Shown here: piece by piece, positions 1 through 64,000 of the stretch
How positions within the stretch are numbered: position 1 is the stretch's first letter
Layout: each line of letters starts with the position of its first letter
DNA from: a virus
Lineage: Duplodnaviria; Heunggongvirae; Uroviricota; Caudoviricetes
Direction: 5' to 3' (one strand)
Length of the DNA: 64,000 nucleotides
Virus record (IMG/VR): IMGVR_UViG_3300029705_000015
The notes under the pieces: generated by a model
Told to the model about the DNA's origin: nothing
Seen by the model: only the letters and a program-made list of their open reading frames with translations
Database searches by the model: none
Made by a program: the position numbers and the translations under genes

Positions 1-546
1 CGTGAAGGTAAATATGATCGTGTTTTATCTGAAGAAAATTTAACATCCTGGATCAGAGGATTGTTACCTAACTCAGCTGATGACTCAAAAAACTCACCTA
101 GTAGTTACATGATTACACCTGTTATTCCCGATAACTTTGCTCAATCTAATTCCGACGGAAAATCAGAATACATTGAGTTTATTATTGGTGGCTACTATGT
201 GAAACTTTCTGGATCTTGTTTGGAGGGAACTATTGATACTGATTCTGCATACGACATTTATGCAAGAATAACAAGATCAAATAGTTTAGTATTCAAACAG
301 TTAAACGGAAGTGTGGATGCTCCAAATTTCACATATGTGGAGCTTTATAGAGTTGATGCTGACGATCAAGGAGTATTTCAGACATTCTCGGATAGTGTAG
401 CAACTACACTTCCAAGTAATCCTGGTACTATTAGTGCGGATTCTTACCATCTTCACATTCTCAGGAAAGAAGCAGGAAGTGATACATTCATAATTCCAAC
501 AAGTTCTTTGAGTATTTACAATGTAATTGATGGTGGAGAAATCTAA
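1..546 (+). CDS. Hypothetical protein, 5'-truncated by window edge
   Basis: Frame is open from base 1 (cgt gaa ggt...) through the tracked 61..546 ORF to TAA; no motif recognised. Confidence 0.7.
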   Translation, partial: REGKYDRVLSEENLTSWIRGLLPNSADDSKNSPSSYMITPVIPDNFAQSNSDGKSEYIEFIIGGYYVKLSGSCLEGTIDTDSAYDIYARITRSNSLVFKQLNGSVDAPNFTYVELYRVDADDQGVFQTFSDSVATTLPSNPGTISADSYHLHILRKEAGSDTFIIPTSSLSIYNVIDGGEI

Positions 547-565
547 ATAATTTTTAGTAGAATCC

Positions 566-596
566 TTGATTTCCACCCTTACAACTTGTATATAAT
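566..596 (+). promoter_or_regulatory. sigma70/sigmaA-type promoter
   Basis: TTGATT 566-571 with TATATA at 17 bp or TATAAT at 19 bp spacing. Confidence 0.55.
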
Positions 597-655
597 ACTG
601 TACGATAATCTATAAGTCGTACAGTATTTTATTTTGATAATTTTAGGATACTCAC

Positions 656-961
656 ATGAAAACTCGTAAATTTGAAATCATTCAGTGCCCTAAGTGCGGC
701 AGAGAATATTTACCAGCTGAAATTTTTGTTCCTCATGCATTCTTTGGTAAACCATTTGATATTGTTCGCGATGTTTACGGAAAGATTCTTGACTATGATG
801 GAACATCGGTTGATGCTGTGGAAACATATACATGTGACAAATGTAACACTCTTTTCCAAGTAAGAGCAAAGATGACATTTGTTGTGGATAATACTGTTGT
901 TGGAGACATTGATGAAGAGTATTCTTCTCCACTGCCTACTAACACATTGTTTGTGGAATAA
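656..961 (+). CDS. Zn-ribbon protein
   Basis: CPKC...CDKC; SD agga upstream. Confidence 0.7.
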   Translation: MKTRKFEIIQCPKCGREYLPAEIFVPHAFFGKPFDIVRDVYGKILDYDGTSVDAVETYTCDKCNTLFQVRAKMTFVVDNTVVGDIDEEYSSPLPTNTLFVE

Positions 962-963
962 TA

Positions 964-2646
964 ATGATACGAATACAAGAGAGACAAACAGTGAAAGTTC
1001 CTGGAATAACTTCGCTGTTTGTTTCATTTGATTTTAACAAGCTCATTGTTGAAGAGCTGAAGATGCTTCAAGGATGTGTTTACAATCCTGATACTAAGGA
1101 ATGGGAGATGCCGTTAACTAATCTTACTGAGTTCCTTGATAGAACTTGTAAGATAGATAATATAACAGTTGAAACCCTTCCTGTTAAAAATATTCAGGAC
1201 ACTGTTTATGAGTTATCTAAATATCAAACGCAACCGTTTGACTATCAGCTTGAAGGTATTCAGTATGGTTTGAATCATGATTGTTTCTTACTTCTTGATG
1301 CTCCCGGCCTTGGTAAGACTTTACAGTTAACATATCTTGCTAAGGAACTAAAAGAGCGTGAGGGGCTGGAACATTGTCTTATCATCTGTGGTATCAACAC
1401 TCTAAAAACTAACTGGAAAAGTGAGATTGAAAAACATTCAGATCTCAGCTGTAGAATTCTAGGTCAACGAATCAATCGTAAAGGTAAACTTGTTGTTGAT
1501 GGAATTCCGGAACGGTTAGCACAACTAAAAGCTCCAATTGAAGAGTTCTTTGTTATTACAAATATTGAGACTCTTCGTGATGAGAAGATTCTCAATGCTC
1601 TTTTGAAGAACAAACATAACAAGTTTGATATGATTGTTGTTGATGAGATACACAAAGCAAAGAGCCATACATCTCAGCAAGGAAAACATCTACTCAAGTT
1701 AAACAAAGCAAAGCACCGGATAGGGGCAACAGGAACATTGTTATTGAACAATCCCCTTGATTCTTATGCTCCGTTGAAGTGGATTGGAGCCGAAAGAGCA
1801 ACTTATACTAACTTCAAGTATTATTACTGTAACTACGGTGGTCCGTTTGGCAACATGTTGCTTGGATTCAAGAATGTTCATATTCTCCAAGATCAAATCA
1901 AACGATACTCTTTGAGAAGAACAAAAGATATTTTGAATCTTCCTCCGAAAACATTTATTCCAGAATATGTAGATATGTGTGATTCACAGTCTATATTCTA
2001 TAATAATGTTAAAGAGGGAATTGCTCAAGAGCTTAATCAGATGAAAGTTAAGCTCACTACAACAAATATGTTGGCCATGGTTGCAAGATTGAGACAAGCT
2101 ACAGCTTTTCCGAGTATCCTTACAACTGATAACATTCCATCTTCAAAGATTGAACGAGCAGTAGACTTAGCGGAGCAGATTGTAGACAGTGGTGAGAAAG
2201 TTGTTATATTCTCAACATTCAAAGAAACTGTCTATGAGATTGCACGTATACTACAGCCTTACGGTGTTGTTATCGGAACAGGTGACCAATCGGATGAGGA
2301 GATTGATTACGCGAAGAACGCATTACAAACTGATCCAAACACGAAAGTATTTGTTGGAACTTGGCAGAAATGCGGAACAGGAATCACCCTTACAGCAGCT
2401 AGTTACATGATCTTTATTGATACTCCGTGGACTGCGGCGGATGTTGGTCAAGCAAGCGATAGAATTTATCGTATTGGTACAAAGGACTCAGTATTCATCT
2501 ACAATCTTATTGCTCGTGATACGATCGATGAACGGGTATGGGAGCTTGTTAATGATAAGGAAGCACTTTCTGATTACATTGTTGATGAAAAGATAACAGA
2601 AAAAGGCATCAATAGCTTGAGGAAGTACATCGAAGAATTTATCTAG
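964..2646 (+). CDS. SNF2/SWI2-family helicase/translocase with N-terminal HARP-like domain
   Basis: DAPGLGKT, VVDEIH, TGT, QASDRIYRIG motifs. Confidence 0.9.
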   Translation: MIRIQERQTVKVPGITSLFVSFDFNKLIVEELKMLQGCVYNPDTKEWEMPLTNLTEFLDRTCKIDNITVETLPVKNIQDTVYELSKYQTQPFDYQLEGIQYGLNHDCFLLLDAPGLGKTLQLTYLAKELKEREGLEHCLIICGINTLKTNWKSEIEKHSDLSCRILGQRINRKGKLVVDGIPERLAQLKAPIEEFFVITNIETLRDEKILNALLKNKHNKFDMIVVDEIHKAKSHTSQQGKHLLKLNKAKHRIGATGTLLLNNPLDSYAPLKWIGAERATYTNFKYYYCNYGGPFGNMLLGFKNVHILQDQIKRYSLRRTKDILNLPPKTFIPEYVDMCDSQSIFYNNVKEGIAQELNQMKVKLTTTNMLAMVARLRQATAFPSILTTDNIPSSKIERAVDLAEQIVDSGEKVVIFSTFKETVYEIARILQPYGVVIGTGDQSDEEIDYAKNALQTDPNTKVFVGTWQKCGTGITLTAASYMIFIDTPWTAADVGQASDRIYRIGTKDSVFIYNLIARDTIDERVWELVNDKEALSDYIVDEKITEKGINSLRKYIEEFI

Positions 2647-2715
2647 TTGATAAAACTCATTTTCTACTATATCATTGTGGTAGTAAAGAGTGAGTTCAAT
2701 ATGTAAATATGTTAT

Positions 2716-2750
2716 GAAACCGCTCATTCAATTGAGCGGTTTCTTTTTAT
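2716..2750 (+). terminator. Rho-independent terminator
   Basis: gaaaccgctca/tgagcggtttc 11-bp stem followed by ttttt. Confidence 0.9.
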
Positions 2751-2781
2751 AGTTGATGTTATCTTACTCCTATCTTATAAT
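2751..2781 (+). promoter_or_regulatory. AGTTGA-type promoter
   Basis: TTGATG 2753-2758, 17 bp, TATAAT 2776-2781. Confidence 0.85.
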
Positions 2782-2810
2782 AATAGTAACTAGTAAACGG
2801 TTAAGGGGGA

Positions 2811-3647
2811 GTGATGCTCGACGATTACAAAGAAGCGTTTAGACAATGCGCCGATCTAATTGATGGTTGGCAAAATTTATCGAAGAATGAACTATGCATA
2901 AAATATGTTGAGAGTGAAGGTAATAAAAATCTTCAAGATTCATATTTTAGTGCTATAATGTATCGTTACTGGAATCTGATTGCAAAGTATCATTACATGA
3001 GTAGTAACGTTGCTTCACCAGAAGATTGTTATGAGTGGCTTGAAGATTCTGTTTACTGTTGTTTAACTTCAAAGAGCTGGGAAAAGAAAGATAGCTCGAT
3101 ATATCGTGATCCAAATGGCCCAGATAAGGTTATAAACCGATGTATGAAGTGTGCAAGATTAACATATTATCAGTTTATCAACAGAAAGAAACGAAAAGAT
3201 AATTTTGGACTGCTTAGTTTGGATGAGCTATCTGAGTTGTTCGGTACAACCATTAGTGAACCAGAAAGTTCAGAAAATTTAGATGAGGATATTGAGAAAT
3301 GGGCAATTGAGGATTACATAAAGTATCTTTTCACAAAGAAAGATTATTTCGCAGCTGTTGTGTTAGACGCTATTCAGACACAAGAAGTTTTTGATATTAA
3401 AACTTCAAAGGAACTTGGAAGTCAAGTAGTGTTTAGTTTAAGAAAACTAACAAGATTTATGTCAAATATTGAAGATGATTATGTTCAGTATTTTGCGGAT
3501 AAATATCATTTCTCATATGAAGAGGCTGAGTACGGAATGGAATATTTTCGTAAGTTGAAACAGCCAACAATCAAAGCAAAAATTCAAACTGTTCTGGAAA
3601 GATTACAGAACGATGCATTTATCAAATTACTTAAAGAGGGTCGCTGA
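2811..3647 (+). CDS. Putative sigma-factor-like transcription protein
   Basis: Region-2-like pattern (RYWNLIAK...EDCYEWL...RDPN...VINRCMKCARLTYYQFINRKKR...SLDEL); weak. Confidence 0.4.
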   Translation: MMLDDYKEAFRQCADLIDGWQNLSKNELCIKYVESEGNKNLQDSYFSAIMYRYWNLIAKYHYMSSNVASPEDCYEWLEDSVYCCLTSKSWEKKDSSIYRDPNGPDKVINRCMKCARLTYYQFINRKKRKDNFGLLSLDELSELFGTTISEPESSENLDEDIEKWAIEDYIKYLFTKKDYFAAVVLDAIQTQEVFDIKTSKELGSQVVFSLRKLTRFMSNIEDDYVQYFADKYHFSYEEAEYGMEYFRKLKQPTIKAKIQTVLERLQNDAFIKLLKEGR

Positions 3648-4393
3648 TGCTGATTGATCTGTTAAGTATGTCAAATTATGTGCATTTTAATGTGAAGTTG
3701 GCACATATTATTGGCTTGAACTCTGCCATCTATTTGAGTCAGATTATGGACATCAATGAGAAGGCCATTCGTAAAGAAAAAACAGAAAAGAATTTTTTCA
3801 CAATTGATCGGGAATACATTACAAAAAGAACAACAATCTCTGAAAAAGAACAGAAAGAGATTGAGAATAATCTTATCAAGATCGGTGTTCTTGAAAGGTC
3901 TACAGATAATGCCGATACTATTCTTCTCAACATCACAGTGCTAACAAGCATTCTGATGTCTCCTGATGAAGAATTGATAAGAGATATATCCTCTCTGTCA
4001 AAACCTAAACCGAAGAGAAGTAAGGCTGAAGCAATCAAGGACACATTGAAACAGAATATTGTTACAGTAAATCCTGAATTGCGGAACGCATACTTTTCCT
4101 GGATTGATGCAGTATACGAAAAAGATGGATTTATGACAAAACAAGCTGTCGTAGCTGCACAGGCACGGATTGATGAATTTTCAGGAAGAAATCTGGATAT
4201 TGCTCTAAAAGTACTTGAAATTGCATCCATCAATGCATATAGAGATATTACTTGGGCAATCAACACATATAACAAAGATTACAAGGTCGGATATACTTTT
4301 ACTTCGTTAAAACTGACACAGCCGCCTAACAAGGGTTCAAATGTTCAGCCAGCTACACCCGTTAGAAAACGACTTAGCAATGAAGTATTCTGA
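3647..4393 (+). CDS. Putative replication initiator (wHTH N-terminus, DnaD-like C-terminus)
   Basis: IGLNSAIYL...TTISEKEQKEIENNLIKIGVL wHTH-like segment; directly upstream of loader and helicase. Confidence 0.55.
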   Translation: MLIDLLSMSNYVHFNVKLAHIIGLNSAIYLSQIMDINEKAIRKEKTEKNFFTIDREYITKRTTISEKEQKEIENNLIKIGVLERSTDNADTILLNITVLTSILMSPDEELIRDISSLSKPKPKRSKAEAIKDTLKQNIVTVNPELRNAYFSWIDAVYEKDGFMTKQAVVAAQARIDEFSGRNLDIALKVLEIASINAYRDITWAINTYNKDYKVGYTFTSLKLTQPPNKGSNVQPATPVRKRLSNEVF

Positions 4394-4410
4394 GGCAGGG
4401 AGGAGGCGCA

Positions 4411-5121
4411 GTGTCAGGAATTCAATTAAGTGATGAATGTTATCTTAGATCCACTTGTTGGAAGTATCAGAATAATCCTGAAGCAGAATGTAAGACTCAA
4501 AACATCTATTGTCCAAGATTGTTTCGGATGAACTATTTGTATGAAGAGTCTTTGATGTCAATGAAACAACGTCAACATGTTCCTCTAAGGATCGATGAAG
4601 ATGGAACAGATTGTGAAGCATTCAACAAATTGAAGTCAATTGAGGTAAATATCGAGAAATTTGTTGGTGGCGGAAACAATCTTTATCTACACTCTACAAC
4701 ATGTGGTAACGGTAAAACAGCGTGGGCATTACGATTGCTACAGAGCTACATCGGGAAGATTTGGTTCAAGTCTGATCTCAAATGTAAAGTTCTGTTTATC
4801 AATGTTCCTCGATTTATTCTTGCGTTGAAAGATAGCATCAGCGAAACAAATGACTACATTCAACATGTAAAGAAAAATATATTTACAGCAGATCTTGTTG
4901 TTTTTGATGAAGTTGGAACAAAAGCATTAACTACATGGGAACATGAACAGATATTGAATCTGATAAATACACGGATTGATATGAACAAATCAAATATCTA
5001 TACATCTAATCTTACAGGGCTTGAGCTTCGTGAGAAGGTTGGAGATAGGCTGTACAGTAGAATCATGAACTTATCAGTAGATATTGAGTTGTTTGGAAGT
5101 GATAAGAGAGGAGCAGTATAA
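4411..5121 (+). CDS. DnaC/IstB-like helicase loader ATPase
   Basis: CGNGKT Walker A, LVVFDEVG, IYTSN, DRLYSRI. Confidence 0.85.
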   Translation: MSGIQLSDECYLRSTCWKYQNNPEAECKTQNIYCPRLFRMNYLYEESLMSMKQRQHVPLRIDEDGTDCEAFNKLKSIEVNIEKFVGGGNNLYLHSTTCGNGKTAWALRLLQSYIGKIWFKSDLKCKVLFINVPRFILALKDSISETNDYIQHVKKNIFTADLVVFDEVGTKALTTWEHEQILNLINTRIDMNKSNIYTSNLTGLELREKVGDRLYSRIMNLSVDIELFGSDKRGAV

Positions 5122-5124
5122 CAG

Positions 5125-6402
5125 ATGGTACAGTTACAGCTACTCAATTACTTACTTCAAACTGGAGATGCATCTCTACTTAAAGTTAACAATGTTGACG
5201 ATACTTTCTTTTCAGATTATGTTGAGGAATACAGTTTCATTCGTGACCATATGAGTCAGTATGGGCAAGTTCCTGATAGACTAACATTTGCAAGCAAGTT
5301 CGTTGATTTTGATTGGATTGAAGTTAGAGAGAATCCAAACTATCTTATTGATGAACTTTATCGTGATAGAAACAAGAGAACACTAGCTCGTGTATTTAAC
5401 GGCGTTCGTGATAGAATCAATTCCGGTGACATTGAGGGAGCAATGGCGCTCTTTACAACATCTTCTCAAGATGTATTATCCTCAACTCACATTGATTGTG
5501 TCGATATCATTCGCGATACCTCACGTTATGATGCATATTTAGAGAGAACACAGGATTTTTCAAAGTACTATGTCAAGACTGGTTTTAATGAACTGGATGA
5601 ATTGATCGGTGGTTGGGATAGACTTGAAGAATATGCAACAATTGTAGCTCGTCCCGGTGTGGGTAAGTCCTGGGTGCTTCTTAGATGTGCAATGGCTGCT
5701 GCAGAACAAGGATTACGGTGCGGTCTCTACTCTGGTGAGATGAGCGAAATCAAGGTTGGATACAGATTTGATACTCTTGCGGGGCACATCTCAAACAGCG
5801 GAATCATCCACGGTAATGCAGAGTTGATGAACAACTATAAAGCATTCTTAGATTCAATGGAATCAAGATTTTCTGGGTGTATCAAAGTTATTACCCCTAA
5901 GATGATAAAACACTCTGCAACTGTTATGGATCTTGAGGCGTTTATTGAGAAGGAACAACTTGATATCCTGTTTATTGATCAGCATTCTCTGATGGAAGAT
6001 CAAAGAAGAGCAAAAGATCCAGTAACACGAGCAGCTAACATTTCAAAAGACTTAAAAAATCTACAAGTTTTGAAACGCATTCCAATTATTACTGTGTCTC
6101 AGCAGAATAGAAATATGGTTGATGAGAATTCAGTTATTGATGTTTCTCACATTGCTCAAGCTGATAGAATCGGTCAGGATAGTACTGTTGTTGTATTTCT
6201 TGAACAGAAAAATCATGTTTTAACAATGCATCTTGCAAAATCTAGAGACAACGGAGCTGGAGTGAAATTGAAATACGCGATTGATCTTGATAAGGGTGTA
6301 TTTCAGTTTATCCCGAATGAGGATGACGCTCTGGAAGGATCTTCTTGTGAGGAATTGAGACAAGAGTTTGAACCCACTTATGATGGAGGAAATCCGTTTT
6401 AA
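5125..6402 (+). CDS. dnaB: Replicative DnaB-like helicase
   Basis: ARPGVGKS, SGEMS, FIDQ, SQQNR, AKSRD. Confidence 0.9.
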   Translation: MVQLQLLNYLLQTGDASLLKVNNVDDTFFSDYVEEYSFIRDHMSQYGQVPDRLTFASKFVDFDWIEVRENPNYLIDELYRDRNKRTLARVFNGVRDRINSGDIEGAMALFTTSSQDVLSSTHIDCVDIIRDTSRYDAYLERTQDFSKYYVKTGFNELDELIGGWDRLEEYATIVARPGVGKSWVLLRCAMAAAEQGLRCGLYSGEMSEIKVGYRFDTLAGHISNSGIIHGNAELMNNYKAFLDSMESRFSGCIKVITPKMIKHSATVMDLEAFIEKEQLDILFIDQHSLMEDQRRAKDPVTRAANISKDLKNLQVLKRIPIITVSQQNRNMVDENSVIDVSHIAQADRIGQDSTVVVFLEQKNHVLTMHLAKSRDNGAGVKLKYAIDLDKGVFQFIPNEDDALEGSSCEELRQEFEPTYDGGNPF

Positions 6403-7352
6403 TGCACATCAAGATACGGAATAAAATGATAACTGAACCTATCGAGTATATTCTGTATCAGGTTCAGAGAGAGCTCACGAATGGCAAACTAAGAGAGATT
6501 ACACGACCGAAGGGTGACAACATTCTCATAAGCTGCCCTTGTCACAAGGGAGGCAAAGAACGGCACGCTAGTTGTAATGTTTTGATAAATCCTGAAGGTG
6601 ATCTTGAAGTTGGATTTGCTCATTGTTGGTCTTGTGGGTATGATGCTCCATTTCCTCAGCTAATTGCTGATCTGTTTGATGAGTCCTTACAATTCGGTGA
6701 GGAATGGCTTGTTGAAAGGTACGGCGATGTTCTTGTTCAACAAGAGGTAGTTCTTCCTGAAATAACTGTAGATCAACCAAGACCAGAAGTTAGGAAGTTT
6801 CTTGATGAAAGTTGTTTAACAGCTTTTGATTACTATCATCCATACATGTGGACGAGAAAGTTAACAAAGGAAGTTGTTGATAGATTTCGTGTTGGGTATG
6901 ATAAAACAAGAGATGCAATAACATTTCCAGTATATGATGAGAAACATCGACTAGTTATGGTTACTGCTCGTAGCACAAAAACTAAGAGATTCTGGATTCC
7001 AGCTGATGTTGATAAACCAGTTTATTTGTTATATGATCTTCTTGAGAGAGGATCAGATACTGCTTTTGTTTGTGAAAGTCAACTTAATGCCCTATATCTC
7101 AGAACATTCAATTATCCATCTATAGGTCTCTTCGGCACGGGAAGTGAGAAGCAGTACGAAACATTGCGTAAATGTGGGATAAGAAATTATGTTCTGTTTT
7201 TTGACGGTGATGAAGCGGGAGCAAAGGGTGCAATGAGATTCCGTAAAAATATGCCAAAAGATGTATTTATAACTGAAGTTAAACTTCCCGCTGGAAAAGA
7301 TGTTAATGATTTAACAAAAGAAGAAATTGATTATTACTACAATCAAAGTTGA
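6402..7352 (+). CDS. dnaG: DnaG-like primase
   Basis: CPCH...HCWSCG Zn finger, ITFP, TOPRIM CES...FDGDEAG, KDVND. Confidence 0.9.
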   Translation: MHIKIRNKMITEPIEYILYQVQRELTNGKLREITRPKGDNILISCPCHKGGKERHASCNVLINPEGDLEVGFAHCWSCGYDAPFPQLIADLFDESLQFGEEWLVERYGDVLVQQEVVLPEITVDQPRPEVRKFLDESCLTAFDYYHPYMWTRKLTKEVVDRFRVGYDKTRDAITFPVYDEKHRLVMVTARSTKTKRFWIPADVDKPVYLLYDLLERGSDTAFVCESQLNALYLRTFNYPSIGLFGTGSEKQYETLRKCGIRNYVLFFDGDEAGAKGAMRFRKNMPKDVFITEVKLPAGKDVNDLTKEEIDYYYNQS

Positions 7353-7377
7353 TCATTCCGATCAGCTTAAATATAAT
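7347..7377 (+). promoter_or_regulatory. AGTTGA-type promoter
   Basis: TTGATC 7349-7354, 17 bp, TATAAT 7372-7377. Confidence 0.85.
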
Positions 7378-7406
7378 ATGGTTGCATAAACTACCAACTA
7401 AGGAGA

Positions 7407-8351
7407 ATGATAATGGCAAAAGTTAATTTCAACAATGTAGATGAAATTGAAGCTCAGGCTCAAGGAAATGGTGCTCCTGGTTCTGATGTTGGTTTCTTCA
7501 CATTGAAGAACGACAATGACGAGGCTGTTGTTCGTTTCATGTGCGACAGTACTGATGATTTTGAGATTCTGACCTGTCACGAAGTTCAGATTGGATCTCG
7601 CTATCGTAAGGTCAACTGTATTCGGGATCCTCGCGAGCCTCTGGATAACTGTCCTCTGTGTAAGAGCGGAGCAAGAATCAATAACAGATTCTTTATCAAG
7701 CTGATTCAGTATGATAAGGTTACTGACCCTACTACCGGAGTTGTGAAAGTTGTTCCGAAGGCAATGATGTGGGAGCGTTCAACAGCTTATGCAAAGACTT
7801 TGAAGTCTTATCTAGATAACTATGGTCCTTTGTCTGATGTTATCTGTAAGATTATTCGTCATGGCAAGGCAGGAGATATGCAAACTACTTACGAGATTGT
7901 TCCCAATCTGAGTAAAGCTGTTTACAAAGATGAGATCTATGTTAAAGAAACCAATCTGTTTGGAGATTTTGAAGCATTCGGTACTGTTGTAATGGATAGA
8001 ACTGCAGACGAAATGAATCATTTCTTAGCAACAGGTGAGTTCCCTGCTCGTCAGGCTACTAATGCAGCTCCTCAAGCTCAGACAGCTCCAGTAGCACCTG
8101 TTGTTCCTCAGCAGTATGCAACTGCTCCTGCAACTTATGCGGATGCAACTCAGGTCCCTCCTCAGCAGTATGCAGCCCCTGTTGTTCCTCAGCAGCCTGT
8201 AGCATACACTCAACCCGCCCCTATTGCACAGCCCCAGTATGCTCCTGCCCCTATGACTGCTTCTGCACAGGAAGCCCCTGTTCAGCGTATGCCGTGGGAG
8301 GCAGCTCCGACTTCTGCCCCTGGCGGATTTGAGAGACCTCGTCGTTACTAA
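7407..8351 (+). CDS. Phage ssDNA-binding protein (gp32-like) with Pro/Gln/Ala-rich tail
   Basis: FFTLKND...VRF, CH...C...CPLC Zn site, located between primase and polymerase. Confidence 0.75.
   Translation: MIMAKVNFNNVDEIEAQAQGNGAPGSDVGFFTLKNDNDEAVVRFMCDSTDDFEILTCHEVQIGSRYRKVNCIRDPREPLDNCPLCKSGARINNRFFIKLIQYDKVTDPTTGVVKVVPKAMMWERSTAYAKTLKSYLDNYGPLSDVICKIIRHGKAGDMQTTYEIVPNLSKAVYKDEIYVKETNLFGDFEAFGTVVMDRTADEMNHFLATGEFPARQATNAAPQAQTAPVAPVVPQQYATAPATYADATQVPPQQYAAPVVPQQPVAYTQPAPIAQPQYAPAPMTASAQEAPVQRMPWEAAPTSAPGGFERPRRY
8097..8195 (+). repeat. Coding direct repeats in SSB tail
   Basis: cctgttgttcctcagcag at 8097 and 8178; cctcagcagtatgca at 8106 and 8160. Confidence 0.85.
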
Positions 8352-8372
8352 GATTTTGTGAGGTAAGAGAAT

Positions 8373-10862
8373 ATGGCAGATTCTCTATGGGGTGAAGAAT
8401 TTACTTTCACCCCTCCTCCAAAGCAACAGAAGAAAGTTATTGATAAAGTATCAAAACCTAAGAAGGTAACTACAACAACTGAGAGGGTTGTTAGATCCTC
8501 AAACAAAGTTACAACAGCTGAAAAACTTGCAATGATTGAGGCTGAAGTATACCGAATCTTGGGTGTTTACAAAGATCAAACTGTTGTTCTGAGGACTGAG
8601 GAGGAATTAGCTGAATATATTGATAAAGCAATTCTGAATTCAGTTATTGCAGTTGATACTGAAACAAATAATAGTCTTGTTCCTCTTACATGTAAGATAA
8701 TGGGACTCTGTTTGTATACCCCAGGAATGAAGAACGCTTATATTCCTGTTAATCATGAAAACATTCATACTGGTGAGTTGCTTCCGAATCAGGTTACTGA
8801 GGAGCAGATCCGAAGACAGCTTGAACGACTTACTGATGTTCAGATTATTATGCACAATGGTAAGTTCGACTTTGAGGTTATCAAGTGTACATGTGGTAAT
8901 GAACTTGAAATCTTCTGGGATACAATGATTGCTTCTCGTATTCTTGATGAAAATGAACGAGCAAACTTGAAGCAACAGTATATCAGTAAGATTGACCCTT
9001 CTATTGAGAAGTATTCTATTGAGAAACTTTTTGAAGGAATTGAGTATGCAAAAGTTTCTCCTGAACTTTTTGCATTATATGCAGCTACTGACGCTTTTAT
9101 GACTTATAAGTTGTATGAGTGGCAGAAATCTCAATTTGCTCAGCCAGGTTACGAACGAATGTACAATCTCTTTAAGAATATTGAGATGCCGATTGTTCGT
9201 GTTTGTGCAGATATGGAACTTGCAGGTATTGAGATTGATAAAGAATACGGTGAGCGGTTAAGTGCAAAGTATCACAAGAAACTTGATGCAATTGACAAAC
9301 AGATTGAAGAGACATTACATCAGTATGATCAGATAATTGCAGAATGGAGAAAGACTCCAGAGGCAAATCATAAGGAAAAGAAGCTTAACAAGAAGGGTGA
9401 AGAGACATGGACCAAGTCAAAGAACGAACAGCTCTCTGATCCAATGAGTGTTACAAGCCCGACACAGTTAGCTATATTCTTCTATGATGTTTTGAAGCAT
9501 CCTGTGGTTGATAAGAAGAGTCCTCGAGGAACTGGTGAAGACATCTTGTTGAAGATGGATTATCCCATTGTTAAACTAATCTTGGAAAAGCGTGGCTTAG
9601 AAAAGATAATTGGTACATATGTTGATAAACTTCCTCAATGTGTCATTCCGGAAACTGGTAGACTTCATGCACATTTTAATCAGATTGGTGCTGACACCGG
9701 TCGATTCAGTTCAAGTGATCCCAACTTGCAGAACATTCCTTCTCACTTGAAGGACATTCGTATGCTGTTTAGAGCGGGTGAGGGAAAAGTATTGGTCGGC
9801 AGCGACTTTTCCCAGCAGGAACCGAGATTGCTGTGTTCAATGGCAGGAGATCAAGCAATGATCACTGCTTACAGAAATAAACAAGACCTTTATGCAACAA
9901 TTGCTACAAAGGTGTACAACAACGGCTACTGGGATAACATGGAACACTACGAGGATGGTTCTCCAAATCCCGAAGGAAAGAAGCGTCGTTCAAATTGTAA
10001 GAGTATCCTGTTGGGACTGATGTATGGTCGTGGTGCCGCATCAATTGCTGAACAGATCAATCAGCCAATTCAAGAAGCTCAAAAGATTATTGATACTTTC
10101 TTCAAGGGGTATCCCGCAGTTAAGAAGTGGATTGATAAGACGCAAGCGGATGCAAAGATCAACGGCTATGTTGAAGATCATTGGGGTCGTAGACGTAGAC
10201 TTCCTGATATTTTACGACCTCCTGTGGAGGTTCGGTATTCAGACAAGGATAGAGTTGTTGTACCGTCTGATTTCAATCCGTTACTTGGATCAACTGGCAA
10301 ATATAGTGCAAGCACGCAATCAGATATTGACATCTATAAAGAGAAAGCTCTTGCTACTCGCGGTAGGAAAGAGATGGAAAAGTTAAAGTCTGAAGCTCTT
10401 GCAAAGGGCATCGAAATTCATGAAAACGGTGGATTCATAGCTCAAGCTGAAAGACAATGTGTCAATGCCCGTATTCAAGGTGGTGCTGCAACAATCACGA
10501 AAATTGCGATGAATAAAGTTCATTCCGATCCGGAATTGAGGCGTATGGGATTCAAAATGCTTATCTGTGTTCATGATGAATTGATTGGAGAGTGTCCTGA
10601 AGAATACGCAGAAGCTTGTGGTGAAAGATTGTCGCAAGTTATGATTGAATCTGTAGCTGAGGATGTAGCTTGCCCAATGAAGTGCGATGCCACTATAACT
10701 CGTTATTGGTATGAAGACGAAGTTGCTGCCAAACTGCAAGAGAAATTTGCTGATAAGATTGCACAAGGAGCAGATCCTGAATCAGTTAAACAGCAATTTC
10801 TGGCAGACAATGAAGAACTAACATATGAACAGCTTGAAGGGCTTCTTACAATGAAGTTGTGA
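8373..10862 (+). CDS. polA: Family A DNA polymerase with 3'-5' exonuclease
   Basis: AVDTET, HNGKFD, YAATD; PNLQNIP, SDFSQQEPR, KSILLGLMYG, NARIQG, VHDEL. Confidence 0.95.
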   Translation: MADSLWGEEFTFTPPPKQQKKVIDKVSKPKKVTTTTERVVRSSNKVTTAEKLAMIEAEVYRILGVYKDQTVVLRTEEELAEYIDKAILNSVIAVDTETNNSLVPLTCKIMGLCLYTPGMKNAYIPVNHENIHTGELLPNQVTEEQIRRQLERLTDVQIIMHNGKFDFEVIKCTCGNELEIFWDTMIASRILDENERANLKQQYISKIDPSIEKYSIEKLFEGIEYAKVSPELFALYAATDAFMTYKLYEWQKSQFAQPGYERMYNLFKNIEMPIVRVCADMELAGIEIDKEYGERLSAKYHKKLDAIDKQIEETLHQYDQIIAEWRKTPEANHKEKKLNKKGEETWTKSKNEQLSDPMSVTSPTQLAIFFYDVLKHPVVDKKSPRGTGEDILLKMDYPIVKLILEKRGLEKIIGTYVDKLPQCVIPETGRLHAHFNQIGADTGRFSSSDPNLQNIPSHLKDIRMLFRAGEGKVLVGSDFSQQEPRLLCSMAGDQAMITAYRNKQDLYATIATKVYNNGYWDNMEHYEDGSPNPEGKKRRSNCKSILLGLMYGRGAASIAEQINQPIQEAQKIIDTFFKGYPAVKKWIDKTQADAKINGYVEDHWGRRRRLPDILRPPVEVRYSDKDRVVVPSDFNPLLGSTGKYSASTQSDIDIYKEKALATRGRKEMEKLKSEALAKGIEIHENGGFIAQAERQCVNARIQGGAATITKIAMNKVHSDPELRRMGFKMLICVHDELIGECPEEYAEACGERLSQVMIESVAEDVACPMKCDATITRYWYEDEVAAKLQEKFADKIAQGADPESVKQQFLADNEELTYEQLEGLLTMKL

Positions 10863-10887
10863 TAACTGTTGTATAAATACTTATAAA

Positions 10888-10951
10888 TAAGGGCGGTGTT
10901 CGATCCTACAATCCCTCGCCCTTGATAAAAATATAAATTCAAACTAAGGAG
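10888..10951 (+). ncRNA. Candidate preQ1-I (type I-like) riboswitch
   Basis: Stem aagggcg/cgccctt enclosing G-UUCG...AUC-C, A-rich tail ending AAACUAAGGAG overlapping the SD of a yhhQ-type gene. Confidence 0.6.
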
Positions 10952-10958
10952 ATCAAAT

Positions 10959-11765
10959 ATGACTAGACTAAAGAATTGGATCAAGGATGAAGTAACTGAA
11001 TACAAAAGTTTGTTAAAGAATATTCCGGCGCTACTGCTTGCAGCTTTTTGTTTGGCTGTAGTGTTGATGAATACATTGGCAAACAAGACTATTGTGTCAA
11101 CAGATTGGATTGACATTGATGGAGGTATCCTCTGTGCATGGCTCATTTTTATGGCAATGGATCTAACGGCACAGCATTTCGGACCTCGAGCAGCAACAAA
11201 AATGTCTCTTGTAGGACTTGCTGTAAACCTACTGGTTTGCGGTATTTTTGGAGTTGCATCAATGATCAATATTGGTGGCGGAGCTTGGTCACCTGCATGG
11301 AATTATGCAACAGAAGAAGGATTTAACATTGCTAATGAAGCTGTTAATTCTCTGTTTGCTGGATCCTGGCAAGTTTTGTTGGCAAGTAGTGTTGCATTCA
11401 TTGTTTCTGCAGTTGCTAACAACACAATGAATTGGACCATCGGTAACTTGTTCAAGAACAAGAACACTCCAAGAGCTGAGTATGTAACAAGAGCTTACAT
11501 ATCAACAATGATTGGTCAGTTTGTTGATAATTGGATCTTTAACTTTTTACTATTCATTGTTCTTTTCCAAGATCCAACATGGACGCTGTTGAGTGTAACA
11601 ACTTGTGCAGCCCTGGGCGCACTTGTTGAATTATTCATGGAAATTGTTTTCAGTCCGTTTGGATATAGAGTGGTAACTCGTTGGAGAGCAGAAGCTGTTG
11701 GTCAAGAGTACATTGATACTTATGGTACTGGATTACTTAGATCCAATGTAAACGAGGTGAGATAA
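10959..11765 (+). CDS. yhhQ: VUT/YhhQ-family queuosine precursor (preQ0/preQ1) transporter
   Basis: Multi-TM; MNTLANK, DLTAQHFGPRAA, ISTMIGQFVDNWIF signature. Confidence 0.85.
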   Translation: MTRLKNWIKDEVTEYKSLLKNIPALLLAAFCLAVVLMNTLANKTIVSTDWIDIDGGILCAWLIFMAMDLTAQHFGPRAATKMSLVGLAVNLLVCGIFGVASMINIGGGAWSPAWNYATEEGFNIANEAVNSLFAGSWQVLLASSVAFIVSAVANNTMNWTIGNLFKNKNTPRAEYVTRAYISTMIGQFVDNWIFNFLLFIVLFQDPTWTLLSVTTCAALGALVELFMEIVFSPFGYRVVTRWRAEAVGQEYIDTYGTGLLRSNVNEVR

Positions 11766-11771
11766 TCAGGT

Positions 11772-12038
11772 ATGACAGAATACTTTGACACTTTACTAAC
11801 AGATCCTGTTTCAATCATTGGATTAGTTGCAAGTATCATTGTTCTTGTGTCAATGTGTTTCAATTCATCGACAAAGAGAGGAAACATCCTGATGAGATCA
11901 GTTAATCTGATCGGTAGTATTGTTTCAGTAATCTACGGTATCCTTCTAGGACCGTTAGGTGCGGGAATGATACTTCTCAACGGTGTGCTTGTATTTGTAA
12001 ATTTGTACTATCTGATTGTAACACTTAAGCACAAATGA
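11772..12038 (+). CDS. Small 3-TM membrane protein (YgjV/PQ-loop-like)
   Basis: IIGLVASIIVLVS...MRSVNLIGSIVSVIYG...LLNGVLVFVNLYYL. Confidence 0.6.
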   Translation: MTEYFDTLLTDPVSIIGLVASIIVLVSMCFNSSTKRGNILMRSVNLIGSIVSVIYGILLGPLGAGMILLNGVLVFVNLYYLIVTLKHK

Positions 12039-12044
12039 TATAAC

Positions 12045-12099
12045 AGGCGCAACTATCTGAGGTATAACTTATCTCATTGAGATAGTTGCGCCTATTTTT
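12045..12099 (+). terminator. Terminator-like long hairpin after yhhQ operon
   Basis: aggcgcaactatct/agatagttgcgcct 14-bp stem, inner hairpin, then attttt. Confidence 0.75.
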
Positions 12100-12131
12100 A
12101 ATAAAAATTCTTCCTATTTTCTGGAGAGAAA

Positions 12132-12527
12132 ATGATAAAAGTTTATTCTATTGATGAAGATTATCTTGAAAAATTTTTGAATATGATTCCTGATGAATCT
12201 GTAAAAAATATTCTTGTAACACCGAAAGGAATGTACACAGTTATTTGTAATCATGACCCCGCACATGCAGGTATATATTCATATGTGCTTAGATTACTTG
12301 ATGGTTCTATCAAGCCTGTTAATGAGCGTGTTCTTGAATCATCAGGTTACGATGTACTTAGCTTTTCTTCAGTGAGTCGTAAAATTATTCGTACATATGA
12401 TCTTGGTGTGGAAATACCGAAAGAAAATCAAGAATTCATGATTAACTGCTTACAGAAGTTATTTCGCGATAAAGAGTGTGTATTCTTGAATTCACGTACT
12501 TTCACATTGACACAGTCACTAGTTTAA
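12132..12527 (+). CDS. Hypothetical protein
   Basis: 131 aa ORF with SD ggag. Confidence 0.65.
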   Translation: MIKVYSIDEDYLEKFLNMIPDESVKNILVTPKGMYTVICNHDPAHAGIYSYVLRLLDGSIKPVNERVLESSGYDVLSFSSVSRKIIRTYDLGVEIPKENQEFMINCLQKLFRDKECVFLNSRTFTLTQSLV

Positions 12528-12557
12528 GTTGAATAATTGTAGTTCTTATATTACAAT
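12527..12557 (+). promoter_or_regulatory. AGTTGA-type promoter for dpdA-like gene
   Basis: TTGAAT 12529-12534, 17 bp, TACAAT 12552-12557. Confidence 0.75.
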
Positions 12558-12586
12558 GTTGTTAACTAGAAAATAACAAGGAGGTC

Positions 12587-13798
12587 TTGATGAGTTGTCA
12601 AGTCTACTACTATTCAGGAGCTTATGATCCACAGTTAAAGCGTGACCTGAATATTGATCAGTTGTTTTCTGTGTATCACGAAAAGAAACTGATCATGGAA
12701 ACTGTTACATACAAGAGAGAGCATCCTGAGTATACAGCTAGAATCATGTGTGACAGCGGTGCTTTTACACATTTCCAGCAAATGAAGAAAAAGGGATTGA
12801 CTCTAACTGATCAGGATATCATTGAGTACACTGATACTTATCTTGAGTTCCTCAATGAATGGGGAGATGGTCTTGATTGTTTTGTTGGTGTTGACTCTGT
12901 TCCTGATCCCGAAAATGTTGATCCTACATACGGTGATAAGACCTGGGAAAACTATCTTTATATGTGGGAAAGACTTAATCCTGAAATCCGGCATAAGTTG
13001 ATTCCTGTATTCCACTATGGTGAGGAATGGAAGCACCTTGAAAGATTCTTGGAATACGTTCATCCTGATGGTAGCAAGCTAGATTACATTGGTTTGGCTA
13101 TCTCCTTGGAAGGAACACGTAAAGTCAGAATTAACTGGGGTCAAGATGCAATGAAGATCATTGCAAACAGTAGTAATCCGAATGTTAAGACTCATGCATT
13201 CGGTGTCGGTGTTAAATCTGTTCTTGAACACATTGATGTTTATTCAACAGACGCAACATCTTATCTGAAAAGAGCTGCTTATGGAATGATCAGTATTGAT
13301 GACAAGACAATCTATGTTAGTGACATTCAAAAAGAAATGCTCAGAGGTAACCACTATTCAGAGAAGTCTGCTGCTTATCAGAAATCTGTTGAAGACATTA
13401 TTCATGAGCGTGGATTTACACTTGATCCTTATGAATTGAATTATGAATTCATGGATGCAGATACTGTTAAGTTCACTCTTGATGGTGAGGAGTATCATGT
13501 TCACAAGGATAATGATACAAGTGTTCTTTTGATTCATGGTGATGAAATTGACACCTTGAAGTTGAGCGCAGCTGAGGATGCTCCTGAAGGGGCAGATAAG
13601 TTTTTTGGAACCTGGGAAACAAAGAGGAAAACTTTGATTTTTGACGGCTTAGGAACTGTTCGATTTGATCCTGGTAATGCTCTGGCTACTAACTGTTATG
13701 CAAGAGCAGTTTTCAACATTCAGGATACCGAGAATTGGATGAGTAAGATTCGTGAAATGGCTCCTGCTGTAATTAAAACTAAAGTTGATCTTTGGTGA
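12587..13798 (+). CDS. dpdA: DpdA-like (TGT-fold) base-exchange transglycosylase
   Basis: CDSGAF, FVGVD, PVFHYGE, HAFGV, STDATS match TGT/DpdA catalytic Asp pattern; no bacterial TGT Zn site; linked to yhhQ. Confidence 0.75.
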   Translation: MMSCQVYYYSGAYDPQLKRDLNIDQLFSVYHEKKLIMETVTYKREHPEYTARIMCDSGAFTHFQQMKKKGLTLTDQDIIEYTDTYLEFLNEWGDGLDCFVGVDSVPDPENVDPTYGDKTWENYLYMWERLNPEIRHKLIPVFHYGEEWKHLERFLEYVHPDGSKLDYIGLAISLEGTRKVRINWGQDAMKIIANSSNPNVKTHAFGVGVKSVLEHIDVYSTDATSYLKRAAYGMISIDDKTIYVSDIQKEMLRGNHYSEKSAAYQKSVEDIIHERGFTLDPYELNYEFMDADTVKFTLDGEEYHVHKDNDTSVLLIHGDEIDTLKLSAAEDAPEGADKFFGTWETKRKTLIFDGLGTVRFDPGNALATNCYARAVFNIQDTENWMSKIREMAPAVIKTKVDLW

Positions 13799-13807
13799 GG
13801 TGCTGGT

Positions 13808-14515
13808 ATGAAAGTTTTGATAACTGGAACAAGCTGTGGCGTTGGAAGAGCTGCAGCGGTTAAGTTTCTTGATGAAGGATATGAGGTTGTAGGACTCGAT
13901 GTAAAGGAGCCTTCACTCATTCATGAAAATTATACTCACTACATTTCTGATGTTAGTGATGCAAAGTCTCTTCCTGATGTGGATGGAATCAATTATCTTG
14001 TAAATAACGCAGGAATTGTAACTCCGCAGAAATATGCAATCTTTGTTAATCTGTATGGCTACATCAATGTTCTTGAAAAGTATGGAAATGATCCTGAATT
14101 AAAGAGTATTGTTCAAATCGGTAGTACAGCATCTACAAAGGGCTATGATAACATTCGGTACTGTGCTTCACAAGGTGGTCGAGATGCATTAACAAAATGG
14201 GCTGCGAACAACTTTGGCAAGGATCCTCGACATGTTATTGTTAATTCTTTGAATCTAGATGGTATTGTTGCTGCAGATCCTGAAAGAGGTATTCAAGGAA
14301 CTTCACTAGAACCTGAATTGTATGCACAGCCTGAGTTGATGGAAGAGATTGCAAATCTAAGTGTTCTCAAAAAACTTGCAACAGTAGAGGAGATTGCTGA
14401 ATGGATCTTCTTTCTACTTGTTAAGAACACTGTTATGACTGGTCAGATTATCAACATTGATGGAGAGTTAACAGGTGCGTTCAAGTTTATTCCTTATCCT
14501 GGTTGGAATGATTGA
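13808..14515 (+). CDS. SDR-family NAD(P)-dependent oxidoreductase
   Basis: ITGTSCGVG, VNNAG, GS, Y-x3-Q, MTGQIINIDG. Confidence 0.9.
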   Translation: MKVLITGTSCGVGRAAAVKFLDEGYEVVGLDVKEPSLIHENYTHYISDVSDAKSLPDVDGINYLVNNAGIVTPQKYAIFVNLYGYINVLEKYGNDPELKSIVQIGSTASTKGYDNIRYCASQGGRDALTKWAANNFGKDPRHVIVNSLNLDGIVAADPERGIQGTSLEPELYAQPELMEEIANLSVLKKLATVEEIAEWIFFLLVKNTVMTGQIINIDGELTGAFKFIPYPGWND

Positions 14516-14528
14516 TTGAGAGGTAACT

Positions 14529-15413
14529 ATGGCAAAGATTGTTGGTCTTATTCCTTGTCTCATGCTGGATAACAACAGAGATGCAAACAATGAAGCCATT
14601 GAGCACAACTATAAACATCTGAATCTGGATGCGATTGCAATTTATGATCAAGCCTTTCAAGAAACTGATTATGATGATCGGTTTATCTATGTTGGACATC
14701 AGCCTGATCGTGTTGGATTTACAAACGCTCGTAACGGTTTGTTGAAGTGGTTCTATGAATCAGATTACGATTACGCGTTGTGGTTAGATGCAAATGAGAA
14801 AGTTTCTACTCCAACTATCAATGATACTGTAACTATTGTTGAAGCTTTGAAGGCGGATAAACTGAATCATATTGATGTTATTTTTTCAACTCTCGGGTTG
14901 TGGGTATCTCAGGATAGAATTGTTGCAAAACAGCGTGAAGATTACATGACACATGTTCAATTGATTCCTGCTCTTAACAACAAGAGTTATAACTGGATGC
15001 ATGGACTAATCATGAAGAATTTTAGAAAGTACTATGATCAGCCTGTGTTCATTGATCAGCGATGTGATGTTAAACTTGGCACTCCTGAAGATGTTTATTT
15101 TGCAAGATTGATTCGTAGATACTACAATGCGTATGTTGCTCCAACAATTGTAATCACTAAGCCGAGCTCAAATACATCGACTCATGCAGGAGACGGTAAA
15201 GGAAGATATGTTTATCCTCCTGTTAAGTTTGATGAAGTAGATCAATACATTCTTGAGAATGTAGAAAAAGAAAACCTCAAGATGTGTAACGTTCACTGGT
15301 ATCAAGATTCAGTTAGCCTACCTCGGGTAGAATACATGAAGGAAAAAGTTGCTCCATATAAATCAAGAAAAAAGGAATCGGCTTCAGCTGTAGCTAAAGT
15401 TGATCTATTCTAA
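14529..15413 (+). CDS. GT2/GT-A-like glycosyltransferase
   Basis: GFTNARNGLL...DYALWLDANE resembles GT2 G..AARN...Y(I)LFLD(A)D; later EDVYF. Confidence 0.55.
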   Translation: MAKIVGLIPCLMLDNNRDANNEAIEHNYKHLNLDAIAIYDQAFQETDYDDRFIYVGHQPDRVGFTNARNGLLKWFYESDYDYALWLDANEKVSTPTINDTVTIVEALKADKLNHIDVIFSTLGLWVSQDRIVAKQREDYMTHVQLIPALNNKSYNWMHGLIMKNFRKYYDQPVFIDQRCDVKLGTPEDVYFARLIRRYYNAYVAPTIVITKPSSNTSTHAGDGKGRYVYPPVKFDEVDQYILENVEKENLKMCNVHWYQDSVSLPRVEYMKEKVAPYKSRKKESASAVAKVDLF

Positions 15414-15443
15414 GTTGATTGAGTGACTTCTTAAATATATAAT
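15413..15443 (+). promoter_or_regulatory. AGTTGA-type promoter
   Basis: TTGATT 15415-15420, 17 bp, TATAAT 15438-15443. Confidence 0.85.
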
Positions 15444-15477
15444 CAAAGTGTACATAAATCTGAAAGGAAAATCGTAG

Positions 15478-16605
15478 ATGATTTGTAGAATCGAAGAACT
15501 TCAGAATTCTTGTAGCAAGATTCTTGCTGCTGTGGATTCAAACGCACTGTCTGTACTCACTGAAACTCTACAGCTCAAAACTGTTGATAAAGATTTGTAT
15601 ATCAGTGTTACCAATCGTGAGTACTTTGCTCAGGTAAAGATTCCAATGAATGAAGAGATTGATTTTCATGCAACTGTTAATGCCAATCTGTTCTTGAAGT
15701 TGGTTTCTCAGATTACCACTGACACTATTGAGATGAACATTGTGGACTCTGCACTTGTATTGAAAGGTAACGGAACTTACAAGCTCCCCCTCATCTTTGA
15801 TGGTGATGCGTTGTTGGAATTACCTGAAATCATGATTGACAATCCTACTGTTAATTTTGAAATTGACAGCTCTGTGCTTCTAAGTATGTTACAGTTCAAC
15901 AGTAAGCAGCTGTCTCAGGGTATCATTTCCAAGCCCATTCAGAAACTTTATTATCTAGACGAGTCCGGAGCAGTTACATTTACTACTGGTGCTTGTGTAA
16001 ATAGTTTCAGTTTGGCTCAGCCGGTAAAGCTTCTTCTTAACGATCGTCTTGTTAAGCTCTTCAAGCTTTTCAAAGGTGAAAAGGTTCAGTTTACTCTCGG
16101 ATATGATGCTATTAGTTCTGATATTATTCAGACAAAGGTGAGATTTGCAACTTCAGACATCATCATAACTGCAATCTTGTCTTGTGATGATACTATGCTG
16201 AGATCATTTCCTGTTAATGCAGTTAGAGGTCGTGCAAATGCAGGATATCCTTATTCAGTAAATATCAATCGTGAAGCACTTATTCAGACTATCAGTCGTC
16301 TGTTACTGTTTAGTTCTGCAAACAGTGCAAAGGATGTTATTAAGCCTTATAGCGTCTTTGAGTTCAAGAAGGATAGCGTTGTAGTTTATGACGCTAAGAA
16401 GGAAAACAAGGAAGAGGTGTATTACACCAATACTACTTGTGACATGGAAAACAATTACAGTGCTCTGTTAGATCTAAACGATCTTAAGCAGACTCTTGAG
16501 ACTTGTACTGAGCAGTATGTCACTATCCACTTTGGTGATGGTCAGGCTGTTGTTCTTTCCAGAGGCAATGTCAAGAATGTTATTCCTGAGTGCATTCTAA
16601 ACTGA
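15478..16605 (+). CDS. dnaN: DNA polymerase III beta-type sliding clamp
   Basis: 375 aa, three-domain periodicity, ISVTNRE, typical clamp size and context. Confidence 0.8.
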   Translation: MICRIEELQNSCSKILAAVDSNALSVLTETLQLKTVDKDLYISVTNREYFAQVKIPMNEEIDFHATVNANLFLKLVSQITTDTIEMNIVDSALVLKGNGTYKLPLIFDGDALLELPEIMIDNPTVNFEIDSSVLLSMLQFNSKQLSQGIISKPIQKLYYLDESGAVTFTTGACVNSFSLAQPVKLLLNDRLVKLFKLFKGEKVQFTLGYDAISSDIIQTKVRFATSDIIITAILSCDDTMLRSFPVNAVRGRANAGYPYSVNINREALIQTISRLLLFSSANSAKDVIKPYSVFEFKKDSVVVYDAKKENKEEVYYTNTTCDMENNYSALLDLNDLKQTLETCTEQYVTIHFGDGQAVVLSRGNVKNVIPECILN

Positions 16606-16606
16606 T

Positions 16607-17077
16607 TTGTCAGTTAACAGAGGAAAACAGTTCGAAGGAAAATTTCGTGAAGACTTTCGGAAGCTGACAGGTAGTTTTGTTTATAGACTACCTGATCAGA
16701 CTTCAGGAAATCTTGGATCTCGAAATTTATGTGACTTTGTATGTTATGTTTATCCCTATCTCTTTATTCTGGAAGTAAAGAGCACAAGCGGTAATACGTT
16801 TCCAATAACAAATTTCACTCAGTATCAAACAATGATGCAATATAGAGGTGCTCAAGGTGTTAGAATGGGTGTTGTTATATGGTACACAGAGAAAGATAGA
16901 GTCATATATGTTCCTTTAACAACAATTGAAAAGATGAAACAAGACGGAAAGAAATCAGTCAATATTCGGACACTAGATTCTGAGGAATACGAGTTTCTTG
17001 ATATTCCTTCAACAAAGAAGCGTGTGTTCATGGATTCTGATTATTCTGTTCTGTTAGATTTACCGGAGGGATGGTAA
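16607..17077 (+). CDS. recU: RecU-like Holliday junction resolvase
   Basis: NRGKQFE, CDFV, LEVKST PD-(D/E)xK pattern. Confidence 0.8.
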   Translation: MSVNRGKQFEGKFREDFRKLTGSFVYRLPDQTSGNLGSRNLCDFVCYVYPYLFILEVKSTSGNTFPITNFTQYQTMMQYRGAQGVRMGVVIWYTEKDRVIYVPLTTIEKMKQDGKKSVNIRTLDSEEYEFLDIPSTKKRVFMDSDYSVLLDLPEGW

Positions 17078-17078
17078 C

Positions 17079-17561
17079 TTGAAAAATAATGTTTCTGTAG
17101 CTTTGGATAATGTCGATATGACATATTCTGAGTTGATTGAAGTTGCAAATTCCTTGAACGAGGAGTTTACAGGAGATTTGAATAGAATGATGGAAAGTGC
17201 TTACAATGATGTTGAAAAACTTTCCAATGACGCTATTCGAGATCTTATCTTGAGATTGTCTCTAAGATCTTATTCCTTTAGTGAGATTAAGGAGAAGTCA
17301 ATTTTCAAAGCTGCTCTTGCTGAAACCCTACGCAAGGAAGCTTACGCAAGAAACTACAATGAAACTAGTGGCACCGGTGGTGTCAAAGAGAACACTGCAA
17401 TCATCAATACGTCTGCAGAAATTCTTGCAGACGAGATCTACTCTCTGGCTGCATCAATGTTCAAAACAAAACTTGACGAAGTGCATAGAGTGGTTGACTC
17501 TCTGAAGACAGTTCTCATGTCTCGTTTATCAGAGGCAAAACTTACTAACGTTGATGGTTGA
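17079..17561 (+). CDS. Helical hypothetical protein (possible recombination mediator)
   Basis: 160 aa helical ORF between recU and recA; function is inference. Confidence 0.5.
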   Translation: MKNNVSVALDNVDMTYSELIEVANSLNEEFTGDLNRMMESAYNDVEKLSNDAIRDLILRLSLRSYSFSEIKEKSIFKAALAETLRKEAYARNYNETSGTGGVKENTAIINTSAEILADEIYSLAASMFKTKLDEVHRVVDSLKTVLMSRLSEAKLTNVDG

Positions 17562-17574
17562 TTAGGAGAATAGA

Positions 17575-18738
17575 ATGAGTTCAGTTCTAGAAATTGCAAA
17601 AAAGCTGAATAGAGCTTATAAGAATGAAAAACTTGCTCTTACTGCAGATGTGATGCCATCTTATGAGCGACTTGCTTGTAATGATCTGGGTGCTGATTTT
17701 CCTCTGTATGGTGGTTTACCTTACGGAAGAATTGTAACAGTATCGGGTAAAGAGCATAGTGGTAAGACAACTGGTGCTTGTACTTACTTAGCCGCTTATC
17801 AAAGAGCTAATCCTGATAAGACTTGTGTTTTTGTTGACGTGGAACACGCTCTTGATAAAGAGTTCCAAGCTGCTATGACCGGGCTGGATCTTACAAAGCT
17901 GTTGTATGTTAATCCTGAAGGGATGTCTGGAGAACAGATCATGGATGCTATTATCGAGTTTCAGGACTCGGATGATATCGGAATGATTGTCCTTGACTCT
18001 ATTGCAGCTCTCGTTTCTTCAAGAGACTACGATACAGATATTGAAAAAGACAACGGTATGTCTGGCGGCATTGCAAAGCCTCTTGCAAAGTTTATTCGTA
18101 AGATGCTTGATCCTCTTGCCGCTAAAAAGAATATTTTACTGTTGATTAATCAGGTTCGTACTGTTGGAACAACCTTTACTGGTGCACCCATCTATGATGA
18201 GCCTGGTGGTCATGCACCTAAGTACTATGCTTCTGTTAAGCTTCGTTTCGGCACAAGAACATTCACTCAAGGTGACAAGGTTGATGCTCGTGATGGTGAG
18301 AACGCAGACGGTTTCCGTTTAACATTTGCAACAACAAAGAATAAGACCGCTTCTACACAGCGTGGCGGTGGTTTCATGACTTTCCGTTATGATTCAGGAT
18401 TGGATTGGGCTTTTGATTTACTAGAAGTTGCTATCAAGTATGATTTTATCAGTAGACCTAATTCAATGAGCTACATCTTGATGAATCTAGAAACAGGGGA
18501 AGCATATACTTATGATGATGGAAGTGTTATGAAGTTTGTTGGTAAACAGAAACTTCGTGACTTCCTGAACAGTCATGTTGAATTCCAAAATGAGTACATT
18601 GCAATGTTGAATAGACATATTTGCGCTACTGCGAATAAGTACGGTAGTCTTCTGGATGCTCGTGAGCTTGCTGCCATTACAGCTGAGGAGGCGTCTTGCG
18701 AGAAAGAGGGCGATAGCAAGCCTCCTGTTGAGGATTGA
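17575..18738 (+). CDS. recA: RecA recombinase
   Basis: GGLPYGRIVTVSGKEHSGKTT, DVEHALD, VLDSIAAL, INQVR, PGGHAPKYYAS. Confidence 0.95.
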   Translation: MSSVLEIAKKLNRAYKNEKLALTADVMPSYERLACNDLGADFPLYGGLPYGRIVTVSGKEHSGKTTGACTYLAAYQRANPDKTCVFVDVEHALDKEFQAAMTGLDLTKLLYVNPEGMSGEQIMDAIIEFQDSDDIGMIVLDSIAALVSSRDYDTDIEKDNGMSGGIAKPLAKFIRKMLDPLAAKKNILLLINQVRTVGTTFTGAPIYDEPGGHAPKYYASVKLRFGTRTFTQGDKVDARDGENADGFRLTFATTKNKTASTQRGGGFMTFRYDSGLDWAFDLLEVAIKYDFISRPNSMSYILMNLETGEAYTYDDGSVMKFVGKQKLRDFLNSHVEFQNEYIAMLNRHICATANKYGSLLDARELAAITAEEASCEKEGDSKPPVED

Positions 18739-18740
18739 TC

Positions 18741-19112
18741 ATGCCTCAGCGTAGACACAGAGAAGATAAAACTCAACCAACAAGACATTATAGTAAGCAA
18801 CAAGAAAATAAAGTGGCTTCTAAGTTAGGAGGAAATAGGACTCTTAACTCAGGAGCCACCCTCTACCAGAAAGGTGATGTTCTTACAGAAAAATTCTTGT
18901 TGGAGTGTAAAACAAAAACAAGTGCTTCTGCTTCCATTTCTATTCAAAAGGAATGGTTGGAGAAGAACGAAAAGGAATCCCTATTCATGGGAAAACCTTA
19001 CAACGCTCTTGCATTTAACTTCGGACCGAATGAACGCAACTATTATATCATAGATGAATATCTGTTCGAGCTGTTGTTATCTGCACTAGAAACAGGAGAA
19101 CAGAATTGTTAA
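18741..19112 (+). CDS. PD-(D/E)xK nuclease / resolvase-like protein
   Basis: QENKVA...NSGA...KGDV...LECKT. Confidence 0.7.
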   Translation: MPQRRHREDKTQPTRHYSKQQENKVASKLGGNRTLNSGATLYQKGDVLTEKFLLECKTKTSASASISIQKEWLEKNEKESLFMGKPYNALAFNFGPNERNYYIIDEYLFELLLSALETGEQNC

Positions 19113-19711
19113 CAGAATATAAAGATTTGCTTGAAGCAGTTGAAGAGCATGATGAGTATGAGGCATATTTGACTCAACACATCAGTAACATTCAAAAAGG
19201 TTATGAGTGGTTCAAAGAAAATCTACCACATGTACTGGATGAACATAACTTTGTTGAGGATACAGCTTACTACGGCGAGCTGGAAGAGATTCTAACTCAA
19301 CACGATAAGTCAAAATATACAAGAATTCCAGAATCCTCACATTATTATGAGCTTCCTTGTGAATATGATGCGTATGCGGATTACTTCTACGGAGAGAAGA
19401 CTCCTGAAGTAAAAGAGGCATTTGATAGAGCCTGGTTAGCTCATATACACGCAAATCCGCATCACTGGCAACATTGGGTTCTTGTTAATGATGATGATGG
19501 TACAAGAGCTCTTGATATGCCGTATGTATTCATCATTGAGATGATACTTGACCACTGGACATTCTCTTGGAAAGAGGGAAATCTTATGGAGATTTTCAAG
19601 TGGTATGATGATCATAGAGAGAAGATGATTCTTAGTGACAAAACTAGAAAAATCTATGAGGATATTCTTTCACAAATGAAAGTATTGCTAAGTGAGGGTG
19701 ACAGTGAATAG
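19106..19711 (+). CDS. DUF5662-like HD-type protein
   Basis: QHDKSK, AWLAHIHANPHHWQHW, EMILDH. Confidence 0.7.
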   Translation: MLTEYKDLLEAVEEHDEYEAYLTQHISNIQKGYEWFKENLPHVLDEHNFVEDTAYYGELEEILTQHDKSKYTRIPESSHYYELPCEYDAYADYFYGEKTPEVKEAFDRAWLAHIHANPHHWQHWVLVNDDDGTRALDMPYVFIIEMILDHWTFSWKEGNLMEIFKWYDDHREKMILSDKTRKIYEDILSQMKVLLSEGDSE

Positions 19712-20186
19712 ATCAAGAATTATCGTTGAAGAGCTTGCAAAGATTGATACTGATCTAGAGAAACTGTATTCTCGTCAAAGAGATCTTAACAAAGAGCTTC
19801 GTAATATTGAGGAAGAAAAAATTCAGCTCGAGATTGAGCGGTGGGGGATCACTCCGGGGTCAACATTCATTCTTTTTACAAAGGATAATGATTCAACTTA
19901 TAGTACTTGTTTTGGGTATGAAGTTAAGGAGTTAACTGATACTAAATTTATCAAAGCAATTGAAACATCGTTCACATTTACTTTAGATGACACTTATCTT
20001 AATGTTCGCAAAGTAAACTGTTCTTGTAGCACATTGAGAACCTGGAGAGAGCAGTGTGATGTTTACAAGATTGACAACGAACTGTATCGTAGGCTACAAT
20101 TTAGATGGCTACGATTGGATACAGATTTTGCAAGTTTACAAGATATGAAAAATCAAGTAAGCGAGTCTTCGTATCAAGTTGATTGA
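19692..20186 (+). CDS. Hypothetical protein
   Basis: Coiled-coil N-terminus; overlaps upstream stop. Confidence 0.65.
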   Translation: MRVTVNRSRIIVEELAKIDTDLEKLYSRQRDLNKELRNIEEEKIQLEIERWGITPGSTFILFTKDNDSTYSTCFGYEVKELTDTKFIKAIETSFTFTLDDTYLNVRKVNCSCSTLRTWREQCDVYKIDNELYRRLQFRWLRLDTDFASLQDMKNQVSESSYQVD

Positions 20187-20207
20187 TCTTGATCTTTACA
20201 ATATAAT
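20177..20207 (+). promoter_or_regulatory. AGTTGA-type promoter
   Basis: TTGATT 20179-20184, 17 bp, TATAAT 20202-20207. Confidence 0.85.
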
Positions 20208-20268
20208 ATTGATGTAGAAATATCAATTGAAGAACGAGTAGATCCTCGTTGCTTTGCAGAATTATTTC

Positions 20269-20306
20269 AGAGCAGGGAGTACAAGTTCCCTGCTCTATTT
20301 TGTTTT
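20269..20306 (+). terminator. Rho-independent terminator within leader of HD gene
   Basis: agagcaggga/tccctgctct 10-bp stem then attttgtttt. Confidence 0.85.
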
Positions 20307-20319
20307 AAGGAGATGACTC

Positions 20320-20961
20320 ATGGCGGAATTAACTGAACAACAGATTCAAGAAAACAAGGAACGATTTTTGTCTCTTGTTAACAGTATTACTCGAGAGGGT
20401 GTTGACAAGGAACGATTAGTGGCGCAACTTAATGGCTCTGACTTCTTTGAAGCTCCCGCAAGTGCAATCTATCATAATGCATTCAGAGGCGGTTTGTGTG
20501 CGCATTGTTTGAATGTTTATGATTGGATCTGTAAACTCGCAGAGGATGCAACACAAGTTGCAATTCAACCTGAGTATGCGGAGGATACATTGAAAATTGT
20601 TTCTCTGTTTCACGACTTCGACAAGATGAATAAGTATGAGAAAACCTTTAGAAATGTTAAGGTGTATTCTCCTACTGGATCAAAGTACGATGAGATGGGT
20701 AAATTTGATTGGCAGAGTGTTCCCAGCTACAAACGTAAAGAGGATTCCGAAGTATTTACAATCGGAGCTCATGGAGTAAATTCAGTTTACATGACAGAAA
20801 CATTTATTCCGTTAAGCACCGAGGAGCACTGTGCGATCGTCAATCATCATAGCGTCTATGACAATCCGAAGCTCAATACAACTGGAATCTATAGTAAGTA
20901 TCATCTTGCTTGTCTGCTTCATCTTGCAGATATGGCTGCTACATATATTTCTGAATCATGA
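20320..20961 (+). CDS. HD-domain phosphohydrolase
   Basis: YHNAFRGGLCAHCLNV, FHDFDK, HG, NHH, LHLAD. Confidence 0.85.
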   Translation: MAELTEQQIQENKERFLSLVNSITREGVDKERLVAQLNGSDFFEAPASAIYHNAFRGGLCAHCLNVYDWICKLAEDATQVAIQPEYAEDTLKIVSLFHDFDKMNKYEKTFRNVKVYSPTGSKYDEMGKFDWQSVPSYKRKEDSEVFTIGAHGVNSVYMTETFIPLSTEEHCAIVNHHSVYDNPKLNTTGIYSKYHLACLLHLADMAATYISES

Positions 20962-21338
20962 TGAATCCAATCATTCGACAGCAGTTAGAAAACTGCAGGG
21001 TTGCTAATGTTCCTGTTCTGTCTGATGATATGACTATAGTACATATTGTTAAAGGGTCTGAAAATGAGGTATCCCCCTATCAAGTTAACAAGTGTTACTT
21101 GATGGCTCTTGAGGATTACATCTTAAATCCTCCCCCTGATTTTACATTAGCAGACAACTGGAACAACGGTAGTATTCCAAAACACAAATATTACAAAGCA
21201 GAAATTTCCAAAGTTGTTGGAAAGATGGTTCGTATCTGCGGTTGCGGTTATGATTTGGCTACAGATACTGACACGCTTGATATCTGGGAAGGATGGGTTC
21301 CGCAACAAGGTATCAAGTTGATTAAAGAATTGAAGTGA
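20958..21338 (+). CDS. Hypothetical protein
   Basis: ORF with ATGA overlap. Confidence 0.65.
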   Translation: MMNPIIRQQLENCRVANVPVLSDDMTIVHIVKGSENEVSPYQVNKCYLMALEDYILNPPPDFTLADNWNNGSIPKHKYYKAEISKVVGKMVRICGCGYDLATDTDTLDIWEGWVPQQGIKLIKELK

Positions 21339-21347
21339 GGTGACTAG

Positions 21348-22367
21348 ATGGCTGAAGCATTGAGCGTCAAATATCGTCCTCGACAGTTTGAGGATGTTTG
21401 TAGTCAGGCGTCTATTGTTAAAATTCTAGAAAGACAGATTGCAACAGGTGAGTTTAAGAACAGCTACTTGTTTCAAGGAGCAAGTGGCTGCGGTAAGACT
21501 ACTTGTGCAAGAATTTTTGCAAATGAAATCAATGGTGGTGTAGGATCCCCGATTGAAATTGATGCAGCTTCTAACAATGGAGTAGATAATGTAAAGAACA
21601 TTATTCGTTCCGCACAGGAAAGAAGTATTGATAGTAAGTACAAGATCTACATTATTGATGAGTGTCATAGTTTGACCTCTCAAGCTTGGCAAGCATTCTT
21701 AAAGTGTATTGAGGAGCCCCCAACATACACAATCTTCATCTTCTGCACAACTGATCCTCAGAAGATTCCTGAAACTATCAAAAACAGAGTTCAGAGATAT
21801 ACATTCAACAGAATTCCTGTTAATGTTATTCGTGATAGGCTTGCGTATATCTGTAGACAAGAAGGGTTTACAAATTTCGAAGAATCAATTGATTACATTG
21901 CTAAAATCAGTGACGGTGGTATGAGAGCAGCCATCAGCTATCTTGATAAGTGTACAGGTTATAGCACCGATCTCAATATCAACAATGTGTTAACTAGTTT
22001 AGGCAACTATTCATATGACACATTCTTTGATCTGATCAACTACATGATTGACGGATCAGAAGCACCAGTTCTAAAACTTATCTCTGATTTCTATGACGAT
22101 GGAAACGACTTGAAACTCTTTGTTGATCAGTTCCTGAATTTCTGTATGGATGTTACAAAGTATTCACTATTCAATTCTTGTGATGCAACGAGGATTCCAT
22201 CAAGTATGGAAGATAAGCTTCGTGGAGCCACAAACTTTGATAATGCTTCAAAGTATTACAGTTATGTTATTGATAAACTTCTTGTTTTGAAGAATATGCT
22301 GAAGAACGACAATAGCCCTAGATCTACTATTGAGATACTACTATTACAGATAACAAGATGTGCATAA
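21348..22367 (+). CDS. dnaX: Clamp loader gamma/tau subunit
   Basis: KYRP, GASGCGKTT, EIDAASNNGVD, IIDECH, LKCIEEPP, GGMRAA. Confidence 0.95.
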   Translation: MAEALSVKYRPRQFEDVCSQASIVKILERQIATGEFKNSYLFQGASGCGKTTCARIFANEINGGVGSPIEIDAASNNGVDNVKNIIRSAQERSIDSKYKIYIIDECHSLTSQAWQAFLKCIEEPPTYTIFIFCTTDPQKIPETIKNRVQRYTFNRIPVNVIRDRLAYICRQEGFTNFEESIDYIAKISDGGMRAAISYLDKCTGYSTDLNINNVLTSLGNYSYDTFFDLINYMIDGSEAPVLKLISDFYDDGNDLKLFVDQFLNFCMDVTKYSLFNSCDATRIPSSMEDKLRGATNFDNASKYYSYVIDKLLVLKNMLKNDNSPRSTIEILLLQITRCA

Positions 22368-23172
22368 GGAGGCAATTGTGGTCACTGGTCAAGAAAAGAT
22401 TTGTGGATTTATAGATAGTTCCACAATTGACGATTTTCCAAGATCATTGATGCTGGTTGGTGCAAGGGGATCCGGAAAGCACATGATCTGTGATTACATT
22501 TCAAGTAAGTTTAATCTATCAACAGTTGATTTAACTGATCAACTTGATTTAGAAACAATTGAGGAACTGTATAATCGGGTAGAGCCTTATCTGTATGTAA
22601 TCAGAATCAACGAAATTTCCGTTAAAGAAGAAAATACTATTCTTAAATTTCTGGAAGAGCCACTAAAGAACTCATTCATTGTACTTATTGCAGAAACTGA
22701 TCTTGGTATTCTACAAACAATTCTGAATAGATGCCAGATATGGTATCTACAGAATTATAGAAAAGAATTTTTAAGTAGGTTTGTCGGTGATGGAAATCCT
22801 TACATTCTGGAAATTGCTCAAACTCCTGGGCAAGTAATAGAACTTAGTAAGATTGATTTTACCGAAATCATTGATCTTGCTGATAAGATACTTGATAAGA
22901 TATCTGTGGCAAGTATTGCGAATACTTTGTCTCTTAGCGGGAAAGTTGGATTTAAGAACGATCCTGACCGTCCCGATGTTAAGTTGTTTGTTGATGTCTT
23001 GTTATCAAGAATTATGAGTAAGTGTAGAACTAACTCAGATATACGATTAGTTCAAGCGTACACATTAACAAATGAATTACAGAAGAATCTGAGAATCAAG
23101 AATTTAGATTACAAATCTTTGTTTGAACGATTCTTGATTGAACTCAGATCTATCATGAAAGGAACAGTATGA
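22360..23172 (+). CDS. holB: Clamp loader delta-prime subunit
   Basis: GARGSGK, ENTILKFLEEP, LQTILNRC (SRC-like). Confidence 0.85.
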   Translation: MHKEAIVVTGQEKICGFIDSSTIDDFPRSLMLVGARGSGKHMICDYISSKFNLSTVDLTDQLDLETIEELYNRVEPYLYVIRINEISVKEENTILKFLEEPLKNSFIVLIAETDLGILQTILNRCQIWYLQNYRKEFLSRFVGDGNPYILEIAQTPGQVIELSKIDFTEIIDLADKILDKISVASIANTLSLSGKVGFKNDPDRPDVKLFVDVLLSRIMSKCRTNSDIRLVQAYTLTNELQKNLRIKNLDYKSLFERFLIELRSIMKGTV

Positions 23173-24086
23173 CAATTCAAGAGTTGAAATCTTACATTGA
23201 AACTAAAAATGTTCCTCATGATCTAATTATCTTCAAAGATACAGAAAATAATTTTATCTCCAATCAATACATAAAAGCGATATCAACAATTAGAAAACAA
23301 GAGATTGAATACATAGAATCTCCTCTTGATCTATTGCAGGATGCTTGGTCTATTTTTGGTGGAGAAGAACCGGTTGTAGACACACTAAGAGTTGTTAAGG
23401 CTCCTGTTTTTGTTTGGGATAATGTTAAGATTTCAGCTGTTAAAGATCTGATAATTGTTGTATCTAAATTTCAGGATAAATCAGTTGAAAAGATGTTTGA
23501 ACGCTGGATTGTAAATGTTCCTAAGATTGAGGATTGGATGTTGAAAGACTATGTCTATTCCACAACTGAGGGCGTTGCTCACAAGGACCTCGATTGGTTG
23601 ATAAGTCTTTGCGGAACTAACATCAGTAGACTTCAGATGGAGCTTGATAAGTTAGCCTTGTTTGGAGTTGACGAGCGAAAGTATGTGTTCAATGATCTGA
23701 TTCGTGATGGAGCAGTTGATGATCTTAGCTCATATAACATCTTCAATTTCACGAATGCAATAACATCCAGAGATGTAATGGCTCTGAAAAGTATCTATAG
23801 AGAACTTGATAGAGTTGATATCAACGAATTTGGTTTGTTAACTATTCTTGTAAAGAACTTTAGAAATATCTTGATGGTTCAAACAACAGCTAACCCCACA
23901 CCTGAATCAACAGGGCTAGATGGTAAACAGCTGTATGCAATAAAGAAAATTCCAAGAGTGTACACTCCTCAACAACTTGTTAATATCTATGAGTTTCTGC
24001 TGGATATTGATCGAAGAGTTAAAATTGGTGAGTTACCAGCTGATACACTCATTGATTACATAATCATAAAGATTTTAAGTATGTGA
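23169..24086 (+). CDS. holA: Clamp loader delta subunit
   Basis: WSIF clamp-contact motif position, LQMELDKLAL, IFNFTNAI, EFLLDIDRRVKIG. Confidence 0.75.
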   Translation: MTIQELKSYIETKNVPHDLIIFKDTENNFISNQYIKAISTIRKQEIEYIESPLDLLQDAWSIFGGEEPVVDTLRVVKAPVFVWDNVKISAVKDLIIVVSKFQDKSVEKMFERWIVNVPKIEDWMLKDYVYSTTEGVAHKDLDWLISLCGTNISRLQMELDKLALFGVDERKYVFNDLIRDGAVDDLSSYNIFNFTNAITSRDVMALKSIYRELDRVDINEFGLLTILVKNFRNILMVQTTANPTPESTGLDGKQLYAIKKIPRVYTPQQLVNIYEFLLDIDRRVKIGELPADTLIDYIIIKILSM

Positions 24087-25141
24087 GGACAATTTTGAAA
24101 ATTCTATACTATACTGACCCACACTGGTCTCAATATTCCTCAATTATTAGAAGTCGGGGGAGCGTTTATAGTACAAGACTTGAAAACTTGATTAACTCAG
24201 TTAACTGGGTCGAAGAACTTGCTTGGAATACAGGATGTCAAGTAGTTATCTGTGGAGGTGATTTCTTTGACTCTTCTGTTGTTAACAGTGAGGAAATGAG
24301 TGCATTGAAGAATATCAAGTGGGCACCAATCTCTCATCTATTTCTATCTGGTAATCACGAAACAAATGTTGGATCACTTGAATTCAGCACTGCTGATTTG
24401 TTCAATCTTTGTCCGAACTCAGTTGTTATGAATACTCCTCAACATTATGATATTGAAGGCGCTAATATCGAGTTCTGTTTCTTGCCATATATCCTGGAAC
24501 GAGATCGTAAACCTCTGAATGAATATTTCGATAAACCTCACGGTAAAAGAATTATCTTCAGTCACAATGATCTCAAGAATGTTCAGTATGGTGCATTTCT
24601 ATCAACAGAAGGATTTACAGTTGAAGAGATTGAGGATAACTGCGATCTATGTGTTAACGGACACATCCATCATTGCGGTTATGTTTCACAAAAAATTATC
24701 AACGGCGGCAATCTAACAGGACAAAACTTCACAGAAGACGCTTTCAAGTTTGATCATTGTGCTCAAGTAATTGATACTGATACATTACATGTTGATTTCT
24801 TTAGGAATCCTTATGCGTTCAATTTCTACAAACTTGATTGCAGAAAATATAGTACTATAGAGGAAATTATTCCTGTTATCTCCGATTTGAAGGATAACGC
24901 TGTTATTACTATCACTGTCAGATCATGTCTTGGTGCACTTGTAAAAGATTACTTGTCTAATGTGTCTAAGGAGCATGTTAGAGAGTATCGAGTGATTACA
25001 GAGCATGAAGCAGGAACTGTTGATGTATCTGCCCCCGTGCTAGAAGCTGTTGATCATTTGAAACAGTTTGAAAACTATGTTCTTGCCAATATTGGAACAA
25101 GTGATGTTGTTAAAGAAGAACTTATGAATGTTATGAGGTGA
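24083..25141 (+). CDS. sbcD: SbcD/Mre11-like nuclease
   Basis: TDPHW, GGDFFD, GNHE, GHIH. Confidence 0.85.
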   Translation: MRTILKILYYTDPHWSQYSSIIRSRGSVYSTRLENLINSVNWVEELAWNTGCQVVICGGDFFDSSVVNSEEMSALKNIKWAPISHLFLSGNHETNVGSLEFSTADLFNLCPNSVVMNTPQHYDIEGANIEFCFLPYILERDRKPLNEYFDKPHGKRIIFSHNDLKNVQYGAFLSTEGFTVEEIEDNCDLCVNGHIHHCGYVSQKIINGGNLTGQNFTEDAFKFDHCAQVIDTDTLHVDFFRNPYAFNFYKLDCRKYSTIEEIIPVISDLKDNAVITITVRSCLGALVKDYLSNVSKEHVREYRVITEHEAGTVDVSAPVLEAVDHLKQFENYVLANIGTSDVVKEELMNVMR

Positions 25142-25144
25142 TCT

Positions 25145-27007
25145 ATGCATATTGATTTTCGTAGATTAGTTTTACATAATTTTATCAGCTTTGGTCACTC
25201 TGAATTAACATTTGGTGATGATGGTTTTATCAAAGTTTCGGGAGTGAATGAAAATGTTGAAGATCTTGCCACAAGTAATGGTAGTGGTAAGTCAAGTATC
25301 TGGGAGGGTATTGTTTGGGCGTTAACAGGAGACACAATCCGAGGAACCAAACAAGTAAGTAACATCTACGGAGATGATGGAACTTATGTTGAACTTGATT
25401 TTAACATTGATTCAGTTAACTATGTATTGACAAGATCAAAAGATCACAAAGTTTATAAAACTGGATTGAAAATTGTTGTAGATGGCAAGGATTGCAGTGG
25501 CAAGGGCATTCGTGATTCTGAAAAGCTTCTTGCTCAATATCTACCAGATATTACCGCATCCCTCCTCGGATCAGTTATTATTCTTGGTCAGGGGTTGCCA
25601 CAGAAGTTTACAAATAACAGCCCATCTGGAAGAAAAGAAGTACTCGAGAAGTTGTCAAAATCTGACTTTATGATTGAAGACCTCAAGTCTCGAGTAGCTA
25701 AGAGAAAAGATGAACTTACAAAACTTATTCGTCAACATAAAGACGCTCTTATTGCAATAGAAAGTAAAATTACAGTTCTTCAAGAGCAGATTAGTAAAAA
25801 TACTCTGTACCTTGATTCTCTGGATAAAGAAAAACTAGAATTAGCTGTTTCGTACCATTCCACGGAAATGGAAAAGCAACAGCTGATCATAGATGTGTGT
25901 AAAACAGTTATTGAGAAGCTTGATTCAGAGCTATCACAACAAACAGCCAGATTGCTGGAACTTACTAATGCCAACACAAGTAACATTACAGCTGTTAATA
26001 GTGAGTATCAAAGCACAATTGAAGAGCAGACAAACAAGCTCTGGGCAGCTCGGAATTCAGTACAAACATTACAAACTGAAATTCGTAAACTTGAAAATAT
26101 TCAAGATATATGTCCTACATGTGGACAAAAACTTCCCGATGTTGTTAAACCAGATACAACTTCGTTAAAACAACAGTTAGAACAAGCAACAATAGATTTC
26201 AACAGTATTCAAGCAGCACTTGATGCAACAAGAGCTGAATTGAAATCAAAGTTGGATTCAATCGATAATGATTACAGAAGTAGTTCTGCTGTTATATCTA
26301 AACAGGAAGCGAATCTTAGAACTCAGAAGTCTGAGAAACAAGCTGAATTGAAATCAACAGAAATGCTGTTCAATACAGCTAAGTCAAATTATGATGTTGC
26401 TGTGATGCAGCTACAAGAGCTAGAATCTACTATTAACTCGCTTTCGTCGATTATAAACGAAAATCAGGCTCAGATTCAGGAGTTGAATCGTGACTCATTG
26501 TATAACAATACTGAGAAGGATTTACAACAGTCTCGACTGGATGTGGTAAACAAGTTTGATACCGCGCTGAAGCGTGACTTCCGTGGATACCTACTATCAA
26601 CTGTCATTGAGTACATTGCTGCACGAGCAAAAGAATACTCAATGATAATCTTTGAGACAGACAAGATTGATTTCTGTTTGGATGGAAATAACATCGAGAT
26701 TTCCTACATGAACAAGTCCTACGAAAATCTTTCTGGTGGTGAAAAGCAAAAAATTGACCTCATTGTTCAATTCTCAATCAGAGACATGCTCTGTAACCAT
26801 CTTGGATTTACAAGTAATATTCTTGTTCTTGATGAGGTGTTTGATGCGCTTGATATGACTGGTTGTCAAAAGGTTCTGGATGTTATATCTTCTTTGAGTG
26901 ATATCAAGAACATTTTCATTGTTACACATCGAAAGGATCTATCTATTCCTTGTGATAAAGAGATAACTGTTGTTAAATCCTCAACTGGTATAAGCGAGTT
27001 ACGATAA
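25145..27007 (+). CDS. sbcC: SbcC/Rad50-like SMC ATPase
   Basis: NGSGKSS, coiled coil with CPTC hook, LSGGE, LVLDE. Confidence 0.9.
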   Translation: MHIDFRRLVLHNFISFGHSELTFGDDGFIKVSGVNENVEDLATSNGSGKSSIWEGIVWALTGDTIRGTKQVSNIYGDDGTYVELDFNIDSVNYVLTRSKDHKVYKTGLKIVVDGKDCSGKGIRDSEKLLAQYLPDITASLLGSVIILGQGLPQKFTNNSPSGRKEVLEKLSKSDFMIEDLKSRVAKRKDELTKLIRQHKDALIAIESKITVLQEQISKNTLYLDSLDKEKLELAVSYHSTEMEKQQLIIDVCKTVIEKLDSELSQQTARLLELTNANTSNITAVNSEYQSTIEEQTNKLWAARNSVQTLQTEIRKLENIQDICPTCGQKLPDVVKPDTTSLKQQLEQATIDFNSIQAALDATRAELKSKLDSIDNDYRSSSAVISKQEANLRTQKSEKQAELKSTEMLFNTAKSNYDVAVMQLQELESTINSLSSIINENQAQIQELNRDSLYNNTEKDLQQSRLDVVNKFDTALKRDFRGYLLSTVIEYIAARAKEYSMIIFETDKIDFCLDGNNIEISYMNKSYENLSGGEKQKIDLIVQFSIRDMLCNHLGFTSNILVLDEVFDALDMTGCQKVLDVISSLSDIKNIFIVTHRKDLSIPCDKEITVVKSSTGISELR

Positions 27008-27008
27008 A

Positions 27009-27833
27009 ATGACTTATGATTTTCCGGATGGAATGACATATACTGAAATGGCTATCTGGATTGACGAACATGTTTATCAAGATAACTTAGATGAGGGGCT
27101 TCTGTATCAATATCTGTATCATCTGTCTCATATGTTAGCAGGTCAGCATTCATTGTTTAGAACTGCACAGGAGTATGATCAATTTTCGTTGTACTCGGCA
27201 TCCAGATTGTTTCAACGCTTGATGAATGTTAAACAATATGAATATGATGAGTCTAACAAACCAAAAATGAATCAGATCAAAAGTATCCTCAACTACATCA
27301 AGAAAATATTGTATCCTTACAAAGTTGACTTTGAAGTAGAAATCAAGAGTGAGACTAAAGATATTGATATTATACCTACAGGAACATTTGATCTTGGTTC
27401 TCACATGGTTGAATCTGCAAGTCTTTTTGATAAGATTGAATTCAGCCTTGCGTTAGATTCTATTGCTCAAATTGTTAAATCTCACCTTCGTAGAATCCCG
27501 ATTCGTAAGAACAGCTCAGAATGGGATAACATATATCTTAGCTGTATGTTAACTTTGCTGGACTCAGTAACATTATCAAGACAAACATTAGCCAGGTATG
27601 AGTCCGCTCAACGCATTAACAAGGATGCGTTTCTAGATCAAGCGTATCAGGATATGAGGTACAAAGATCCCATCTTGTATCACTTACCAGACTCAATGGC
27701 AAACTATATTCGGGTTCTTGTTAATGAACTTCGTCATGTTATTGCTGCAGAGCTGAGTTGGAAGAGTGAATGCTACATTCCCCCAGATGCTTCAATGAAG
27801 AGTTTAATCTGTACAACAATGGAATCAAAATGA
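27009..27833 (+). CDS. Hypothetical helical protein (possibly sigma-like)
   Basis: 274 aa; weak region-2-like pattern. Confidence 0.55.
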   Translation: MTYDFPDGMTYTEMAIWIDEHVYQDNLDEGLLYQYLYHLSHMLAGQHSLFRTAQEYDQFSLYSASRLFQRLMNVKQYEYDESNKPKMNQIKSILNYIKKILYPYKVDFEVEIKSETKDIDIIPTGTFDLGSHMVESASLFDKIEFSLALDSIAQIVKSHLRRIPIRKNSSEWDNIYLSCMLTLLDSVTLSRQTLARYESAQRINKDAFLDQAYQDMRYKDPILYHLPDSMANYIRVLVNELRHVIAAELSWKSECYIPPDASMKSLICTTMESK

Positions 27834-28213
27834 CAATAAAAGAAGAATTACAAAAGTTGAAAGAGCCTGATCTCTGGAGTTTGTTGCTATTTGCATTATT
27901 CAAACTGAAGGATATTCCAGAGTACTCAAGCATCAGTGAGCTATCATACATACTTGATAGAAAAAACATGTTAAAACTATGTGAGTATTATGGTGGATCC
28001 ACAATTCGCATCCCAACAATTGAAGAGCTGGAAGAAATGATCTACGGGTTATCGGTGTATCAACAAGTGAACATCGAAGGTAAACGACTGGAAGATGTTT
28101 TATCCAGCTTATCTGACGCTGTTGAGCTGAAGTCTGTAAAACAAGCTTACAGTAAAATTCGTGATACCTTATCAAACTATGATCTAACTGCGAGAGCAAG
28201 AAATGATATCTAA
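27830..28213 (+). CDS. Mor-family transcription activator-like protein
   Basis: MLKLCEYYGGSTIRIP signature; start reassigned to ATG 27830. Confidence 0.6.
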   Translation: MTIKEELQKLKEPDLWSLLLFALFKLKDIPEYSSISELSYILDRKNMLKLCEYYGGSTIRIPTIEELEEMIYGLSVYQQVNIEGKRLEDVLSSLSDAVELKSVKQAYSKIRDTLSNYDLTARARNDI

Positions 28214-28406
28214 CTTTTGCAGAATGGCTCTAAAAGAGCTTTCTCATTATAAACACTCCGACAAGGAAGATCTTCTTTTGCAACACATCAATTCTAGACT
28301 TGTAAAATCTTTCAATACATATGAGGAAGAATTAGACGCAAGTATTGGTTATCTTAAAAGACGAAATGAATTGAATGTTATGAAGAAGATGAATAGACTA
28401 CTATGA
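28203..28406 (+). CDS. Hypothetical protein
   Basis: 67 aa, overlaps both neighbours. Confidence 0.55.
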   Translation: MISNFCRMALKELSHYKHSDKEDLLLQHINSRLVKSFNTYEEELDASIGYLKRRNELNVMKKMNRLL

Positions 28407-28729
28407 ATAAACTCATTGAAGACCTCTCAACAATTACAACAATTCCACAAAGAACTCTTGACAATTTGGTGGATAAAGCTGTATCTTGCATCTGTCATTC
28501 GGTTTTTGAAGGAATTCGTGAAAAAGAATCATTAACAAAGATTGATATTGGGGTTGGTATCTTGTATATCAATTGTGAGGGTGACAATGTTAAATATAAA
28601 TTTATTCCCTCAAAAAAGCTGGAGGAATCGGTAGCAACAACCGTTTTAACAAATAAAAGTCCCTTGATTATGCAGGTAGAGACTTCATTGAAAGAACGAC
28701 TTGATGCTACATATAAGAATCTACTATGA
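28403..28729 (+). CDS. HU/IHF-like DNA-binding protein with shortened arm
   Basis: MNKLIEDLS...LDNLVDK, IDIGVGILYI, VKYKFIPSKKLEESV. Confidence 0.5.
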   Translation: MNKLIEDLSTITTIPQRTLDNLVDKAVSCICHSVFEGIREKESLTKIDIGVGILYINCEGDNVKYKFIPSKKLEESVATTVLTNKSPLIMQVETSLKERLDATYKNLL

Positions 28730-29262
28730 CAGATAACGAGAATACAACATTAGTTGACACTTCTTCTATTGATCAAGAAACAAATAGTCTGGCTATGAAG
28801 ATTCTTGAAGAGACTGATCCAGATAAGGCAAAGCAACTGATTGCATTGTTTAACTGGAATCTCTCAAAAAAGAATACATCCCGAATCTTGAAATTGAATG
28901 GCTTATATGATGATGTAACAGAGCAGATGGTAACAAGATTTAGAACAAGATCTGATCAATTTACTAATTCTGATTTGTTGGATTACATGAAGGCTGTTCA
29001 AGGAGCGATTGATACCTCTACAAAGAATCTTGTGCAGATGGAAGAACCTCCAACAATTGTACAACAACATAACACTCAGATAAATGTAAATGTTGTCGAT
29101 TCTTTTGATAGAGACGCGAAGGAACGAATTCTTGCAGCAGTTCAGGCTGTTATGAAAAACGCACAAGCTGCTCCAGTTACTGATGTTCCTATAGAAGCAG
29201 TCGCTGAAACTGCAATTGATGAATTAGAGTCAGTTGTAGATAACTCAAAGGAGACAACATAA
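28726..29262 (+). CDS. Hypothetical protein
   Basis: 178 aa ORF. Confidence 0.65.
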   Translation: MTDNENTTLVDTSSIDQETNSLAMKILEETDPDKAKQLIALFNWNLSKKNTSRILKLNGLYDDVTEQMVTRFRTRSDQFTNSDLLDYMKAVQGAIDTSTKNLVQMEEPPTIVQQHNTQINVNVVDSFDRDAKERILAAVQAVMKNAQAAPVTDVPIEAVAETAIDELESVVDNSKETT

Positions 29263-29266
29263 ACAG

Positions 29267-30574
29267 ATGAGTTTAATCGCATACGACAGTAATCTTGAAA
29301 AACAAGATAACGAAACACAGAGTGAATACATTCAGAGAATTTGTGCAACTAAAGATATTAACAAAATGTCTTGGGAAGCACTTACTAATTATCTGAATGG
29401 AAAATTAAATATAAGTTATAGTGAATCATGGTATCGTAAAAATTTTCATGACGGAAATTTTGCTAAACAAGTAACAGAAGAGCAAGTAAGCTCAAGTACA
29501 ATAACTACAAGTTCCGACGAGGAGTGCAACGGAGATTGTACTTCATGTGAGCATCTAACTGAATGTATGATGCTGATCAAAGCTGATCTCGATGATCAAG
29601 AGGCACGAATTGATAATAAAACTGATGCTCTTAGAAAGCTGCGTGTTACAATAGCTGATGAGCGTGCAGAAAATGCTCGTTATGTTAAACGACTTGCTCG
29701 TGAAGAGAACATCAAAGAAATTGCATATAACTATGCTCAAGTTATGGCAAAGGCGAAGCGTCTACCGCTCATGGTTCGTGAGCCTTGGAAGAATCTCCCC
29801 TCCGTAAAGAAGGAAGGAATCATCTTACTGAGTGACTGGCATTACGGCATTGAGTGTAATAACTACTGGAATATGTTTAATCCCGAAGTTTGTGAAGCCA
29901 GGGTTGCGATGCTGTTGAATAAAGTTCAGCGCATCATTACTGAACATCAGTTGGATACAGTACATGTTTTGAATCTTTCAGATCTTATTGCAGGAAGAAT
30001 TCATTCACAGATCCGAATTGAGAGCAGATTTGATGTTGTTACTCAAACAATGGAAGTTTCAGAAATCTTGGCTGATTTTCTAAATGCTTTAACTGCAAAA
30101 TGTGATGTTAAATATTATGACTGTTTAGATAATCACAGTAGACTTGAACCTAATAAGAAAGAGTCAATTGATCTTGAGTCAATGGTTCGCATCATTCCCT
30201 GGTATTTGAAATCTAGGTTAGCAAAGAACTCAAGAGTTACAATCTGTAACAATGAGTTTAGTGCTGACATCATTACATGTAATGTTTTGGGGCATGACAT
30301 TATCGGTGTGCATGGGGATAATGATCGTCCTACAGACGCACTTGAGAAATTGAGCTTGATGACTCATAAACACTATGATATGTTGTGCACAGCTCATCGC
30401 CATCATTTCGCTGCAGATGAACAACATCAATCAGTTGTTGTGTCAAATGGTTCTTTGATGGGTGTGGATAGTTATGCAGAAAAGTTGAGACTTACAAGTG
30501 ATCCTTCACAAACAATGATTATTGCAACAGAAGATAATGTTTGTGACTGTATCTATAGAATTGTACTTAAGTAA
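29267..30574 (+). CDS. Metallophosphoesterase with N-terminal HTH and coiled coil
   Basis: LSDWHYG, SDLIAG, DNH, HGD, AHRHH, SNGSL. Confidence 0.8.
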   Translation: MSLIAYDSNLEKQDNETQSEYIQRICATKDINKMSWEALTNYLNGKLNISYSESWYRKNFHDGNFAKQVTEEQVSSSTITTSSDEECNGDCTSCEHLTECMMLIKADLDDQEARIDNKTDALRKLRVTIADERAENARYVKRLAREENIKEIAYNYAQVMAKAKRLPLMVREPWKNLPSVKKEGIILLSDWHYGIECNNYWNMFNPEVCEARVAMLLNKVQRIITEHQLDTVHVLNLSDLIAGRIHSQIRIESRFDVVTQTMEVSEILADFLNALTAKCDVKYYDCLDNHSRLEPNKKESIDLESMVRIIPWYLKSRLAKNSRVTICNNEFSADIITCNVLGHDIIGVHGDNDRPTDALEKLSLMTHKHYDMLCTAHRHHFAADEQHQSVVVSNGSLMGVDSYAEKLRLTSDPSQTMIIATEDNVCDCIYRIVLK

Positions 30575-30652
30575 CTTATCTTGCAACTATGCAAGTAAGA
30601 AATAAATTTTTATAAGTCCTCTTGCCGTCGAGTAAGGGGTAAGGAGAAACAG

Positions 30653-31108
30653 ATGAAATTTTATAGCGAACTAACAAAAGAAATCTATGATACCGAAAAG
30701 CAGCTTCAAGATGCGGAGCGTAAGTTTGTCAAAGAAACAAACAAGAATGATATTCGTATGGCAAAGGCTGAAAAGGATGCTCCGGTTAACAAAGTTCCTA
30801 CAAAGAAGCAGTTGGCAGCAAATGTTGAGAAGGCAGAGGAAGCAGTCAATGAAGCTCAGGCTAATCTGAGACTTGCGAATCAGAAGGCTCAGGAGTTGTC
30901 AAAGAAATATCTTGCAGAGATTGACTCTATTGTTGAGCCTGCAAAGAAACAGCTCAAAGATGCTCAGCAGGCAAGATATGATGCAATTCGTAAGTTCAAT
31001 GAAGCTTATGGTGCATATACTACAACTTACACAGGAACAAGAGCAGCTGATGAGTTTGCAAGAGCAGTTGCAGATATGCAGAGCTTTTTCCCGTTGTTTA
31101 GATTCTAA
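30653..31108 (+). CDS. Coiled-coil hypothetical protein
   Basis: Ala/Lys/Glu-rich heptads; SD aaggag. Confidence 0.7.
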   Translation: MKFYSELTKEIYDTEKQLQDAERKFVKETNKNDIRMAKAEKDAPVNKVPTKKQLAANVEKAEEAVNEAQANLRLANQKAQELSKKYLAEIDSIVEPAKKQLKDAQQARYDAIRKFNEAYGAYTTTYTGTRAADEFARAVADMQSFFPLFRF

Positions 31109-31154
31109 GATAAATAATTCACAGATAACTTCAAGGATGTAGAATAACATGATT

Positions 31155-31212
31155 ACAAGACTCGAGAACAAATGATCTATTTCAGTTTGTAAACTCGAGT
31201 CTTGTTTGTTTG
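31155..31212 (+). terminator. Long terminator-like hairpin
   Basis: acaagactcgag/ctcgagtcttgt 12-bp stem, inner stem, ttgtttgt tail. Confidence 0.7.
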
Positions 31213-31227
31213 TAAGAAGGAGAACTC

Positions 31228-31782
31228 ATGATTGCATTGAAACATTTGAAAACAATTCTAACTCATAAGAAATGGGTGTTTTTCTTTGCTAGAAAACTTG
31301 GAATAGGATGGCAAGGTTTTTGGCACGATATGTCAAAGTTTAGTCCTACCGAGTTCATGGAAAGCATCAAGTACTATACAGGAACTCGTAGTCCTATCGA
31401 TGTTTGTAAAGAACAGAACGGCTACAGCAGGGCTTGGTTGCACCATAAAGGTAGAAATCCACATCATTATGAGTACTGGCAAGATAATTTTGATAAGGGC
31501 GGGGAGCCCTTGAAGATGCCTGATAAATATGTAAAGGAAATGATTTGTGATTATCTTGCGGCTGGAAAAGCTTACATGAAGGACTCGTTTACATTTCAAG
31601 CTGAATGGGAATGGTGGGGCAACAAGAATAAGAATAAACTTGCAATGCATCCCGATAACTGGATTGTTATCAACACTGTTCTTGCAAATCTAAGTATTCA
31701 TTTTGAAACACGAGCAGTTGAAGATTTTGATCACAGAGACTGGATTTACTTCCGTAGACTTGTAAAGAGAGTGCTTTCTTGA
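31228..31782 (+). CDS. DUF5662-like protein (second paralog)
   Basis: WHDMSKF, AWLHHKGRNPHHYEYW, EMICDY. Confidence 0.8.
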   Translation: MIALKHLKTILTHKKWVFFFARKLGIGWQGFWHDMSKFSPTEFMESIKYYTGTRSPIDVCKEQNGYSRAWLHHKGRNPHHYEYWQDNFDKGGEPLKMPDKYVKEMICDYLAAGKAYMKDSFTFQAEWEWWGNKNKNKLAMHPDNWIVINTVLANLSIHFETRAVEDFDHRDWIYFRRLVKRVLS

Positions 31783-31834
31783 TTCTACAGAATTGTATAT
31801 CATATTATAACACATGTTAAGGAGATAAACTTTT

Positions 31835-32167
31835 ATGTCAGTAAAAGCAGTTAGAAAATATTACGATCAAATCTGCGAACAGTATCAAGAAATGATGGAA
31901 AATATTCATGATCTGGAAGCAGAAGCTGCACAAGGTATGGTTGAACCTGAGCGTATTGAACGATTGAAAGCTCAGATAGCTCCTATCAAACAGAATTACG
32001 AGCGATGGTCTTACATGATATTTTTGCTGAATCAGCCAGAAAGAAAAAAGAAACAGCCTCGTTATAAAGCTCAGAATAGACGTTTACTGAACTCCTTGAG
32101 CAGAGGTAACAGTTTGGAGGGCGTTCTTGAGGAAAACCGAGAAGCACTCAAACATGTAGGAGAGTAA
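31835..32167 (+). CDS. Hypothetical protein
   Basis: SD aaggag; weak promoter TTGATT-18-TATTAT at 31779-31808. Confidence 0.65.
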   Translation: MSVKAVRKYYDQICEQYQEMMENIHDLEAEAAQGMVEPERIERLKAQIAPIKQNYERWSYMIFLLNQPERKKKQPRYKAQNRRLLNSLSRGNSLEGVLEENREALKHVGE

Positions 32168-32169
32168 CT

Positions 32170-32433
32170 TTGGAAGAGCTGTTAAAGAAGATAGGAATCA
32201 CCGAAAAGGGTGAATATACTAAAGATGGTGCATATGTTGTTGATATTGAAGACTACAATAAATATGGTAAGTATTTTAGTTTACTAGAAAAGAGTGAACT
32301 TGAAGAAGTTCAAGATACCAGTCAGATTACATTGCACACAACAAATGTAACTTATGCTTCAGAAGATTATCAGTTATGCTTACAAGCTGATCTTGATGAG
32401 GATTTATATAAGTTAGTAGTAACTCAATTTTGA
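32170..32433 (+). CDS. Hypothetical protein
   Basis: TTG start after ggagag. Confidence 0.6.
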   Translation: MEELLKKIGITEKGEYTKDGAYVVDIEDYNKYGKYFSLLEKSELEEVQDTSQITLHTTNVTYASEDYQLCLQADLDEDLYKLVVTQF

Positions 32434-32447
32434 TGGTAGGAAGAATT

Positions 32448-33104
32448 ATGGATAAGAATCTAAAAGAAATTATCACAGACGAAGTTGCACTTAGTAACTG
32501 GGCGGTTGAAATTGACACTCGCAAAGAGGGAAAGTTGTTACAAGAGATTGTTCTTGCTCTGAAGGCAACAATGAGAGAACATAATCTTGTTTCTCTTACA
32601 GCTCCACAGATTGGTTATGATCGTAGAGTTATCTGTATGAAATTCGGTGACAAGGATTACAGAACATTTGTTAATCCAATGATCGAAAATAACAGCAACT
32701 TTCAATTTGTTAGAGAAACATGCTCAAGCATTCCTGGCAAGACTTTCATCATGCCCCGATTCAACAAGGTTAGTTTATTCTTCACGACTCCCCTTGGTAA
32801 AGTTGAATCAACAAAGCTTGTTGGATTTTCAGCTTGGAAATTCCAGCACTGCATTGATCATCTGAACGGTATGATGACTTCGGATATTGGGCTAGAAATT
32901 GACGAGTTGTATGATAATGCAACTGATGAAGAGCGGGCAGAAGTACTTCAAATGTACGCTGAGTCTCTTGATATTCGTCAAAAAGCACTTGCAGAGGAAA
33001 TCAAGCAGGATGAGGAGTTGTCACAAATTGAAGACGCCGCTAAGTTCATTATAAGTGTTAAGTCTGGTGAAACTATTCTTGATAACTCAAAGTTAACTGA
33101 ATGA
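32448..33104 (+). CDS. def: Peptide deformylase-like protein with degenerate active site
   Basis: LTAPQIG, FVNP, ETCSSIPG, PRF, QHCIDHLNG. Confidence 0.8.
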   Translation: MDKNLKEIITDEVALSNWAVEIDTRKEGKLLQEIVLALKATMREHNLVSLTAPQIGYDRRVICMKFGDKDYRTFVNPMIENNSNFQFVRETCSSIPGKTFIMPRFNKVSLFFTTPLGKVESTKLVGFSAWKFQHCIDHLNGMMTSDIGLEIDELYDNATDEERAEVLQMYAESLDIRQKALAEEIKQDEELSQIEDAAKFIISVKSGETILDNSKLTE

Positions 33105-33123
33105 TTTAACCAGAGGTATTGTT

Positions 33124-33516
33124 ATGGCAACAAAAGTAAAAGTTAAAAGAAGAATTTCCAAAAGAAGTAATGAAGGAGTTACGCTTGAGGCTGGAGAGCC
33201 TTTTTACAATGCAGTCTCAAAAAGATTGTATGTAGAGGATCATGAGACAAGTTTTCCTACTAAACATGTAGCTCAAGTAACTACAGACACTAGTGTTGCT
33301 GCAAATGTTGTGGCTTTCAGTGTTGGAGGAGATTCTGATAACACATATTCAAAAACAATCAACAATGTTGCAAATGCAACTAATGCAGATGTAGCAACAG
33401 TTGCTCACAAGTTGAATCTTGCAACAAAAGTTGATAATGAACAATTTTATGGAACATCTGCTCCGGCAAACAGTCTTGGAGACAACGGTGATGTTTATAT
33501 TATGTATCAAACTTAA
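33124..33516 (+). CDS. Hypothetical protein with tail-fibre-like motifs
   Basis: AGEPFYNAVSKRLYV and YGTSAP..SLGDNGDVYI motifs. Confidence 0.5.
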   Translation: MATKVKVKRRISKRSNEGVTLEAGEPFYNAVSKRLYVEDHETSFPTKHVAQVTTDTSVAANVVAFSVGGDSDNTYSKTINNVANATNADVATVAHKLNLATKVDNEQFYGTSAPANSLGDNGDVYIMYQT

Positions 33517-33527
33517 GTGAGGATTTT

Positions 33528-34136
33528 ATGAATAACATTAGATTGAAGGGAATCCTCACTAACATTGAGCCTTCACACACAATTCAAGGGATTGAATTCA
33601 ACAAAGCAAACTTGATTGTTAACAGAGAAGATGGAAAAGAAGACACTATAAATATTAGATTCAAGAAATTTTCGAATCCATACTCAGATAATCAAGAAGT
33701 TGCTCTTTGTGGAAATGTTAGATCCTATTCTTCGAAGTTAGATAACGGTAAGAATAAAGTTGAGTTGTATGTGTTCACATATTTTGATCAGCCAGAGTTG
33801 AATGAAGAGGATCAAGAAGAAACAAATCGTATCGACATTGACGGTAGAATTTGTAAGATTGATCCAATCAAGACAACTCGAAATGGAAAGAAGAATCTCC
33901 ACTTCATTCTGGCAAACAACCTCATTGTTAGTGAAGGAACAAAGAAACTTAACTCTTATATTCCTTGTATTGCTTGGGGAAGCCTTGCTGAGGAATTATC
34001 AAAACTCACAGTAAACACAAAACTTGTGGTTACTGGATCACTCCATTCAAGAGAGTACAAGAAAGTATTGCCGGATGGCTCTTTTGAATTCCGCGTTGCA
34101 CATGAATGTGTTGTTAAGGATTATTCAGTTCAATGA
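33528..34136 (+). CDS. ssb: Tandem-OB single-stranded DNA-binding protein (Clostridia type)
   Basis: Two OB-like halves; SYIPCIAWG, GSLHSREYKK, ends EC.V. Confidence 0.8.
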   Translation: MNNIRLKGILTNIEPSHTIQGIEFNKANLIVNREDGKEDTINIRFKKFSNPYSDNQEVALCGNVRSYSSKLDNGKNKVELYVFTYFDQPELNEEDQEETNRIDIDGRICKIDPIKTTRNGKKNLHFILANNLIVSEGTKKLNSYIPCIAWGSLAEELSKLTVNTKLVVTGSLHSREYKKVLPDGSFEFRVAHECVVKDYSVQ

Positions 34137-34489
34137 CGTTTGAGTATTTACAGAGAGTTATTGTTGATGCTCAGTTAGATGTTGACAACATAGGAGAGTG
34201 TGTTCTCAGGGGTCGAAATGATCTTGGAGAAGAATATTATCTCATAATCCGCACAGATATGGGATGGACAGAGCAAATCAATTTTGGTCCGGTCACTCCT
34301 GATGTTGACATTCTGCCGTTTAACATCAACATGAACTATGCTCGTTTTGAGTTCAATCAAAGTAAACTGATGAGAGCAATTGATAAGTTCTTGAACGATC
34401 CGAAAAAGATGATAACACAAGCTGATGTTGTAGATCTTTCGGATATTAGAGAACCCATCATTGATTCTATAAACAAGATAATTCTGTAG
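34133..34489 (+). CDS. Hypothetical protein
   Basis: ORF with ATGA overlap. Confidence 0.6.
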   Translation: MTFEYLQRVIVDAQLDVDNIGECVLRGRNDLGEEYYLIIRTDMGWTEQINFGPVTPDVDILPFNINMNYARFEFNQSKLMRAIDKFLNDPKKMITQADVVDLSDIREPIIDSINKIIL

Positions 34490-34511
34490 TATTTACAGAG
34501 AGGTGAACAGT

Positions 34512-34715
34512 ATGAAAAGTAAGCAACAAGTTCGTGATTACTGTGGAAGAGTTCTCGGAAGTATTGAAACCGAATCCAATGGTGATAAACTTATACGCGA
34601 CTTCTACGGAAGAGTACTAGGTCGTTATGATAAAAGAGCGGATTTAACACGAGACAAGTATGGTCGAGTTGTTGCAAGAGGTGATCAATCTTCAATGTTG
34701 ATAAAACCTCGGTAG
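34512..34715 (+). CDS. Small protein with three RDxxGRV repeats
   Basis: RDYCGRVLG, RDFYGRVLG, RDKYGRVVA. Confidence 0.7.
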   Translation: MKSKQQVRDYCGRVLGSIETESNGDKLIRDFYGRVLGRYDKRADLTRDKYGRVVARGDQSSMLIKPR

Positions 34716-34744
34716 TTGAACATAGTAAGATCAGTTATTATAAT
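34714..34744 (+). promoter_or_regulatory. AGTTGA-type promoter
   Basis: TTGAAC 34716-34721, 17 bp, TATAAT 34739-34744. Confidence 0.85.
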
Positions 34745-34772
34745 ATTGATAGCAAAAACAAGGAGATAAATA

Positions 34773-34979
34773 ATGATTGTTCTTTATTCAAATCATTGTC
34801 CCAGATGCGAAATTCTGTTGACAAAGTTACAAAACAGCGGTGTTGAGTTCACCGTTCAGGACAACATTGATGTACTAACAGAAAAAGGATTTGACTTTAT
34901 GCCTGTTCTGGAAGTCGATGGTAAGTGTCTTAATTTTATTGAAGCAAATACCTACATCAATGATTTGCAGAAGGGATAA
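34773..34979 (+). CDS. nrdH: NrdH-like glutaredoxin
   Basis: YSNHCPRC, MPVLEVDG. Confidence 0.85.
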   Translation: MIVLYSNHCPRCEILLTKLQNSGVEFTVQDNIDVLTEKGFDFMPVLEVDGKCLNFIEANTYINDLQKG

Positions 34980-34982
34980 TTT

Positions 34983-36974
34983 ATGTATAACATCGGATTA
35001 AAGCTAAACAAAGACTTTGTAAACTGCTTAGAGGCACTAGTAACAAAGTATGGTGAGGATTTTGAATATCTCAATGGTTTTCACAACTCACAGTTAAACT
35101 TTTCTGATTTTATTGATTCATTTGTTCAGAAGAACCTTGCAGAAGTTACAATCGACAACAATGCAAGTGCTTCAAACAAAGACATTGTTTCACTTCGTTT
35201 GGAAAAGGGGAAGCCTTCAGATAAGTTGATTGCTTTCAGTAAGATTTTCCAAGAGATGAAGAAACGCTGGGGTCTCAAGACTGCTCAAGAGTGGCTTGAA
35301 ACAGAGTGGGTAGGCGGCTTCTATATGCACGATGCTCCCTCAACAACTTATACCCCGTATTGTTACGCATATGACCTTGGAAGATTAGCCAGAGAGGGTC
35401 TTTTCTTCTTAACTGGTTATAACAATAAACCCGCTGCTCATTTAACCACATTCACAGATGATGTTATTGAATACATTTCATTTATGTGCAACAGATCTAG
35501 TGGTGCAGTTGGTATTCCTAATATTTTACTTTGGACTATGTACTTCTGGAAAAAGGATATTGATAAAGGTTACTACATGGTCAGTCCTGAGTACTACTTG
35601 AGACAAACATATCAGAAGTTAATCTACAGACTGAATCAACCCTTCATGAGAACTGATCAGAGTGCATTTGTTAATGTTTCAATCTTTGACAAATATTACT
35701 ACGAAGCTCTCTTTGGTGGCTTAGTTTTCCCTGACGGTAGTTTTGCAATTGACTACATTGATACTTTCATTGAGCATGAAAAGATCTTTATGGAAGTTGT
35801 CTCTGAAATTCGTGAAGAGAACATGTTTACATTCCCTGTGCTTACATACTCACTGTTAAAGCGCAAGGATCTAACTCCTGAAGATATTGATCGTATGCTA
35901 AGAACTAAAGAGTTTGATTTGTTTGCAGACAACGAGTTTGCTCGTTGGTGTTCTGACCATAACTGCAAATGGAATGATAGTAACTTCTTCATGAGTGATG
36001 ATGTAACTACATTAAGTAACTGTTGCAGACTCCTTTCTGATACATCCAAGCTGAAGGGGTTCATTAACAGTATCGGTGGCACCGCTCTTTCTATCGGTAG
36101 TATCAAAGTTAACACAATCAACTTGATGCACATTGTTTATGAGCTTGAAGATAATCTTGATGAGAAAGAATATCTAAAGATTCTAAAAAAGAGAACAAAT
36201 CTTTGCTGCAAGACTCTTGATAGAGTTCGTCATATCATTTCAAGAAACATTGAAAAGGGACTGCTCCCTAACTATTGCGATGGTGGCATTGAGCTTGATA
36301 AACAGTACTGTACTATCGGTATTCTTGGTCTGTATGAAGTAATGGTTAAGTTCGGATACATCGAAGAAGATGAATTCGGTAACAAGTTCTATACAGATGA
36401 AGGTCTTGCGTTCGCCGATAAGATTTTTGGAGTATTGAACTCTGTTAAGGATAAGTTCACTGACGAGTATTCATTTAACATTGAGTCAGTACCTGCAGAG
36501 AGAGCAGCTGTTATTCTTTGTGGTAAAGATAGCACCCTCTACAATGTAGATGATTTTGAGATCTATTCAAATCAGTGGATTCCTCTAACTGCTAAGTGTA
36601 CAATCAACGAAAAGGTTAGAACCGCAGCAATTCTCGATAACAAGTGTTCTGGTGGTGCAATTGCTCATATCAACATTGAGAGTAATTTTGCAACAACAGA
36701 CGAAGCCTGGAATATGCTGAATTACATTGCTACTCAAGATGTTATCTATTTCTGCTTCAACACAAGAATCAATGTCTGTGAAGATAGACACGCGTTTGTT
36801 GGAACTGACATTTGTCCTACTTGTGGTAAGCCAGTTTATGATACTTATCAGAGAGTTGTCGGATTCTTGACTCCTTCAAAGGCATATTCTAAACCGCGTG
36901 AAAAGGAATTCAATGCTCGCCAGTGGTATGATACTGCTGTGATAAAGGGACAAGCATCATTGATTAGTGACTAA
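34983..36974 (+). CDS. nrdD: Class III anaerobic ribonucleotide reductase, no ATP cone
   Basis: PYCYA, SNCCRL, YCTIGILGLYE, CPTCG, QRVVGF glycyl-radical loop. Confidence 0.95.
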   Translation: MYNIGLKLNKDFVNCLEALVTKYGEDFEYLNGFHNSQLNFSDFIDSFVQKNLAEVTIDNNASASNKDIVSLRLEKGKPSDKLIAFSKIFQEMKKRWGLKTAQEWLETEWVGGFYMHDAPSTTYTPYCYAYDLGRLAREGLFFLTGYNNKPAAHLTTFTDDVIEYISFMCNRSSGAVGIPNILLWTMYFWKKDIDKGYYMVSPEYYLRQTYQKLIYRLNQPFMRTDQSAFVNVSIFDKYYYEALFGGLVFPDGSFAIDYIDTFIEHEKIFMEVVSEIREENMFTFPVLTYSLLKRKDLTPEDIDRMLRTKEFDLFADNEFARWCSDHNCKWNDSNFFMSDDVTTLSNCCRLLSDTSKLKGFINSIGGTALSIGSIKVNTINLMHIVYELEDNLDEKEYLKILKKRTNLCCKTLDRVRHIISRNIEKGLLPNYCDGGIELDKQYCTIGILGLYEVMVKFGYIEEDEFGNKFYTDEGLAFADKIFGVLNSVKDKFTDEYSFNIESVPAERAAVILCGKDSTLYNVDDFEIYSNQWIPLTAKCTINEKVRTAAILDNKCSGGAIAHINIESNFATTDEAWNMLNYIATQDVIYFCFNTRINVCEDRHAFVGTDICPTCGKPVYDTYQRVVGFLTPSKAYSKPREKEFNARQWYDTAVIKGQASLISD

Positions 36975-37452
36975 TATGATTATTAAGACGATTAGAGATG
37001 AAGATTTCACTAACTACAAAGAGCCTTGTATGCTCATCGGGTTTCCCAGATGCTCTTTCAAATGTGAAGAAGAGTGCGGAAAGAAGATGTGTCAGAATAG
37101 CTCAATGGCTCTAAGCGAAGACATTGAAATTGATCCTGAAAAGATTGTTAAGAGGTACATGAAAAACTCGATTACAACCTCAGTTGTTTTCGGAGGACTT
37201 GAGCCTTTTGATTCCTGGATTGATGTTGTTGCACTTGTTGGTGAATTTAGAAGGCATACAAATGATACTATTGTTATCTACACTGGATACAATGAGGATG
37301 AAATACAACCTCTGGTGGATTGGTTAAAAAATAACAGTAGTAATATCGTTATCAAGTTTGGAAGATTTATTCCAGATCAACAGAAGCATTTTGATGACGT
37401 ACTTGGAATATATCTTGCAAGTGATAATCAATATGCTGAGAGGATTTGTTGA
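36967..37452 (+). CDS. nrdG: Class III RNR activating radical-SAM enzyme
   Basis: FPRCSFKC...MCQNS, GGLEPF, IYTGY, KFGRF, LASDNQ. Confidence 0.9.
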   Translation: MTNMIIKTIRDEDFTNYKEPCMLIGFPRCSFKCEEECGKKMCQNSSMALSEDIEIDPEKIVKRYMKNSITTSVVFGGLEPFDSWIDVVALVGEFRRHTNDTIVIYTGYNEDEIQPLVDWLKNNSSNIVIKFGRFIPDQQKHFDDVLGIYLASDNQYAERIC

Positions 37453-37640
37453 TGAGAATCAAAGTTAATTCAGATGTTGAACTAGTTAAAACAATTCGTG
37501 AAAAGTTGAAAGAGAATGATGGCTACTGTCCTTGCAGATTAACAAAAACTCCTGAGACAAAATGTATGTGCAAGGAGTTTGTTGAACAGTCGGGGCCAGG
37601 TGAGTGTCATTGCGGATTGTATGTAAAAACAGAAGAGTAA
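37446..37640 (+). CDS. Ferredoxin:thioredoxin reductase catalytic-subunit-like protein
   Basis: GYCPCR, CMC, ECHCGLY. Confidence 0.85.
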   Translation: MLMRIKVNSDVELVKTIREKLKENDGYCPCRLTKTPETKCMCKEFVEQSGPGECHCGLYVKTEE

Positions 37641-37643
37641 GTT

Positions 37644-37675
37644 AATGAGCGGTGAATAACTCACCGCTCATTTTT
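37644..37675 (+). terminator. Rho-independent terminator
   Basis: aatgagcggtga/tcaccgctcatt stem + ttt. Confidence 0.9.
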
Positions 37676-37677
37676 GT

Positions 37678-37708
37678 AGTTGATTGATCAATAGATTTCT
37701 ATTATAAT
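37678..37708 (+). promoter_or_regulatory. AGTTGA-type promoter
   Basis: TTGATT 37680-37685, 17 bp, TATAAT 37703-37708. Confidence 0.85.
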
Positions 37709-37739
37709 CAGCATATATAAGAGTGATACGGAGGTATCT

Positions 37740-39731
37740 ATGACTGATATTGCAGCTATGAAATCACTTGTTGCAAACATGAATAAGTATAGAGATGCTT
37801 ATTACAATGATAATGAAAGTTTGATTTCAGATCTTGAATACGATAACTTGATGGATCAGCTTCAAGAGCTTGAAAGAACTACAGGAATTGTTCTTGCAAA
37901 CTCACCAACAAGAACTGTTGGTTATGAAGTAAAGTCAGCATTGAAGAAGGTTAAGCATGATCATCCTATGTTGTCTCTTGATAAGACAAAAGACATCACC
38001 GAAATTGTAAAGTTCCTACAGAACAAAGAAACTATTGTTATGGCAAAGATGGACGGTCTAACATGCAGCATCAAGTATGTTGATGGAAAACTTGTTAGTG
38101 CTGAAACACGCGGTGACGGTGTTGAGGGTGAAGATATCACACATAACATGAGGGCTGTTGATGGAGTACCTCAGCAGATAAATCAGAACGGAATTGTAGT
38201 TATCGATGGAGAGTTAATCATTGATGATCTTACATTTGAAAGAGTTCGTGAAAAATTTGTTGATAACAAAGGTAGAAAATACAAGAACTCAAGAAATCTT
38301 GCCGCAGGATCCGTAAGATTGCTGGATAGTTCAGAATGTTCGAAACGAGGCGTTCAATTTGTTGCTTGGAAACCAATTCAAGGATTGAACAACAAGACTC
38401 TTAGCGAAGGATTGTTAAAACTCGAAAGTCTCGGATTTACAATTGTTCCTCATGTTTGTTTAACTGAGATTACAAAAGATGGTTGCCAGTGGGCAGTTGA
38501 TTTCATTGAGCAACTGGCTGATACCTGTGCTTATCCTATTGATGGCTGTGTATTTGGTTTCGATGATGTTAAGTTTGCTGAAGCTCAAGGAATGACTTCT
38601 CATCATTTGAAGAGTCAGATTGCATTCAAATTTTATGACGAACTGTATGATACTGTAGTTCGTAGTATAGATTGGACTATGGGAAAGACTGGTGTACTTA
38701 CACCTACTGCAATCTTTGATACAGTTGAAATTGATGGTACTGAGGTCAGTAGAGCAAGTTTACATAACTTAACCATCATGTCTCAATTAAATGTTCGTAA
38801 GAATTGTACTGCAAGAGTATTTAAGGCAAACATGATTATTCCTCAAATTGATTCAACTGATAATGACGGTGAGGAAGATTTTATCATTCCTGATTCTTGT
38901 CCGGTCTGCGGAGGCTTAACTATTCGAGTACAAGATAATGATTCTGAAATGCTGAAGTGTAACAATCCGAACTGTAAGGGCAAGTTACTTGGAAAGTTGT
39001 GCACATTTGTTTCGAAGCAAGGAATGGATATCGATGGCCTTGGAGAGCAAACTTTAGCTCAGTTTATTGAGCTTGGATACTTGAAGGAATTTAGTGATAT
39101 CTATCGACTCAAGAATTATGCACCCAGACTAATAACTCTTCCTGGATTTGGAAAATCTTCAATTGACAAGATGCTTGCATCCATTGAGAAATCAAGAGAT
39201 GTTACGCTTGAAAGATTGATTGCGGCTGTTAGCATTGACGGTGTCGGATTAGATACTGCTAAGAAAATTTCAAAGTTTTTTGATGGCGATCTAAATAAAT
39301 TCTTGGATGCTCTTACAACAAAGTTTGATTTTAGTAAACTTGATGGCTTCGGTGAGCGTTCAAATGAACTTATCCATCAGTGGTTTGAGTTGAACAAAGA
39401 TCAGTTACTTGATGTTTGTGTGCACACTACAATCAAACAGGATAGTAAACCAGTTGTTGTAGACTGCTCCAGTCCAATCAATGGAAAAACTTTCTGCATT
39501 ACAGGTACTTTTGAATATCCTCGAAAAGACATTCAAAAAGAAATTGAAGCTTGTGGAGGAATCTTTGTTAGTGGTGTAACAAAGAAAACTGATATTCTGT
39601 TTATTGGAGACTGTGACAACTCAAATAGAAAATCAAGTAAGCAGCAGAAGGCTGAGGAATTAGGTATTCCAGTTATTCGGGAAGAACATTTTAGAGCTTA
39701 CTTGAATGGTAACTACGAGGTTAGTGAATGA
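37740..39731 (+). CDS. ligA: NAD-dependent DNA ligase
   Basis: YY...ISDLEYD, MLSLDK, KMDGL, RGDG, CPVCG..CNNPNC, BRCT (TFCITG). Confidence 0.95.
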   Translation: MTDIAAMKSLVANMNKYRDAYYNDNESLISDLEYDNLMDQLQELERTTGIVLANSPTRTVGYEVKSALKKVKHDHPMLSLDKTKDITEIVKFLQNKETIVMAKMDGLTCSIKYVDGKLVSAETRGDGVEGEDITHNMRAVDGVPQQINQNGIVVIDGELIIDDLTFERVREKFVDNKGRKYKNSRNLAAGSVRLLDSSECSKRGVQFVAWKPIQGLNNKTLSEGLLKLESLGFTIVPHVCLTEITKDGCQWAVDFIEQLADTCAYPIDGCVFGFDDVKFAEAQGMTSHHLKSQIAFKFYDELYDTVVRSIDWTMGKTGVLTPTAIFDTVEIDGTEVSRASLHNLTIMSQLNVRKNCTARVFKANMIIPQIDSTDNDGEEDFIIPDSCPVCGGLTIRVQDNDSEMLKCNNPNCKGKLLGKLCTFVSKQGMDIDGLGEQTLAQFIELGYLKEFSDIYRLKNYAPRLITLPGFGKSSIDKMLASIEKSRDVTLERLIAAVSIDGVGLDTAKKISKFFDGDLNKFLDALTTKFDFSKLDGFGERSNELIHQWFELNKDQLLDVCVHTTIKQDSKPVVVDCSSPINGKTFCITGTFEYPRKDIQKEIEACGGIFVSGVTKKTDILFIGDCDNSNRKSSKQQKAEELGIPVIREEHFRAYLNGNYEVSE

Positions 39732-41350
39732 GAAAATCGACTTGGAATGTAAAAGTAAATGGACAGGGAACGCCTGTTAATCAGATAATGAATCAGTTGT
39801 GGGCAAGTAGGGGAATTGATAACCCGGAAGTGTTTATGCATCCAGAAGGATATATATTTCCTTCAACTGATCTAAAAAATATTGAGTCTGCTGGAAAACT
39901 ATTTCAAGAGCATATTGATAAGCATAGTAAATTCTTGATCTATGCAGATGTTGATGCTGACGGATGTTCCTCCGCAGCAATTCTATGTCACTATTTGCGT
40001 AATTTTGATGTTGACATTGAAGTTTACATTAACAATAAGAAAGAACACGGTGTAACGGATGAGTTCTTTGATCGTCCGTATGGTGATGAAAATATTGTAA
40101 TTGTTGTTGATTCTATCAATGATACAATGCGGGAATATGATATTATTCTTGGAGCAGGAATTGATCTAATTGTTCTTGATCATCATATTCCATCTGAAGA
40201 AATTCTTGCCAATCAAGAAAAGATTCATCTTGTAAGTTCAGCAAATGAATATCCAAATCCGCATCTTAGTGGTAGCGGAGTAACTTGGAAGTTTGTAAAC
40301 TATGTTGATCAACTTATGAAGAAAAACTACGCATCTGACTTGATGGATCTTGCTGCTGTTGGAATCATAGCAGATGTCTGTAGCGTTGGCACTGAGTCAA
40401 TGGAAAATCGAGAAATCTGCGACAAGGGTATGGCATACATTTGTAATGTTGGATTGCGTGCTGTACTTGGAACTAACGAAATGAACGCTGACTCAATTGC
40501 ATTTTCCGTGGCTCCTCTTGTTAATGCTGCAAACAGAATGAACGATAACAGACTTGCACTTGATCTGTTTCTTGTTGATAATACTGCAGATGCAAAAAAG
40601 ATTGTTAAGTCGTTAACAAGAATAAAAGAGAAGCAGAAACTTCTTGTTGCTGAGTTGTTTGAAGGATTTGAAGAACAGGCACAAGAGCAGCTTAACAGGA
40701 AGTGCATGTATTTCATTGTTGATGAAACCTGTGGAACCCTTGGTGGACTTCTGGCAACAAAAGCATCAGATAAGTGGAACAGACCTGTTATTGTTGTACG
40801 AGAAACCGATAGGGGGTACGCAGGGTCAATGCGAGCCACTGGAGTTGATAATTTCAGTGAGATTGTTAATGATTCTGGTCTTGGTGAGTGCGCAGGCCAT
40901 GAGAATTCAGCTGGAATCCTGATTCCTTTTGAAAACTTTGTCGCATTACAAGATCACATAGAAAATGCATTAACAGGAATGACTGTAACAACAGAACAAG
41001 ATATTGATCTATATGTTGAGCGTATGCAGATAACACCATTCCTGATTGGCAAGCTGCGTGAATTCAACAGAATAGCAGGGCCCGGGTTCCCAACAATAAA
41101 AGTGCTAATTGAGAATGTTTCAAAATATACTGTTAAACCAATGTCTCAAGGAAAGCATCTTTGTATTGAAGTTCCTGACATGAAATTCTTGTACTGGAAT
41201 TTTAATAAGTGGGACGATATTGCCGATGAAGGAGTTCTTTCTGCAGTCGGAACTCTTGACGAGTCATTCTTTGCTGGAAAAAGATCCACTCAGATGATTA
41301 TGCAGGATTATATATTTGAAGCACTACCAACAAAGGCAAATCTGTGGTAG
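39728..41350 (+). CDS. recJ: RecJ-like ssDNA exonuclease
   Basis: YADVDADG, VVDS, LDHH, NAANR, GSMR, AGHENSAG. Confidence 0.9.
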   Translation: MRKSTWNVKVNGQGTPVNQIMNQLWASRGIDNPEVFMHPEGYIFPSTDLKNIESAGKLFQEHIDKHSKFLIYADVDADGCSSAAILCHYLRNFDVDIEVYINNKKEHGVTDEFFDRPYGDENIVIVVDSINDTMREYDIILGAGIDLIVLDHHIPSEEILANQEKIHLVSSANEYPNPHLSGSGVTWKFVNYVDQLMKKNYASDLMDLAAVGIIADVCSVGTESMENREICDKGMAYICNVGLRAVLGTNEMNADSIAFSVAPLVNAANRMNDNRLALDLFLVDNTADAKKIVKSLTRIKEKQKLLVAELFEGFEEQAQEQLNRKCMYFIVDETCGTLGGLLATKASDKWNRPVIVVRETDRGYAGSMRATGVDNFSEIVNDSGLGECAGHENSAGILIPFENFVALQDHIENALTGMTVTTEQDIDLYVERMQITPFLIGKLREFNRIAGPGFPTIKVLIENVSKYTVKPMSQGKHLCIEVPDMKFLYWNFNKWDDIADEGVLSAVGTLDESFFAGKRSTQMIMQDYIFEALPTKANLW

Positions 41351-41379
41351 TTGATTATTTTAACAGTTTCTTTTATAAT
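41349..41379 (+). promoter_or_regulatory. AGTTGA-type promoter
   Basis: TTGATT 41351-41356, 17 bp, TATAAT 41374-41379. Confidence 0.85.
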
Positions 41380-41392
41380 TAAATAAAAACAT

Positions 41393-41923
41393 GTGGAGGA
41401 AACTATGAAAACATATCTTGGTTTTAAGCGGACAGTTGTGGATAAACTCACTGGACTTCAATCCTCTGAAATAAAATTTGTTCCTGTTTCAATTCCTGGC
41501 ATTGAAACAAAAGATGGTTGGAAACTGATTGGGGCTTCTGACTCCGTGTATATCGTTCCTGAAGTAAGTGTACAACAGTTGAGCATCCCGGAATGTGAAG
41601 TTACTCAACCTTTGATCCCTTCGGGCGCCAGTTTTAACTCTCCTGTTGAAGGAACAGCTAAGTTAGTTCGATTGAAAAACGAAATCAAGATTACCTGGCG
41701 TCGTGGTAAGAAAACTCTTCATCAAACTACACCCAACAGTGTGTGTATTGACGAATTAAAGAAAAACCAGTTTTTTGCAGACTGTCGTAGAGCATTTGGT
41801 GACAGTTGTGATTCTTTCAGATTCAGCACATCGGATCCTGAGTACAAGTACTGGAATGAATTCATTGATCGTGAGTATGCTCGCCAGCTGGAAGCTGTAA
41901 ACAGAGCTACAACTTCCGTATAG
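41393..41923 (+). CDS. Hypothetical protein
   Basis: ORF; real start may be ATG at 41405 after ggagg. Confidence 0.65.
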   Translation: MEETMKTYLGFKRTVVDKLTGLQSSEIKFVPVSIPGIETKDGWKLIGASDSVYIVPEVSVQQLSIPECEVTQPLIPSGASFNSPVEGTAKLVRLKNEIKITWRRGKKTLHQTTPNSVCIDELKKNQFFADCRRAFGDSCDSFRFSTSDPEYKYWNEFIDREYARQLEAVNRATTSV

Positions 41924-42049
41924 ATTACTAGAAATCCTCCAGAAAATAGGAAGAAAATACATACCAAAACATGTGCAAAATATGTTGAAATATCCATTAC
42001 TTAGATAATTTTGCACTTGTTACAACTTATTGCACAAGGAATAAAACAA

Positions 42050-42883
42050 GTGAGTACGAAATACTTTGTTTCGGGAGATATTCATTCTTTCTATGAGGAG
42101 TGGATGCGATATTTGAATCATGCAGGATTTGATATCAATAATCCTGATCATAAAATCATCATCTGTGGTGACTTGTTTGATCGTGGATCAGAAACAGTAG
42201 AATGTTTTAAGTTTGTTAAAAAACTTGCAGCTCAGAATCGTCTGATATATGTTCGCGGAAACCATGAAGATCTACTATTTGATTGTGTGTCTGAAATCCG
42301 TAGAAGATTTGATATCGGAATTCACCACATGAACAACGGCACTGTTAGAACAATTGCGGATCTTGTTGGTGTTACACAATACGATATTCTATGTAACTGT
42401 TATGATACGGCAACTTTTGAAAGTAAGATTGGTGAGTTGCTTGAGTTCATAGATAAGAATACTGTTGACTATCTTGAACTAGGTAACTACATATTCGTTC
42501 ATGGTTGGGTTCCTACAGACTCCGAGGATTCAAACAAGTATCATGCAAGAAAAAATCATATACTTGCAGATAGATCCACTTGGGATGATAAGTGGGATAG
42601 CGCTCGTTGGTCAAACGGTATGCTCTGTTGGGCTCAAGGTGCTATCCCGGATGGTAAAACTGTTGTTTGTGGACACTGGCACACAAGTTGGGGCCATTAT
42701 AAGTTCCACGAACACAAGTGGGAATTTCCACCCCTCGGATACAAGGACGCAAGAAAATCATTCAAACCTTTTGTTGAACCCGGAATTATTGCGCTGGATG
42801 GTTGTGTTGCATATTCAGGAATTGTCAATGTAGCTGTATTTACAGTTGATGAAAATAACAATGTTAAGTTTGAGGAGATGTGA
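42050..42883 (+). CDS. Ser/Thr phosphatase-like metallophosphoesterase
   Basis: GDIHS, CGDLFDRG, RGNHE, FVHG, CGHWH, LDGC; GTG start after aagga. Confidence 0.85.
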   Translation: MSTKYFVSGDIHSFYEEWMRYLNHAGFDINNPDHKIIICGDLFDRGSETVECFKFVKKLAAQNRLIYVRGNHEDLLFDCVSEIRRRFDIGIHHMNNGTVRTIADLVGVTQYDILCNCYDTATFESKIGELLEFIDKNTVDYLELGNYIFVHGWVPTDSEDSNKYHARKNHILADRSTWDDKWDSARWSNGMLCWAQGAIPDGKTVVCGHWHTSWGHYKFHEHKWEFPPLGYKDARKSFKPFVEPGIIALDGCVAYSGIVNVAVFTVDENNNVKFEEM

Positions 42884-42884
42884 T

Positions 42885-43147
42885 ATGAAAAGATCAAGAT
42901 GGATGATGTTAGTAGCAATTCTTGTTGTTGCTTTCTTGATTGGCAGTGTGTTGACTGCTTGTGGAAACAAACAATTGCTTGATTTCAATCAGAAGTTTGA
43001 GTACGCATATGTTCGTTGGCCTGACGGAACTGCAGAAAGTTAGAACTCAAGTCTTGGAAAGATTACGATGGTGAGCAGATTCAGATTACTACTGATGAAG
43101 GAACTTACCTCTTCCATTCCGCTAATTGCGTACTAGCTCATGAATAA
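42885..43147 (+). pseudogene. Small lipoprotein split by a 1-nt frameshift
   Basis: Signal peptide + LTAC lipobox; frame stops at TAG 43041 while -1 frame continues ELKSWKDYDGEQIQ...HSANCVLAHE*. Confidence 0.65.
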
Positions 43148-43158
43148 GGAGTGATGCT

Positions 43159-43521
43159 ATGTTTAATGTTTCTAGAGCGTGCGATATTCTTATCAAGTAT
43201 GGTGTGTCAGAACAAGACGCACTTGATATCGCAATTGAAATTCAAAATAAACAGATATGCCTTGGAAATCATGTTTATTGTGTTACTCAGTATTCAAAAA
43301 CTTCCCCTTATGAAGTGATTGACGCTGTTATAACAAGGACTCATATTACAAGAGTGCTTAAGAAGATTTTCTCGGTTGAAGGAAAGTGGGCAAGATCAAA
43401 AGAGTCTTACTGGTGTTCACCTTACTGCGCTAACTTTACCGAAAATTCTATTGGAAAGAACGTATTCTTTACTGAGGCAGAAGCTCAGAAGGCTTGTGAC
43501 AAGAAAAACGCAAATCGGTGA
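43159..43521 (+). CDS. Hypothetical protein
   Basis: SD aaggag; ends VFFTEAEAQKA. Confidence 0.7.
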   Translation: MFNVSRACDILIKYGVSEQDALDIAIEIQNKQICLGNHVYCVTQYSKTSPYEVIDAVITRTHITRVLKKIFSVEGKWARSKESYWCSPYCANFTENSIGKNVFFTEAEAQKACDKKNANR

Positions 43522-43523
43522 CT

Positions 43524-43554
43524 AGTTGATTATTTTACTGTTATCTATTATAAT
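43524..43554 (+). promoter_or_regulatory. AGTTGA-type promoter
   Basis: TTGATT 43526-43531, 17 bp, TATAAT 43549-43554. Confidence 0.85.
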
Positions 43555-43585
43555 ATAACTATATAGAATAACAGGAGGGTAATCT

Positions 43586-44146
43586 ATGTATCAGTTTTTG
43601 AATGTTCACCCCAAGGGTTTGATCGTCGGTGATTGTGTTAAAAGAGCAATTACACTTGCAGCTCAGATGGACTACATGGAGGTTCAGCGTGAACTGAATC
43701 GTTACAAGAAAGTAACAGGGGCAGCAAATTTTAATTCCGATTACAATCCTCACAAGTATGTTGAAAATGTTCTTCATGCTCGTAAACTGAGTTTTCCTGC
43801 TCAGAAAGGTAAGCCCAGAATGACTGCTGGAGAATTTAGTAGAACATATCCAACAGGAAGATACATACTGAATATGGCTGGTCACTGGAGTTGTTGTGTC
43901 GATGGTGTTATCTATGATACTTGGGACTGTAGCCACAAATGTGTCTACACAGCCTATCATGTAATTCCAAGAATTGATTACAGTATTGTTAATCACTACT
44001 CAGTTACAAGCAAAGGTGACTGTACATTCCTGATTGAAATTGTTAATATATCGGAAAATACAGTGCGAACTGTTAATGTTGGAAAATCGATGTTAACTGG
44101 CTACTGTAGATGTCTTGAAGATCTTGGCTATATCAAAGTTGTTTAG
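43586..44146 (+). CDS. Conserved-looking phage hypothetical protein
   Basis: GDCVKRAI...GHWSCCVDGVIYDTWD; SD ggagg. Confidence 0.7.
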   Translation: MYQFLNVHPKGLIVGDCVKRAITLAAQMDYMEVQRELNRYKKVTGAANFNSDYNPHKYVENVLHARKLSFPAQKGKPRMTAGEFSRTYPTGRYILNMAGHWSCCVDGVIYDTWDCSHKCVYTAYHVIPRIDYSIVNHYSVTSKGDCTFLIEIVNISENTVRTVNVGKSMLTGYCRCLEDLGYIKVV

Positions 44147-44158
44147 GAGGACGCGCTC

Positions 44159-44353
44159 GTGAAGCCTGTTACAATGTATTATGTGGGGTTGAATCCTACT
44201 ACAACTTCTGTATATATTCGTGTTGACGTTTATCAATTCTTTCTCAAAGAAGATGGAACCAGTGCAGCCCTTTGCTGGTTTGTTACCGATCGGGAATGGA
44301 TGGTCGTCGACATTGAAATGCTTGTTCCAAGCAAACCTATTCTCAATGAATAA
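44159..44353 (+). CDS. Hypothetical protein
   Basis: GTG start after ggagg. Confidence 0.6.
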   Translation: MKPVTMYYVGLNPTTTSVYIRVDVYQFFLKEDGTSAALCWFVTDREWMVVDIEMLVPSKPILNE

Positions 44354-44373
44354 GAAAGAAGGTAATACAAATC

Positions 44374-45270
44374 TTGAAACCAAACTATAGAAGAGCATCC
44401 AAATCAATGCGTATTCTGGCATTGATTTTGTGCATGTTACTGCTATTAGCTTCTTGTGTGCCTATCATATGTAGCGCTCAAGATTCAAAGGAATGTATCG
44501 AGTCCTTTCCTACTGATAGCATTGAAGAACAACAAACTGAATCAACAATCAGAAAAGAACAGCCATTGAAAGTTCCAGAACTCCCTAAGTTCGAACATAT
44601 CAGTGAACTTAAAACGGTTTATGATGTTCAGAAGTCAATTGATGATTGTGTAGCGTTTCTTGAAAATGTACATATTCTGATTCGAGTTACAGACAAGAAC
44701 ACTGCGGATTATGCACAACTTATTGTACTTCAAAATCGAGTAGTAAGTTACAAATCTACTTGTGATTCTTTACTTGCTGAACATTGGAAGACTCGAGAAG
44801 CTGAACTTCCTGTGATGACGTACATCTGGAATTATCTTACAGCTCATGAATTCAATGACTATGTTGCTGCTGGCCTGATTGGAAATATGATTGCGGAAGC
44901 TGGTGGCTGTGGCTACGGTGATATCAATATTTATGCAGATAACGGAGGTCATTACGGTATTTGTCAGTGGAGCAAGAGATTCTATCCGAAAGTGAACGGA
45001 CAAGATCTTGATTTTCAGTTACAATATTTACGTGACACATATGAGCAAGTTTTCGAGTCTTACGGTTATCTGTACTCCAGCAGATACGGTGGAAAATTCA
45101 GAACGGAGCAGTTTCTTGCTCTTGAGGATCCTGCCGCTGCTGCAGTTGCTTTCGGGCTATGTTATGAGCGTCCAGGTGGCAGCGTAACAGTGAGAGGTAA
45201 GTACGCAAACATGGCGTATGAATATTTTACAGTACTTGATTCTTGGCCTTGGTACGGATCAAGACCCTAA
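44374..45270 (+). CDS. Signal-peptide protein with C-terminal phage-tail-lysozyme-type domain
   Basis: Hydrophobic N-terminus; AAGLIGNMIAEAG, YGICQW, AAAVAFGLCYERPG. Confidence 0.75.
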   Translation: MKPNYRRASKSMRILALILCMLLLLASCVPIICSAQDSKECIESFPTDSIEEQQTESTIRKEQPLKVPELPKFEHISELKTVYDVQKSIDDCVAFLENVHILIRVTDKNTADYAQLIVLQNRVVSYKSTCDSLLAEHWKTREAELPVMTYIWNYLTAHEFNDYVAAGLIGNMIAEAGGCGYGDINIYADNGGHYGICQWSKRFYPKVNGQDLDFQLQYLRDTYEQVFESYGYLYSSRYGGKFRTEQFLALEDPAAAAVAFGLCYERPGGSVTVRGKYANMAYEYFTVLDSWPWYGSRP

Positions 45271-45295
45271 AACTAACTAATGAGAGGATGAAAAA

Positions 45296-46723
45296 TTGGC
45301 ATACACTGCATTCATTACTAGATTAAAGAATCTACATAAGCATCCCAATGCTGACAGACTTCAAATTGGTGAGTGTTTCGGAAATGCTGTTGTTGTGTCT
45401 ATGGAATACACAGACAACCAGCTCGGCATCTACTTCCCTTCTGATGGTAAGCTCAGTGTTGAGTTTGCAGAGGCAAATAATCTTCTTCGTAAGAAAGATG
45501 AAAACGGAAATAACATTGGTGGTTACATGGATCCCGAAAAGCGTAATGTAACTGCTATCAAGTTGCGTGGTGAAAAGTCTGACGGATTGTTTTTGCCGTT
45601 GGAGTCCCTGAAGGACTTCGGTGATATCGAGACATTAACTGAAGGTACAAAGATTGATGTTTGGAATGGGCATCTAATCTGTGAAAAGTACATTCCGAAG
45701 AAGCAGAATCGAACTGGTAGTGTAACTACAGGTAACAGAACCCGTAAGAAGCGTGTTCCTGTTGCTCCATTGTTTACTGAGCATGCTGATACTGAGCAGC
45801 TTGCATACAACCTCGGTGCATTCAAAGTTGGAGACTTGATTGAAATTACTTTGAAGATGCATGGCACTTCTCAGAGAACAGCTTTTCTTCCTGTGTTCAA
45901 GGGCTACAAAAGAACATTGTGGGATAAGCTTCGTAAGAAGGAAGGAACTCCTATCTATGATTGGGGTTATGTGAGTGGAACTCGTAGAGTTGTACTTGAT
46001 AACTTCGATGGTGGATTCTATGGTTCCAACGAGTTCCGTGAACAGCATAGTAAGTTCTTCGAGGGCAAACTCCTCAAGGGTGAAGAGGTTTACTATGAGG
46101 TTGTTGGATTCACACATTCTGGTGCACCCATTATGGCTGCTGCTTCAAACAAGAAGCTGAATGATAAAGAGTTCATCAAACAGTATGGTGATACAACAGT
46201 GTTCTCTTATGGCTGTGAACCAACTGGTAAGAAGATGCTCTATGGTCATGATGATACAGGGGCATTTGCGATTGAAGAGACGTTCCCTCAGTCCGATGTC
46301 TATGTTTATAGAATGACTATGACCAATGAAGATGGAGATGTTGTTGAATACACTCCTGATTACATGCGCTATCGTTGTGAACAGATGGGTGTAAAGACTG
46401 TTCCTGTATTTGAGCAGTTTATTATTCCTGAAAATGAATTACATTGTAGCTCTGAGGATGGAATGCCTGTTTGGGTTCCTGTTGAGGATCCGGGCGAGTA
46501 TGTTAAGCGGATTGCAGAAAAGTATTACGACGGTCCTGATCCTGTTGGTAAGACCCACGTGCGTGAGGGTGTTGTTGTTCGTATTGTAAACCGTCCAAAG
46601 TTCTGTGCATACAAGCACAAGAATTGGTTCTTCAAAGCTCTTGAAGGCATTGTTTCCGTAGAATCTGACGCCCCTGATATGGAAACTGCAGAAAGTATTG
46701 CTAACGAAGATGCAAACGAGTAA
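45296..46723 (+). CDS. Rnl2-like RNA ligase with N-terminal tRNA-binding OB domain
   Basis: HPNADRL, LKMHGTS, YYEVVG, REGVVVR, YKHK. Confidence 0.85.
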   Translation: MAYTAFITRLKNLHKHPNADRLQIGECFGNAVVVSMEYTDNQLGIYFPSDGKLSVEFAEANNLLRKKDENGNNIGGYMDPEKRNVTAIKLRGEKSDGLFLPLESLKDFGDIETLTEGTKIDVWNGHLICEKYIPKKQNRTGSVTTGNRTRKKRVPVAPLFTEHADTEQLAYNLGAFKVGDLIEITLKMHGTSQRTAFLPVFKGYKRTLWDKLRKKEGTPIYDWGYVSGTRRVVLDNFDGGFYGSNEFREQHSKFFEGKLLKGEEVYYEVVGFTHSGAPIMAAASNKKLNDKEFIKQYGDTTVFSYGCEPTGKKMLYGHDDTGAFAIEETFPQSDVYVYRMTMTNEDGDVVEYTPDYMRYRCEQMGVKTVPVFEQFIIPENELHCSSEDGMPVWVPVEDPGEYVKRIAEKYYDGPDPVGKTHVREGVVVRIVNRPKFCAYKHKNWFFKALEGIVSVESDAPDMETAESIANEDANE

Positions 46724-46946
46724 GCCTGTAACATTCGTTCCCAGAAGAGACACACATTCAAACTGGATGTTGCATAATCCAATCTTGCGAGCTGGTGAAC
46801 TTGCATACGATCAGGATACTAACAAGTTCAAAGTTGGAGATGGTGAAAAACACTGGAGAGATCTTCCACCGTTTGACATGCCAACCAGATGGTATGGATA
46901 TTCCTCTTCAGGGCAGCCATTGTTTAGATTCAAAGCTTGTGATTAA
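46710..46946 (+). CDS. Stand-alone Mtd_N / hyaluronidase-N-like domain protein
   Basis: RRDT..NW..HNPILRAGELAYDQDTNKFKVGDG..W.DLP. Confidence 0.75.
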   Translation: MQTSKPVTFVPRRDTHSNWMLHNPILRAGELAYDQDTNKFKVGDGEKHWRDLPPFDMPTRWYGYSSSGQPLFRFKACD

Positions 46947-46949
46947 CTT

Positions 46950-46980
46950 AAACAGCGTGCATTAGATGCACGCTGTTTTT
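46950..46980 (+). terminator. Rho-independent terminator
   Basis: aaacagcgtgcat/atgcacgctgttt stem + tt. Confidence 0.9.
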
Positions 46981-46986
46981 ATGTAT

Positions 46987-47017
46987 AGTTGATTATTCTA
47001 CTGTTATATTATATAAT
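46987..47017 (+). promoter_or_regulatory. AGTTGA-type promoter
   Basis: TTGATT 46989-46994, 17 bp, TATAAT 47012-47017. Confidence 0.85.
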
Positions 47018-47046
47018 AGCACTATAACGAAATGGAGGTAATCAAT

Positions 47047-47331
47047 ATGTTAGCTACTTCTCTTGTTGATAGAGTTAGAGAGATACTTGATCATATTAAA
47101 ACAGTCGCATCTAGAGCAGATCTGTTGTATGCAGTTTGTATCTGGAAAGGACCTTTTGGAGAAGTTAACTATCGGGTTGGCTACTTTGAAAGTACAACTG
47201 AAACAGTTTTCTTTGCTCAGAAGATGAATGATTGCTATAACAACAAGTTCGTTCTTCCCCATATTGTTTACTCCAGTGTAGACTCAGTTAACAACATTGG
47301 TAATCTTTTCGAGGAGCGTGATGATACTTGA
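47047..47331 (+). CDS. Hypothetical protein
   Basis: ATG after ggagg. Confidence 0.65.
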   Translation: MLATSLVDRVREILDHIKTVASRADLLYAVCIWKGPFGEVNYRVGYFESTTETVFFAQKMNDCYNNKFVLPHIVYSSVDSVNNIGNLFEERDDT

Positions 47332-47975
47332 AACGCTATGAGATTCAAGAAGTGTTTAATCTTCTCGGTGAGGAAGCACTCTCCATACAAGAAAAACCTT
47401 CTCATGTTAGAATGAGCATTGAGGTTGATGGTTATCAGGTGTATACAAAGTCGCTTCGTTATGCCACGTTCTATCAGAAGGGTGTAAAATGTGCATGTTG
47501 TGGTAGAGAGGGCACGCATTTCCTGTTAGAGCCAGATAGGTGTGGGGCTGCGGCAGCTACTCGTAGACATTTCAATCTATATGCGGAAGACGGTACCTTG
47601 ATGACGAAAGATCATATTCGTCCGAAACGCTGGGGTGGCAAGGACCATGTTGATAACTTGCAAACAATGTGCGAACTGTGTAACAAAAACAAGGGCTGCA
47701 CCTATGACGCAGAAATTGACTGTATTGTTGCAAGAAATGTATCAACAGGTGAGGAAACAGTATGCATGAATATTGAAGATGCTATCTATCAAGCTTGCAT
47801 TATGACACATGTTATGAATCCAACTCAAAAGCCGAGTAAACTTACGAAGAAAGTTATCCACGTAGCTATAAAAGTTCAACAAGTACTTGACACTGATGTA
47901 ACTTATGTAGGATGCACATGGAGAACCTGTAAACGAAAAGTGGAGGGAGTCCCTTATGAAGGATCTGAAACTTGA
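47328..47975 (+). CDS. HNH endonuclease
   Basis: CACCG, TKDHIRPKRWGGKDHVDNLQTMCELCN. Confidence 0.9.
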   Translation: MKRYEIQEVFNLLGEEALSIQEKPSHVRMSIEVDGYQVYTKSLRYATFYQKGVKCACCGREGTHFLLEPDRCGAAAATRRHFNLYAEDGTLMTKDHIRPKRWGGKDHVDNLQTMCELCNKNKGCTYDAEIDCIVARNVSTGEETVCMNIEDAIYQACIMTHVMNPTQKPSKLTKKVIHVAIKVQQVLDTDVTYVGCTWRTCKRKVEGVPYEGSET

Positions 47976-48807
47976 TGATGTAATCTTTTCAAGACTGAAA
48001 AGTGATTATGATTATTGTGTAGCTCAAGGGTATGAAGTAGTTGGTGTGTTTTTGTTTGGTTCACAGAATTATAACATGCACACACCGGAGTCTGACATTG
48101 ATGTTAAAGCAATGGTTATTCCCAAGATTGATGACATTGTGTGGGGTAATACAGATGTCTCCAAGAAAGTTGTACGAGACAACGGTGAGCTTGTAATCTA
48201 CGATATCGCATCTATACATAAGAGTATCAAGAAGCAGTCAATTAACTTTGTGGAAATTCTGTTTACAGAGTACAAGATTATGAACCCAGAATATGCTCAT
48301 CTGTATGCTCCGATGTTTGAAAAGAATGAAGGAATTGCGGATCTGAATACATTCAAAGCGGTGCACTGCACGTTGAGTATGGCGCAGAATAAGTATAAGA
48401 TGTTATTCTCTGAACTACCATCTAATGCAGATCGAGTTAAGAAAGCTGGATATGATTACAAAGCACTTGCAGAAATTTTACGGCTTGAGGATTTCTTACA
48501 AACAAGAATTTCAGGAATTCCATATCATGTGAGTCTAATTTCTACAAATGTTCTCTATTTGAGACGTATCAAGCAGTATCAAGAGGTATTTACTCCAGAT
48601 CAAGTTTTGAAGATTGCTGATAAAACAATGAACTGGATAAAGACGCGAGTAGATAACTTTGATGCAGTTTACGGCGAAAACATAAATGAGTCAATGGTTC
48701 AGCTTGTTGATGAAGTTACAAAGAATATCATTCTTAGATACATAAAGACAGAGGTAGATAAATATGACGGAGCTAACAGTGCTGATTGGCCTACCTGGTG
48801 CAGGTAA
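47956..48807 (+). CDS. Pol-beta-superfamily nucleotidyltransferase
   Basis: LFGSQNYNMHTPESDIDVK, NFVEIL. Confidence 0.8.
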   Translation: MKDLKLDDVIFSRLKSDYDYCVAQGYEVVGVFLFGSQNYNMHTPESDIDVKAMVIPKIDDIVWGNTDVSKKVVRDNGELVIYDIASIHKSIKKQSINFVEILFTEYKIMNPEYAHLYAPMFEKNEGIADLNTFKAVHCTLSMAQNKYKMLFSELPSNADRVKKAGYDYKALAEILRLEDFLQTRISGIPYHVSLISTNVLYLRRIKQYQEVFTPDQVLKIADKTMNWIKTRVDNFDAVYGENINESMVQLVDEVTKNIILRYIKTEVDKYDGANSADWPTWCR

Positions 48808-49645
48808 GTCTACATATGCAAAAGAATACATAGAAAAACAAGTATGCAGTGGAAACGTGTTCTGGGAATATTGTTCTTCTGATAGAACTCGTAGAAAATT
48901 GTACGGTGATGAAAACATTCAAGGAAAGCCAGACACAGTGTTCAACGCACTGCACAGAGATGTTGAAACACACTTGAAAAGAGGAACTAATGTTGTTTAT
49001 GATGCAACAAATGTATCCAGAAAAAATCGTAAACAGATAATTCTTCTTGGTAAGAAGTACAACTGTATCGTCAAAGGAATTGTTGTTTGGGCTCCTGTTG
49101 ATGTTTGTATTGAGCGGGATTCTTTAAGAGAGAGGACAGTTGGAAAAGCAGTTATCATGAAAATGCTCAAGAGATTTGAAGTTCCTTACTTTGATGAGGG
49201 CTTTGATAGAATTGAAGTACATAATACAATTGAAGATTTCAATGAGAACGCGTATAGAACTCAGCTTCTTGATGCAATGAGAATTCCTCATGATAATCCT
49301 CACCACACATTCGATGTGGATGAACATTGTTTTGCAGCGCAAGCATACGCAAGAAGTAAGGGCATGAATTCTATTGTGTGTGAGGCTGCTCTGTGGCATG
49401 ACGTTGGTAAGCCTCTTGCCAAGTTTTTCAAAGAGGGTGCCACAACTGCAAATTACTACAATCATGACAACATCGGAGGTTATCTCCTCCTCGGATTCAG
49501 TGAGTATACATTCTTGCTGTTTATTCCCTGGCTTGTATCAAATCATATGCAGCCTTTCTTTGATTCGCACTACTACAGAGGACTTCCTGAATCACTCAAG
49601 AAGTACATTGATGAGCTGCATGAATGTGACTTGAATGCACACTAA
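48764..49645 (+). CDS. Polynucleotide-kinase-like AAA domain fused to HD domain
   Basis: GLPGAGKST, SSD, YDATN, R; HH...H, WHDVGK, HD, HM, HECD. Confidence 0.85.
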   Translation: MTELTVLIGLPGAGKSTYAKEYIEKQVCSGNVFWEYCSSDRTRRKLYGDENIQGKPDTVFNALHRDVETHLKRGTNVVYDATNVSRKNRKQIILLGKKYNCIVKGIVVWAPVDVCIERDSLRERTVGKAVIMKMLKRFEVPYFDEGFDRIEVHNTIEDFNENAYRTQLLDAMRIPHDNPHHTFDVDEHCFAAQAYARSKGMNSIVCEAALWHDVGKPLAKFFKEGATTANYYNHDNIGGYLLLGFSEYTFLLFIPWLVSNHMQPFFDSHYYRGLPESLKKYIDELHECDLNAH

Positions 49646-49660
49646 CAAACTATTATTTTA

Positions 49661-49692
49661 CAGTTGATTAATCAACTGTCTCTTTATATAAT
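49661..49692 (+). promoter_or_regulatory. AGTTGA-type promoter overlapped by perfect 18-bp palindrome
   Basis: CAGTTGATTAATCAACTG 49661-49678; TTGATT-17-TATAAT (49687-49692). Confidence 0.85.
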
Positions 49693-49718
49693 ATAAGTGT
49701 AAATAAAGAGCACAGGAG

Positions 49719-50381
49719 ATGTTGATTATGTTGAAATTCAAAGCATTCATGGAGTATCTCGATGAGTATCGTCAAGCCAGAGAAGATCAATTACTTAGAG
49801 CAATGAAGGCTCGCGAGGATTGGACACATACTGCTCGTTCTCAAGAAAAAGCAGAGAGACTTATCAACATCGTTCCGGAAGAATATCGTAGAGGTTTTAA
49901 CTGCTACTGTTTGTGGGATGTTTCCAGTAAAGCTCAGTTTGTAGACTCCGAAGAGTATGTTGCAGTTGTTGACTTCTATACAATTGATGGTGTTGATTAC
50001 AGAGTTGTTCTTGCTGCTGACGCAAAGAATAACAATCGTGATCGGTGGAGAATGAAGGATAAAGCTGTAGAGGAGCTTAGCCCGCACAATAAGTTCCTTC
50101 AAGACCGGAAGGTAAGTAAATCTGATTATGCTCAAGTGGAGGGCAGATCTTTTCAGTGGTGTATGGGTCGAGCTATCAAGGACGCAGAACAGCATCGAAA
50201 GTCCATTGAGCAAAAAGTTGAGAAAATCGTAGGAGAAGTAACAGAAATCATGGAAGATTTCGACGGCTGGTATCTGAACGGTAGTAACGGTAAGCGGTGT
50301 CATATGTGGTTTGTTTCTGCGGGTGGTTATAACATTCAGTGCCTTCATACGCGTTGTCTTGTAAAGGAAGTGAAGGTGTAA
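49719..50381 (+). CDS. Hypothetical protein
   Basis: 220 aa ORF, SD aggag. Confidence 0.7.
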   Translation: MLIMLKFKAFMEYLDEYRQAREDQLLRAMKAREDWTHTARSQEKAERLINIVPEEYRRGFNCYCLWDVSSKAQFVDSEEYVAVVDFYTIDGVDYRVVLAADAKNNNRDRWRMKDKAVEELSPHNKFLQDRKVSKSDYAQVEGRSFQWCMGRAIKDAEQHRKSIEQKVEKIVGEVTEIMEDFDGWYLNGSNGKRCHMWFVSAGGYNIQCLHTRCLVKEVKV

Positions 50382-50384
50382 AAC

Positions 50385-50603
50385 ATGTTGGACGAACGAA
50401 TTCCTTACAACGGCTGTTCTTTACGATTCTTAGAATGCGAGCTGTCAACAGTTAAAGATCTTATAACAAAAGTTAAGTTCATGGTCAAGCCAAAGAACTT
50501 CACATACATGGACTGTGCAAATCTTTCTGAAACACTTGAAACTATGAAAAGATCTTTGGAAGCAGTAATTGAGGAGAAGAAACATGAAGAACAATGCGGT
50601 TAA
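50385..50603 (+). CDS. Hypothetical protein
   Basis: 72 aa ORF. Confidence 0.6.
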   Translation: MLDERIPYNGCSLRFLECELSTVKDLITKVKFMVKPKNFTYMDCANLSETLETMKRSLEAVIEEKKHEEQCG

Positions 50604-50724
50604 ATGTACTGCAATCGTTGTTGCAGGAGGTGTTGCAATAACTTCAATGATCTTGGATCCGAGCACTAGTGGCATTGTAGTTCTTGGATTGATTGCAATT
50701 CTTGCATTTGCGTTTACTATGTAA
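50584..50724 (+). CDS. Small 2-TM membrane protein (46 aa, not in ORF track)
   Basis: MKNNAVKCTAIVVAGGVAITSMILDPSTSGIVVLGLIAILAFAFTM; SD ggag. Confidence 0.6.
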   Translation: MKNNAVKCTAIVVAGGVAITSMILDPSTSGIVVLGLIAILAFAFTM

Positions 50725-50736
50725 GAGGTGATAAGA

Positions 50737-51273
50737 TTGCGTAAAATTGATGGCGTTAACAGAATGTTCGTCTACCTTCCTGATTGGGGAAATGACTACA
50801 AGTGGTGGGTTTGGAATGTATCTAGTATGAGACTTTCAAACTATAATCACGGTGGATTTGATATAGACGAAAACGCTCAGTACTGAGCCACAGCTGAGAA
50901 ACATCCTGAAATTCTATCTTGGCATGAACTGTACAAGCAAACTGGATATAATCCGCTGGAGTCACATATCGGTGCGTTCAATGCTTGGATCTCTCCAGAT
51001 GGTGAATTCTGGGAAGGCGAAGCACACATGGTGGCAGCAAAAAAGATTGCTGAAATCTACTATGGATACTATACCGATGATTATTCAGGAGAGTGTGAAA
51101 CTTATCTGATTGATCATGGTTGGATGAAAGCTACCAAGAGTGCAATGTGGTCTTACTATCTCAAAGACAACGAGAAGACAGCTTGGAAAACCACCCCAAA
51201 AGGATTTCTTTCCCTCATTGCATATTGTGAACTTCATAACTTGAAGATTCCGATGAATGTTAAGTATCTATAA
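50737..51273 (+). pseudogene. Hypothetical gene interrupted by single in-frame TGA
   Basis: TTG start after gaggtg; open frame except TGA 50884-50886; continues into tracked 51028 ORF. Confidence 0.65.
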
Positions 51274-51298
51274 ACTAACTGTTAGTTCCTCCTCAACT

Positions 51299-51329
51299 AG
51301 TTGATCAATCTTATGTTTCATATTATAAT
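51299..51329 (+). promoter_or_regulatory. AGTTGA-type promoter
   Basis: TTGATC 51301-51306, 17 bp, TATAAT 51324-51329; palindrome tcaactagttga 51293-51304. Confidence 0.85.
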
Positions 51330-51361
51330 ATGAATGTAAGAAAAGTTGAGGAGGGCTTTTT

Positions 51362-51571
51362 ATGAGTCATGGAGTGTACAAGTTTACCATGTTCTTTGAT
51401 GGAGATTTCAGACCTCAAGATCGTCAAGAACGCTTCGTAGTTGCTGAAACTGAGACTGAAGCAATTCAGAAGTTTAACAAGTATCTTGAGCAGCAAGCAG
51501 CGGCAGGATTTGCTAAGCCAACAGCTTATAGCTATCTTCCCACTGTGGAAATCGATTATGTAATTGTGTAA
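51362..51571 (+). CDS. Hypothetical protein
   Basis: SD gaggagg. Confidence 0.65.
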   Translation: MSHGVYKFTMFFDGDFRPQDRQERFVVAETETEAIQKFNKYLEQQAAAGFAKPTAYSYLPTVEIDYVIV

Positions 51572-51588
51572 CAGGAGTGTAACAACAT

Positions 51589-51885
51589 ATGAGAAAATTT
51601 CTTGTAAAGAAGCATTGTGAAGCAACTGAACGCTGTACAGTTGCTGTAGGCCGTGTTCAGGATTACTTCTATGGTAACAGAGGAACTTACCTGAGTCGTG
51701 ATTGTTTTCCTGAAAGAGCACTTCTGAGATCTTTTGGGTTTAATACTCGGGAAGAAGCTCAGGATCGTCTTGATGGCATTTTGAGTTCTATTCCCGCTGA
51801 GGAATCATCCGGTTACTGGAAGATTACTGCCGAAATTGTAGAAATCAATCAGGAGGATAGAACTGATGATGGAAACAACGAATAA
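51589..51885 (+). CDS. Hypothetical protein
   Basis: SD aggag. Confidence 0.65.
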   Translation: MRKFLVKKHCEATERCTVAVGRVQDYFYGNRGTYLSRDCFPERALLRSFGFNTREEAQDRLDGILSSIPAEESSGYWKITAEIVEINQEDRTDDGNNE

Positions 51886-52105
51886 TTTTCCTCAAGTTCA
51901 GATATGTAAAACTCCTGTTATTCCCTTCAAAGTGAGTGTACTCTGTAGTTGCGGTGGCGAGTACATCTTTGACGATGCTCCACTTGCACTTCATCCGAGA
52001 ACTTTCAAGCACAAGTGCAATAGATGCGGATATGAGTTACAGCTTCTTGAAAGTTTTCCAAAGACGATCTATGAGGAGTTAAAAAGTGAGCCTGAAAGTG
52101 ATTGA
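51866..52105 (+). CDS. Zn-ribbon small protein
   Basis: CSCGG...HKCNRCG. Confidence 0.65.
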   Translation: MMETTNNFPQVQICKTPVIPFKVSVLCSCGGEYIFDDAPLALHPRTFKHKCNRCGYELQLLESFPKTIYEELKSEPESD

Positions 52106-52559
52106 TCGGTTTGTTGACGACTATGCATTCTTGAGTAATTTCTATCAGTGCTTTATTACTTACAAAGGAATTACATACTCTAGTGCAGAGGCTGCATTTC
52201 AAGCTCAGAAAACTCTCGATGTTTCTGAGCAAGTAAAGTTTATAACAATGACACCATCTGAAGCAAAGAAATTCGGACGTAAAGTTAAGCTTCGTGACGA
52301 TTGGGAAAATGTTAAATATCAGATCATGTACGACATTGTTCTTACGAAGTTTACTCAGAATGATCATTTGAAGAAACTCTTACTTGAAACAGGTGACGCG
52401 GAGTTGGTTGAAGGTAACTGGTGGAATGATACTTATTGGGGAAGATGCAGAGGGATCGGTAAGAACAATCTTGGAAAGATTCTAACAGGAGTTAGGAGCT
52501 ACATCAGGTCGATTCAGTATGCTATGTATCTTCTACATGATATGAAGGAGTCTACTTGA
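52086..52559 (+). CDS. NADAR (YbiA-like) family protein
   Basis: FLSNFY, SAEAAFQAQK, KF.QN..LK..LL.TG, LVEGNWWNDTYWG, GKNNLGKIL. Confidence 0.9.
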   Translation: MSLKVIDRFVDDYAFLSNFYQCFITYKGITYSSAEAAFQAQKTLDVSEQVKFITMTPSEAKKFGRKVKLRDDWENVKYQIMYDIVLTKFTQNDHLKKLLLETGDAELVEGNWWNDTYWGRCRGIGKNNLGKILTGVRSYIRSIQYAMYLLHDMKEST

Positions 52560-52918
52560 TGTCTAGTAATATGATCGGTATAAATCTAAATAGAGCGGTT
52601 GAAGTATGCGACACTTTTAGTACATTATCTTCCACTGTTGAGGTAGTACAACAGGAATTAAAAGATACAACTAGCAAACTTCAAGATCAACTTGATATTC
52701 TACAGGGACACCACATAAAGGGTGTTACAACACTTGAAGAAGTTGTTAAGTTGCAGATATCATCGAACAACACAATGATTGAAGGACTTCAACATTGCTC
52801 TCAGATGTGTATAAAATTAGAGGAAACTATGAAACGAAAATCAATTGTCTGGAGAATCCTCTTCAGCATCGCATTAGCAGTGGGATTCATTGCACTCGCT
52901 GTTATGGCAGTTAAGTAA
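52556..52918 (+). CDS. Coiled-coil protein with C-terminal TM anchor
   Basis: ILFSIALAVGFIALAVMAV. Confidence 0.65.
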   Translation: MMSSNMIGINLNRAVEVCDTFSTLSSTVEVVQQELKDTTSKLQDQLDILQGHHIKGVTTLEEVVKLQISSNNTMIEGLQHCSQMCIKLEETMKRKSIVWRILFSIALAVGFIALAVMAVK

Positions 52919-52930
52919 GGAGTTGAATTT

Positions 52931-53263
52931 ATGCCAACTAGAAATGATAACAATATTCTGGATGAGTATTGTGGTGATAGTTTAACCTACACACTGAACA
53001 TTCCAGTTCCGAAAGATACAACAAGTGTCGGTGTCGATAATACATGTAGCCTTCTGAGCGCCGAAGATTACGGAAAGTTGGACGCAGAATATGTTGAAGA
53101 TTATATTCTTGCTAGTTCCAAGAAATTCAGTGAGCCAAAATATGCTTGTCCGATCTGCGGTGGCGGAATGAGAAGAGATGAAACAGTTGTGTTATGTTCT
53201 AATCCCCCGTCTTACAGATACGAGTGTGATAGTTGTGACCACATTGCTTACCATCATATCTAA
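52931..53263 (+). CDS. Zn-ribbon protein
   Basis: CPICGG...SNPPSYRYECDSCD. Confidence 0.7.
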   Translation: MPTRNDNNILDEYCGDSLTYTLNIPVPKDTTSVGVDNTCSLLSAEDYGKLDAEYVEDYILASSKKFSEPKYACPICGGGMRRDETVVLCSNPPSYRYECDSCDHIAYHHI

Positions 53264-53293
53264 GTTGAATGTTTCTTGTAAGAATATTATAAT
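53263..53293 (+). promoter_or_regulatory. AGTTGA-type promoter
   Basis: TTGAAT 53265-53270, 17 bp, TATAAT 53288-53293. Confidence 0.85.
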
Positions 53294-53320
53294 TTATTTA
53301 TAAAATAATACTGTGGGAGA

Positions 53321-53689
53321 ATGTGTATGTTTGCGCTGTTGATAACTCAATACAAATATCAGTCATCGGATACTCAGCAAAAATTATATCATAGAATCTT
53401 TGAAAGTGAAAGAGCAGCATATGAAGCAGCTCAGTCTCTTGCTAGATCAACAGCTCGTAGACAAGAGGAAATGAATGTTTTCAAAGAAAACTATCAGAAG
53501 TTCACGTATGTTGATGGCTGTTTTGAAATTCCTCATGTTAAAGATTCTCTTGATGCAGCTGTTATCTTTGTTGACGGTAAAGAGGGAGTTGATAGTATCA
53601 ATGATGCTACAATACATGTTGTTTCAACCTACAAAGTTGTTGAGTTCACCGATCCTCACAGAGATGGAGGGTTAGTTCTTACAAGATGA
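53321..53689 (+). CDS. Hypothetical protein
   Basis: SD gggag. Confidence 0.65.
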   Translation: MCMFALLITQYKYQSSDTQQKLYHRIFESERAAYEAAQSLARSTARRQEEMNVFKENYQKFTYVDGCFEIPHVKDSLDAAVIFVDGKEGVDSINDATIHVVSTYKVVEFTDPHRDGGLVLTR

Positions 53690-53931
53690 GTAGAGTACAG
53701 AAAGAACATTATATCGGAATGAATGATCAAGGGCTATACTGGGCTGGTATGAATACTTGGACTGATCAGATTCGGAAAGCCAAACAGTACAATAGCTTGA
53801 AATTAGCTCACGAGCATGTTCGTGAAGCAGTAGAACGATCTAATCAATGGATGCATCCACCAATAAACTCATATACTATCTTAACTGTAGAAATCAATAT
53901 TCTGAATGAATCGGAAGAAGTTTTTGTATAA
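53686..53931 (+). CDS. Hypothetical protein
   Basis: ATGA overlap. Confidence 0.6.
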   Translation: MSRVQKEHYIGMNDQGLYWAGMNTWTDQIRKAKQYNSLKLAHEHVREAVERSNQWMHPPINSYTILTVEINILNESEEVFV

Positions 53932-53945
53932 GTGGGAGATTTACT

Positions 53946-54395
53946 GTGGTAAATATTAAATCATGTTATCGGACTGCAAAGAAAGAACATGTTTGTAATC
54001 TTTGCAACGGAGCCATAAAGCCTGGAGAAAGATATCACTATGAATTCAATAAGGACGGCTCGGATGTATGGAGTTTTCTAGCTCACCTTGAGTGTCAGTT
54101 TGTTGCTCAAGAGTTGTGGGAGTACATAGATCCGTGGGACGGCATGTTCGATGATGAGTTCCAGGACGGTGTTCGTGAGTTCTGTCATAAAATCATTTGC
54201 CCCACTTGCAAGAATTACAGTATAGAAGATCAAGATTGTATGAACGACGAATACTACTGTATGGATCATGTTGTATCAATTTTGAAGGAATATGATTTTA
54301 CAACTGTTAAAGTAGAGAACCCGAAGCCTTTTGGTCGGTACTGGGGGCTTGTTAAGAAAGAACATCCTCTAACTAAACTTCCTGGAGAGTTGTAA
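53946..54395 (+). CDS. Cys-rich hypothetical protein
   Basis: RTAKKEHVCNLC...I.PGERY...HLEC. Confidence 0.7.
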   Translation: MVNIKSCYRTAKKEHVCNLCNGAIKPGERYHYEFNKDGSDVWSFLAHLECQFVAQELWEYIDPWDGMFDDEFQDGVREFCHKIICPTCKNYSIEDQDCMNDEYYCMDHVVSILKEYDFTTVKVENPKPFGRYWGLVKKEHPLTKLPGEL

Positions 54396-54396
54396 T

Positions 54397-54660
54397 ATGA
54401 GCTGTATAAGTTCTCAGTGTGAAAGATATCTTATCTGTGCAAGATCATATAGTTCGGGAAGTTGTGTTAACTGGCATGATTACGGCTATGGTGGCATAAG
54501 CAGTGAAGGATTGACTTATTGTGGTCCTGAGTCAGATTATGCAATGTTTGTTCCTGTCGAGGAACAAGTACTTGAAACTCAAATCATTATGTATCAGAAA
54601 CAGCTTGAGAAGCTTAAAAAACTAAAACAGGAGGAACATCAAAATCATGATTTCGGCTAA
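54397..54660 (+). CDS. Cys-rich hypothetical protein
   Basis: CISSQCERYLICAR...CGP. Confidence 0.6.
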   Translation: MSCISSQCERYLICARSYSSGSCVNWHDYGYGGISSEGLTYCGPESDYAMFVPVEEQVLETQIIMYQKQLEKLKKLKQEEHQNHDFG

Positions 54661-54826
54661 ACAGATTTACTGCAACGACAGAGCTGCGTATTTACATGAA
54701 AATCTTGGGTTAACTCTGAAGCAAGGTTATGAACAAGCTGAACGAGAGTGGAATAGAACTCACAAAGTTTCTTCTCTCCCCGACTATGACGATGATGTTT
54801 CAGATCTGGAGGAATACGTTGAGTAA
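54647..54826 (+). CDS. Small acidic protein (59 aa, not in ORF track)
   Basis: MISAKQIYCNDRAAYL...DYDDDVSDLEEYVE; SD ggagg. Confidence 0.6.
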   Translation: MISAKQIYCNDRAAYLHENLGLTLKQGYEQAEREWNRTHKVSSLPDYDDDVSDLEEYVE

Positions 54827-55403
54827 GAGATACATAGGAGATCCACATTTCTTTCATCACAACATAATCAAATATGATAACAGAAAATTTAACAGTGTTC
54901 ATGAAATGAATGAGTACTTGATTCATAACTGGAATGCTGAAACAGCAATGGATGATGAAGTCATCATATGTGGTGACTTTACTTGGTCGTCAGATTCTTA
55001 TGAAAATCGTCAGTTGTTAAACCAGCTAAATGGAAGAAAGACGCTTGTTAAGGGAAATCACGATAAAGCATTGATGGCTGTTCGTGATTGCTTTGAGCAT
55101 ATCTATGATTACAAAGAGTTGATGGATGACAAGACAAAAGTCGTTGTATTCCACTATCCAATCTTGTTCTGGAATAATCAGTTCCATGACAGTGTACATA
55201 TCTATGCTCATGTACATAATTCTCATCAGTGGAATATTATGGAATCAACAATGCGTGAAGTTAGAGCTTTACAAGCATTACCGATGAGAGCATACAATGT
55301 TGGTTGTATGATGCCTTGGATGAAGTATGCGCCTCAGACACTCGAAAATATCATAGCAGGATACAACGAGTGGGCTAAAGAAGGGACGTTTGATTTAAGA
55401 TGA
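54819..55403 (+). CDS. Calcineurin-like phosphoesterase
   Basis: IGDPHFFH, CGDF, KGNHD, FHYP, YAHVH; TTG start after ggagga. Confidence 0.85.
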   Translation: MSKRYIGDPHFFHHNIIKYDNRKFNSVHEMNEYLIHNWNAETAMDDEVIICGDFTWSSDSYENRQLLNQLNGRKTLVKGNHDKALMAVRDCFEHIYDYKELMDDKTKVVVFHYPILFWNNQFHDSVHIYAHVHNSHQWNIMESTMREVRALQALPMRAYNVGCMMPWMKYAPQTLENIIAGYNEWAKEGTFDLR

Positions 55404-55747
55404 GTAAAGTAAAAGATGCTATATTGAATCAACTTCAAGGAGGATGGCTTGCTCCTGATGGATCATTCTGGCCTTGTGTGTCATGCGAACATGTTTCTGT
55501 TGCCAGAATGTTGTGTGATAAGTTTGAGTACAACATCTGGGAGTATCGGGGTCCTGCAGATGACACTCTTCTACATCTCGGTTGGATTCATATAACATTA
55601 TCTGAGTGGGACAAAGAGTGGAGAATTGATTGGAAGTGGACACATAAGATCACACAACCTCAAATAGATTTCTTAAAACCATACTTTGAAGATGTACACA
55701 AAGTTAATGAACTTGTTGTTGGGAGATGGGAACGTGAAGTACAATAA
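55400..55747 (+). CDS. Hypothetical protein, paralog of 50737 gene
   Basis: GWLAPDGSFW...H...LHLGWI. Confidence 0.7.
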   Translation: MSKVKDAILNQLQGGWLAPDGSFWPCVSCEHVSVARMLCDKFEYNIWEYRGPADDTLLHLGWIHITLSEWDKEWRIDWKWTHKITQPQIDFLKPYFEDVHKVNELVVGRWEREVQ

Positions 55748-56147
55748 GAAAGATATCGATGGTGCTCTTCAGTTGCTTAAACAAGCACTGACAGAGATAC
55801 AAGATAAGGAACTTATTCAAGCAGTTCAAGTCGCAACTGATTGTATGGAAGTTGTTAGGGAAGACAAATGGACTGACGCTCAAAAGTCACTGCCTGAAAA
55901 ACAAGGTTACGGTAACATGGTAAAATGCAATGTTATCTTAGTACACTCTCAAACTGAATGGAGTTTTACCGAGCCTCCTTCTACATGGGAAAAAGAAATT
56001 GTTTATGGAGCATTGTTTGATACCGAACAAAAGATTTGGCATATTCCTGAAGAATGCTTATATCTTAATGCACTAATTGATCCTGACAATCTTCCTGCCG
56101 ATTGTGATTATGTTAGCTTCTGGATGTATATGCCTTCAATTGAATGA
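55734..56147 (+). CDS. Hypothetical protein (DUF551-like W..LP motif)
   Basis: KWTDAQKSLPE...WMYMP; GTG start after ggag. Confidence 0.6.
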   Translation: MKYNKKDIDGALQLLKQALTEIQDKELIQAVQVATDCMEVVREDKWTDAQKSLPEKQGYGNMVKCNVILVHSQTEWSFTEPPSTWEKEIVYGALFDTEQKIWHIPEECLYLNALIDPDNLPADCDYVSFWMYMPSIE

Positions 56148-56152
56148 GTTTC

Positions 56153-56178
56153 ATGAGCAGCTTATTACAGCTGCTCAT
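56153..56178 (+). terminator. Hairpin terminator (weak U tract)
   Basis: atgagcagct/agctgctcat 10-bp stem. Confidence 0.65.
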
Positions 56179-56181
56179 ATT

Positions 56182-56212
56182 AGTTGATCAACAAACTGTT
56201 ATCAATTATAAT
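56182..56212 (+). promoter_or_regulatory. AGTTGA-type promoter
   Basis: TTGATC 56184-56189, 17 bp, TATAAT 56207-56212. Confidence 0.85.
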
Positions 56213-56236
56213 ATAGTTGTAAAATAAAACTGGAGC

Positions 56237-56626
56237 GTGATTTCTATGATGAAGCAGGAGTTTGAACAACTTGTTGGTAAAACAGTTGAGTGGGATGTAT
56301 TCAAGATGTATGAGGCAATGTACATGGCCACAGATCTTTCCAAACAAGAGTTTGTTAAGCTACTAAACATTAAAGCAATCCCGGAAGACCCTTCTGCAAT
56401 TGCTGCTAGAGAAGCGGCTGAAATGAGAAACAAAGAATACAAAGCACAGCTACGAGCACTGATATCTATTCGTGATGATCATCTTGAAAATAGTAGAATG
56501 CATCAAAAAGCAGGATTAACAATCTTTGCAGAATCTGAAAGATATCAAGCTCAGGAATGTGATCGAGCAATTAGAGAACAGAGATGGTTCATTAAAAGTT
56601 GTACAAGGAGATCAGTAAATGTCTGA
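56237..56626 (+). CDS. Hypothetical protein
   Basis: 129 aa ORF. Confidence 0.65.
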   Translation: MISMMKQEFEQLVGKTVEWDVFKMYEAMYMATDLSKQEFVKLLNIKAIPEDPSAIAAREAAEMRNKEYKAQLRALISIRDDHLENSRMHQKAGLTIFAESERYQAQECDRAIREQRWFIKSCTRRSVNV

Positions 56627-57644
56627 AGTCGTTTATGGTGGATGGAGCATGTTCGACAAAGTAACAATTGTCGAAAAAACAAGAGGTTACTACCAAGATG
56701 AAAACGGTTTTTGGAAGGTAGGTATAGCAGACCTTCCTCAGGGTTATGTTTGTGACAGCAACAACAAGAAAATGCTTCTTGCAGCACAATCCTGGGCAAA
56801 ATGGTATGAATACCCCACAGATGAAAATGGAAAACGAGATTTCAAGAATGAGATAATTCATGAAGGAGTCTGTCATGAAATTGATAACTCCGGATTTGTT
56901 CTGGAATTACTTGATGCAGCAGAAGACAGTAGTCAGGGTGGTAAACTCAGCTTCTGGAATTGTAAAGTTACGCACGGAGAGCGTTCTTGGAAAATTGGCA
57001 TTGCTGCAGATCTGCTTCTTGATGTACTTAAGAACACCACATTTGTCAACGGTGTGTGTCAAGAACCCTTGTTCTTTGCGAGAAAAAATGGAAAAGTGGG
57101 AATGCTTTGTAAAAGTATGGAAGCATACACACAAGCAGAAAAAGACAAAGAACGTAAGAGCAACATAAGTAAGGGAAAAACCAAGAAGTATGTTGAAGGT
57201 CAAACTTATGAAACTTTGACGATGAAAGATGTTTACCTTGGATATTTCTGGCAACATTATGATTGGATTGAAACTTACGGTTACTGGCCAACCAGAAGTA
57301 CTGATCGTAGAATTGTTAAACTGGATAAACCGAAAAAGATATACTGGTTACCTAACTATGATCCAGCTAGAACAAAAAGAACTGATTATGAAATCTGTGG
57401 ATGGAATTTCCATGCGAGTTGCCCTGCTCGTAGACCTGGTGTGGAGACTGTGGAGCTTGATGGCTCACTTGAAGAATTCATCAACGCAAGGCATAAGTAC
57501 TTAACAGATGTTGAACGAGGGGAAGGCAGAATTCATCTATATCTAGATAGAACATGGTTCTTGAATACTGATCCGGATAAGTGGGAATGGCCTGAAGGTA
57601 TGAAAGAGGTACTCACTAGAGCTGGTTGGGTCATCGAAGAATGA
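56619..57644 (+). CDS. Hypothetical protein
   Basis: 341 aa ORF. Confidence 0.75.
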   Translation: MSEVVYGGWSMFDKVTIVEKTRGYYQDENGFWKVGIADLPQGYVCDSNNKKMLLAAQSWAKWYEYPTDENGKRDFKNEIIHEGVCHEIDNSGFVLELLDAAEDSSQGGKLSFWNCKVTHGERSWKIGIAADLLLDVLKNTTFVNGVCQEPLFFARKNGKVGMLCKSMEAYTQAEKDKERKSNISKGKTKKYVEGQTYETLTMKDVYLGYFWQHYDWIETYGYWPTRSTDRRIVKLDKPKKIYWLPNYDPARTKRTDYEICGWNFHASCPARRPGVETVELDGSLEEFINARHKYLTDVERGEGRIHLYLDRTWFLNTDPDKWEWPEGMKEVLTRAGWVIEE

Positions 57645-57647
57645 TTT

Positions 57648-57678
57648 AGTTGATTAAACAACAGTTTCTTATTATAAT
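57648..57678 (+). promoter_or_regulatory. AGTTGA-type promoter
   Basis: TTGATT 57650-57655, 17 bp, TATAAT 57673-57678. Confidence 0.85.
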
Positions 57679-57697
57679 ATTGATGTAAATAAAAACG

Positions 57698-58468
57698 ATG
57701 GGAGACGTTGTTATGGAAACTAAGTTGGTTATGCTCAAAGCAGATAAAGAGATGACGGAAATGCTTCGTAGAGAGAAGCATAATGAAATCTTGGCGGATC
57801 TTCGTGAATTTATCACCACCGAAATCGTTGAGCCTACTGGTGCTCAATTAACAAGACTGTTTTTCCGGTCCAACTTCAATAACAATCTGGAAGTTGTTTT
57901 TGAAACAGGTTTTTTGACTCCTGAAGGTAAGATTGATTTCGGATCCGATTGTTGGTTTGAATACAATGAAAAGGGTCTTAATATCAACGTTGGTACTATC
58001 ATCGGTACATGGACCAGAAACGATAATCCCTATCAGATTTGTAGAATCAAGCTACTGAACTATATCTGTGACATCTTGGAGCCGTTAGAAAATTCTTTCC
58101 AGATCATTCTGGACAAACATAAGGACTACATGGATCTGGAGAGCAAGACCAGGAAAATTGATTGCGAAATTCGGCAAATTGAAACCGAAATGAAACGTCA
58201 GGAAGCAGTCAGAAAGATGGAAACAATTCAGGTAGGAACAATTTTGTGCTATCCTGAATCATATCATCCGAATTACCGACTCTTCTCCCTTAATCGTTGG
58301 AGCAAGAAGGAAGATTTGTGGAAAGTAACTAAGATCAGTGATAAAACTATTCAGGTTGAATCTACTGAATATAGTAGTGTAACTCGTAGAGTAAACAAAG
58401 AAAAGCTTCAGCAGCATATCTTGAATGCAGGTCTGGAGATTATCAACGAAAACAAGGAAACAGAATGA
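57698..58468 (+). CDS. Hypothetical protein
   Basis: 256 aa ORF with coiled coil; start may be ATG 57713. Confidence 0.7.
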   Translation: MGDVVMETKLVMLKADKEMTEMLRREKHNEILADLREFITTEIVEPTGAQLTRLFFRSNFNNNLEVVFETGFLTPEGKIDFGSDCWFEYNEKGLNINVGTIIGTWTRNDNPYQICRIKLLNYICDILEPLENSFQIILDKHKDYMDLESKTRKIDCEIRQIETEMKRQEAVRKMETIQVGTILCYPESYHPNYRLFSLNRWSKKEDLWKVTKISDKTIQVESTEYSSVTRRVNKEKLQQHILNAGLEIINENKETE

Positions 58469-59853
58469 AACATGATGTAATCATTGTTGGAGCAGGCCCT
58501 GCTGGGATCTTTACAGCCTACGAGCTTCTTCAGCATAATCCAAATTTGAAAATCCTCATGTTTGAAAAAGGGCATGAGATGCAGTATCGGAAGTGCCCTA
58601 AACATACTGTAGGTAAATGTGTCAAGTGTGAGCCTTGCAACATTACAACTGGATTCAGTGGAGCCGGTGCATTCAGTGATGGTAAACTATCACTGAGTCC
58701 TGAAGTCGGGGGTGACTTGCCTCAACTCATTGGATACAAAACCGTCGAAGAATTGATTTCATATACCGACGACATCTATCTCTATTTTGGGGCTGATGAA
58801 CGCGTTGAAGGCATTGAACATAATGACAAGATAAAGGATATTCGTAAACGAGCAATTCATGCAGGCTTAAAGCTTGTTGACTGCCCCATCCGCCACCTCG
58901 GAACTGAGGATGCTCAGATTGTGTACGGTAGACTTGAGAACTACCTCATAAAGAAGGGTGTTGGGATTTTATTTAATAAAACAGTTACCGATATCATTGT
59001 TGATGACAATACATGTGTGGGTGTAACTGTTAAACATGGTCATGTAGAAGAGTACTTCTATGCAGACAAGGTTGTTGTAGCTGCGGGACGACGCGGTGCG
59101 GAATGGTTATTCAATGTGTGTAACAAGTATCATGTTGAACGCCAACCAGGAACTGTTGATATTGGTGTTCGTGTTGAGTGCCGTAATGAAGTCATGGAAG
59201 AAATCAACAAGGCAATCTACGAAGGGAAGTTTATTGGTTATCCTCAGCCATTCAAAAATAAAGTAAGAACATTCTGTCAGAATCCTGGTGGTATTGTTTC
59301 CGAAGAGCGTTATGATGAAGGGTTGAGTACGGTTAACGGTCATTCTTACAAGAATACAAAAACTGACAACACAAATTTCTCAATTCTATGTTCTCACAAT
59401 TTTTGCGTACCATTTGACGATCCAATCGCGTATGCAAAGATGGTTGGAAAGTTGACAAACATGTTAGCGGATAACCACATCCTTGTTCAGCGGTTTGGTG
59501 ATATTATTGATGGAAAGCGTACATGGCAAGATGAGCTCGATCGTGGCAATCTGAAAGCAACTCTGCCTGACGCAGTTGCTGGAGATATTACGGCAGCTAT
59601 TCCATATAGAACTATGACTAATATCATTAACTTTATTTATGCATTAGATAAAGTAATTCCAGGGATAGCCGCATCTGAGACGCTACTGTATGCGCCGGAA
59701 TTAAAATTCTATTCAAACAGAGTTACAATGGACAAACAACTCAACACTAGTTTGAAGAATCTTCATTGTTTAGGAGACTCCTCTGGTTGGACTCGGGGTC
59801 TTATGATGGCATCTGTAATGGGTGTTTACATGGCTCGTCAGTTAGTTGAATAA
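58465..59853 (+). CDS. FAD-dependent oxidoreductase (COG2509-like)
   Basis: IIVGAGPAG, GAGAFSDGKL, AAGRRG, RTFCQNPGG, VNGHS, YAPELKFYS, GDSSGWTRG. Confidence 0.85.
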   Translation: MKHDVIIVGAGPAGIFTAYELLQHNPNLKILMFEKGHEMQYRKCPKHTVGKCVKCEPCNITTGFSGAGAFSDGKLSLSPEVGGDLPQLIGYKTVEELISYTDDIYLYFGADERVEGIEHNDKIKDIRKRAIHAGLKLVDCPIRHLGTEDAQIVYGRLENYLIKKGVGILFNKTVTDIIVDDNTCVGVTVKHGHVEEYFYADKVVVAAGRRGAEWLFNVCNKYHVERQPGTVDIGVRVECRNEVMEEINKAIYEGKFIGYPQPFKNKVRTFCQNPGGIVSEERYDEGLSTVNGHSYKNTKTDNTNFSILCSHNFCVPFDDPIAYAKMVGKLTNMLADNHILVQRFGDIIDGKRTWQDELDRGNLKATLPDAVAGDITAAIPYRTMTNIINFIYALDKVIPGIAASETLLYAPELKFYSNRVTMDKQLNTSLKNLHCLGDSSGWTRGLMMASVMGVYMARQLVE

Positions 59854-59874
59854 CTTGATAGTAGCTTATATAAT
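59844..59874 (+). promoter_or_regulatory. AGTTGA-type promoter
   Basis: TTGAAT 59846-59851, 17 bp, TATAAT 59869-59874. Confidence 0.85.
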
Positions 59875-59930
59875 ATAAACCACATCATTAACAGCGATGG
59901 TGTAAATATACTAAAGAGGAAGTGATACAT

Positions 59931-60185
59931 ATGTCCTATGCTGTAACAAAGAAACCCGCTGATGTTTTGGACACATTCAGCGCAAGTATCAAGAAGAGAC
60001 CGAATGAGACTGTTGAGTCTATGTTGAAGAGGCTCAAGAAGTCTGTTCAGAATGAAGGTATTCTTCAGGAACTGCGAAAGCGTGAGTACTACGTAGCTCC
60101 GAGTTTGAAGAAGCGTCTGAAGCATCAGGCTGCTGTTAGAGCAATTCGTCGTAAGATGAAAAAGGCTCAGGCAAAGTTATATTGA
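59931..60185 (+). CDS. rpsU: Ribosomal protein bS21
   Basis: ETVESMLKRLKKSVQNEGILQELRKREYYVAPSLKKR.K..AA. Confidence 0.9.
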   Translation: MSYAVTKKPADVLDTFSASIKKRPNETVESMLKRLKKSVQNEGILQELRKREYYVAPSLKKRLKHQAAVRAIRRKMKKAQAKLY

Positions 60186-60379
60186 TGAAGCCAATTTTTA
60201 GTACGGTACATGATGCCGTCACGGATAAGTCAATGTTGATTCGTGTTGACCTAGTTCAGAAGATCTGGGAAAGTGAACTTAACGGCAAGGAATGCCGAGT
60301 TATTCAATTCATCAACGGTGACATTGAATATGTCCACAACTCTCTTCTGGTTCTAGCAAATGAATTCAATCATCTATAA
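60185..60379 (+). CDS. Hypothetical protein
   Basis: TGATG-coupled to rpsU. Confidence 0.6.
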   Translation: MKPIFSTVHDAVTDKSMLIRVDLVQKIWESELNGKECRVIQFINGDIEYVHNSLLVLANEFNHL

Positions 60380-60812
60380 CTTTAACAATTCAACAAACAA
60401 AAGAGGTGATGTTTCTTTGGAACGGACTGATCTTGAATATGTTACACGATGTTTTCGATGGCTTACAAATGAGCTTGTAATTCCATACATGGACAACAAA
60501 CTTCCAAGTGCATTGAAAACAAAGATTGATACATTCTATGACTCCGTTCGTAAAACAGTCGACTGGGATAGTTTAACTAGAGACAATTGTTTGTGGTTAG
60601 GATTCATGAATAGTCAGAGGGATATGATTTCGGCTCAAGGAGTTATTCAGGAGCTCTGGTTAATTCCTCAATGGTTGATTCCAATCATTCCCGAAGGCAT
60701 GTATGTAGAGGATGTACAAGGAAACAGATTTCAGTACAACTCAAGCACATGCGATAAGACAACTCAATTTGGAGTCTTAAGCTACGGCGTTGTTCTCGAT
60801 ATTACAGAATAA
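60360..60812 (+). CDS. Hypothetical protein
   Basis: 150 aa ORF. Confidence 0.65.
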   Translation: MNSIIYNFNNSTNKRGDVSLERTDLEYVTRCFRWLTNELVIPYMDNKLPSALKTKIDTFYDSVRKTVDWDSLTRDNCLWLGFMNSQRDMISAQGVIQELWLIPQWLIPIIPEGMYVEDVQGNRFQYNSSTCDKTTQFGVLSYGVVLDITE

Positions 60813-60820
60813 ACTTTCAG

Positions 60821-60849
60821 TGAGGGCTTGAAACAACATCAAGCCCTCA
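60821..60849 (+). terminator. Hairpin terminator (weak U tract)
   Basis: tgagggcttga/tcaagccctca 11-bp stem. Confidence 0.7.
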
Positions 60850-60894
60850 TGTTAGTATATTTTAAGCAACAGTTATAAAACATACGGAGAACTT

Positions 60895-61287
60895 ATGGCA
60901 AAGATTATTTACAAGTTAGGTCCACAATGTAGTGGAAAAACAGCTTGGTTGTGTCAGCAAGCTAAACGAGAAGCCGGAAAAGAAATTGTTTACTACACCT
61001 CTCCTGAACGAGTACGACATGCAAACAGTTTTGCAGAAAAATATGAATATATGTATACAGGAGTCTGCTCATTCGATGTGGTAACAAATCCTGATGATAT
61101 TGCGTTAGACACAAGAGTCATCTTGATTGATGAGTTTATGCGGATTCCTGATGCATCTCAAGTTGTACATAAGTTTGAAAACAACGATAATGTCACAATC
61201 TATGTTGTATTAACTCAAGAGGATTATGACACCGAAAACATTGAAACTCCCAGTAAACAAGATTGGGATCAGTTATCATTATTCTAA
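60895..61287 (+). CDS. Small P-loop NTPase (thymidine-kinase-like) ending QLSLF
   Basis: Own translation: GPQCSGKT Walker A, VILIDEF Walker B, 130 aa. Confidence 0.7.
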   Translation: MAKIIYKLGPQCSGKTAWLCQQAKREAGKEIVYYTSPERVRHANSFAEKYEYMYTGVCSFDVVTNPDDIALDTRVILIDEFMRIPDASQVVHKFENNDNVTIYVVLTQEDYDTENIETPSKQDWDQLSLF

Positions 61288-61329
61288 ACAGAAAGGTGGG
61301 ATTAAATTCCTAATGGACATTGATCACTA

Positions 61330-61998
61330 ATGAAAGTCGAACTACTTAGCTACACTACCAACCCTGTGGCTGCTATTGAGAAGGCAGCAAGTACATGTTA
61401 TGACAGTGAGCCGACTCAAGGCAAGATCATGAATCATTGCTACAAGAGCGGACATCACAGTGTTCTCGAATTTGCAGATTTCACATTCAAGATTTCTGGC
61501 GTAAGTAGAGCACTTACTCATCAGTTAGTAAGACATAGATTGTCTAGTTTTGCACAGAGAAGTCAGCGCTACTGTGATGAAGGTGGATTTGAGTTTGTAA
61601 CTCCTCCAAGTGTTGAAAAGAATCCTGAAGCAAAAGCTCTATTTGAGGATCTGATGAAGCGGATCGAAGATGTTTATGTTATGCTTCGTCAGATGGGAGT
61701 CGCTCCTGAAGATGCACGATTCACTCTTCCCAATGCTTGTTGCTCTGAAATCTGTGTCAAGATGAATCTTCGCACATTCATGAACTTCTGTAACGAAAGA
61801 CTTTGCAGTTGTGCACAGTGGGAGATTCGTAAGATGGCAAATCTTATGGTAAAAGCGGTGCTGGAGGTTGCTCCTGAACTTGAGCATCTACTTGTTCCTA
61901 AATGTGAAAAGAACGCTCCATATTGCTTCTGCAATGAGACAAAGAAACGCTCCTGTGGAAGACATCCTCTCTTATCAGATGTTGTTAACATTCAGTGA
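61330..61998 (+). CDS. thyX: FAD-dependent thymidylate synthase
   Basis: Own translation: GHHSVLE, SRALTHQLVRHRLSSFAQRSQRY, EDARFTLP, MNLR, QWEIR. Confidence 0.95.
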   Translation: MKVELLSYTTNPVAAIEKAASTCYDSEPTQGKIMNHCYKSGHHSVLEFADFTFKISGVSRALTHQLVRHRLSSFAQRSQRYCDEGGFEFVTPPSVEKNPEAKALFEDLMKRIEDVYVMLRQMGVAPEDARFTLPNACCSEICVKMNLRTFMNFCNERLCSCAQWEIRKMANLMVKAVLEVAPELEHLLVPKCEKNAPYCFCNETKKRSCGRHPLLSDVVNIQ

Positions 61999-62001
61999 TA
62001 A

Positions 62002-62037
62002 AAAGTGCTGCAAGAAATCTTGCAGCACTTTCTTTTT
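62002..62037 (+). terminator. Rho-independent terminator
   Basis: aaagtgctgcaaga/tcttgcagcacttt stem + cttttt. Confidence 0.9.
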
Positions 62038-62068
62038 AGTTGATAGTACAACAATAAACTTATATAAT
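62038..62068 (+). promoter_or_regulatory. AGTTGA-type promoter
   Basis: TTGATA 62040-62045, 17 bp, TATAAT 62063-62068. Confidence 0.85.
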
Positions 62069-62119
62069 AATGTAAATAAATCAAGTATACATAACAAGAT
62101 TAACAAACTGTTTATTTAC

Positions 62120-62150
62120 AGTTGATAAATATCATCGTTCATATTATAAT
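62120..62150 (+). promoter_or_regulatory. AGTTGA-type promoter (tandem)
   Basis: TTGATA 62122-62127, 17 bp, TATAAT 62145-62150. Confidence 0.85.
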
Positions 62151-62186
62151 ATAAGTGTAGAAAATAAATAGAGCGAAGGTGTACAT

Positions 62187-62480
62187 ATGACAAACTTATC
62201 CGAGCGTACTGGAGCATTTTCCGCAGCACTTGTTTCTCGTCAATCAGAAATTGATGCCTGTACTACTGCACAAGAAGTACGAGATGTGGTCATGAGTATT
62301 GTTAAGACTGACACTTCTTTGAAGAAGTCTGCTGTTGAGTATGGAAACAAGATACTGATCAAGCTTAGTAGGGTACAAGATCTAAGTACTGCTTGGCAGA
62401 TAGTTTATAATGTTATCCTTGCGGGCGATAACTGTGGCTGCTTCTGGTCTACTGCAGCTGCTGCAAGAAAGCGCGCATAA
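62187..62480 (+). CDS. Hypothetical protein
   Basis: Own translation, 97 aa, SD gaaggt. Confidence 0.65.
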   Translation: MTNLSERTGAFSAALVSRQSEIDACTTAQEVRDVVMSIVKTDTSLKKSAVEYGNKILIKLSRVQDLSTAWQIVYNVILAGDNCGCFWSTAAAARKRA

Positions 62481-62528
62481 AGAATTTTTTACATACTAAG
62501 AATATGAATAAGAGAAGAGGTGAAGAAA

Positions 62529-63356
62529 ATGGCATTCAAAGACCCTTTGGGTGATAGAATGAAACACAACTACGAGGATAGAGCAAAAACATACTTAACT
62601 CGTAGAACTCCTGTTATCATCAGAATAGATGGTAAAGCGTTCCATTCATTTACTCGAGGATTCTCAAGACCTTATGACCGTGTATTTCACAGAGCAATGA
62701 ATGAGACTTTGTTATATCTGTGTCAGAATATTCAGGGTTGTAAGTTCGGTTATACACAGTCTGATGAAATCAGTCTGCTGTTAACTGATTATGACAAGCT
62801 GACTACTGATGGTTGGTTTGACTACAGTGTTGAGAAGATGTGTTCAATTGCTGCAAGTATGGCAACTCTTGCATTCAATCGAGCATTTGTAAATGAGTGC
62901 AATGAGTGGGCTGAAAACAGCGGCTTATTCGTTGTTGACGAACAGAGTGAATTCGGCATCTCTCACGAGGAAGTCGATGATCTTTTCAAGGCTTATACCA
63001 AAGCCTGTGAAAGAGGAGCGTTGTTCGATGCTCGAGTCTTCAACATTCCTGAGGATGAGGTAGTTAACTGTTTCATCTGGCGTCAGAACGATGCTACAAG
63101 AAATGCTGTTCAGATGCTGGGTCAGACCTATTTCAGTCATAAACAGCTTGAAGGTAAGTCACAAAGTGACATTCAGGACATGCTCATGGCTGAGTACAAT
63201 ATCAATTTCAATGATATGGAAGTTGAGTTCAAGCGTGGTGTGTGCTGTGCTCGTAATGAGGACAGAAAGTGGCAGCTCGATTGGAGTTGCCCAATCTTTA
63301 GTCAAAATCGTTACTATGTTGAAAAACATGTGTACACGAAAGAATACAAAAACTAA
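62529..63356 (+). CDS. Thg1-like tRNA(His) guanylyltransferase / 3'-5' polymerase
   Basis: Own translation: LGDRMK, RIDGKAFH, YTQSDEIS, FDARV, WRQ.DA.RN, KRG. Confidence 0.92.
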   Translation: MAFKDPLGDRMKHNYEDRAKTYLTRRTPVIIRIDGKAFHSFTRGFSRPYDRVFHRAMNETLLYLCQNIQGCKFGYTQSDEISLLLTDYDKLTTDGWFDYSVEKMCSIAASMATLAFNRAFVNECNEWAENSGLFVVDEQSEFGISHEEVDDLFKAYTKACERGALFDARVFNIPEDEVVNCFIWRQNDATRNAVQMLGQTYFSHKQLEGKSQSDIQDMLMAEYNINFNDMEVEFKRGVCCARNEDRKWQLDWSCPIFSQNRYYVEKHVYTKEYKN

Positions 63357-63365
63357 CAAGGAGAA

Positions 63366-64000
63366 ATGAAAATGGATTTTACAAATTGCTTCAATGGTAT
63401 GTTTGGTAAGCTGGGCGCAGGTATGTGCCGTCTGACAATGAACGGTCGTATTGCCGTTAAGACCTCTGGTGGCTACAAGAGCTACAATGTCAAGACCGGT
63501 AAGCTGACCAACTGCTCCAACTTCGTGTTCAATATTGGTGATGATTTCTTCTTCATCATCCCGACCAATCGTGTTGATGTTGGTGACATTATCCTGGTAA
63601 AGGGCACTCCTCGTTGTGTCATCGAGGTGGACAAGAAGACCCTGAAGGTTATGAACTACGAGGATATGACTATCGACACCCTGGTTCCTGAGCGTCATGT
63701 ATTCATGGGCAATACTTACTTCTATGGTAAGGTTGTAAGCCTGATGGGTACCAATGCAAGCAAGGGCAAGAGTGGTATGAAGCAGATGATGCAGTTCATG
63801 ATGATGAGTCAGATGATGGGCGGCAGCTCCAACGGTGGCCTCAATATGAACGGCAATAATATGCTGCCCATGATGCTGATGATGAACGGTGGCGGTGGCA
63901 GCTTGTTCGATGGTATGCTGGATGGCATGTTCGATTTCACTGCTGATGAAGATAACACCACTGAGCCTGATATGGCTCCCGACGAGGATGAGGAGGACGA
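63366..64000 (+). CDS. Hypothetical protein with Met/Gly-rich and acidic C-terminal region, 3'-truncated
   Basis: Own translation: MQFMMMSQMMGG...MLPMMLMMNGGGG...DEDEED; open to window end. Confidence 0.75.
   Translation, partial: MKMDFTNCFNGMFGKLGAGMCRLTMNGRIAVKTSGGYKSYNVKTGKLTNCSNFVFNIGDDFFFIIPTNRVDVGDIILVKGTPRCVIEVDKKTLKVMNYEDMTIDTLVPERHVFMGNTYFYGKVVSLMGTNASKGKSGMKQMMQFMMMSQMMGGSSNGGLNMNGNNMLPMMLMMNGGGGSLFDGMLDGMFDFTADEDNTTEPDMAPDEDEED

Follow-up and report, generated by a model that had tools for sequence, protein, structure and literature searches.

Among characterized proteins, the one nearest to the enzyme treated here is DpdA from Streptococcus phage Dp-1, the DNA of which contains dPreQ1 (PMC6884629). 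On the side of supply, yhhQ is known to be under the control of preQ1-I riboswitches (PMC11625349), and preQ0 import is known for members of the YhhQ family (PMC5372724). The gene order of Dp-1, DpdA..DnaN-RecU..RecA, is the same as in the uncultured gut phage analyzed below, and the whole 64,000-nucleotide stretch of its DNA is referred to as the window.

The phage comes from animal gut or faeces, a gut habitat having been supposed in an earlier note on this DNA, and carries a cassette inside its DNA-replication operon. Six ORFs, all on the + strand and at exactly the positions previously assigned, lie in the interval from polA (8373-10862; DNA_pol_A 1e-86) to the gene for a beta-type sliding clamp; the motifs quoted for them and their family assignments were likewise confirmed. 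We lean toward reading the cassette as a salvage-fed DpdA system, in which a 7-deazaguanine replaces guanine in the phage DNA in a scheme of four steps: regulation, salvage, insertion, and decoration. The inserted 7-deazaguanine is probably scavenged and possibly decorated with a sugar, and the interpretation offered in the earlier note is, as a whole, partly supported. In the neighborhood survey, 17 distinct contigs contained the VUT transporter, DpdA, the SDR, and the glycosyltransferase-fold protein (GT) as a set, some of them in a rearranged gene order, and the linkage is far above chance. The count, like all phage-locus counts given here, is not one of independent events because the loci are akin to one another.

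The DpdA-Type Enzyme and the Sliding Clamp

The gene at 12587..13798 (+) encodes a 403 amino acid DpdA-type DNA guanine transglycosylase, recognized by phrog_887 ('queuine tRNA-ribosyltransferase', 9e-35) and a TGT fold. All four motifs that had been called DpdA-type, DSGAF, PVFHYGE, HAFGV, and STDATS, are present, and the family never varies at D56 (in DSGA) or D222 (in STDATS); the protein also has a beta-rich insertion of roughly 90 amino acids (about residues 282-361) and a C-terminal tail ending in ...KTKVDLW. By tblastn it is 30% identical to Dp-1 DpdA (1e-26) and also matches 9g DpdA (6e-8). The best 50 Foldseek matches of its AlphaFold2 model (pLDDT 90) were all tRNA-guanine transglycosylases (E about 1e-7), as would be expected if it acted on host or phage tRNA rather than on DNA, but we regard that as highly improbable. 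The protein has no Pfam TGT match, hhalign against a genuine tRNA TGT aligned only the DSGAF patch with a probability of 1.3%, and its sequence shows no CxCxxC...H zinc motif; in addition, homology to the Dp-1 and 9g enzymes is clear, the gene occupies the polA-clamp slot, and its product ends in a clamp-binding-like tail. The comparison of DpdA with tRNA TGT therefore came out on the side of DpdA, and sequence and model together indicate a TGT-fold relative of phage DpdA, not of tRNA TGT. Family and fold are those of an enzyme that, in the insertion step, would swap guanine in DNA for the salvaged base, probably while tethered to the phage sliding clamp through its C-terminal KVDLW tail.

The clamp gene (15478..16605, +) was identified by phrog_947 (9e-16), its DNA_pol3_beta N-terminal domain falling short of the cutoff (23.7 vs. 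24.4 bits). We propose the clamp as the docking partner of the tails of both DpdA and the GT. C-termini of the form xLF or xLW are conserved in both families, and within any one phage the two tails change in step. Of 91 window ORFs, just four have such an end, namely DpdA, the GT, a nuclease resembling RecJ, and an ORF with the ending DQLSLF. Complex prediction with the clamp dimer and GT residues 240-294 gives weak support to a clamp-GT tail contact, with a score of 0.58 against 0.10 for the best of three controls; when the tool was calibrated, 58 of 80 solved complexes passed the mark, as did 2 of 110 mismatched pairs, and passes at 0.60 or below comprised just 7 of the 80 solved complexes plus both passing mismatches. 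At least 38% of contacts agreed in these runs, and the partner pLDDT was at least 37. Solved structures of clamp-peptide complexes exist, so the pass may stem from resemblance to these.

Proposed Import of a Precursor and Its Regulation

The window had been said to lack folE, queD, queE, queC, and queF and its phage to depend on import. A Pfam scan of about 57 window ORFs detected none of the FolE, QueD, QueE, QueC, or QueF families, and a search of five relatives with a completeness of 92-100% turned up no QueC, PTPS, or GTP cyclohydrolase I (FolE). Across the polA-clamp slots of 79 DpdA-anchored loci, de novo genes occurred in 36, none of which had an SDR, and an SDR occurred in 28, none of which had de novo genes and 27 of which had a VUT. 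The SDR can nevertheless coexist with de novo genes: VUT-SDR adjoins QueC-QueF-QueD-QueE-FolE in phage L100, and one Lachnospiraceae genome has VUT-SDR plus QueC and QueF. Supply of the module by import, rather than by de novo preQ0 synthesis, is supported.

The predicted importer (10959..11765, +) is a VUT/QPTR (YhhQ-family) transporter matching Pfam Vut_1 (79.6 bits, 4e-22) and falling under the cutoff of TIGR00697 'queuosine precursor transporter' (46.2 vs. 50.95). It belongs to a diverged, SDR-linked subtype. Among 81 Coriobacteriia genomes sampled, SDR-adjacent VUTs scored ~80 bits (n = 7) and SDR-less VUTs 127-155 bits (n = 5), an SDR partner thus accompanying 7/7 VUTs of the diverged subtype vs. 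0/5 canonical ones.

A riboswitch-like leader (10888..10958, +) precedes the transporter gene. It consists of a hairpin, with a G-C closing pair and a loop that begins UUCG, and an A-rich tail that then runs into the Shine-Dalgarno sequence, an architecture like that of preQ1-I. The same hairpin, with compensatory changes, lies upstream of VUT in ~20 distinct phage loci. In alignment A8, 87.5% of P1 cells pair (54% in shuffles), and the P1 covariation score is 0.757 vs. 0.18 when shuffled, with 0 of 500 shuffles reaching 0.757 and slid controls giving 0.09-0.24. Bacterial VUT-SDR operons are preceded by the same leader element as the phage VUT. The best Rfam match of the leader in one relative, L039, was PreQ1 (RF00522; 22.8 bits, E 0.0066), short of the gathering score of 39; the window's own copy had no Rfam match and the bacterial VUT-SDR leader no Rfam preQ1 match, so the ligand could differ. 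By this comparison, the regulation step consists of a preQ1-I-like leader controlling translation of a diverged YhhQ-family importer.

Two small ORFs follow. TM88, an 88 amino acid three-helix membrane protein (11772..12038, +), has homologs in the same module of relatives (L001, L002, L012, L015, L016, L021, and others), where they often adjoin VUT; Atlas leads to the three-helix families Imp-YgjV, POPDC, and CBU_0592 were weak. The 131 amino acid ORF at 12132..12527 (+) had no family match among Pfam, PHROG, and NCBIfam profiles, no usable Atlas match, and no homolog at the same position in any relative locus examined, a nucleoside 2-deoxyribosyltransferase-like gene occupying that position in some relatives. 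It is probably outside the modification system.

The SDR as a Partner of the Transporter

The SDR (13808..14515, +), of classical size at 235 amino acids, matches Pfam adh_short and adh_short_C2 (3e-13). TGTxxGxG, D31, NNAG, S106, Y118, Q122, and R125 are all invariant, and D31 makes a preference for NAD(H) likely. The catalytic motif is YxxSQxxR instead of YxxxK, with Q122 in the place of the missing catalytic Lys and R125 as a possible substitute; YxxSK is kept in more distant phage copies and in bacterial copies.

One reading, following the earlier note, has the SDR producing or changing the sugar that the GT attaches, or the donor of that sugar, the two thereby forming a single decoration unit. 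The SDR does adjoin the GT in the window, every locus with the GT also has the SDR and DpdA, and weak echoes of nucleotide-sugar epimerases were detected (Epimerase 0.0017 in Pfam, phrog_540 4e-5 in PHROG). However, the distribution of the gene and its size, which is not that of an extended nucleotide-sugar SDR, make this very unlikely. VUT and SDR form a two-gene operon in 80/80 gut-bacterial loci examined (Collinsella, Olsenella, and some Clostridia), with no GT or DpdA nearby; the SDR is placed between VUT and DpdA in more distant phages; it occurs without a GT in 16 of the 79 DpdA-anchored phage loci; and three complete genomes with VUT, SDR, and DpdA had no GT anywhere in a search that included a positive control. 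As far as gene order and sequence tell, the SDR is the transporter's partner in scavenging, not part of sugar metabolism.

In the salvage step, importer and SDR would thus act as one unit, a pairing that occurs in gut bacteria too and for which no describing paper was found. The unit would convert an imported queuosine-related compound into the base used by a TGT-type enzyme, most likely preQ1; the unit is also that of four Coriobacteriia genomes in which TGT and QueA are present and a real QueC or QueF is missing. What is imported, which reaction the SDR catalyzes, and what the GT acts on are all inferred. The SDR might oxidize imported queuine with NAD+ and free preQ1, as a functional analogue of queuine lyase, which we consider possible but rather doubtful. 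It is unlikely that the SDR is instead a non-homologous QueF replacement, preQ0 being imported and its nitrile reduced to preQ1. The four Coriobacteriia genomes, with TGT and QueA but neither QueF nor QueC, need a preQ1 source, and YhhQ-family import of preQ0 is known; but the transporter here is of a diverged subtype and not canonical YhhQ, phage L100 and the Lachnospiraceae genome each have both the SDR and QueF, D31 suggests NAD(H) rather than the NADPH of QueF, and the SDR has no conserved Cys for a thioimide intermediate. To our knowledge, SDR-catalyzed nitrile reduction is without precedent.

The Glycosyltransferase-Fold Protein

The last gene of the cassette (14529..15413, +) encodes a 294 amino acid protein containing ARN...WLDANE. 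A GT-A fold had been suspected, and the AlphaFold2 model (pLDDT 90, pTM 0.88) has this fold and matches GT-A/GT2 enzymes; the protein has no Pfam, NCBIfam, or PHROG match, and no GT sequence profile fits. Foldseek matches were AvpGT (9e-9), then TarP, TarS, and RmlT in the PDB, and IcaA and MftF in Swiss-Prot. Residues invariant in the family include R68, N69, D81, D87, N89, H158, and D188, D-A-N stands where the DXD metal motif would be, and a basic linker, PYKSRKK, and a C-terminal tail, ...AKVDLF, are present. Orthologs are confined to positions beside DpdA and SDR (the 17 contigs). More remote GT-A relatives, in which the DDD motif is canonical, adjoin DpdA in two other module types. In five contigs CofD-like and CofC-like genes lie downstream of the GT, and they are never seen apart from it. 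The GT itself is a lineage-specific add-on that not every member of the lineage has.

The exclusive position of the GT beside DpdA-SDR, the shared tail, and the CofD/CofC-like additions make it plausible, from gene context, that a sugar is placed on the inserted base, to which we give a little less than an even chance. Counting against it are the genomes that do without the GT, its D-A-N in place of DXD, its lack of a matching sequence profile, and the outcome of a family scan of the window ORFs, in which no sugar-nucleotide genes were found. In the decoration step, the GT-A enzyme would use a host nucleotide-sugar to glycosylate the base already in the DNA, with dPreQ1, for instance, accepting the sugar at its aminomethyl group.

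The target of the GT might instead lie elsewhere in the DNA, in a protein of phage or host, or in an envelope polymer, its linkage to dpdA reflecting a shared operon or timing. The wall-teichoic-acid glycosyltransferases TarP, TarS, and RmlT are among its best structural matches, TarP is prophage-encoded and acts on a cell-envelope polymer, and the GT is optional. Nevertheless, orthologs never occur away from DpdA-SDR, distant homologs adjoin DpdA in unrelated supply modules too, and the protein lacks both a membrane segment and a TarP-type oligomerization domain but does have a basic linker and ends in a tail of the DpdA and RecJ kind; nor was a hydroxymethyl-pyrimidine pathway found in the window, where only ThyX was seen. 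We judge such a target to be somewhat unlikely. Decoration could also precede insertion, with the GT (and, in relatives, the CofD/CofC-like proteins) modifying the free base or nucleoside and DpdA then inserting the decorated base. N-glycosylated preQ0 natural products exist, the best Foldseek match, AvpGT, is a GT2 enzyme with tubercidin, a 7-deazapurine nucleoside, as the substrate that it glucosylates, and the clamp tail is absent from the CofD-like and CofC-like proteins. However, AvpGT barely outscores other GT2 enzymes (9e-9 vs. 3e-8, TM about 0.45-0.5), the conserved clamp-binding-like tail argues for the GT acting at DNA, and the same DpdA lineage works in GT-less phages, so its pocket accepts an undecorated base; this order of events is quite unlikely.

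For glycosylation of the inserted base, no paper describing a glycosylated 7-deazaguanine in DNA was found. If this decoration step is true, the phage DNA would contain a new hypermodified purine that blocks restriction.

Organization of the cassette and its surroundings

All genes of the 64-kb window are on the + strand. The replication module includes an SNF2 helicase, a DnaB-type helicase, a primase-like Toprim protein, a family A polymerase (polA, 8373-10862), and a beta-type clamp (15478-16605) that is followed by RecU and RecA; clamp-loader subunits, SbcCD-like proteins, SSB, an NAD-ligase, and a RecJ-like protein are also encoded, and ThyX and Thg1 lie farther along. The six ORFs that the earlier note had placed from polA to the clamp were all recovered with the same coordinates and motifs, and their family assignments stand. 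They are the YhhQ-family transporter (VUT, 10959-11765), an 88-aa membrane protein with three helices, a 131-aa ORF, DpdA (12587-13798), the SDR (13808-14515), and a putative glycosyltransferase (GT, 14529-15413). For the 131-aa ORF, neither a family nor a homolog nor an Atlas match was found, and it is treated as lying outside the system. In several SDR-type relatives, its position is filled by a nucleoside 2-deoxyribosyltransferase-like gene (PF05014, 6e-20), found at 5063-5551 in the phage locus L015 and in the VUT-to-DpdA interval of the phage loci L029-L034 and L057; its product may detach the base of a nucleoside or nucleotide that has been imported.

No isolate of this phage exists: the window had no DNA match among 50,697 phage records, and a tblastn search of the 50,697 records with the GT and the SDR as queries likewise gave none. 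The stretch is present in animal faeces and gut metagenomes of 17 studies. Several relatives have large DUF7487 ORFs (about 630-680 aa) wedged among the module genes (L015:7163-9067 and 9842-11890; L016:6945-8840; L019:8411 onward; L030:13841 onward), and in some, polA is interrupted by HNH and NUMOD3 ORFs; these insertions are probably mobile homing elements.

Occurrence in related phages

A survey of gene neighborhoods had been proposed to see whether dpdA, SDR, GT, and yhhQ recur together, and they do. Anchoring on the GT yielded 14 loci in IMG/VR, the phages being 96-205 kb long; DpdA, SDR, and GT occur together in all 14, usually with VUT, although four have the order DpdA-SDR-GT-VUT, unlike the window. 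Anchoring on DpdA yielded 79 loci from related phages, the counts from which are not independent events. The slot polA...DpdA-clamp is conserved across these 79, and its contents fall into three classes. Thirty-six loci carry de novo genes (QueC, QueD, QueE, FolE) and none of these has the SDR; 28 carry the SDR, in 27 cases with VUT, and none of these has de novo genes; the remaining 15 have neither supply module. GT orthologs are found in 12 of the 79 loci, always with the SDR, and VUT plus SDR is present without GT in 16. The GT is absent genome-wide from three complete terminal-repeat genomes that carry VUT, SDR, and DpdA; the same search found it in two positive controls. Five relatives that are 92-100% complete contain no QueC, PTPS, or GTP cyclohydrolase I.

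Strict mutual exclusion of the SDR and the de novo genes was considered and dropped, as they coexist in one phage locus (L100) and in one Lachnospiraceae genome. In L100:4254-10663, the order is VUT-SDR-QueC-QueF-QueD-QueE-FolE, then a 262-aa ORF and a Formyl_trans_N protein that is likely a DpdN-type formyltransferase; this phage unites salvage and de novo supply of preQ1. In a separate set of phage loci (L044, L071, L072, L074, L076, L078-L081, and L083), DpdA is accompanied by QueD, QueE, and FolE, and QueC is absent from the 20-kb loci, a type that yields CDG or 7-deazaguanine. One of these, L076, has a distant GT-A homolog between DpdA and QueD.

DpdA

The protein encoded at 12587-13798 (+) matches PHROG 887 ("queuine tRNA-ribosyltransferase") at 9e-35, and its best characterised kin is DpdA of Streptococcus phage Dp-1 (30% identity, 1e-26), with further matches to 9g (6e-8), CAjan-like, and other phages. 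Pfam TGT did not match it at E ≤ 0.01, and a PDB sequence search with it gave no match. Its AlphaFold2 model (pLDDT 90) was compared with the PDB by Foldseek, and the best 50 matches were all tRNA-guanine or archaeosine transglycosylases, at E values of 2.5e-7 and weaker and a TM of about 0.43. The suspicion in the earlier note that this is a DpdA rather than a tRNA TGT is supported by the PHROG and Dp-1 matches and the lack of a Pfam TGT match.

Equivalents of the catalytic aspartates Asp102 and Asp280 of TGT were sought. Across 22 diverse homologs, D56 (DSGA) and D222 (STDATS) are invariant; D56 of DSGAF aligns with the TGT motif DSGGF, and D222 is a candidate equivalent of Asp280 by motif position only. 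Aligning the DpdA family with a genuine Collinsella tRNA TGT by hhalign paired only the DSGAF/DSGGF patch (probability 1.3%), which is too weak for pocket residues to be mapped or for specificity for preQ1 versus queuine to be read from the sequence. The window DpdA has a beta-rich insertion of ~90 residues (about 282-361), which is present in orthologs of 395-411 aa and missing from those of 312-319 aa; it does not correlate with GT presence.

Supply genes are linked to DpdA, either VUT within the operon or QueC, QueD, QueE, and FolE in homologous slots of related phages. Overall, DpdA very probably works on DNA, and there is a good probability that the module is fed by salvage. The DNA of Dp-1 carries dPreQ1 (Hutinet et al. 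2019, PMC6884629). Its genome has the same location for dpdA, with a transporter gene directly before it and then DnaN-RecU-RecA, but differs in encoding its own preQ1 synthesis (FolE, QueD, QueE, QueC, QueF) and a QueT-type transporter, and in having no VUT, SDR, or GT.

The SDR and a diverged transporter

The window VUT scores 79.6 bits against Pfam Vut_1 (cutoff 27.2) and falls under the equivalog cutoff of TIGR00697, "queuosine precursor transporter" (46.2 versus 50.95 bits). The SDR family is represented in metagenomes by 88 clusters at 50% identity (1e-30 or better); the longer proteins among the representatives were only tandem SDRs or a MatE fragment, uninformative on fusions. The window SDR is of the classical type, and the motifs TGTSCGVG (TGxxxGxG) and NNAG are invariant among 13 family members. 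Of the catalytic residues, S106 and Y118 are kept, and the motif YCASQGGR (residues 118-125) does not have the lysine of YxxxK. The window clade reads YxxSQxxR, with invariant Q122 in place of the lysine and invariant R125 three residues on; the latter position is Val or Met in the K-type relatives. One helical turn past the lost lysine, R125 looks like a relocated catalytic basic residue. YxxSK is retained in farther phage SDRs and bacterial orthologs, and K-type phage SDRs lie between VUT and DpdA in six loci (L037, L038, L041, L042, L054, L055).

The pairing of this SDR with a transporter extends to bacteria. In GTDB genomes, the gene directly before the SDR, and in the same orientation, is VUT in 80 of 80 loci (among L097-L180; also G011, C15:41257-42516), from Collinsella aerofaciens and other Collinsella, Olsenella, Atopobiaceae, some Lachnospiraceae, Oscillibacter, and Clostridiales. 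Four of the VUT-SDR Coriobacteriia encode TGT and QueA and lack any genuine QueC or QueF, and therefore need an outside source of preQ1; one VUT-SDR Lachnospiraceae genome additionally encodes the complete pathway. Among 81 evenly drawn Coriobacteriia genomes, the SDR was found in seven, in each of which the adjoining VUT scores ~80 bits against Vut_1, as does the window VUT; in five further genomes, a canonical VUT (127-155 bits) is present without the SDR. By this comparison, the SDR-linked VUT is a distinct subtype, which fits the failure of the window VUT to reach the TIGR00697 cutoff. The searched literature on queuosine-precursor transporters and salvage held no mention of the VUT-SDR pairing.

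The earlier note had supposed that the SDR makes or alters the sugar or the base. A role in making the sugar is not supported, given the pairing with VUT in 80/80 bacterial loci and the 16 phage loci that have the SDR and no GT; the SDR is probably a part of salvage and not of sugar metabolism. The pairing would imply that the cargo of the transporter must first be oxidised or reduced to become a substrate for TGT-type enzymes. The reaction that we prefer, as chemistry on paper, would oxidise the allylic hydroxyl of queuine, after which beta-elimination would free preQ1. The main alternative is that the SDR is a preQ0 reductase. Conversion of queuine to preQ1 is preferred because D31 suggests NAD+, because the VUT-SDR bacteria with QueA need preQ1, because the VUT-SDR unit coexists with QueF in two cases, and because some relatives add the deoxyribosyltransferase-like gene, the product of which could split a nucleoside to yield the free base.

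Clostridioides difficile reportedly salvages queuine via preQ1 with a transporter, a queuosine hydrolase, and a queuine lyase (Yuan et al. 2019, which is ref. 120 of PMC11625349). The proposed route would be analogous in that a finished Q-type compound is imported and cut back to preQ1 for a preQ1-specific transglycosylase, and the deoxyribosyltransferase-like gene of some relatives could free the base as in that system. The enzymes are nevertheless unrelated: C. difficile has a radical-SAM lyase where the proposed route has the SDR, and an ECF transporter where it has VUT. Among phages, a "third group" with DpdA and no preQ0 genes has been described, for which host supply or uptake was assumed, and some phages encode YhhQ, with no correlation and no partner enzyme reported (Hutinet 2019, PMC6884629). 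In contrast to those, the window transporter is of a distinct subtype that is locked to the SDR and a riboswitch-like leader, and often to the GT.

The leader element

Directly before VUT lies a leader (10888-10958) that begins with a hairpin at 10888. About 20 distinct phage loci have, upstream of VUT, a stem closed by G-C, a loop with UUCG at its start and ..AUC or ..CAC at its end, an A-rich tail, and an SD. Only a flush-left alignment (A8) was usable: RNAalifold predicted no pairs on the raw MAFFT alignment, and two more MAFFT alignments were misaligned. In A8, the 6-bp helix is paired in 87.5% of cells versus 54% in shuffles, and five of the six pairs show changes on both sides; these counts are conservative because three rows are still out of register. 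Covariation is 0.757 versus 0.18 in shuffled alignments (0/500 reach it), and sliding the partner columns gives 0.09-0.24.

The element comes in two forms. The short-loop form, as in the phage locus L039 (2283-2332), has PreQ1 (RF00522) as its best Rfam family, at 22.8 bits and E 0.0066 against a gathering score of 39. The long-loop form, with a loop of 15-19 nt and often an inner mini-helix such as UUCG-N4-CGAA, is found in the window and in Collinsella (L146:4190-4277). At gathering scores, Rfam matched neither the window nor 19 phage and bacterial loci; permissive scans of the window leader, L146, and a second bacterial leader (L097) gave no preQ1 family, and the long-loop leaders of the window (at E ≤ 10) and of Collinsella L146 had no match to any Rfam family. 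The same hairpin, tail, and SD precede the VUT-SDR operons of Collinsella, Olsenella, and Lachnospiraceae.

Riboswitches of the preQ1-I class regulate yhhQ by hiding the SD (PMC11625349). The type III preQ1-I element before E. coli yhhQ (PMC11625349) shares the small hairpin, the A-rich tail, and the SD directly upstream, but the window and bacterial leaders are longer-looped (15-19 nt) and under every Rfam threshold. By this resemblance, the leader would tie the transporter to 7-deazaguanine sensing, and the long-loop form may be an uncatalogued riboswitch variant.

The putative glycosyltransferase and its add-ons

The GT family is small, with 60 clusters found and a Pfam domain in none; the sequence matched no family in Pfam, NCBIfam, or PHROG, and the family profile gave only a chance match against PDB sequences. 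The suggestion that 14529-15413 might adopt a GT-A fold was borne out by structure prediction: the model, built from a 32-sequence alignment (pLDDT 90, pTM 0.88), has a GT-A Rossmann-like fold and matches GT2 enzymes by Foldseek with a probability of 1.00 (E 1e-7 to 3e-9, TM 0.45-0.54), among them AvpGT, TarP, TarS, and RmlT in the PDB and IcaA, MftF, and RfbF in Swiss-Prot. The DXD metal/nucleotide-sugar motif after beta-4 is not kept and reads D87-A88-N89, of which the D and N are invariant; two distant homologs (hhalign 97% and 96%) have DDD at the aligned position, and both adjoin a DpdA in phages that have a different supply module. D188, invariant in the motif PEDVYF, is a candidate for the GT2 "ED" catalytic base by motif resemblance only.

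Addition of a sugar to an already modified base is the business of the T4 hmC glucosyltransferases, which have a GT-B fold, the base J glucosyltransferase, and the tRNA galactosyl- and mannosyl-queuosine transferases, the last of which act on the side chain of a 7-deazaguanine. The window GT is similar in sequence to none of these, and we know of no sugar on a purine in DNA. Action of the GT on hydroxymethyl pyrimidines was considered and rejected; the window has no ThyA-like hydroxymethylase, only ThyX.

The best structural match, AvpGT (9jma; E 9e-9, 15% identity), is a lead only, because other GT2 enzymes match almost as well. AvpGT, itself of the GT2 family, adds glucose to tubercidin, a 7-deazapurine nucleoside; it acts at the ribose 3'-OH of free nucleosides and does not tolerate 2'-deoxyribose (PMC11959488); the likeness of AvpGT/NucGT to the window GT is membership of GT2 and a top fold match that stands barely above the others. 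DpdM and DpdN, which make mdPreQ1 and fdPreQ1 in phage DNA (PMC10516641), are a precedent for substituting the preQ1 aminomethyl group, and the relative L100 has its formyltransferase beside VUT-SDR and the preQ1 genes; however, DpdM and DpdN add methyl and formyl groups and no sugar, and their folds are unlike that of the GT.

Five contigs (L002/L019, L003, L004/L024, L005/L034, and L015) have a 570-aa CofD-like protein (PF01933, 3e-24) and a MobA/CofC-like nucleotidyltransferase (NTP_transf_3) between the GT and the clamp (L002:10912-13371; L005:10904-13314; L004:10875-13321; L015:12793 onward). This pair was never observed without the GT and is missing from the window. In CofC/CofD chemistry, a phospho-acid is activated with GTP and then moved onto a hydroxyl. 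The pair suggests a phosphodiester-linked extension of the GT product. The nested series of DpdA alone, with VUT-SDR, with GT, and with CofD/CofC has the form expected of a hypermodification pathway that proceeds in steps. The nested add-ons raise the odds that the GT makes a hydroxyl-bearing substituent and do not indicate its site. Glycosylated 7-deazaguanine, with the GT acting on the inserted base, is put forward as a tentative hypothesis, to which we give somewhat less than an even chance.

Clamp-binding-like tails

The C-termini of DpdA (...KTKVDLW) and GT (...AKVDLF) are alike, and an xL[FW] terminus after a basic linker is conserved in both families. Only 4 of the 91 window ORFs of at least 90 aa end in L[FW], the others being a RecJ-like exonuclease (39728-41350, ...TKANLW) and a 130-aa ORF (60895-61287, ...DQLSLF); DQLSLF is the textbook beta-clamp motif (QL[SD]LF type). 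The shared endings suggest that these four proteins may form a clamp-docked set. The tails of DpdA and GT co-vary by phage, both being ..G(S/G)LI in the phage locus L095 and both ..LF in L076, and DpdA of Dp-1 also has an L[FW]-type tail (...RRLF).

When a complex of the clamp dimer and GT residues 240-294 was predicted, the score was 0.58, against 0.10 for the best of three controls, with contact agreement between runs of at least 38% and a partner pLDDT of at least 37. When the tool was calibrated, 58 of 80 solved complexes and 2 of 110 mismatched pairs passed the mark, but scores of at most 0.60 accounted for 7 of the 80 solved complexes and for both passing mismatches. Because clamp-peptide complexes have already been solved, the pass may stem from likeness to these, and the prediction lends weak support to a clamp-GT complex. 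Taken together, the tails are moderate evidence that DpdA and GT act on DNA at the replisome.

Overall interpretation

The cassette is real and conserved, and its reading as salvage-fed DpdA DNA modification is well supported. A fuller picture, which as a whole we consider rather unlikely to hold in every part, would be that GT-containing members of this gut-phage lineage, including the phage of the window, bear a sugar on 7-deazaguanine in DNA, in some relatives with a CofC/CofD-type phosphodiester extension; that the base comes from a two-gene unit, a diverged YhhQ and the SDR, which turns a queuosine-type compound of the gut into preQ1; that this unit also serves tRNA queuosine in Collinsella, Olsenella, and related gut bacteria; and that a riboswitch variant beyond Rfam governs it. 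If true, no DNA would have been known before to contain a glycosylated purine, and the VUT-SDR salvage unit would be previously undescribed; the literature search found no published description of a sugar on 7-deazaguanine in DNA.

Modification of DNA with 7-deazaguanines is a major phage escape from restriction, and to our knowledge, all known examples carry small substituents and derive from de novo preQ0. The cassette points to three features absent from the searched literature: a DpdA fed purely by scavenging, via a transporter-dehydrogenase pair; a predicted DNA-directed GT-A enzyme tied to DpdA, which would imply a sugar-bearing purine in DNA; and a riboswitch-like leader outside current Rfam models that is common to phages and bacteria. 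Cultured gut bacteria, Collinsella aerofaciens ATCC 25986 among them, commonly carry the transporter-dehydrogenase pair, and a missing enzyme of queuosine-precursor salvage is therefore directly testable. These features bear on the traffic of a gut micronutrient, queuine, and on how phage DNA responds to restriction enzymes, Cas nucleases, and sequencing chemistries.

Follow-up and report, generated by a model that had tools for sequence, protein, structure and literature searches.

Organization of the polA–yhhQ spacer

In the window, by which we refer to the whole 64-kb stretch of phage DNA analyzed, the spacer between the family A DNA polymerase gene polA (8373–10862; Pfam DNA_pol_A), which is intact and encodes 829 residues, and the transporter gene yhhQ forms a 5′ leader with a hairpin (P1), a 15-nt loop and an A-rich tail (L3). 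The features of the locus are as follows.

10867–10877, + strand: conserved TGTTGTATAAA, with a single exact copy in the 64-kb window and co-conserved with the leader
10889–10898, + strand: 5′ strand of P1, AAGGGCGGUG, from sequence and covariation; G10898 is the equivalent of the pocket-floor base G5
10899–10913, + strand: 15-nt loop UUCGAUCCUACAAUC, with contact-base roles taken from PMC8752633 and PMC11625349
10904–10907, + strand: pyrimidine tract UCCU, complementary to AGGA at 10947–10950 and a possible anti-Shine-Dalgarno (anti-SD) segment, namely the 5′ strand of P2
10914–10923, + strand: 3′ strand of P1, CCUCGCCCUU, from sequence and covariation; C10914 is the equivalent of the floor base C18
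10924–10943, + strand: A-rich L3 tail of 20 nt, the terminal AAA being equivalent to A28–A30
10944–10951, + strand: tail C (C31 equivalent), then UA and the SD AAGGAG, a type I "CUA" expression platform
10959–11765, + strand: yhhQ (Vut_1 family), a queuosine-precursor transporter and the proposed regulated gene (Pfam PF02592, 79.6 bits)
12587–13798, + strand: DpdA-like (TGT-family) protein (phrog_887 queuine tRNA-ribosyltransferase, E=9e-35)

The yhhQ product also matches TIGR00697 with 46.2 bits, slightly below the cutoff. The DpdA-like gene lies 800 bp downstream, and its product probably uses the 7-deazaguanine base that YhhQ imports; it belongs to the context of the leader and lies outside the RNA element itself. 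A scan of 47 ORFs found no preQ0-synthesis gene among them. The public sequencing DNA runs that carry the window sequence are animal faeces or gut metagenomes, and the single public RNA run contributes short contigs only, one of them within yhhQ (11509–11691) and none over the leader.

The coordinates and letters given for the leader in the preliminary description all proved correct when checked against the sequence. P1 comprises 10 bp, pairing 10889–10898 with 10914–10923. Its outer part reads u-aagggcg (10888–10895) opposite cgccctt-g (10917–10924), whereas its inner part consists of the wobble pair G10896·U10916, the U10897/C10915 mismatch and the closing pair G10898–C10914. Within the loop, U10899 and U10900 correspond to U6 and U7, U10912 to U16 and C10913 to the specificity base C17. 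The tail terminus AAACUAAGGAG lies at the ribosome-binding site of yhhQ: C10944 is followed by U10945–A10946, and the SD AAGGAG (10946–10951) lies 7 nt 5′ of the ATG at 10959. The isolated hairpin folds with −12.4 kcal/mol (z = −2.24 against shuffles), and the whole 113-nt leader has the same stability as its own shuffles (z = −0.07). A tRNA-like reading of GUUCGAUCC was discarded, as ARAGORN returned no match.

Upstream of the hairpin, nearly every phage relative has TGTTGTATAAA (conserved as TGTTGTATAWA) 8–20 nt before P1, regardless of which gene lies upstream. In L014 and L018 a consensus TTGATA-N17-TATAAT promoter immediately precedes this motif. It may mark the −10 or transcript-start region of the cassette, and might be a promoter element, the 5′ end of the transcript or part of the RNA; a canonical extended −10 element it does not fit. 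The TATAAA at 10882, earlier considered as a box that would set the transcription start inside P1, is not conserved, the relatives reading TATGAA, TGTAAA or TGTACA instead. Elsewhere, a phage promoter family (T)AGTTGAT-N17-TATAAT with a conserved TGTA(A/T)A about 6 nt later is present in at least 13 copies before plus-strand genes, located in the window at 15413, 20177, 37677, 41348, 43523, 46986, 49661, 51299, 56181, 57647, 59843, 62029 and 62119.

Conservation of the leader in phages and bacteria

Nucleotide search of a phage collection by blastn retrieved no relatives of the locus, nor did a protein search of IMG/VR, and a gapped DNA pattern against IMG/VR gave 111 chance matches of at most six stem pairs with no real copy among them. 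About 24 close homologues of the YhhQ protein, sharing 75–94% identity with it, are encoded on metagenomic contigs that reach 190 kb, at loci that keep both the replication-module synteny and the leader of the window. The element is kept 5′ of yhhQ (Vut_1) in about 20 related large-phage contigs. The stem, whose loss in relatives would have spoken against a functional RNA, is retained with compensatory changes: the AAGGGCG strand of the window becomes AGAGGCG, and other relatives carry AGGUGGAG/CUCCACCU, UGUGGUG/CAUCACA or GGAGGACG/CGUCCUCC. The loop ends stay constant as G-UU...A(U)C-C, and the tail is constant as AAAC followed by the SD.

Two relatives, L001 and L002, encode a second yhhQ copy with its own element, which has a stem of 6–7 bp and a loop differing by one base from that of the window. 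This second Vut_1 gene with its leader copy maps to 5432–6327 in L002 and 6682–6798 in L001; it has a promoter about 130 nt upstream, with an extra structured RNA in between in L001, and in L002 a nucleoside 2-deoxyribosyltransferase-family gene follows it. Downstream of the yhhQ gene, a homologue of ribosomal protein L9 (Pfam Ribosomal_L9_N and Ribosomal_L9_C) is encoded in L001 (4447–4893) and L002 (3976–4422). In L009 (1669–3801), a GIY-YIG-type endonuclease gene (2076–2933) severs the leader and the first 30 yhhQ codons (1740–1838) from the rest, and a complete yhhQ starts at 3001, with a divergent N-terminus and a hairpin foreign to the leader family; this arrangement looks like a homing-endonuclease invasion with partial duplication. 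In several relatives polA is called as two ORFs of about 540 and 333–382 residues (L001 151–2891, L013 60–2861, L009 1–1665), which points to an intron, an intein or an inserted endonuclease.

Across 71 distinct homologous leaders used for the structure tests, P1 is paired in 92% of the alignment cells, and eight of its ten pairs vary on both sides; controls in which the 3′ partner was slid by 1–3 columns reached 42–59%. The P1 core is recovered independently by RNAalifold from an unfitted MAFFT alignment. The conservation of the stem, together with its pairing well above the controls, indicates that the element is more than a chance hairpin. Around this helix, the stem sequence, the middle of the loop and the tail vary, and the conserved letters are concentrated at the positions equivalent to a ligand pocket. 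In the type I aptamer of Carnobacterium antarcticum, the floor is formed by G5–C18 with A28, the alpha site by U6, C17 and A30, and the beta site by U7, U16 and C31 (PMC8752633, PMC11625349). Among the 71 leaders, the equivalents of G5, U6, C17, C18, A28 and A29 are present in all 71, U7 in 70, A30 in 68, C31 in 67 and U16 in 66, such that the preQ1-contact positions of the type I aptamer are, at the level of sequence equivalence, invariant or nearly so across the family. Judged by the type I consensus taken from the same two papers (PMC11625349, PMC8752633), the window agrees: UU follows the 5′ strand of P1, UC precedes the 3′ strand, and a C interrupts the A-rich tail ahead of UA. The hallmarks first recognized in the leader, namely G-UUCG, UC-C and AAAC-UAAGG overlapping the SD, are accordingly all present.

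A covariance model built from 20 phage leaders with P1 as its only helix (R1) has a single match in the window, at 80 bits, and finds the element 5′ of yhhQ at about 60 bacterial or metagenomic loci. These include five of 80 yhhQ loci from bacterial genomes (Bacillales, Bacilli, Acholeplasmatales, Ruminococcus and Clostridia MAGs) and the majority of the loci retrieved from gut and rumen metagenomes; in a class-level sample, one of 151 genomes had a match, with only 32 candidates scored per genome. The cellular consensus is AGCGGAG, UUCGGCCUCUAAAUC and CUUCGCU, then 13 nt and C-CAAGGAG. Its loop has 15 nt as in the window, its P1 has 7 bp and its L3 13 nt, and, apart from a few divergent copies, the closing C and the tail C are always 20 nt apart. 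At the expression platform, the cellular copies read CCA in place of the type I CUA. The bacterial copies lie 5–40 nt downstream of TGnTATAAT promoters, a placement that fits an element of the 5′ untranslated region. In L238, L266, L268–L272 and L278, the TGnTATAAT promoter and the leader are separated by a G+C-rich hairpin, which lies about 40 nt ahead of the motif.

All 78 matches stand directly 5′ of a Vut_1/YhhQ gene, and in five whole carrier genomes the model matches exclusively yhhQ leaders, two of them in one genome; the proposal of a conserved, yhhQ-specific leader is thereby borne out. The preliminary description had also taken the elongated form for a phage variant. Its long P1 and L3 are confirmed, whereas a phage-specific origin is not, since the form with a 7-bp P1 and a 15-nt loop is common before bacterial yhhQ. 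Within our sample, the 7-bp/13-nt form is the cellular one, and the longer forms, with P1 of up to about 14 bp and tails of up to 31 nt, are confined to the phage lineage. No match to RF00522, the Rfam model of class I, was found in the five carrier genomes, and an Rfam scan of 20 bacterial yhhQ loci at gathering thresholds gave tmRNA, tRNA and ZTP matches only.

Proposed switch and competing explanations

The length of L3 rises with that of P1, with a Spearman rho of 0.87 over 15 lineages and 0.83 over the 12 phage lineages, based on hand-assigned lengths. By lineage, the P1 base pairs and L3 nucleotides are 7/13, 8/13–15, 10/17–20, 11/31 and 13–14/24–26. An automatic version of this correlation (rho −0.27) was set aside for the hand-assigned lineage values, as it is confounded by optional A-U pairs that consume the tail. 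The earlier expectation of a P1 and an L3 both longer than canonical, the latter in proportion to the former, thus agrees with these hand-assigned lengths, and the tracking of stem length by tail length fits the requirement of an H-type pseudoknot, which is indirect support for that fold.

The pairing of loop and SD fared differently. Every loop contains a pyrimidine tract complementary to the SD, and some lineages show apparently compensatory pairs (CCUUA:UAAGG versus UCUAA:UUAGG). The UCCU:AGGA complementarity pointed out beforehand does exist, yet it is no better than that of composition-matched shuffled loops (median fraction 0.2), and the loops and SDs of the same leader pair no better than mismatched foreign partners (p=0.22). 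A scan of loop/tail column pairs gave no informative covariation. P2 is therefore a putative helix.

The leader almost certainly derives from class I type I preQ1 riboswitches and is probably an elongated preQ1-I switch of the type I kind that turns translation off in response to its ligand. The 10-bp P1, topped by its G–C pair, would provide the floor of the pocket, and the loop, starting with UUC and ending with UC, would contribute its last C as the specificity base. The 20-nt A-rich tail would return along the minor groove of P1 to place A10943 and C10944 at the pocket, thereby bringing UAAGGAG, including the SD, onto the loop as a short P2. When a 7-deazaguanine precursor (preQ1, possibly preQ0) is plentiful, the pseudoknot would close, the SD of yhhQ would become less accessible and less importer would be made, which would amount to negative feedback on the base supply for a DpdA-type DNA modification. 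Which ligand is bound, and in which sense yhhQ would be regulated, we infer. Riboswitches of yhhQ and queT usually work in this way, the importer being throttled by the substrate it carries. As such a switch acts at the SD, on translation, it would be equally usable on a transcript starting nearby and on read-through from polA. Among the observations against the preQ1-I reading is the U·C mismatch one pair below the floor pair in the subclade of the window.

A more far-reaching proposal is that the family represents a distinct, uncatalogued preQ1-I subclass with a 15-nt loop, a P1 of 7–14 bp and an L3 of 13–31 nt, which in Bacillota of gut and rumen, and in relatives of these, serves yhhQ exclusively, and which a lineage of large gut phages captured together with yhhQ and stretched; a reshaped pocket ceiling may turn its ligand preference away from that of canonical preQ1-I, perhaps towards preQ0, queuine or a phage-specific 7-deazaguanine. 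In this full form we put it forward tentatively, as a possibility that we rather doubt.

Another explanation keeps the same fold and mechanism and assigns the pocket to another 7-deazapurine, such as preQ0, queuine or the precursor of a phage hypermodified base, with the 3-nt-longer loop reshaping the pocket ceiling. The middle of the loop is indeed unlike that of all canonical types, RF00522 misses the family, and the CUA of type I is replaced by CCA in the cellular copies. Moreover, the bacterial carriers have small genomes (1.1–2.7 Mb) devoid of a canonical preQ1-I match, which would fit salvagers of a base as opposed to makers of preQ1, and YhhQ-family transporters are reported to carry preQ0, preQ1 and, in some species, queuine. 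Nevertheless, every base that makes contacts at the alpha and beta sites of the type I pocket is kept, whereas ligand switches elsewhere usually show as changes of contact bases; a different ligand is therefore unlikely in our view.

Quite improbable, in turn, is a conserved structured leader that senses no metabolite, be it a 5′ hairpin that stabilizes or processes the yhhQ mRNA or a site for a regulatory protein. Such a leader would account for covariation that supports the hairpin only, for a loop–SD pairing no better than shuffled loops or foreign partners, and for a phage hairpin that is as long and stable (−12.4 kcal/mol) as protective 5′ stem-loops. It would leave unexplained why deep divergence has altered the stem sequence but left unpaired bases of the loop and tail invariant, why these bases coincide with the preQ1-I type I pocket, and why the element associates with one transporter family only. 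Nor does a simple hairpin with a spacer need the coupling between tail and stem lengths that is seen here.

The hairpin lies 26 nt past the stop codon of polA and its stem is rich in G+C, but the readings as an intrinsic polA terminator or as a chance product of an AT-rich spacer are extremely improbable. They are effectively refuted by conservation in unrelated upstream contexts, as the element is found after other genes, after promoters and in bacteria, in each case ahead of yhhQ. Its stem covaries, no U-run follows the stem and a terminator scan makes no call there, in accordance with the first assessment that it is not a terminator.

According to McCown et al. 2017 (PMC5473149), riboswitches are very rare in phages, and our literature search found no paper linking a preQ1 riboswitch to a phage yhhQ. 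If the leader is the proposed preQ1-I-type OFF switch, the phage appears to meter, by means of a riboswitch, the import of a base bound for its DNA via the DpdA-like enzyme. The comparison also brings to light a sizeable set of bacterial yhhQ leaders, from gut and rumen, that goes unannotated by the standard Rfam model. Among known aptamers and riboswitches, the class I preQ1 fold is the smallest, and it serves as a model for RNA folding and drug targeting. Our comparison of sequences suggests that this fold tolerates large changes in helix and loop length as long as the pocket bases are kept, and the natural P1/L3 series, from 7/13 to about 14/25, offers a ready-made test of how the lengths of tail and helix are coupled in H-type pseudoknots.

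Comparison with known preQ1-I riboswitches

At the gathering thresholds of Rfam 15, no family matches the window. An assignment by Infernal with the class I model RF00522, as suggested at the outset, did not succeed: the window copy is unmatched at the gathering score of 39 bits and also at E≤10 in a 221-nt slice. The miss is explained by a loop with 3 extra nucleotides and by the elongation of both P1 and tail. Of 20 motif-carrying loci, none reaches the gathering score of RF00522, and the cellular consensus form aligns by its tail only, with 10.9 bits. For the leader of the second yhhQ copy of the L001/L002 type, RF00522 is the top Rfam match over its full length, at a sub-threshold 20.4 bits (E=0.02), and the same holds for the leader of L011 at 16.3 bits, also below the threshold. 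The alignments of these relatives contain a 3-nt insert in the loop and a 7–8-nt insert in the tail. Furthermore, the stretch 10944–10951 of the window is identical to the RF00522 consensus AAAAAACUAAGgA, and the Rfam consensus ...G-GUUCG...UC-CC...AUAAAAAACUAAGgA agrees with the family at both loop ends and through the tail.

Compared to the type III preQ1-I riboswitch, represented by the E. coli yhhQ leader (PMC11625349), the element likewise precedes and would regulate yhhQ, shows UU directly following the 5′ strand of P1 and possesses a pyrimidine-rich loop, which in type III has been proposed to occlude the SD AAGG (PMC11625349). However, type III has AC before the 3′ strand, whereas the element has UC, the tail C, and a long P1 and L3. 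Of the three types, type III is also the one whose consensus is smallest and strictest, and it is found almost only in Pseudomonadota.

The closest resemblance is to the type I preQ1-I riboswitches (RF00522; C. antarcticum, PDB 7REX and 8FB3; PMC8752633, PMC10018353). They share a hairpin topped by a G–C floor pair, a loop that starts with UUCG and ends with UC, its C being the specificity base, and an A-rich tail that ends in AAAC, followed by UA and the SD (AAACUAAGGAG). Both lie directly 5′ of a queuosine-precursor gene with the SD beside or inside the aptamer, which implies a translational OFF switch. They differ greatly in dimensions. The loop of the window has 15 nt with an unrelated middle, compared to 12 nt in type I, such that the pocket ceiling and P2 cannot be mapped onto the canonical aptamer. 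P1 has 10 bp in the window and 7 bp in the cellular copies, compared to 5 bp in the canonical form, and L3 has 20 and 13 nt, respectively, compared to about 6–8 nt. The canonical preQ1-I model spans 45 positions, and both the window and the cellular copies exceed its compact size. In addition, the window copy is phage-borne and scores far under the gathering threshold. Altogether, as the element falls outside both the RF00522 threshold and the size definition, it is better regarded as a new structural variant of the preQ1-I fold than as a plain member of the class.

Follow-up and report, generated by a model that had tools for sequence, protein, structure and literature searches.

Clients of the bacterial β sliding clamp include DNA polymerases II, IV and V, the clamp-loader subunit δ, MutS and Hda, the last of which carries its motif at the N terminus. 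The clamp-binding motif, reportedly described by Dalrymple et al. in 2001, reads QL[S/D]LF. In eukaryotes, a PIP box tethers the DNA methyltransferase DNMT1 and the DNA glycosylase UNG2 to the clamp PCNA. The bacterial motif has been reviewed (PMC9690074). In phages T4 and RB69, the clients of the gp45 clamp, namely the gp43 polymerase, gp55 and gp33, bind via C-terminal hydrophobic tails (PMC2988020, PMC7892883).

Enzymes of the DpdA family exchange bases in DNA. In the bacterial Dpd system, bDpdA requires the ATPase DpdB for preQ0 insertion into DNA (PMC10164549). DpdA-dependent DNA modification has been chemically proven for phages CAjan, 9g and Dp-1 (PMC6884629), and the 7-deazaguanine modification of phage DNA is said to take place after replication (PMC10516641). 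The papers on phage DpdA1 mention no link to a clamp (PMC6884629, PMC10516641). In our literature search no paper connected DpdA with a clamp or described DNA-hypermodification enzymes as β-clamp clients, and the Dp-1 phage–host interactome contains neither a gp7 nor a DnaN pair.

Here we analysed a 64,000-nucleotide stretch of DNA from a tailed gut phage (IMG/VR record IMGVR_UViG_3300029705_000015; hereafter the window). An earlier note on this DNA had pointed to a C-terminal KVDL[W/F] shared by a DpdA-like and a GT2-like protein, and had proposed that both enzymes ride the phage clamp encoded next door. We put the probability at roughly 0.6 that these tails are β-clamp-binding motifs tethering DNA-acting modification enzymes to the phage clamp.

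A modification operon beside a clamp gene

The region contains the following features.

10959–11765, plus strand: YhhQ/Vut_1 importer of 7-deazaguanine precursors, preceding the modification operon (PF02592, E = 4e-22)
12587–13798, plus strand: DpdA-like DNA 7-deazaguanine transglycosylase, TGT fold, 403 aa (phrog_887, E = 9e-35)
13781–13795, plus strand: KVDLW, clamp-binding-like C-terminal peptide of DpdA (conserved in homologues, coil in the AF2 model)
13808–14515, plus strand: short-chain dehydrogenase/reductase (SDR), ending YPGWND and with no clamp-like tail (PF13561/PF00106)
14529–15413, plus strand: GT-A-fold (GT2-like) glycosyltransferase-like enzyme, 294 aa (AF2 and Foldseek)
15396–15410, plus strand: KVDLF, clamp-binding-like C-terminal peptide of the GT-A enzyme (homologue termini)
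15478–16605, plus strand: phage DnaN-like (β-type) sliding clamp of 375 aa, proposed as the partner for docking (phrog_947, E = 9e-16)

Sequence and model identify the first enzyme as a DpdA/TGT-family DNA transglycosylase, predicted to insert a 7-deazaguanine base into DNA; translation probably starts at the ATG at 12590. tblastn matched it to Dp-1 gp7 (30% identity, E = 1e-26) and to the DpdA proteins of 9g and CAjan, with 23–30% identity overall. The AF2 model (pLDDT 91.4) adopts the TGT (β/α)8-barrel fold, and Foldseek matched it with a probability of 1.0 to the TGT enzymes of Z. mobilis and P. horikoshii (E = 6e-7). All 51 aligned homologues retain D56-S57-G58 and D222, which by motif likeness would be equivalent to TGT D102/D280. 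The protein matched no Pfam family at E ≤ 0.01, TGT (PF01702) included, because this clade is too divergent for that model.

The 294-residue protein likewise matched no Pfam (including Glycos_transf_2) or PHROG family. Its designation as GT2-like is nevertheless borne out at the level of fold: the AF2 model (pLDDT 91) matched AvpGT (9jma), TarP (6h1j), TarS (5tzi) and RmlT with a Foldseek probability of 1.0 and TM scores of 0.45–0.54. The stretch that would correspond to the DxD motif reads L-D87-A-N89, a DxN variant in which D87 and N89 are invariant.

The phrog_947 match of the clamp spans residues 7–363, about the 370-residue length of a three-domain clamp. The protein scored 23.7 bits against PF00712, slightly below the 24.4 cut-off, and its profile matched domain I of the H. 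pylori β clamp in the PDB (E = 2.6e-6). Mapping the peptide pocket by alignment to solved β clamps failed; domain I alone aligns with cellular β, so the clamp is too divergent for its pocket to be mapped by sequence.

The dpdA, SDR and GT genes form one tight operon, which makes the proposal of a single pathway plausible. The GT gene occurs in only part of the relatives, however, and is therefore an add-on to a DpdA–SDR core. The SDR gene follows dpdA in nearly all relatives examined (synteny in L003–L018, L024 and L038), and yhhQ is syntenic in the relatives and in Dp-1 (gp72). A scan of 12000–16000 placed promoter-like sites on either side of the operon, at 12529 and 15415, but as a whole did not exceed its shuffles. 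Megablast of the operon against cultured phages gave no match, and the phage is known from metagenomes only.

Linkage of dpdA to the clamp gene agrees with the description of the clamp as encoded next door, both in the window and beyond it. dpdA is followed within one to four genes by the clamp gene in every relative examined, and likewise in Dp-1; in 9g the clamp gene comes directly after dpdA, and in CAjan the order is dpdA–gp34–clamp–polymerase. CAjan, Dp-1 and 9g each encode a phrog_947 clamp. The locus resembles those of the DpdA1 phages (PMC6884629, PMC10516641) in enzyme family, in a C-terminal LF peptide and in a module of precursor supply, dpdA, clamp and recombination genes, whereas the present phage imports its precursor through yhhQ rather than making it and adds an SDR and a GT-A enzyme. 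As in the bacterial Dpd system, a DpdA-family transglycosylase would need a helper on DNA; unlike there, no DpdB is apparent in the operon, and the proposed helper is the sliding clamp, engaged via a terminal peptide.

A conserved peptide on two disordered tails

The DpdA-like protein ends ...IKTKVDLW and the GT-A enzyme ...AVAKVDLF. The positions given for the tails in the earlier note are correct for KVDLW and KVDLF with their stop codons; the longer peptides written there, KTKVDLW and AKVDLF, begin 6 and 3 bases further upstream. In the AF2 models, DpdA residues 391–403 form a coil along which pLDDT drops from 71 to 47, and residues 271–294 of the GT-A enzyme have a pLDDT of 51–56. These features support a short linear motif that the two enzymes share, conserved and carried on disordered tails.

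The shared tail is real and well above chance. An L[F/W] terminus occurs in 4 of the 85 plus-strand open reading frames, where 0.42 would be expected from the L[F/W] dipeptide frequency inside the same proteins (background terminal frequency ~0.5%; binomial P ~9e-4). For the five-residue terminal pattern, which was chosen post hoc, the expectation is 0.05. Chance resemblance of the two C termini, for which nothing speaks except the shortness of the motif, can in practice be set aside: it is refuted by conservation in hundreds of homologues, where the terminal motif is kept down to E ~1e-24.

This conservation settles the observation. All 120 close DpdA homologues (55–98% identity, long and short forms) end in [KR]x[DESTN]L[WF] or ..LGW, and in an alignment of 51 homologues every sequence has L at position 402, while position 403 is W in at least 90% and F in the rest. 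About 46 of 60 GT-A homologues end in [KR][VI]xL[FW], preceded by a basic linker whose length varies. We also searched a library of 1.84 billion proteins with a DpdA profile and took the best 149 representatives of 50%-identity clusters: 101 end in L[FW] or LG[FW], and about 11 more carry [LIV]F within one to three residues of the C terminus. The tail consensus of this wider family is basic, [KR][KR]xLF. Among cultured phages, the DpdA of CAjan ends ...RVMELF, that of Dp-1 ...QRRLF and that of 9g ...LQDLFDE.

About a quarter of the DpdA cluster representatives have no tail. We asked whether DpdAs with a tail come from clamp-encoding phages and those without it from phages lacking a clamp, and rejected this, as tail-less DpdAs (L036, probably L034 and L041; phi3ST:2) also sit in clamp-encoding phages. 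The tail is therefore not obligatory.

The tails might instead serve intramolecular or housekeeping roles: they could mediate oligomerisation, stabilise the protein, act as a C-terminal degron or, through the basic stretch, touch DNA directly. Their likeness would then be convergent. Hydrophobic C termini may act as protease tags, and basic residues precede LF in many homologues. We nonetheless judge such roles improbable: both tails are unpacked in the AF2 models, the same peptide occurs on RecJ and on two enzymes of unrelated fold, a TGT barrel and a GT-A, and in both enzyme families the final residues are fixed while the linkers preceding them vary freely.

The same core on replication proteins

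An [S/D/E]-L-[F/W] core recurs in four other places in this phage family, on the PolA, δ, RecJ and P-loop proteins below, of which PolA, δ and RecJ are established or likely partners of a clamp. Each of the side motifs listed in the earlier note was found at the protein named.

8373–10862, plus strand: family A DNA polymerase PolA (PF00476/PF01612)
21348–23172, plus strand: DnaX-like and δ′-like clamp-loader subunits (PF13177, PF12169, PF22608)
23169–24086, plus strand: clamp-loader δ, HolA-like (PF21694)
39728–41350, plus strand: RecJ-like exonuclease with C-terminal KANLW at 41333–41347 (PF01368/PF17768)
60895–61287, plus strand: P-loop protein, 130 aa, with C-terminal QLSLF at 61270–61284 (weak AAA_14/TK matches)

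PolA begins with MADSLWG (8373–8393) and is the sole protein in the window count with [DENSTG]L[FW] within its first eight residues. All complete PolA N termini in the relatives read M(x0-3)SLWG; PolA starts with MAQKGLFG in Dp-1 and has DLFG in L041. In δ, WSIFG occupies residues 60–64 (23346–23360) and aligns with SLFG in the relatives, a position that we take to correspond to the 'wrench' SLF of E. coli δ. The RecJ and P-loop termini were compared in two homologues each, from the records behind the relatives' loci: RecJ ends KASLW at 85% and QVSLW at 54% identity, and the P-loop homologue at 54% identity ends QLTLF while that at 30% has no tail. Single-protein scans of viral contigs returned one relative for RecJ and none for the P-loop protein. 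The helicase and a 248-residue protein end in acidic tails plus F, other terminal codes within this phage. We also tried a strict F/W covariation between the PolA N terminus and the DpdA C terminus; Dp-1 (F/F) and the present phage (W/W) fit, and L024, with SLW in PolA and SLF in DpdA, breaks the rule, so that we do not count covariation as evidence.

Across the 27 ortholog groups of the replication module, the terminal motif in relatives is restricted to DpdA and GT. The SDR, CofD-like protein and nucleotidyltransferase of the same clusters have no clamp-like tail, while in L038 a small protein with weak N6_Mtase matches, a putative third DNA modifier, ends KVSLW.

The likeness of the tails to the bacterial clamp-binding pentapeptide is close, a conclusion that the sequences support. 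KVDLW and KVDLF match Q-L-[S/D]-L-F at positions 3–5 (D-L-W and D-L-F) on a flexible terminus, and in bacteria, as would be the case here, one pocket serves many clients. The present motif differs in having K or R rather than Q at position 1, a variable position 2 and, at the last position, W as commonly as F. The system is further like the bacterial one in its δ wrench SLF and in the N-terminal placement on PolA, which has a precedent in Hda, and unlike it in that the clients are DNA-hypermodification enzymes and the clamp is phage-encoded and very divergent.

The departure from Q-L at positions 1 and 2, with the basic [KR][KR]xLF consensus of the wider family, could serve another partner, such as PolA, the SSB-like protein or the DnaB-like helicase, and the other terminal codes of the phage fit such a hub. 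We regard a hub other than the clamp as unlikely. δ, whose sole known job is to grip the clamp, shares the core, as S[IL]F(G) in the wrench position, the clamp has a more consistent linkage to dpdA than any other candidate hub, and the controls in our complex predictions scored 0.00.

In these predictions, the clamp with DpdA residues 362–403 scored 0.58 (runs of 0.58, 0.63 and 0.51) against 0.00 for the best of three controls. This score is above the mark, which 58 of 80 solved complexes passed, as did 2 of 110 mismatched pairs, and lies in a band, from the mark up to 0.60, that holds only 7 of the 80 solved complexes and both passing mismatches. The runs agreed in at least 81% of contacts, with a pLDDT of 90 for the clamp and of at least 48 for the partner. 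The pass may reflect likeness to solved complexes, because β-clamp–peptide complexes have already been solved. For the claim that both enzymes ride the phage clamp, motif likeness argues in favour and the prediction leans mildly the same way for DpdA; the binding itself we infer.

The tails could also dock to host DnaN instead of, or besides, the phage clamp, with recruitment wherever host-type clamps sit. Cellular β clamps read an [SD]-L-F core, and QLSLF of the P-loop protein is a full match to the canonical bacterial pentapeptide. We give this explanation a small probability: every tailed lineage examined with enough flanking DNA has its own clamp near dpdA, and the full clamp loader is phage-encoded. 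The same canonical QLSLF, together with the interchangeability of F and W, leaves unsupported the earlier suggestion that the phage has a clamp code of its own by which modification could be kept on phage DNA.

Discussion

Our preferred reading is that the phage clamp is the docking partner. KVDLW and KVDLF would represent an x-x-[D/S/E]-L-[F/W] motif at the free C terminus of a flexible tail, and the DpdA and GT-A tails would most probably fit into the pocket where the DnaN-like clamp binds peptides, a site probably also used by PolA (N-terminal SLWG), δ (SIFG) and RecJ (KANLW). Clamps are loaded at primer ends and then left on newly made DNA, so that tethering would concentrate a base-exchange enzyme and a follow-up transferase on freshly replicated phage DNA. 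Modification would in this way be coupled to replication. The phage thus probably modifies its own DNA at the replication fork, with clamp binding predicted; the clamp as partner, the action of the GT on DNA and the modification–replication coupling are what we infer from these data.

Such an arrangement would resemble that of T4 and RB69 in using a phage clamp as a hub at which non-polymerase proteins copy the docking peptide of the polymerase. It would differ in that gp45 is a PCNA-like trimer read by a different motif and its extra clients are transcription factors, while the polymerase here belongs to family A and carries its peptide at the N terminus. With DNMT1 and UNG2 it would share the principle of clamp-tethering a base-acting enzyme of duplex DNA to work on newly replicated DNA; those enzymes use the eukaryotic PIP box and PCNA, and neither enzymes nor motif are homologous.

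A broader reading, to which we give even odds, is that most phage DpdAs (some two thirds of the clusters sampled at 50% identity, including those of CAjan, 9g and Dp-1) are sliding-clamp clients. The clamp would then play the DNA-engagement role of DpdB, with insertion taking place on clamp-marked, freshly replicated DNA. The tail would mark the DNA-acting enzymes of a cluster (DpdA, GT-A and the small methyltransferase-like protein) and its absence the precursor makers (SDR, CofD-like protein and nucleotidyltransferase).

If true, a clamp-docking tail would offer a testable mechanism for how DpdA finds phage DNA and for modification levels that range from 0.1% to 100% of guanines. It could be tested directly in the E. 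coli phages CAjan and 9g, because both of their DpdAs carry the same tail. It would also provide a sequence rule for unknown genes of hypermodification clusters, a tail meaning that the gene product works on the DNA polymer, and base-exchange and sugar-transfer enzymes would join the clients of bacterial-type clamps.

A modification operon within the replication module

The window is a piece of a large uncultured gut phage, with nearest contigs of ~200 kb. It carries a module in the order PolA, YhhQ importer, DpdA–SDR–294-aa enzyme operon, clamp, RecU, RecA, DnaX, delta' and delta, with the following features:

8373-24086, replication and recombination module
12587-13798, DpdA-like transglycosylase, first gene of a tight operon
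13781-13795, C-terminus of the DpdA-like protein, KVDLW
13808-14515, SDR, second gene of the operon
14529-15413, 294-aa enzyme, third gene of the operon
15396-15410, C-terminus of the 294-aa enzyme, KVDLF
15478-16605, DnaN-like clamp, after the operon and before RecU and RecA

The DpdA-like protein had no match in a Pfam search; its matches are phrog_887 and the DpdA proteins annotated in the cultured phages Dp-1, 9g and CAjan, and its model adopts a TGT barrel fold. The mechanical ORF begins at TTG 12587 (12587-12592), while homologues begin at the next ATG (MSCQVYY...), from which the protein probably comprises 402 aa. The 294-aa enzyme likewise had no match in a family search. Its model shows a GT-A glycosyltransferase (GT) fold (pLDDT 91), closest to AvpGT, TarP and TarS, with D-A-N, invariant among homologues, in place of the usual DxD. 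Both tails are unstructured in the models (DpdA residues 391-403, pLDDT falling from 71 to 47; GT residues 271-294, pLDDT 51-56).

PolA is intact in the window. In many relatives' loci the gene is broken up into two or three ORFs (L003 3064-6986; L005, L013, L015, L016, L024) separated by an unrelated ORF (~300-345 aa) or a gap, probably through insertion of mobile elements such as an intein, an intron or a homing endonuclease.

The shared tails are conserved

An earlier note had remarked on the shared KVDLW and KVDLF ends; they are present, exceed chance and are conserved. Terminal L[F/W] occurs in 4 of 85 plus-strand ORFs, against 0.42 expected (P ~9e-4), and only PolA has such a core within its first eight residues. 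The similar peptides listed in that note also proved correct on re-reading: the RecJ end KANLW, the PolA start MADSLWG, the P-loop protein end QLSLF and delta residues 60-64, WSIFG.

Conservation carries more weight. Each of the 120 DpdA homologues listed, at 55-98% identity and with short forms without an 80-residue insert among them, ends in [KR]x[DESTN]L[WF] or ..LGW. L402 is invariant and W403 almost so, while the preceding 10-14 residues differ in length and sequence. Homologues of the GT end in [KR][VI]xL[FW] in ~46 of 60 cases, behind a basic linker whose length varies. When 1.84 billion cluster representatives were searched with a DpdA profile, 1767 proteins were retrieved; among the best 149, whose ends were scored, 101 terminate in L[FW] or LG[FW], and ~11 more have [LIV]F 1-3 residues from the end.

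The DpdA tail is thus not peculiar to the window. CAjan DpdA ends RVMELF (gene order dpdA-gp34-clamp-polymerase), and 9g DpdA ends LQDLFDE, with the clamp gene directly after dpdA. Dp-1 has the same module order (PolA, DUF165/YhhQ-type protein, queuosine genes, DpdA gp7, DnaN gp10, RecU, RecA, DnaX, HolA), and gp7 (QRRLF) is its only LF-terminal protein. DpdA-dependent dPreQ0, dG+ or dPreQ1 is proven in the DNA of these three phages (PMC6884629). Hence the tail is old and a general trait of phage DpdA.

The clamp as likely partner

Tethering to the clamp is the best explanation of the DpdA and GT tails, and we put the probability of this reading at roughly 0.6, binding being predicted. At positions 3-5 the tail agrees with the pentapeptide by which bacterial proteins bind the clamp, QL[S/D]LF, and the phage's P-loop protein carries this consensus in full. 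The clamp gene lies 1-4 genes after dpdA in all relatives examined whose flanks were long enough, and Dp-1, CAjan and 9g (3/3) all encode a phrog_947 clamp. Across 27 ortholog groups from the module, DpdA and the GT are the only two with this type of end in relatives.

Other replication proteins carry comparable peptides. The E. coli clamp-loader delta holds the clamp via an SLF 'wrench'; the matching position reads S-I-F-G in the window phage and S-L-F-G in relatives. Every complete PolA of the phage family starts M(x0-3)SLWG, with MAQKGLFG in Dp-1 and DLFG near the start in the L041 locus, and Hda provides a precedent for an N-terminal clamp motif. RecJ homologues keep KASLW at 85% identity and QVSLW at 54%.

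Complex prediction with the clamp and DpdA residues 362-403, both given as alignments, scored 0.58 (runs 0.58/0.63/0.51) versus 0.00 for the best of three controls, lending weak support. The runs share at least 81% of contacts, with partner pLDDT of at least 48. Of 80 solved complexes, 58 reach the mark used, as do 2 of 110 mismatched pairs, but passing scores at or below 0.60 belong to just 7 of the 80 and to both passing mismatches. Because clamp-peptide complexes have already been solved, the score may reflect likeness rather than binding of this pair. Mapping the clamp's peptide pocket by sequence was unsuccessful. Against tethering, motif positions 1-2 are not Q-L and the consensus across the wider family is basic, [KR][KR]xLF; roughly one DpdA cluster in four is untailed, yet the phages concerned encode clamps; and PolA and DpdA show no strict F/W covariation.

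The clamp stands as the likely partner, as the earlier note proposed, but nothing supports that note's 'phage-specific code'. F and W can replace each other, and the exact QL[S/D]LF consensus occurs in one protein of this same phage, the P-loop protein (QLSLF; QLTLF in a relative).

Two further types of terminus were noted. RecU (16607-17077) ends LLDLPEGW, and relatives keep L-x-[DSN]-L-P-[ED]-x-W (LKSLPEGW, LRDLPEGW, LLNLPDNW, LLDLEETW); this end could belong to the fold or act as a clamp motif of the hexapeptide type (cf. Hda QLSLPL). A second terminal 'code' appears in two proteins:

5125-6402, DnaB-like helicase, acidic tail plus F (GGNPF; EEDVF, GDDVF or GEEAF in relatives; EGVEAF in Dp-1 DnaB)
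3647-4393, 248-aa protein, ..EVF terminal in all relatives

These acidic tails recall those of T7 gp4/gp2.5 and SSB, which end in F and dock to other replisome parts.

Tailed and untailed modification enzymes

The simplest reading is that tailed enzymes act on the DNA polymer and untailed ones make small-molecule donors. Features in relatives bear on this:

L024 13000-15421 and L003 12880-15339, CofD-like transferase (565-581 aa) and NTP_transf_3 nucleotidyltransferase (236-239 aa), between the GT and clamp genes
L038 (92.9-kb gut contig) 9256-9681, 141-aa protein with weak N6_Mtase/AviRa matches, just upstream of dpdA

The CofD-like and NTP_transf_3 proteins both lack the tail; the pair resembles CofC/CofD of F420 synthesis and suggests a larger, possibly phospho-linked, hypermodification. 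In L038, the 141-aa protein (KVSLW), DpdA (KKVLW) and the GT (NKSLW) are all tailed, making the first a putative third DNA modifier. In nearly every relative examined, dpdA is followed by the SDR, which is untailed. This constant companion of the window's DpdA clade is conserved at its own C-terminus, YPGW[DN]x, and may act on the 7-deazaguanine base in a step not yet described.

Some relatives have a PF05014 nucleoside 2-deoxyribosyltransferase-like gene between yhhQ and dpdA (L024 9061-9549; L014 9386-9874). Cellulophaga phage phi3ST:2 (L028 1218-1682) has a short, untailed DpdA followed by a ParB-like nuclease-domain gene; as bacterial DpdB is ParB-like, the gene's product may help this DpdA to engage DNA in another way.

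A probable new class of clamp client

Terminal docking peptides on clamp clients are well established for bacterial beta (review PMC9690074) and T4 gp45 (PMC2988020, PMC7892883), and phage Mu has recently been reported to recruit the beta clamp of its host for transcribing late genes (PMC12867686). DpdA modification has been termed post-replicative, without a targeting mechanism (PMC10516641), and our literature search found no paper connecting DpdA or a phage DNA glycosyltransferase with a clamp. With binding predicted, DpdA and the GT would form a new client class within the known scheme, and the tails are of real interest because they are directly testable in CAjan and 9g.
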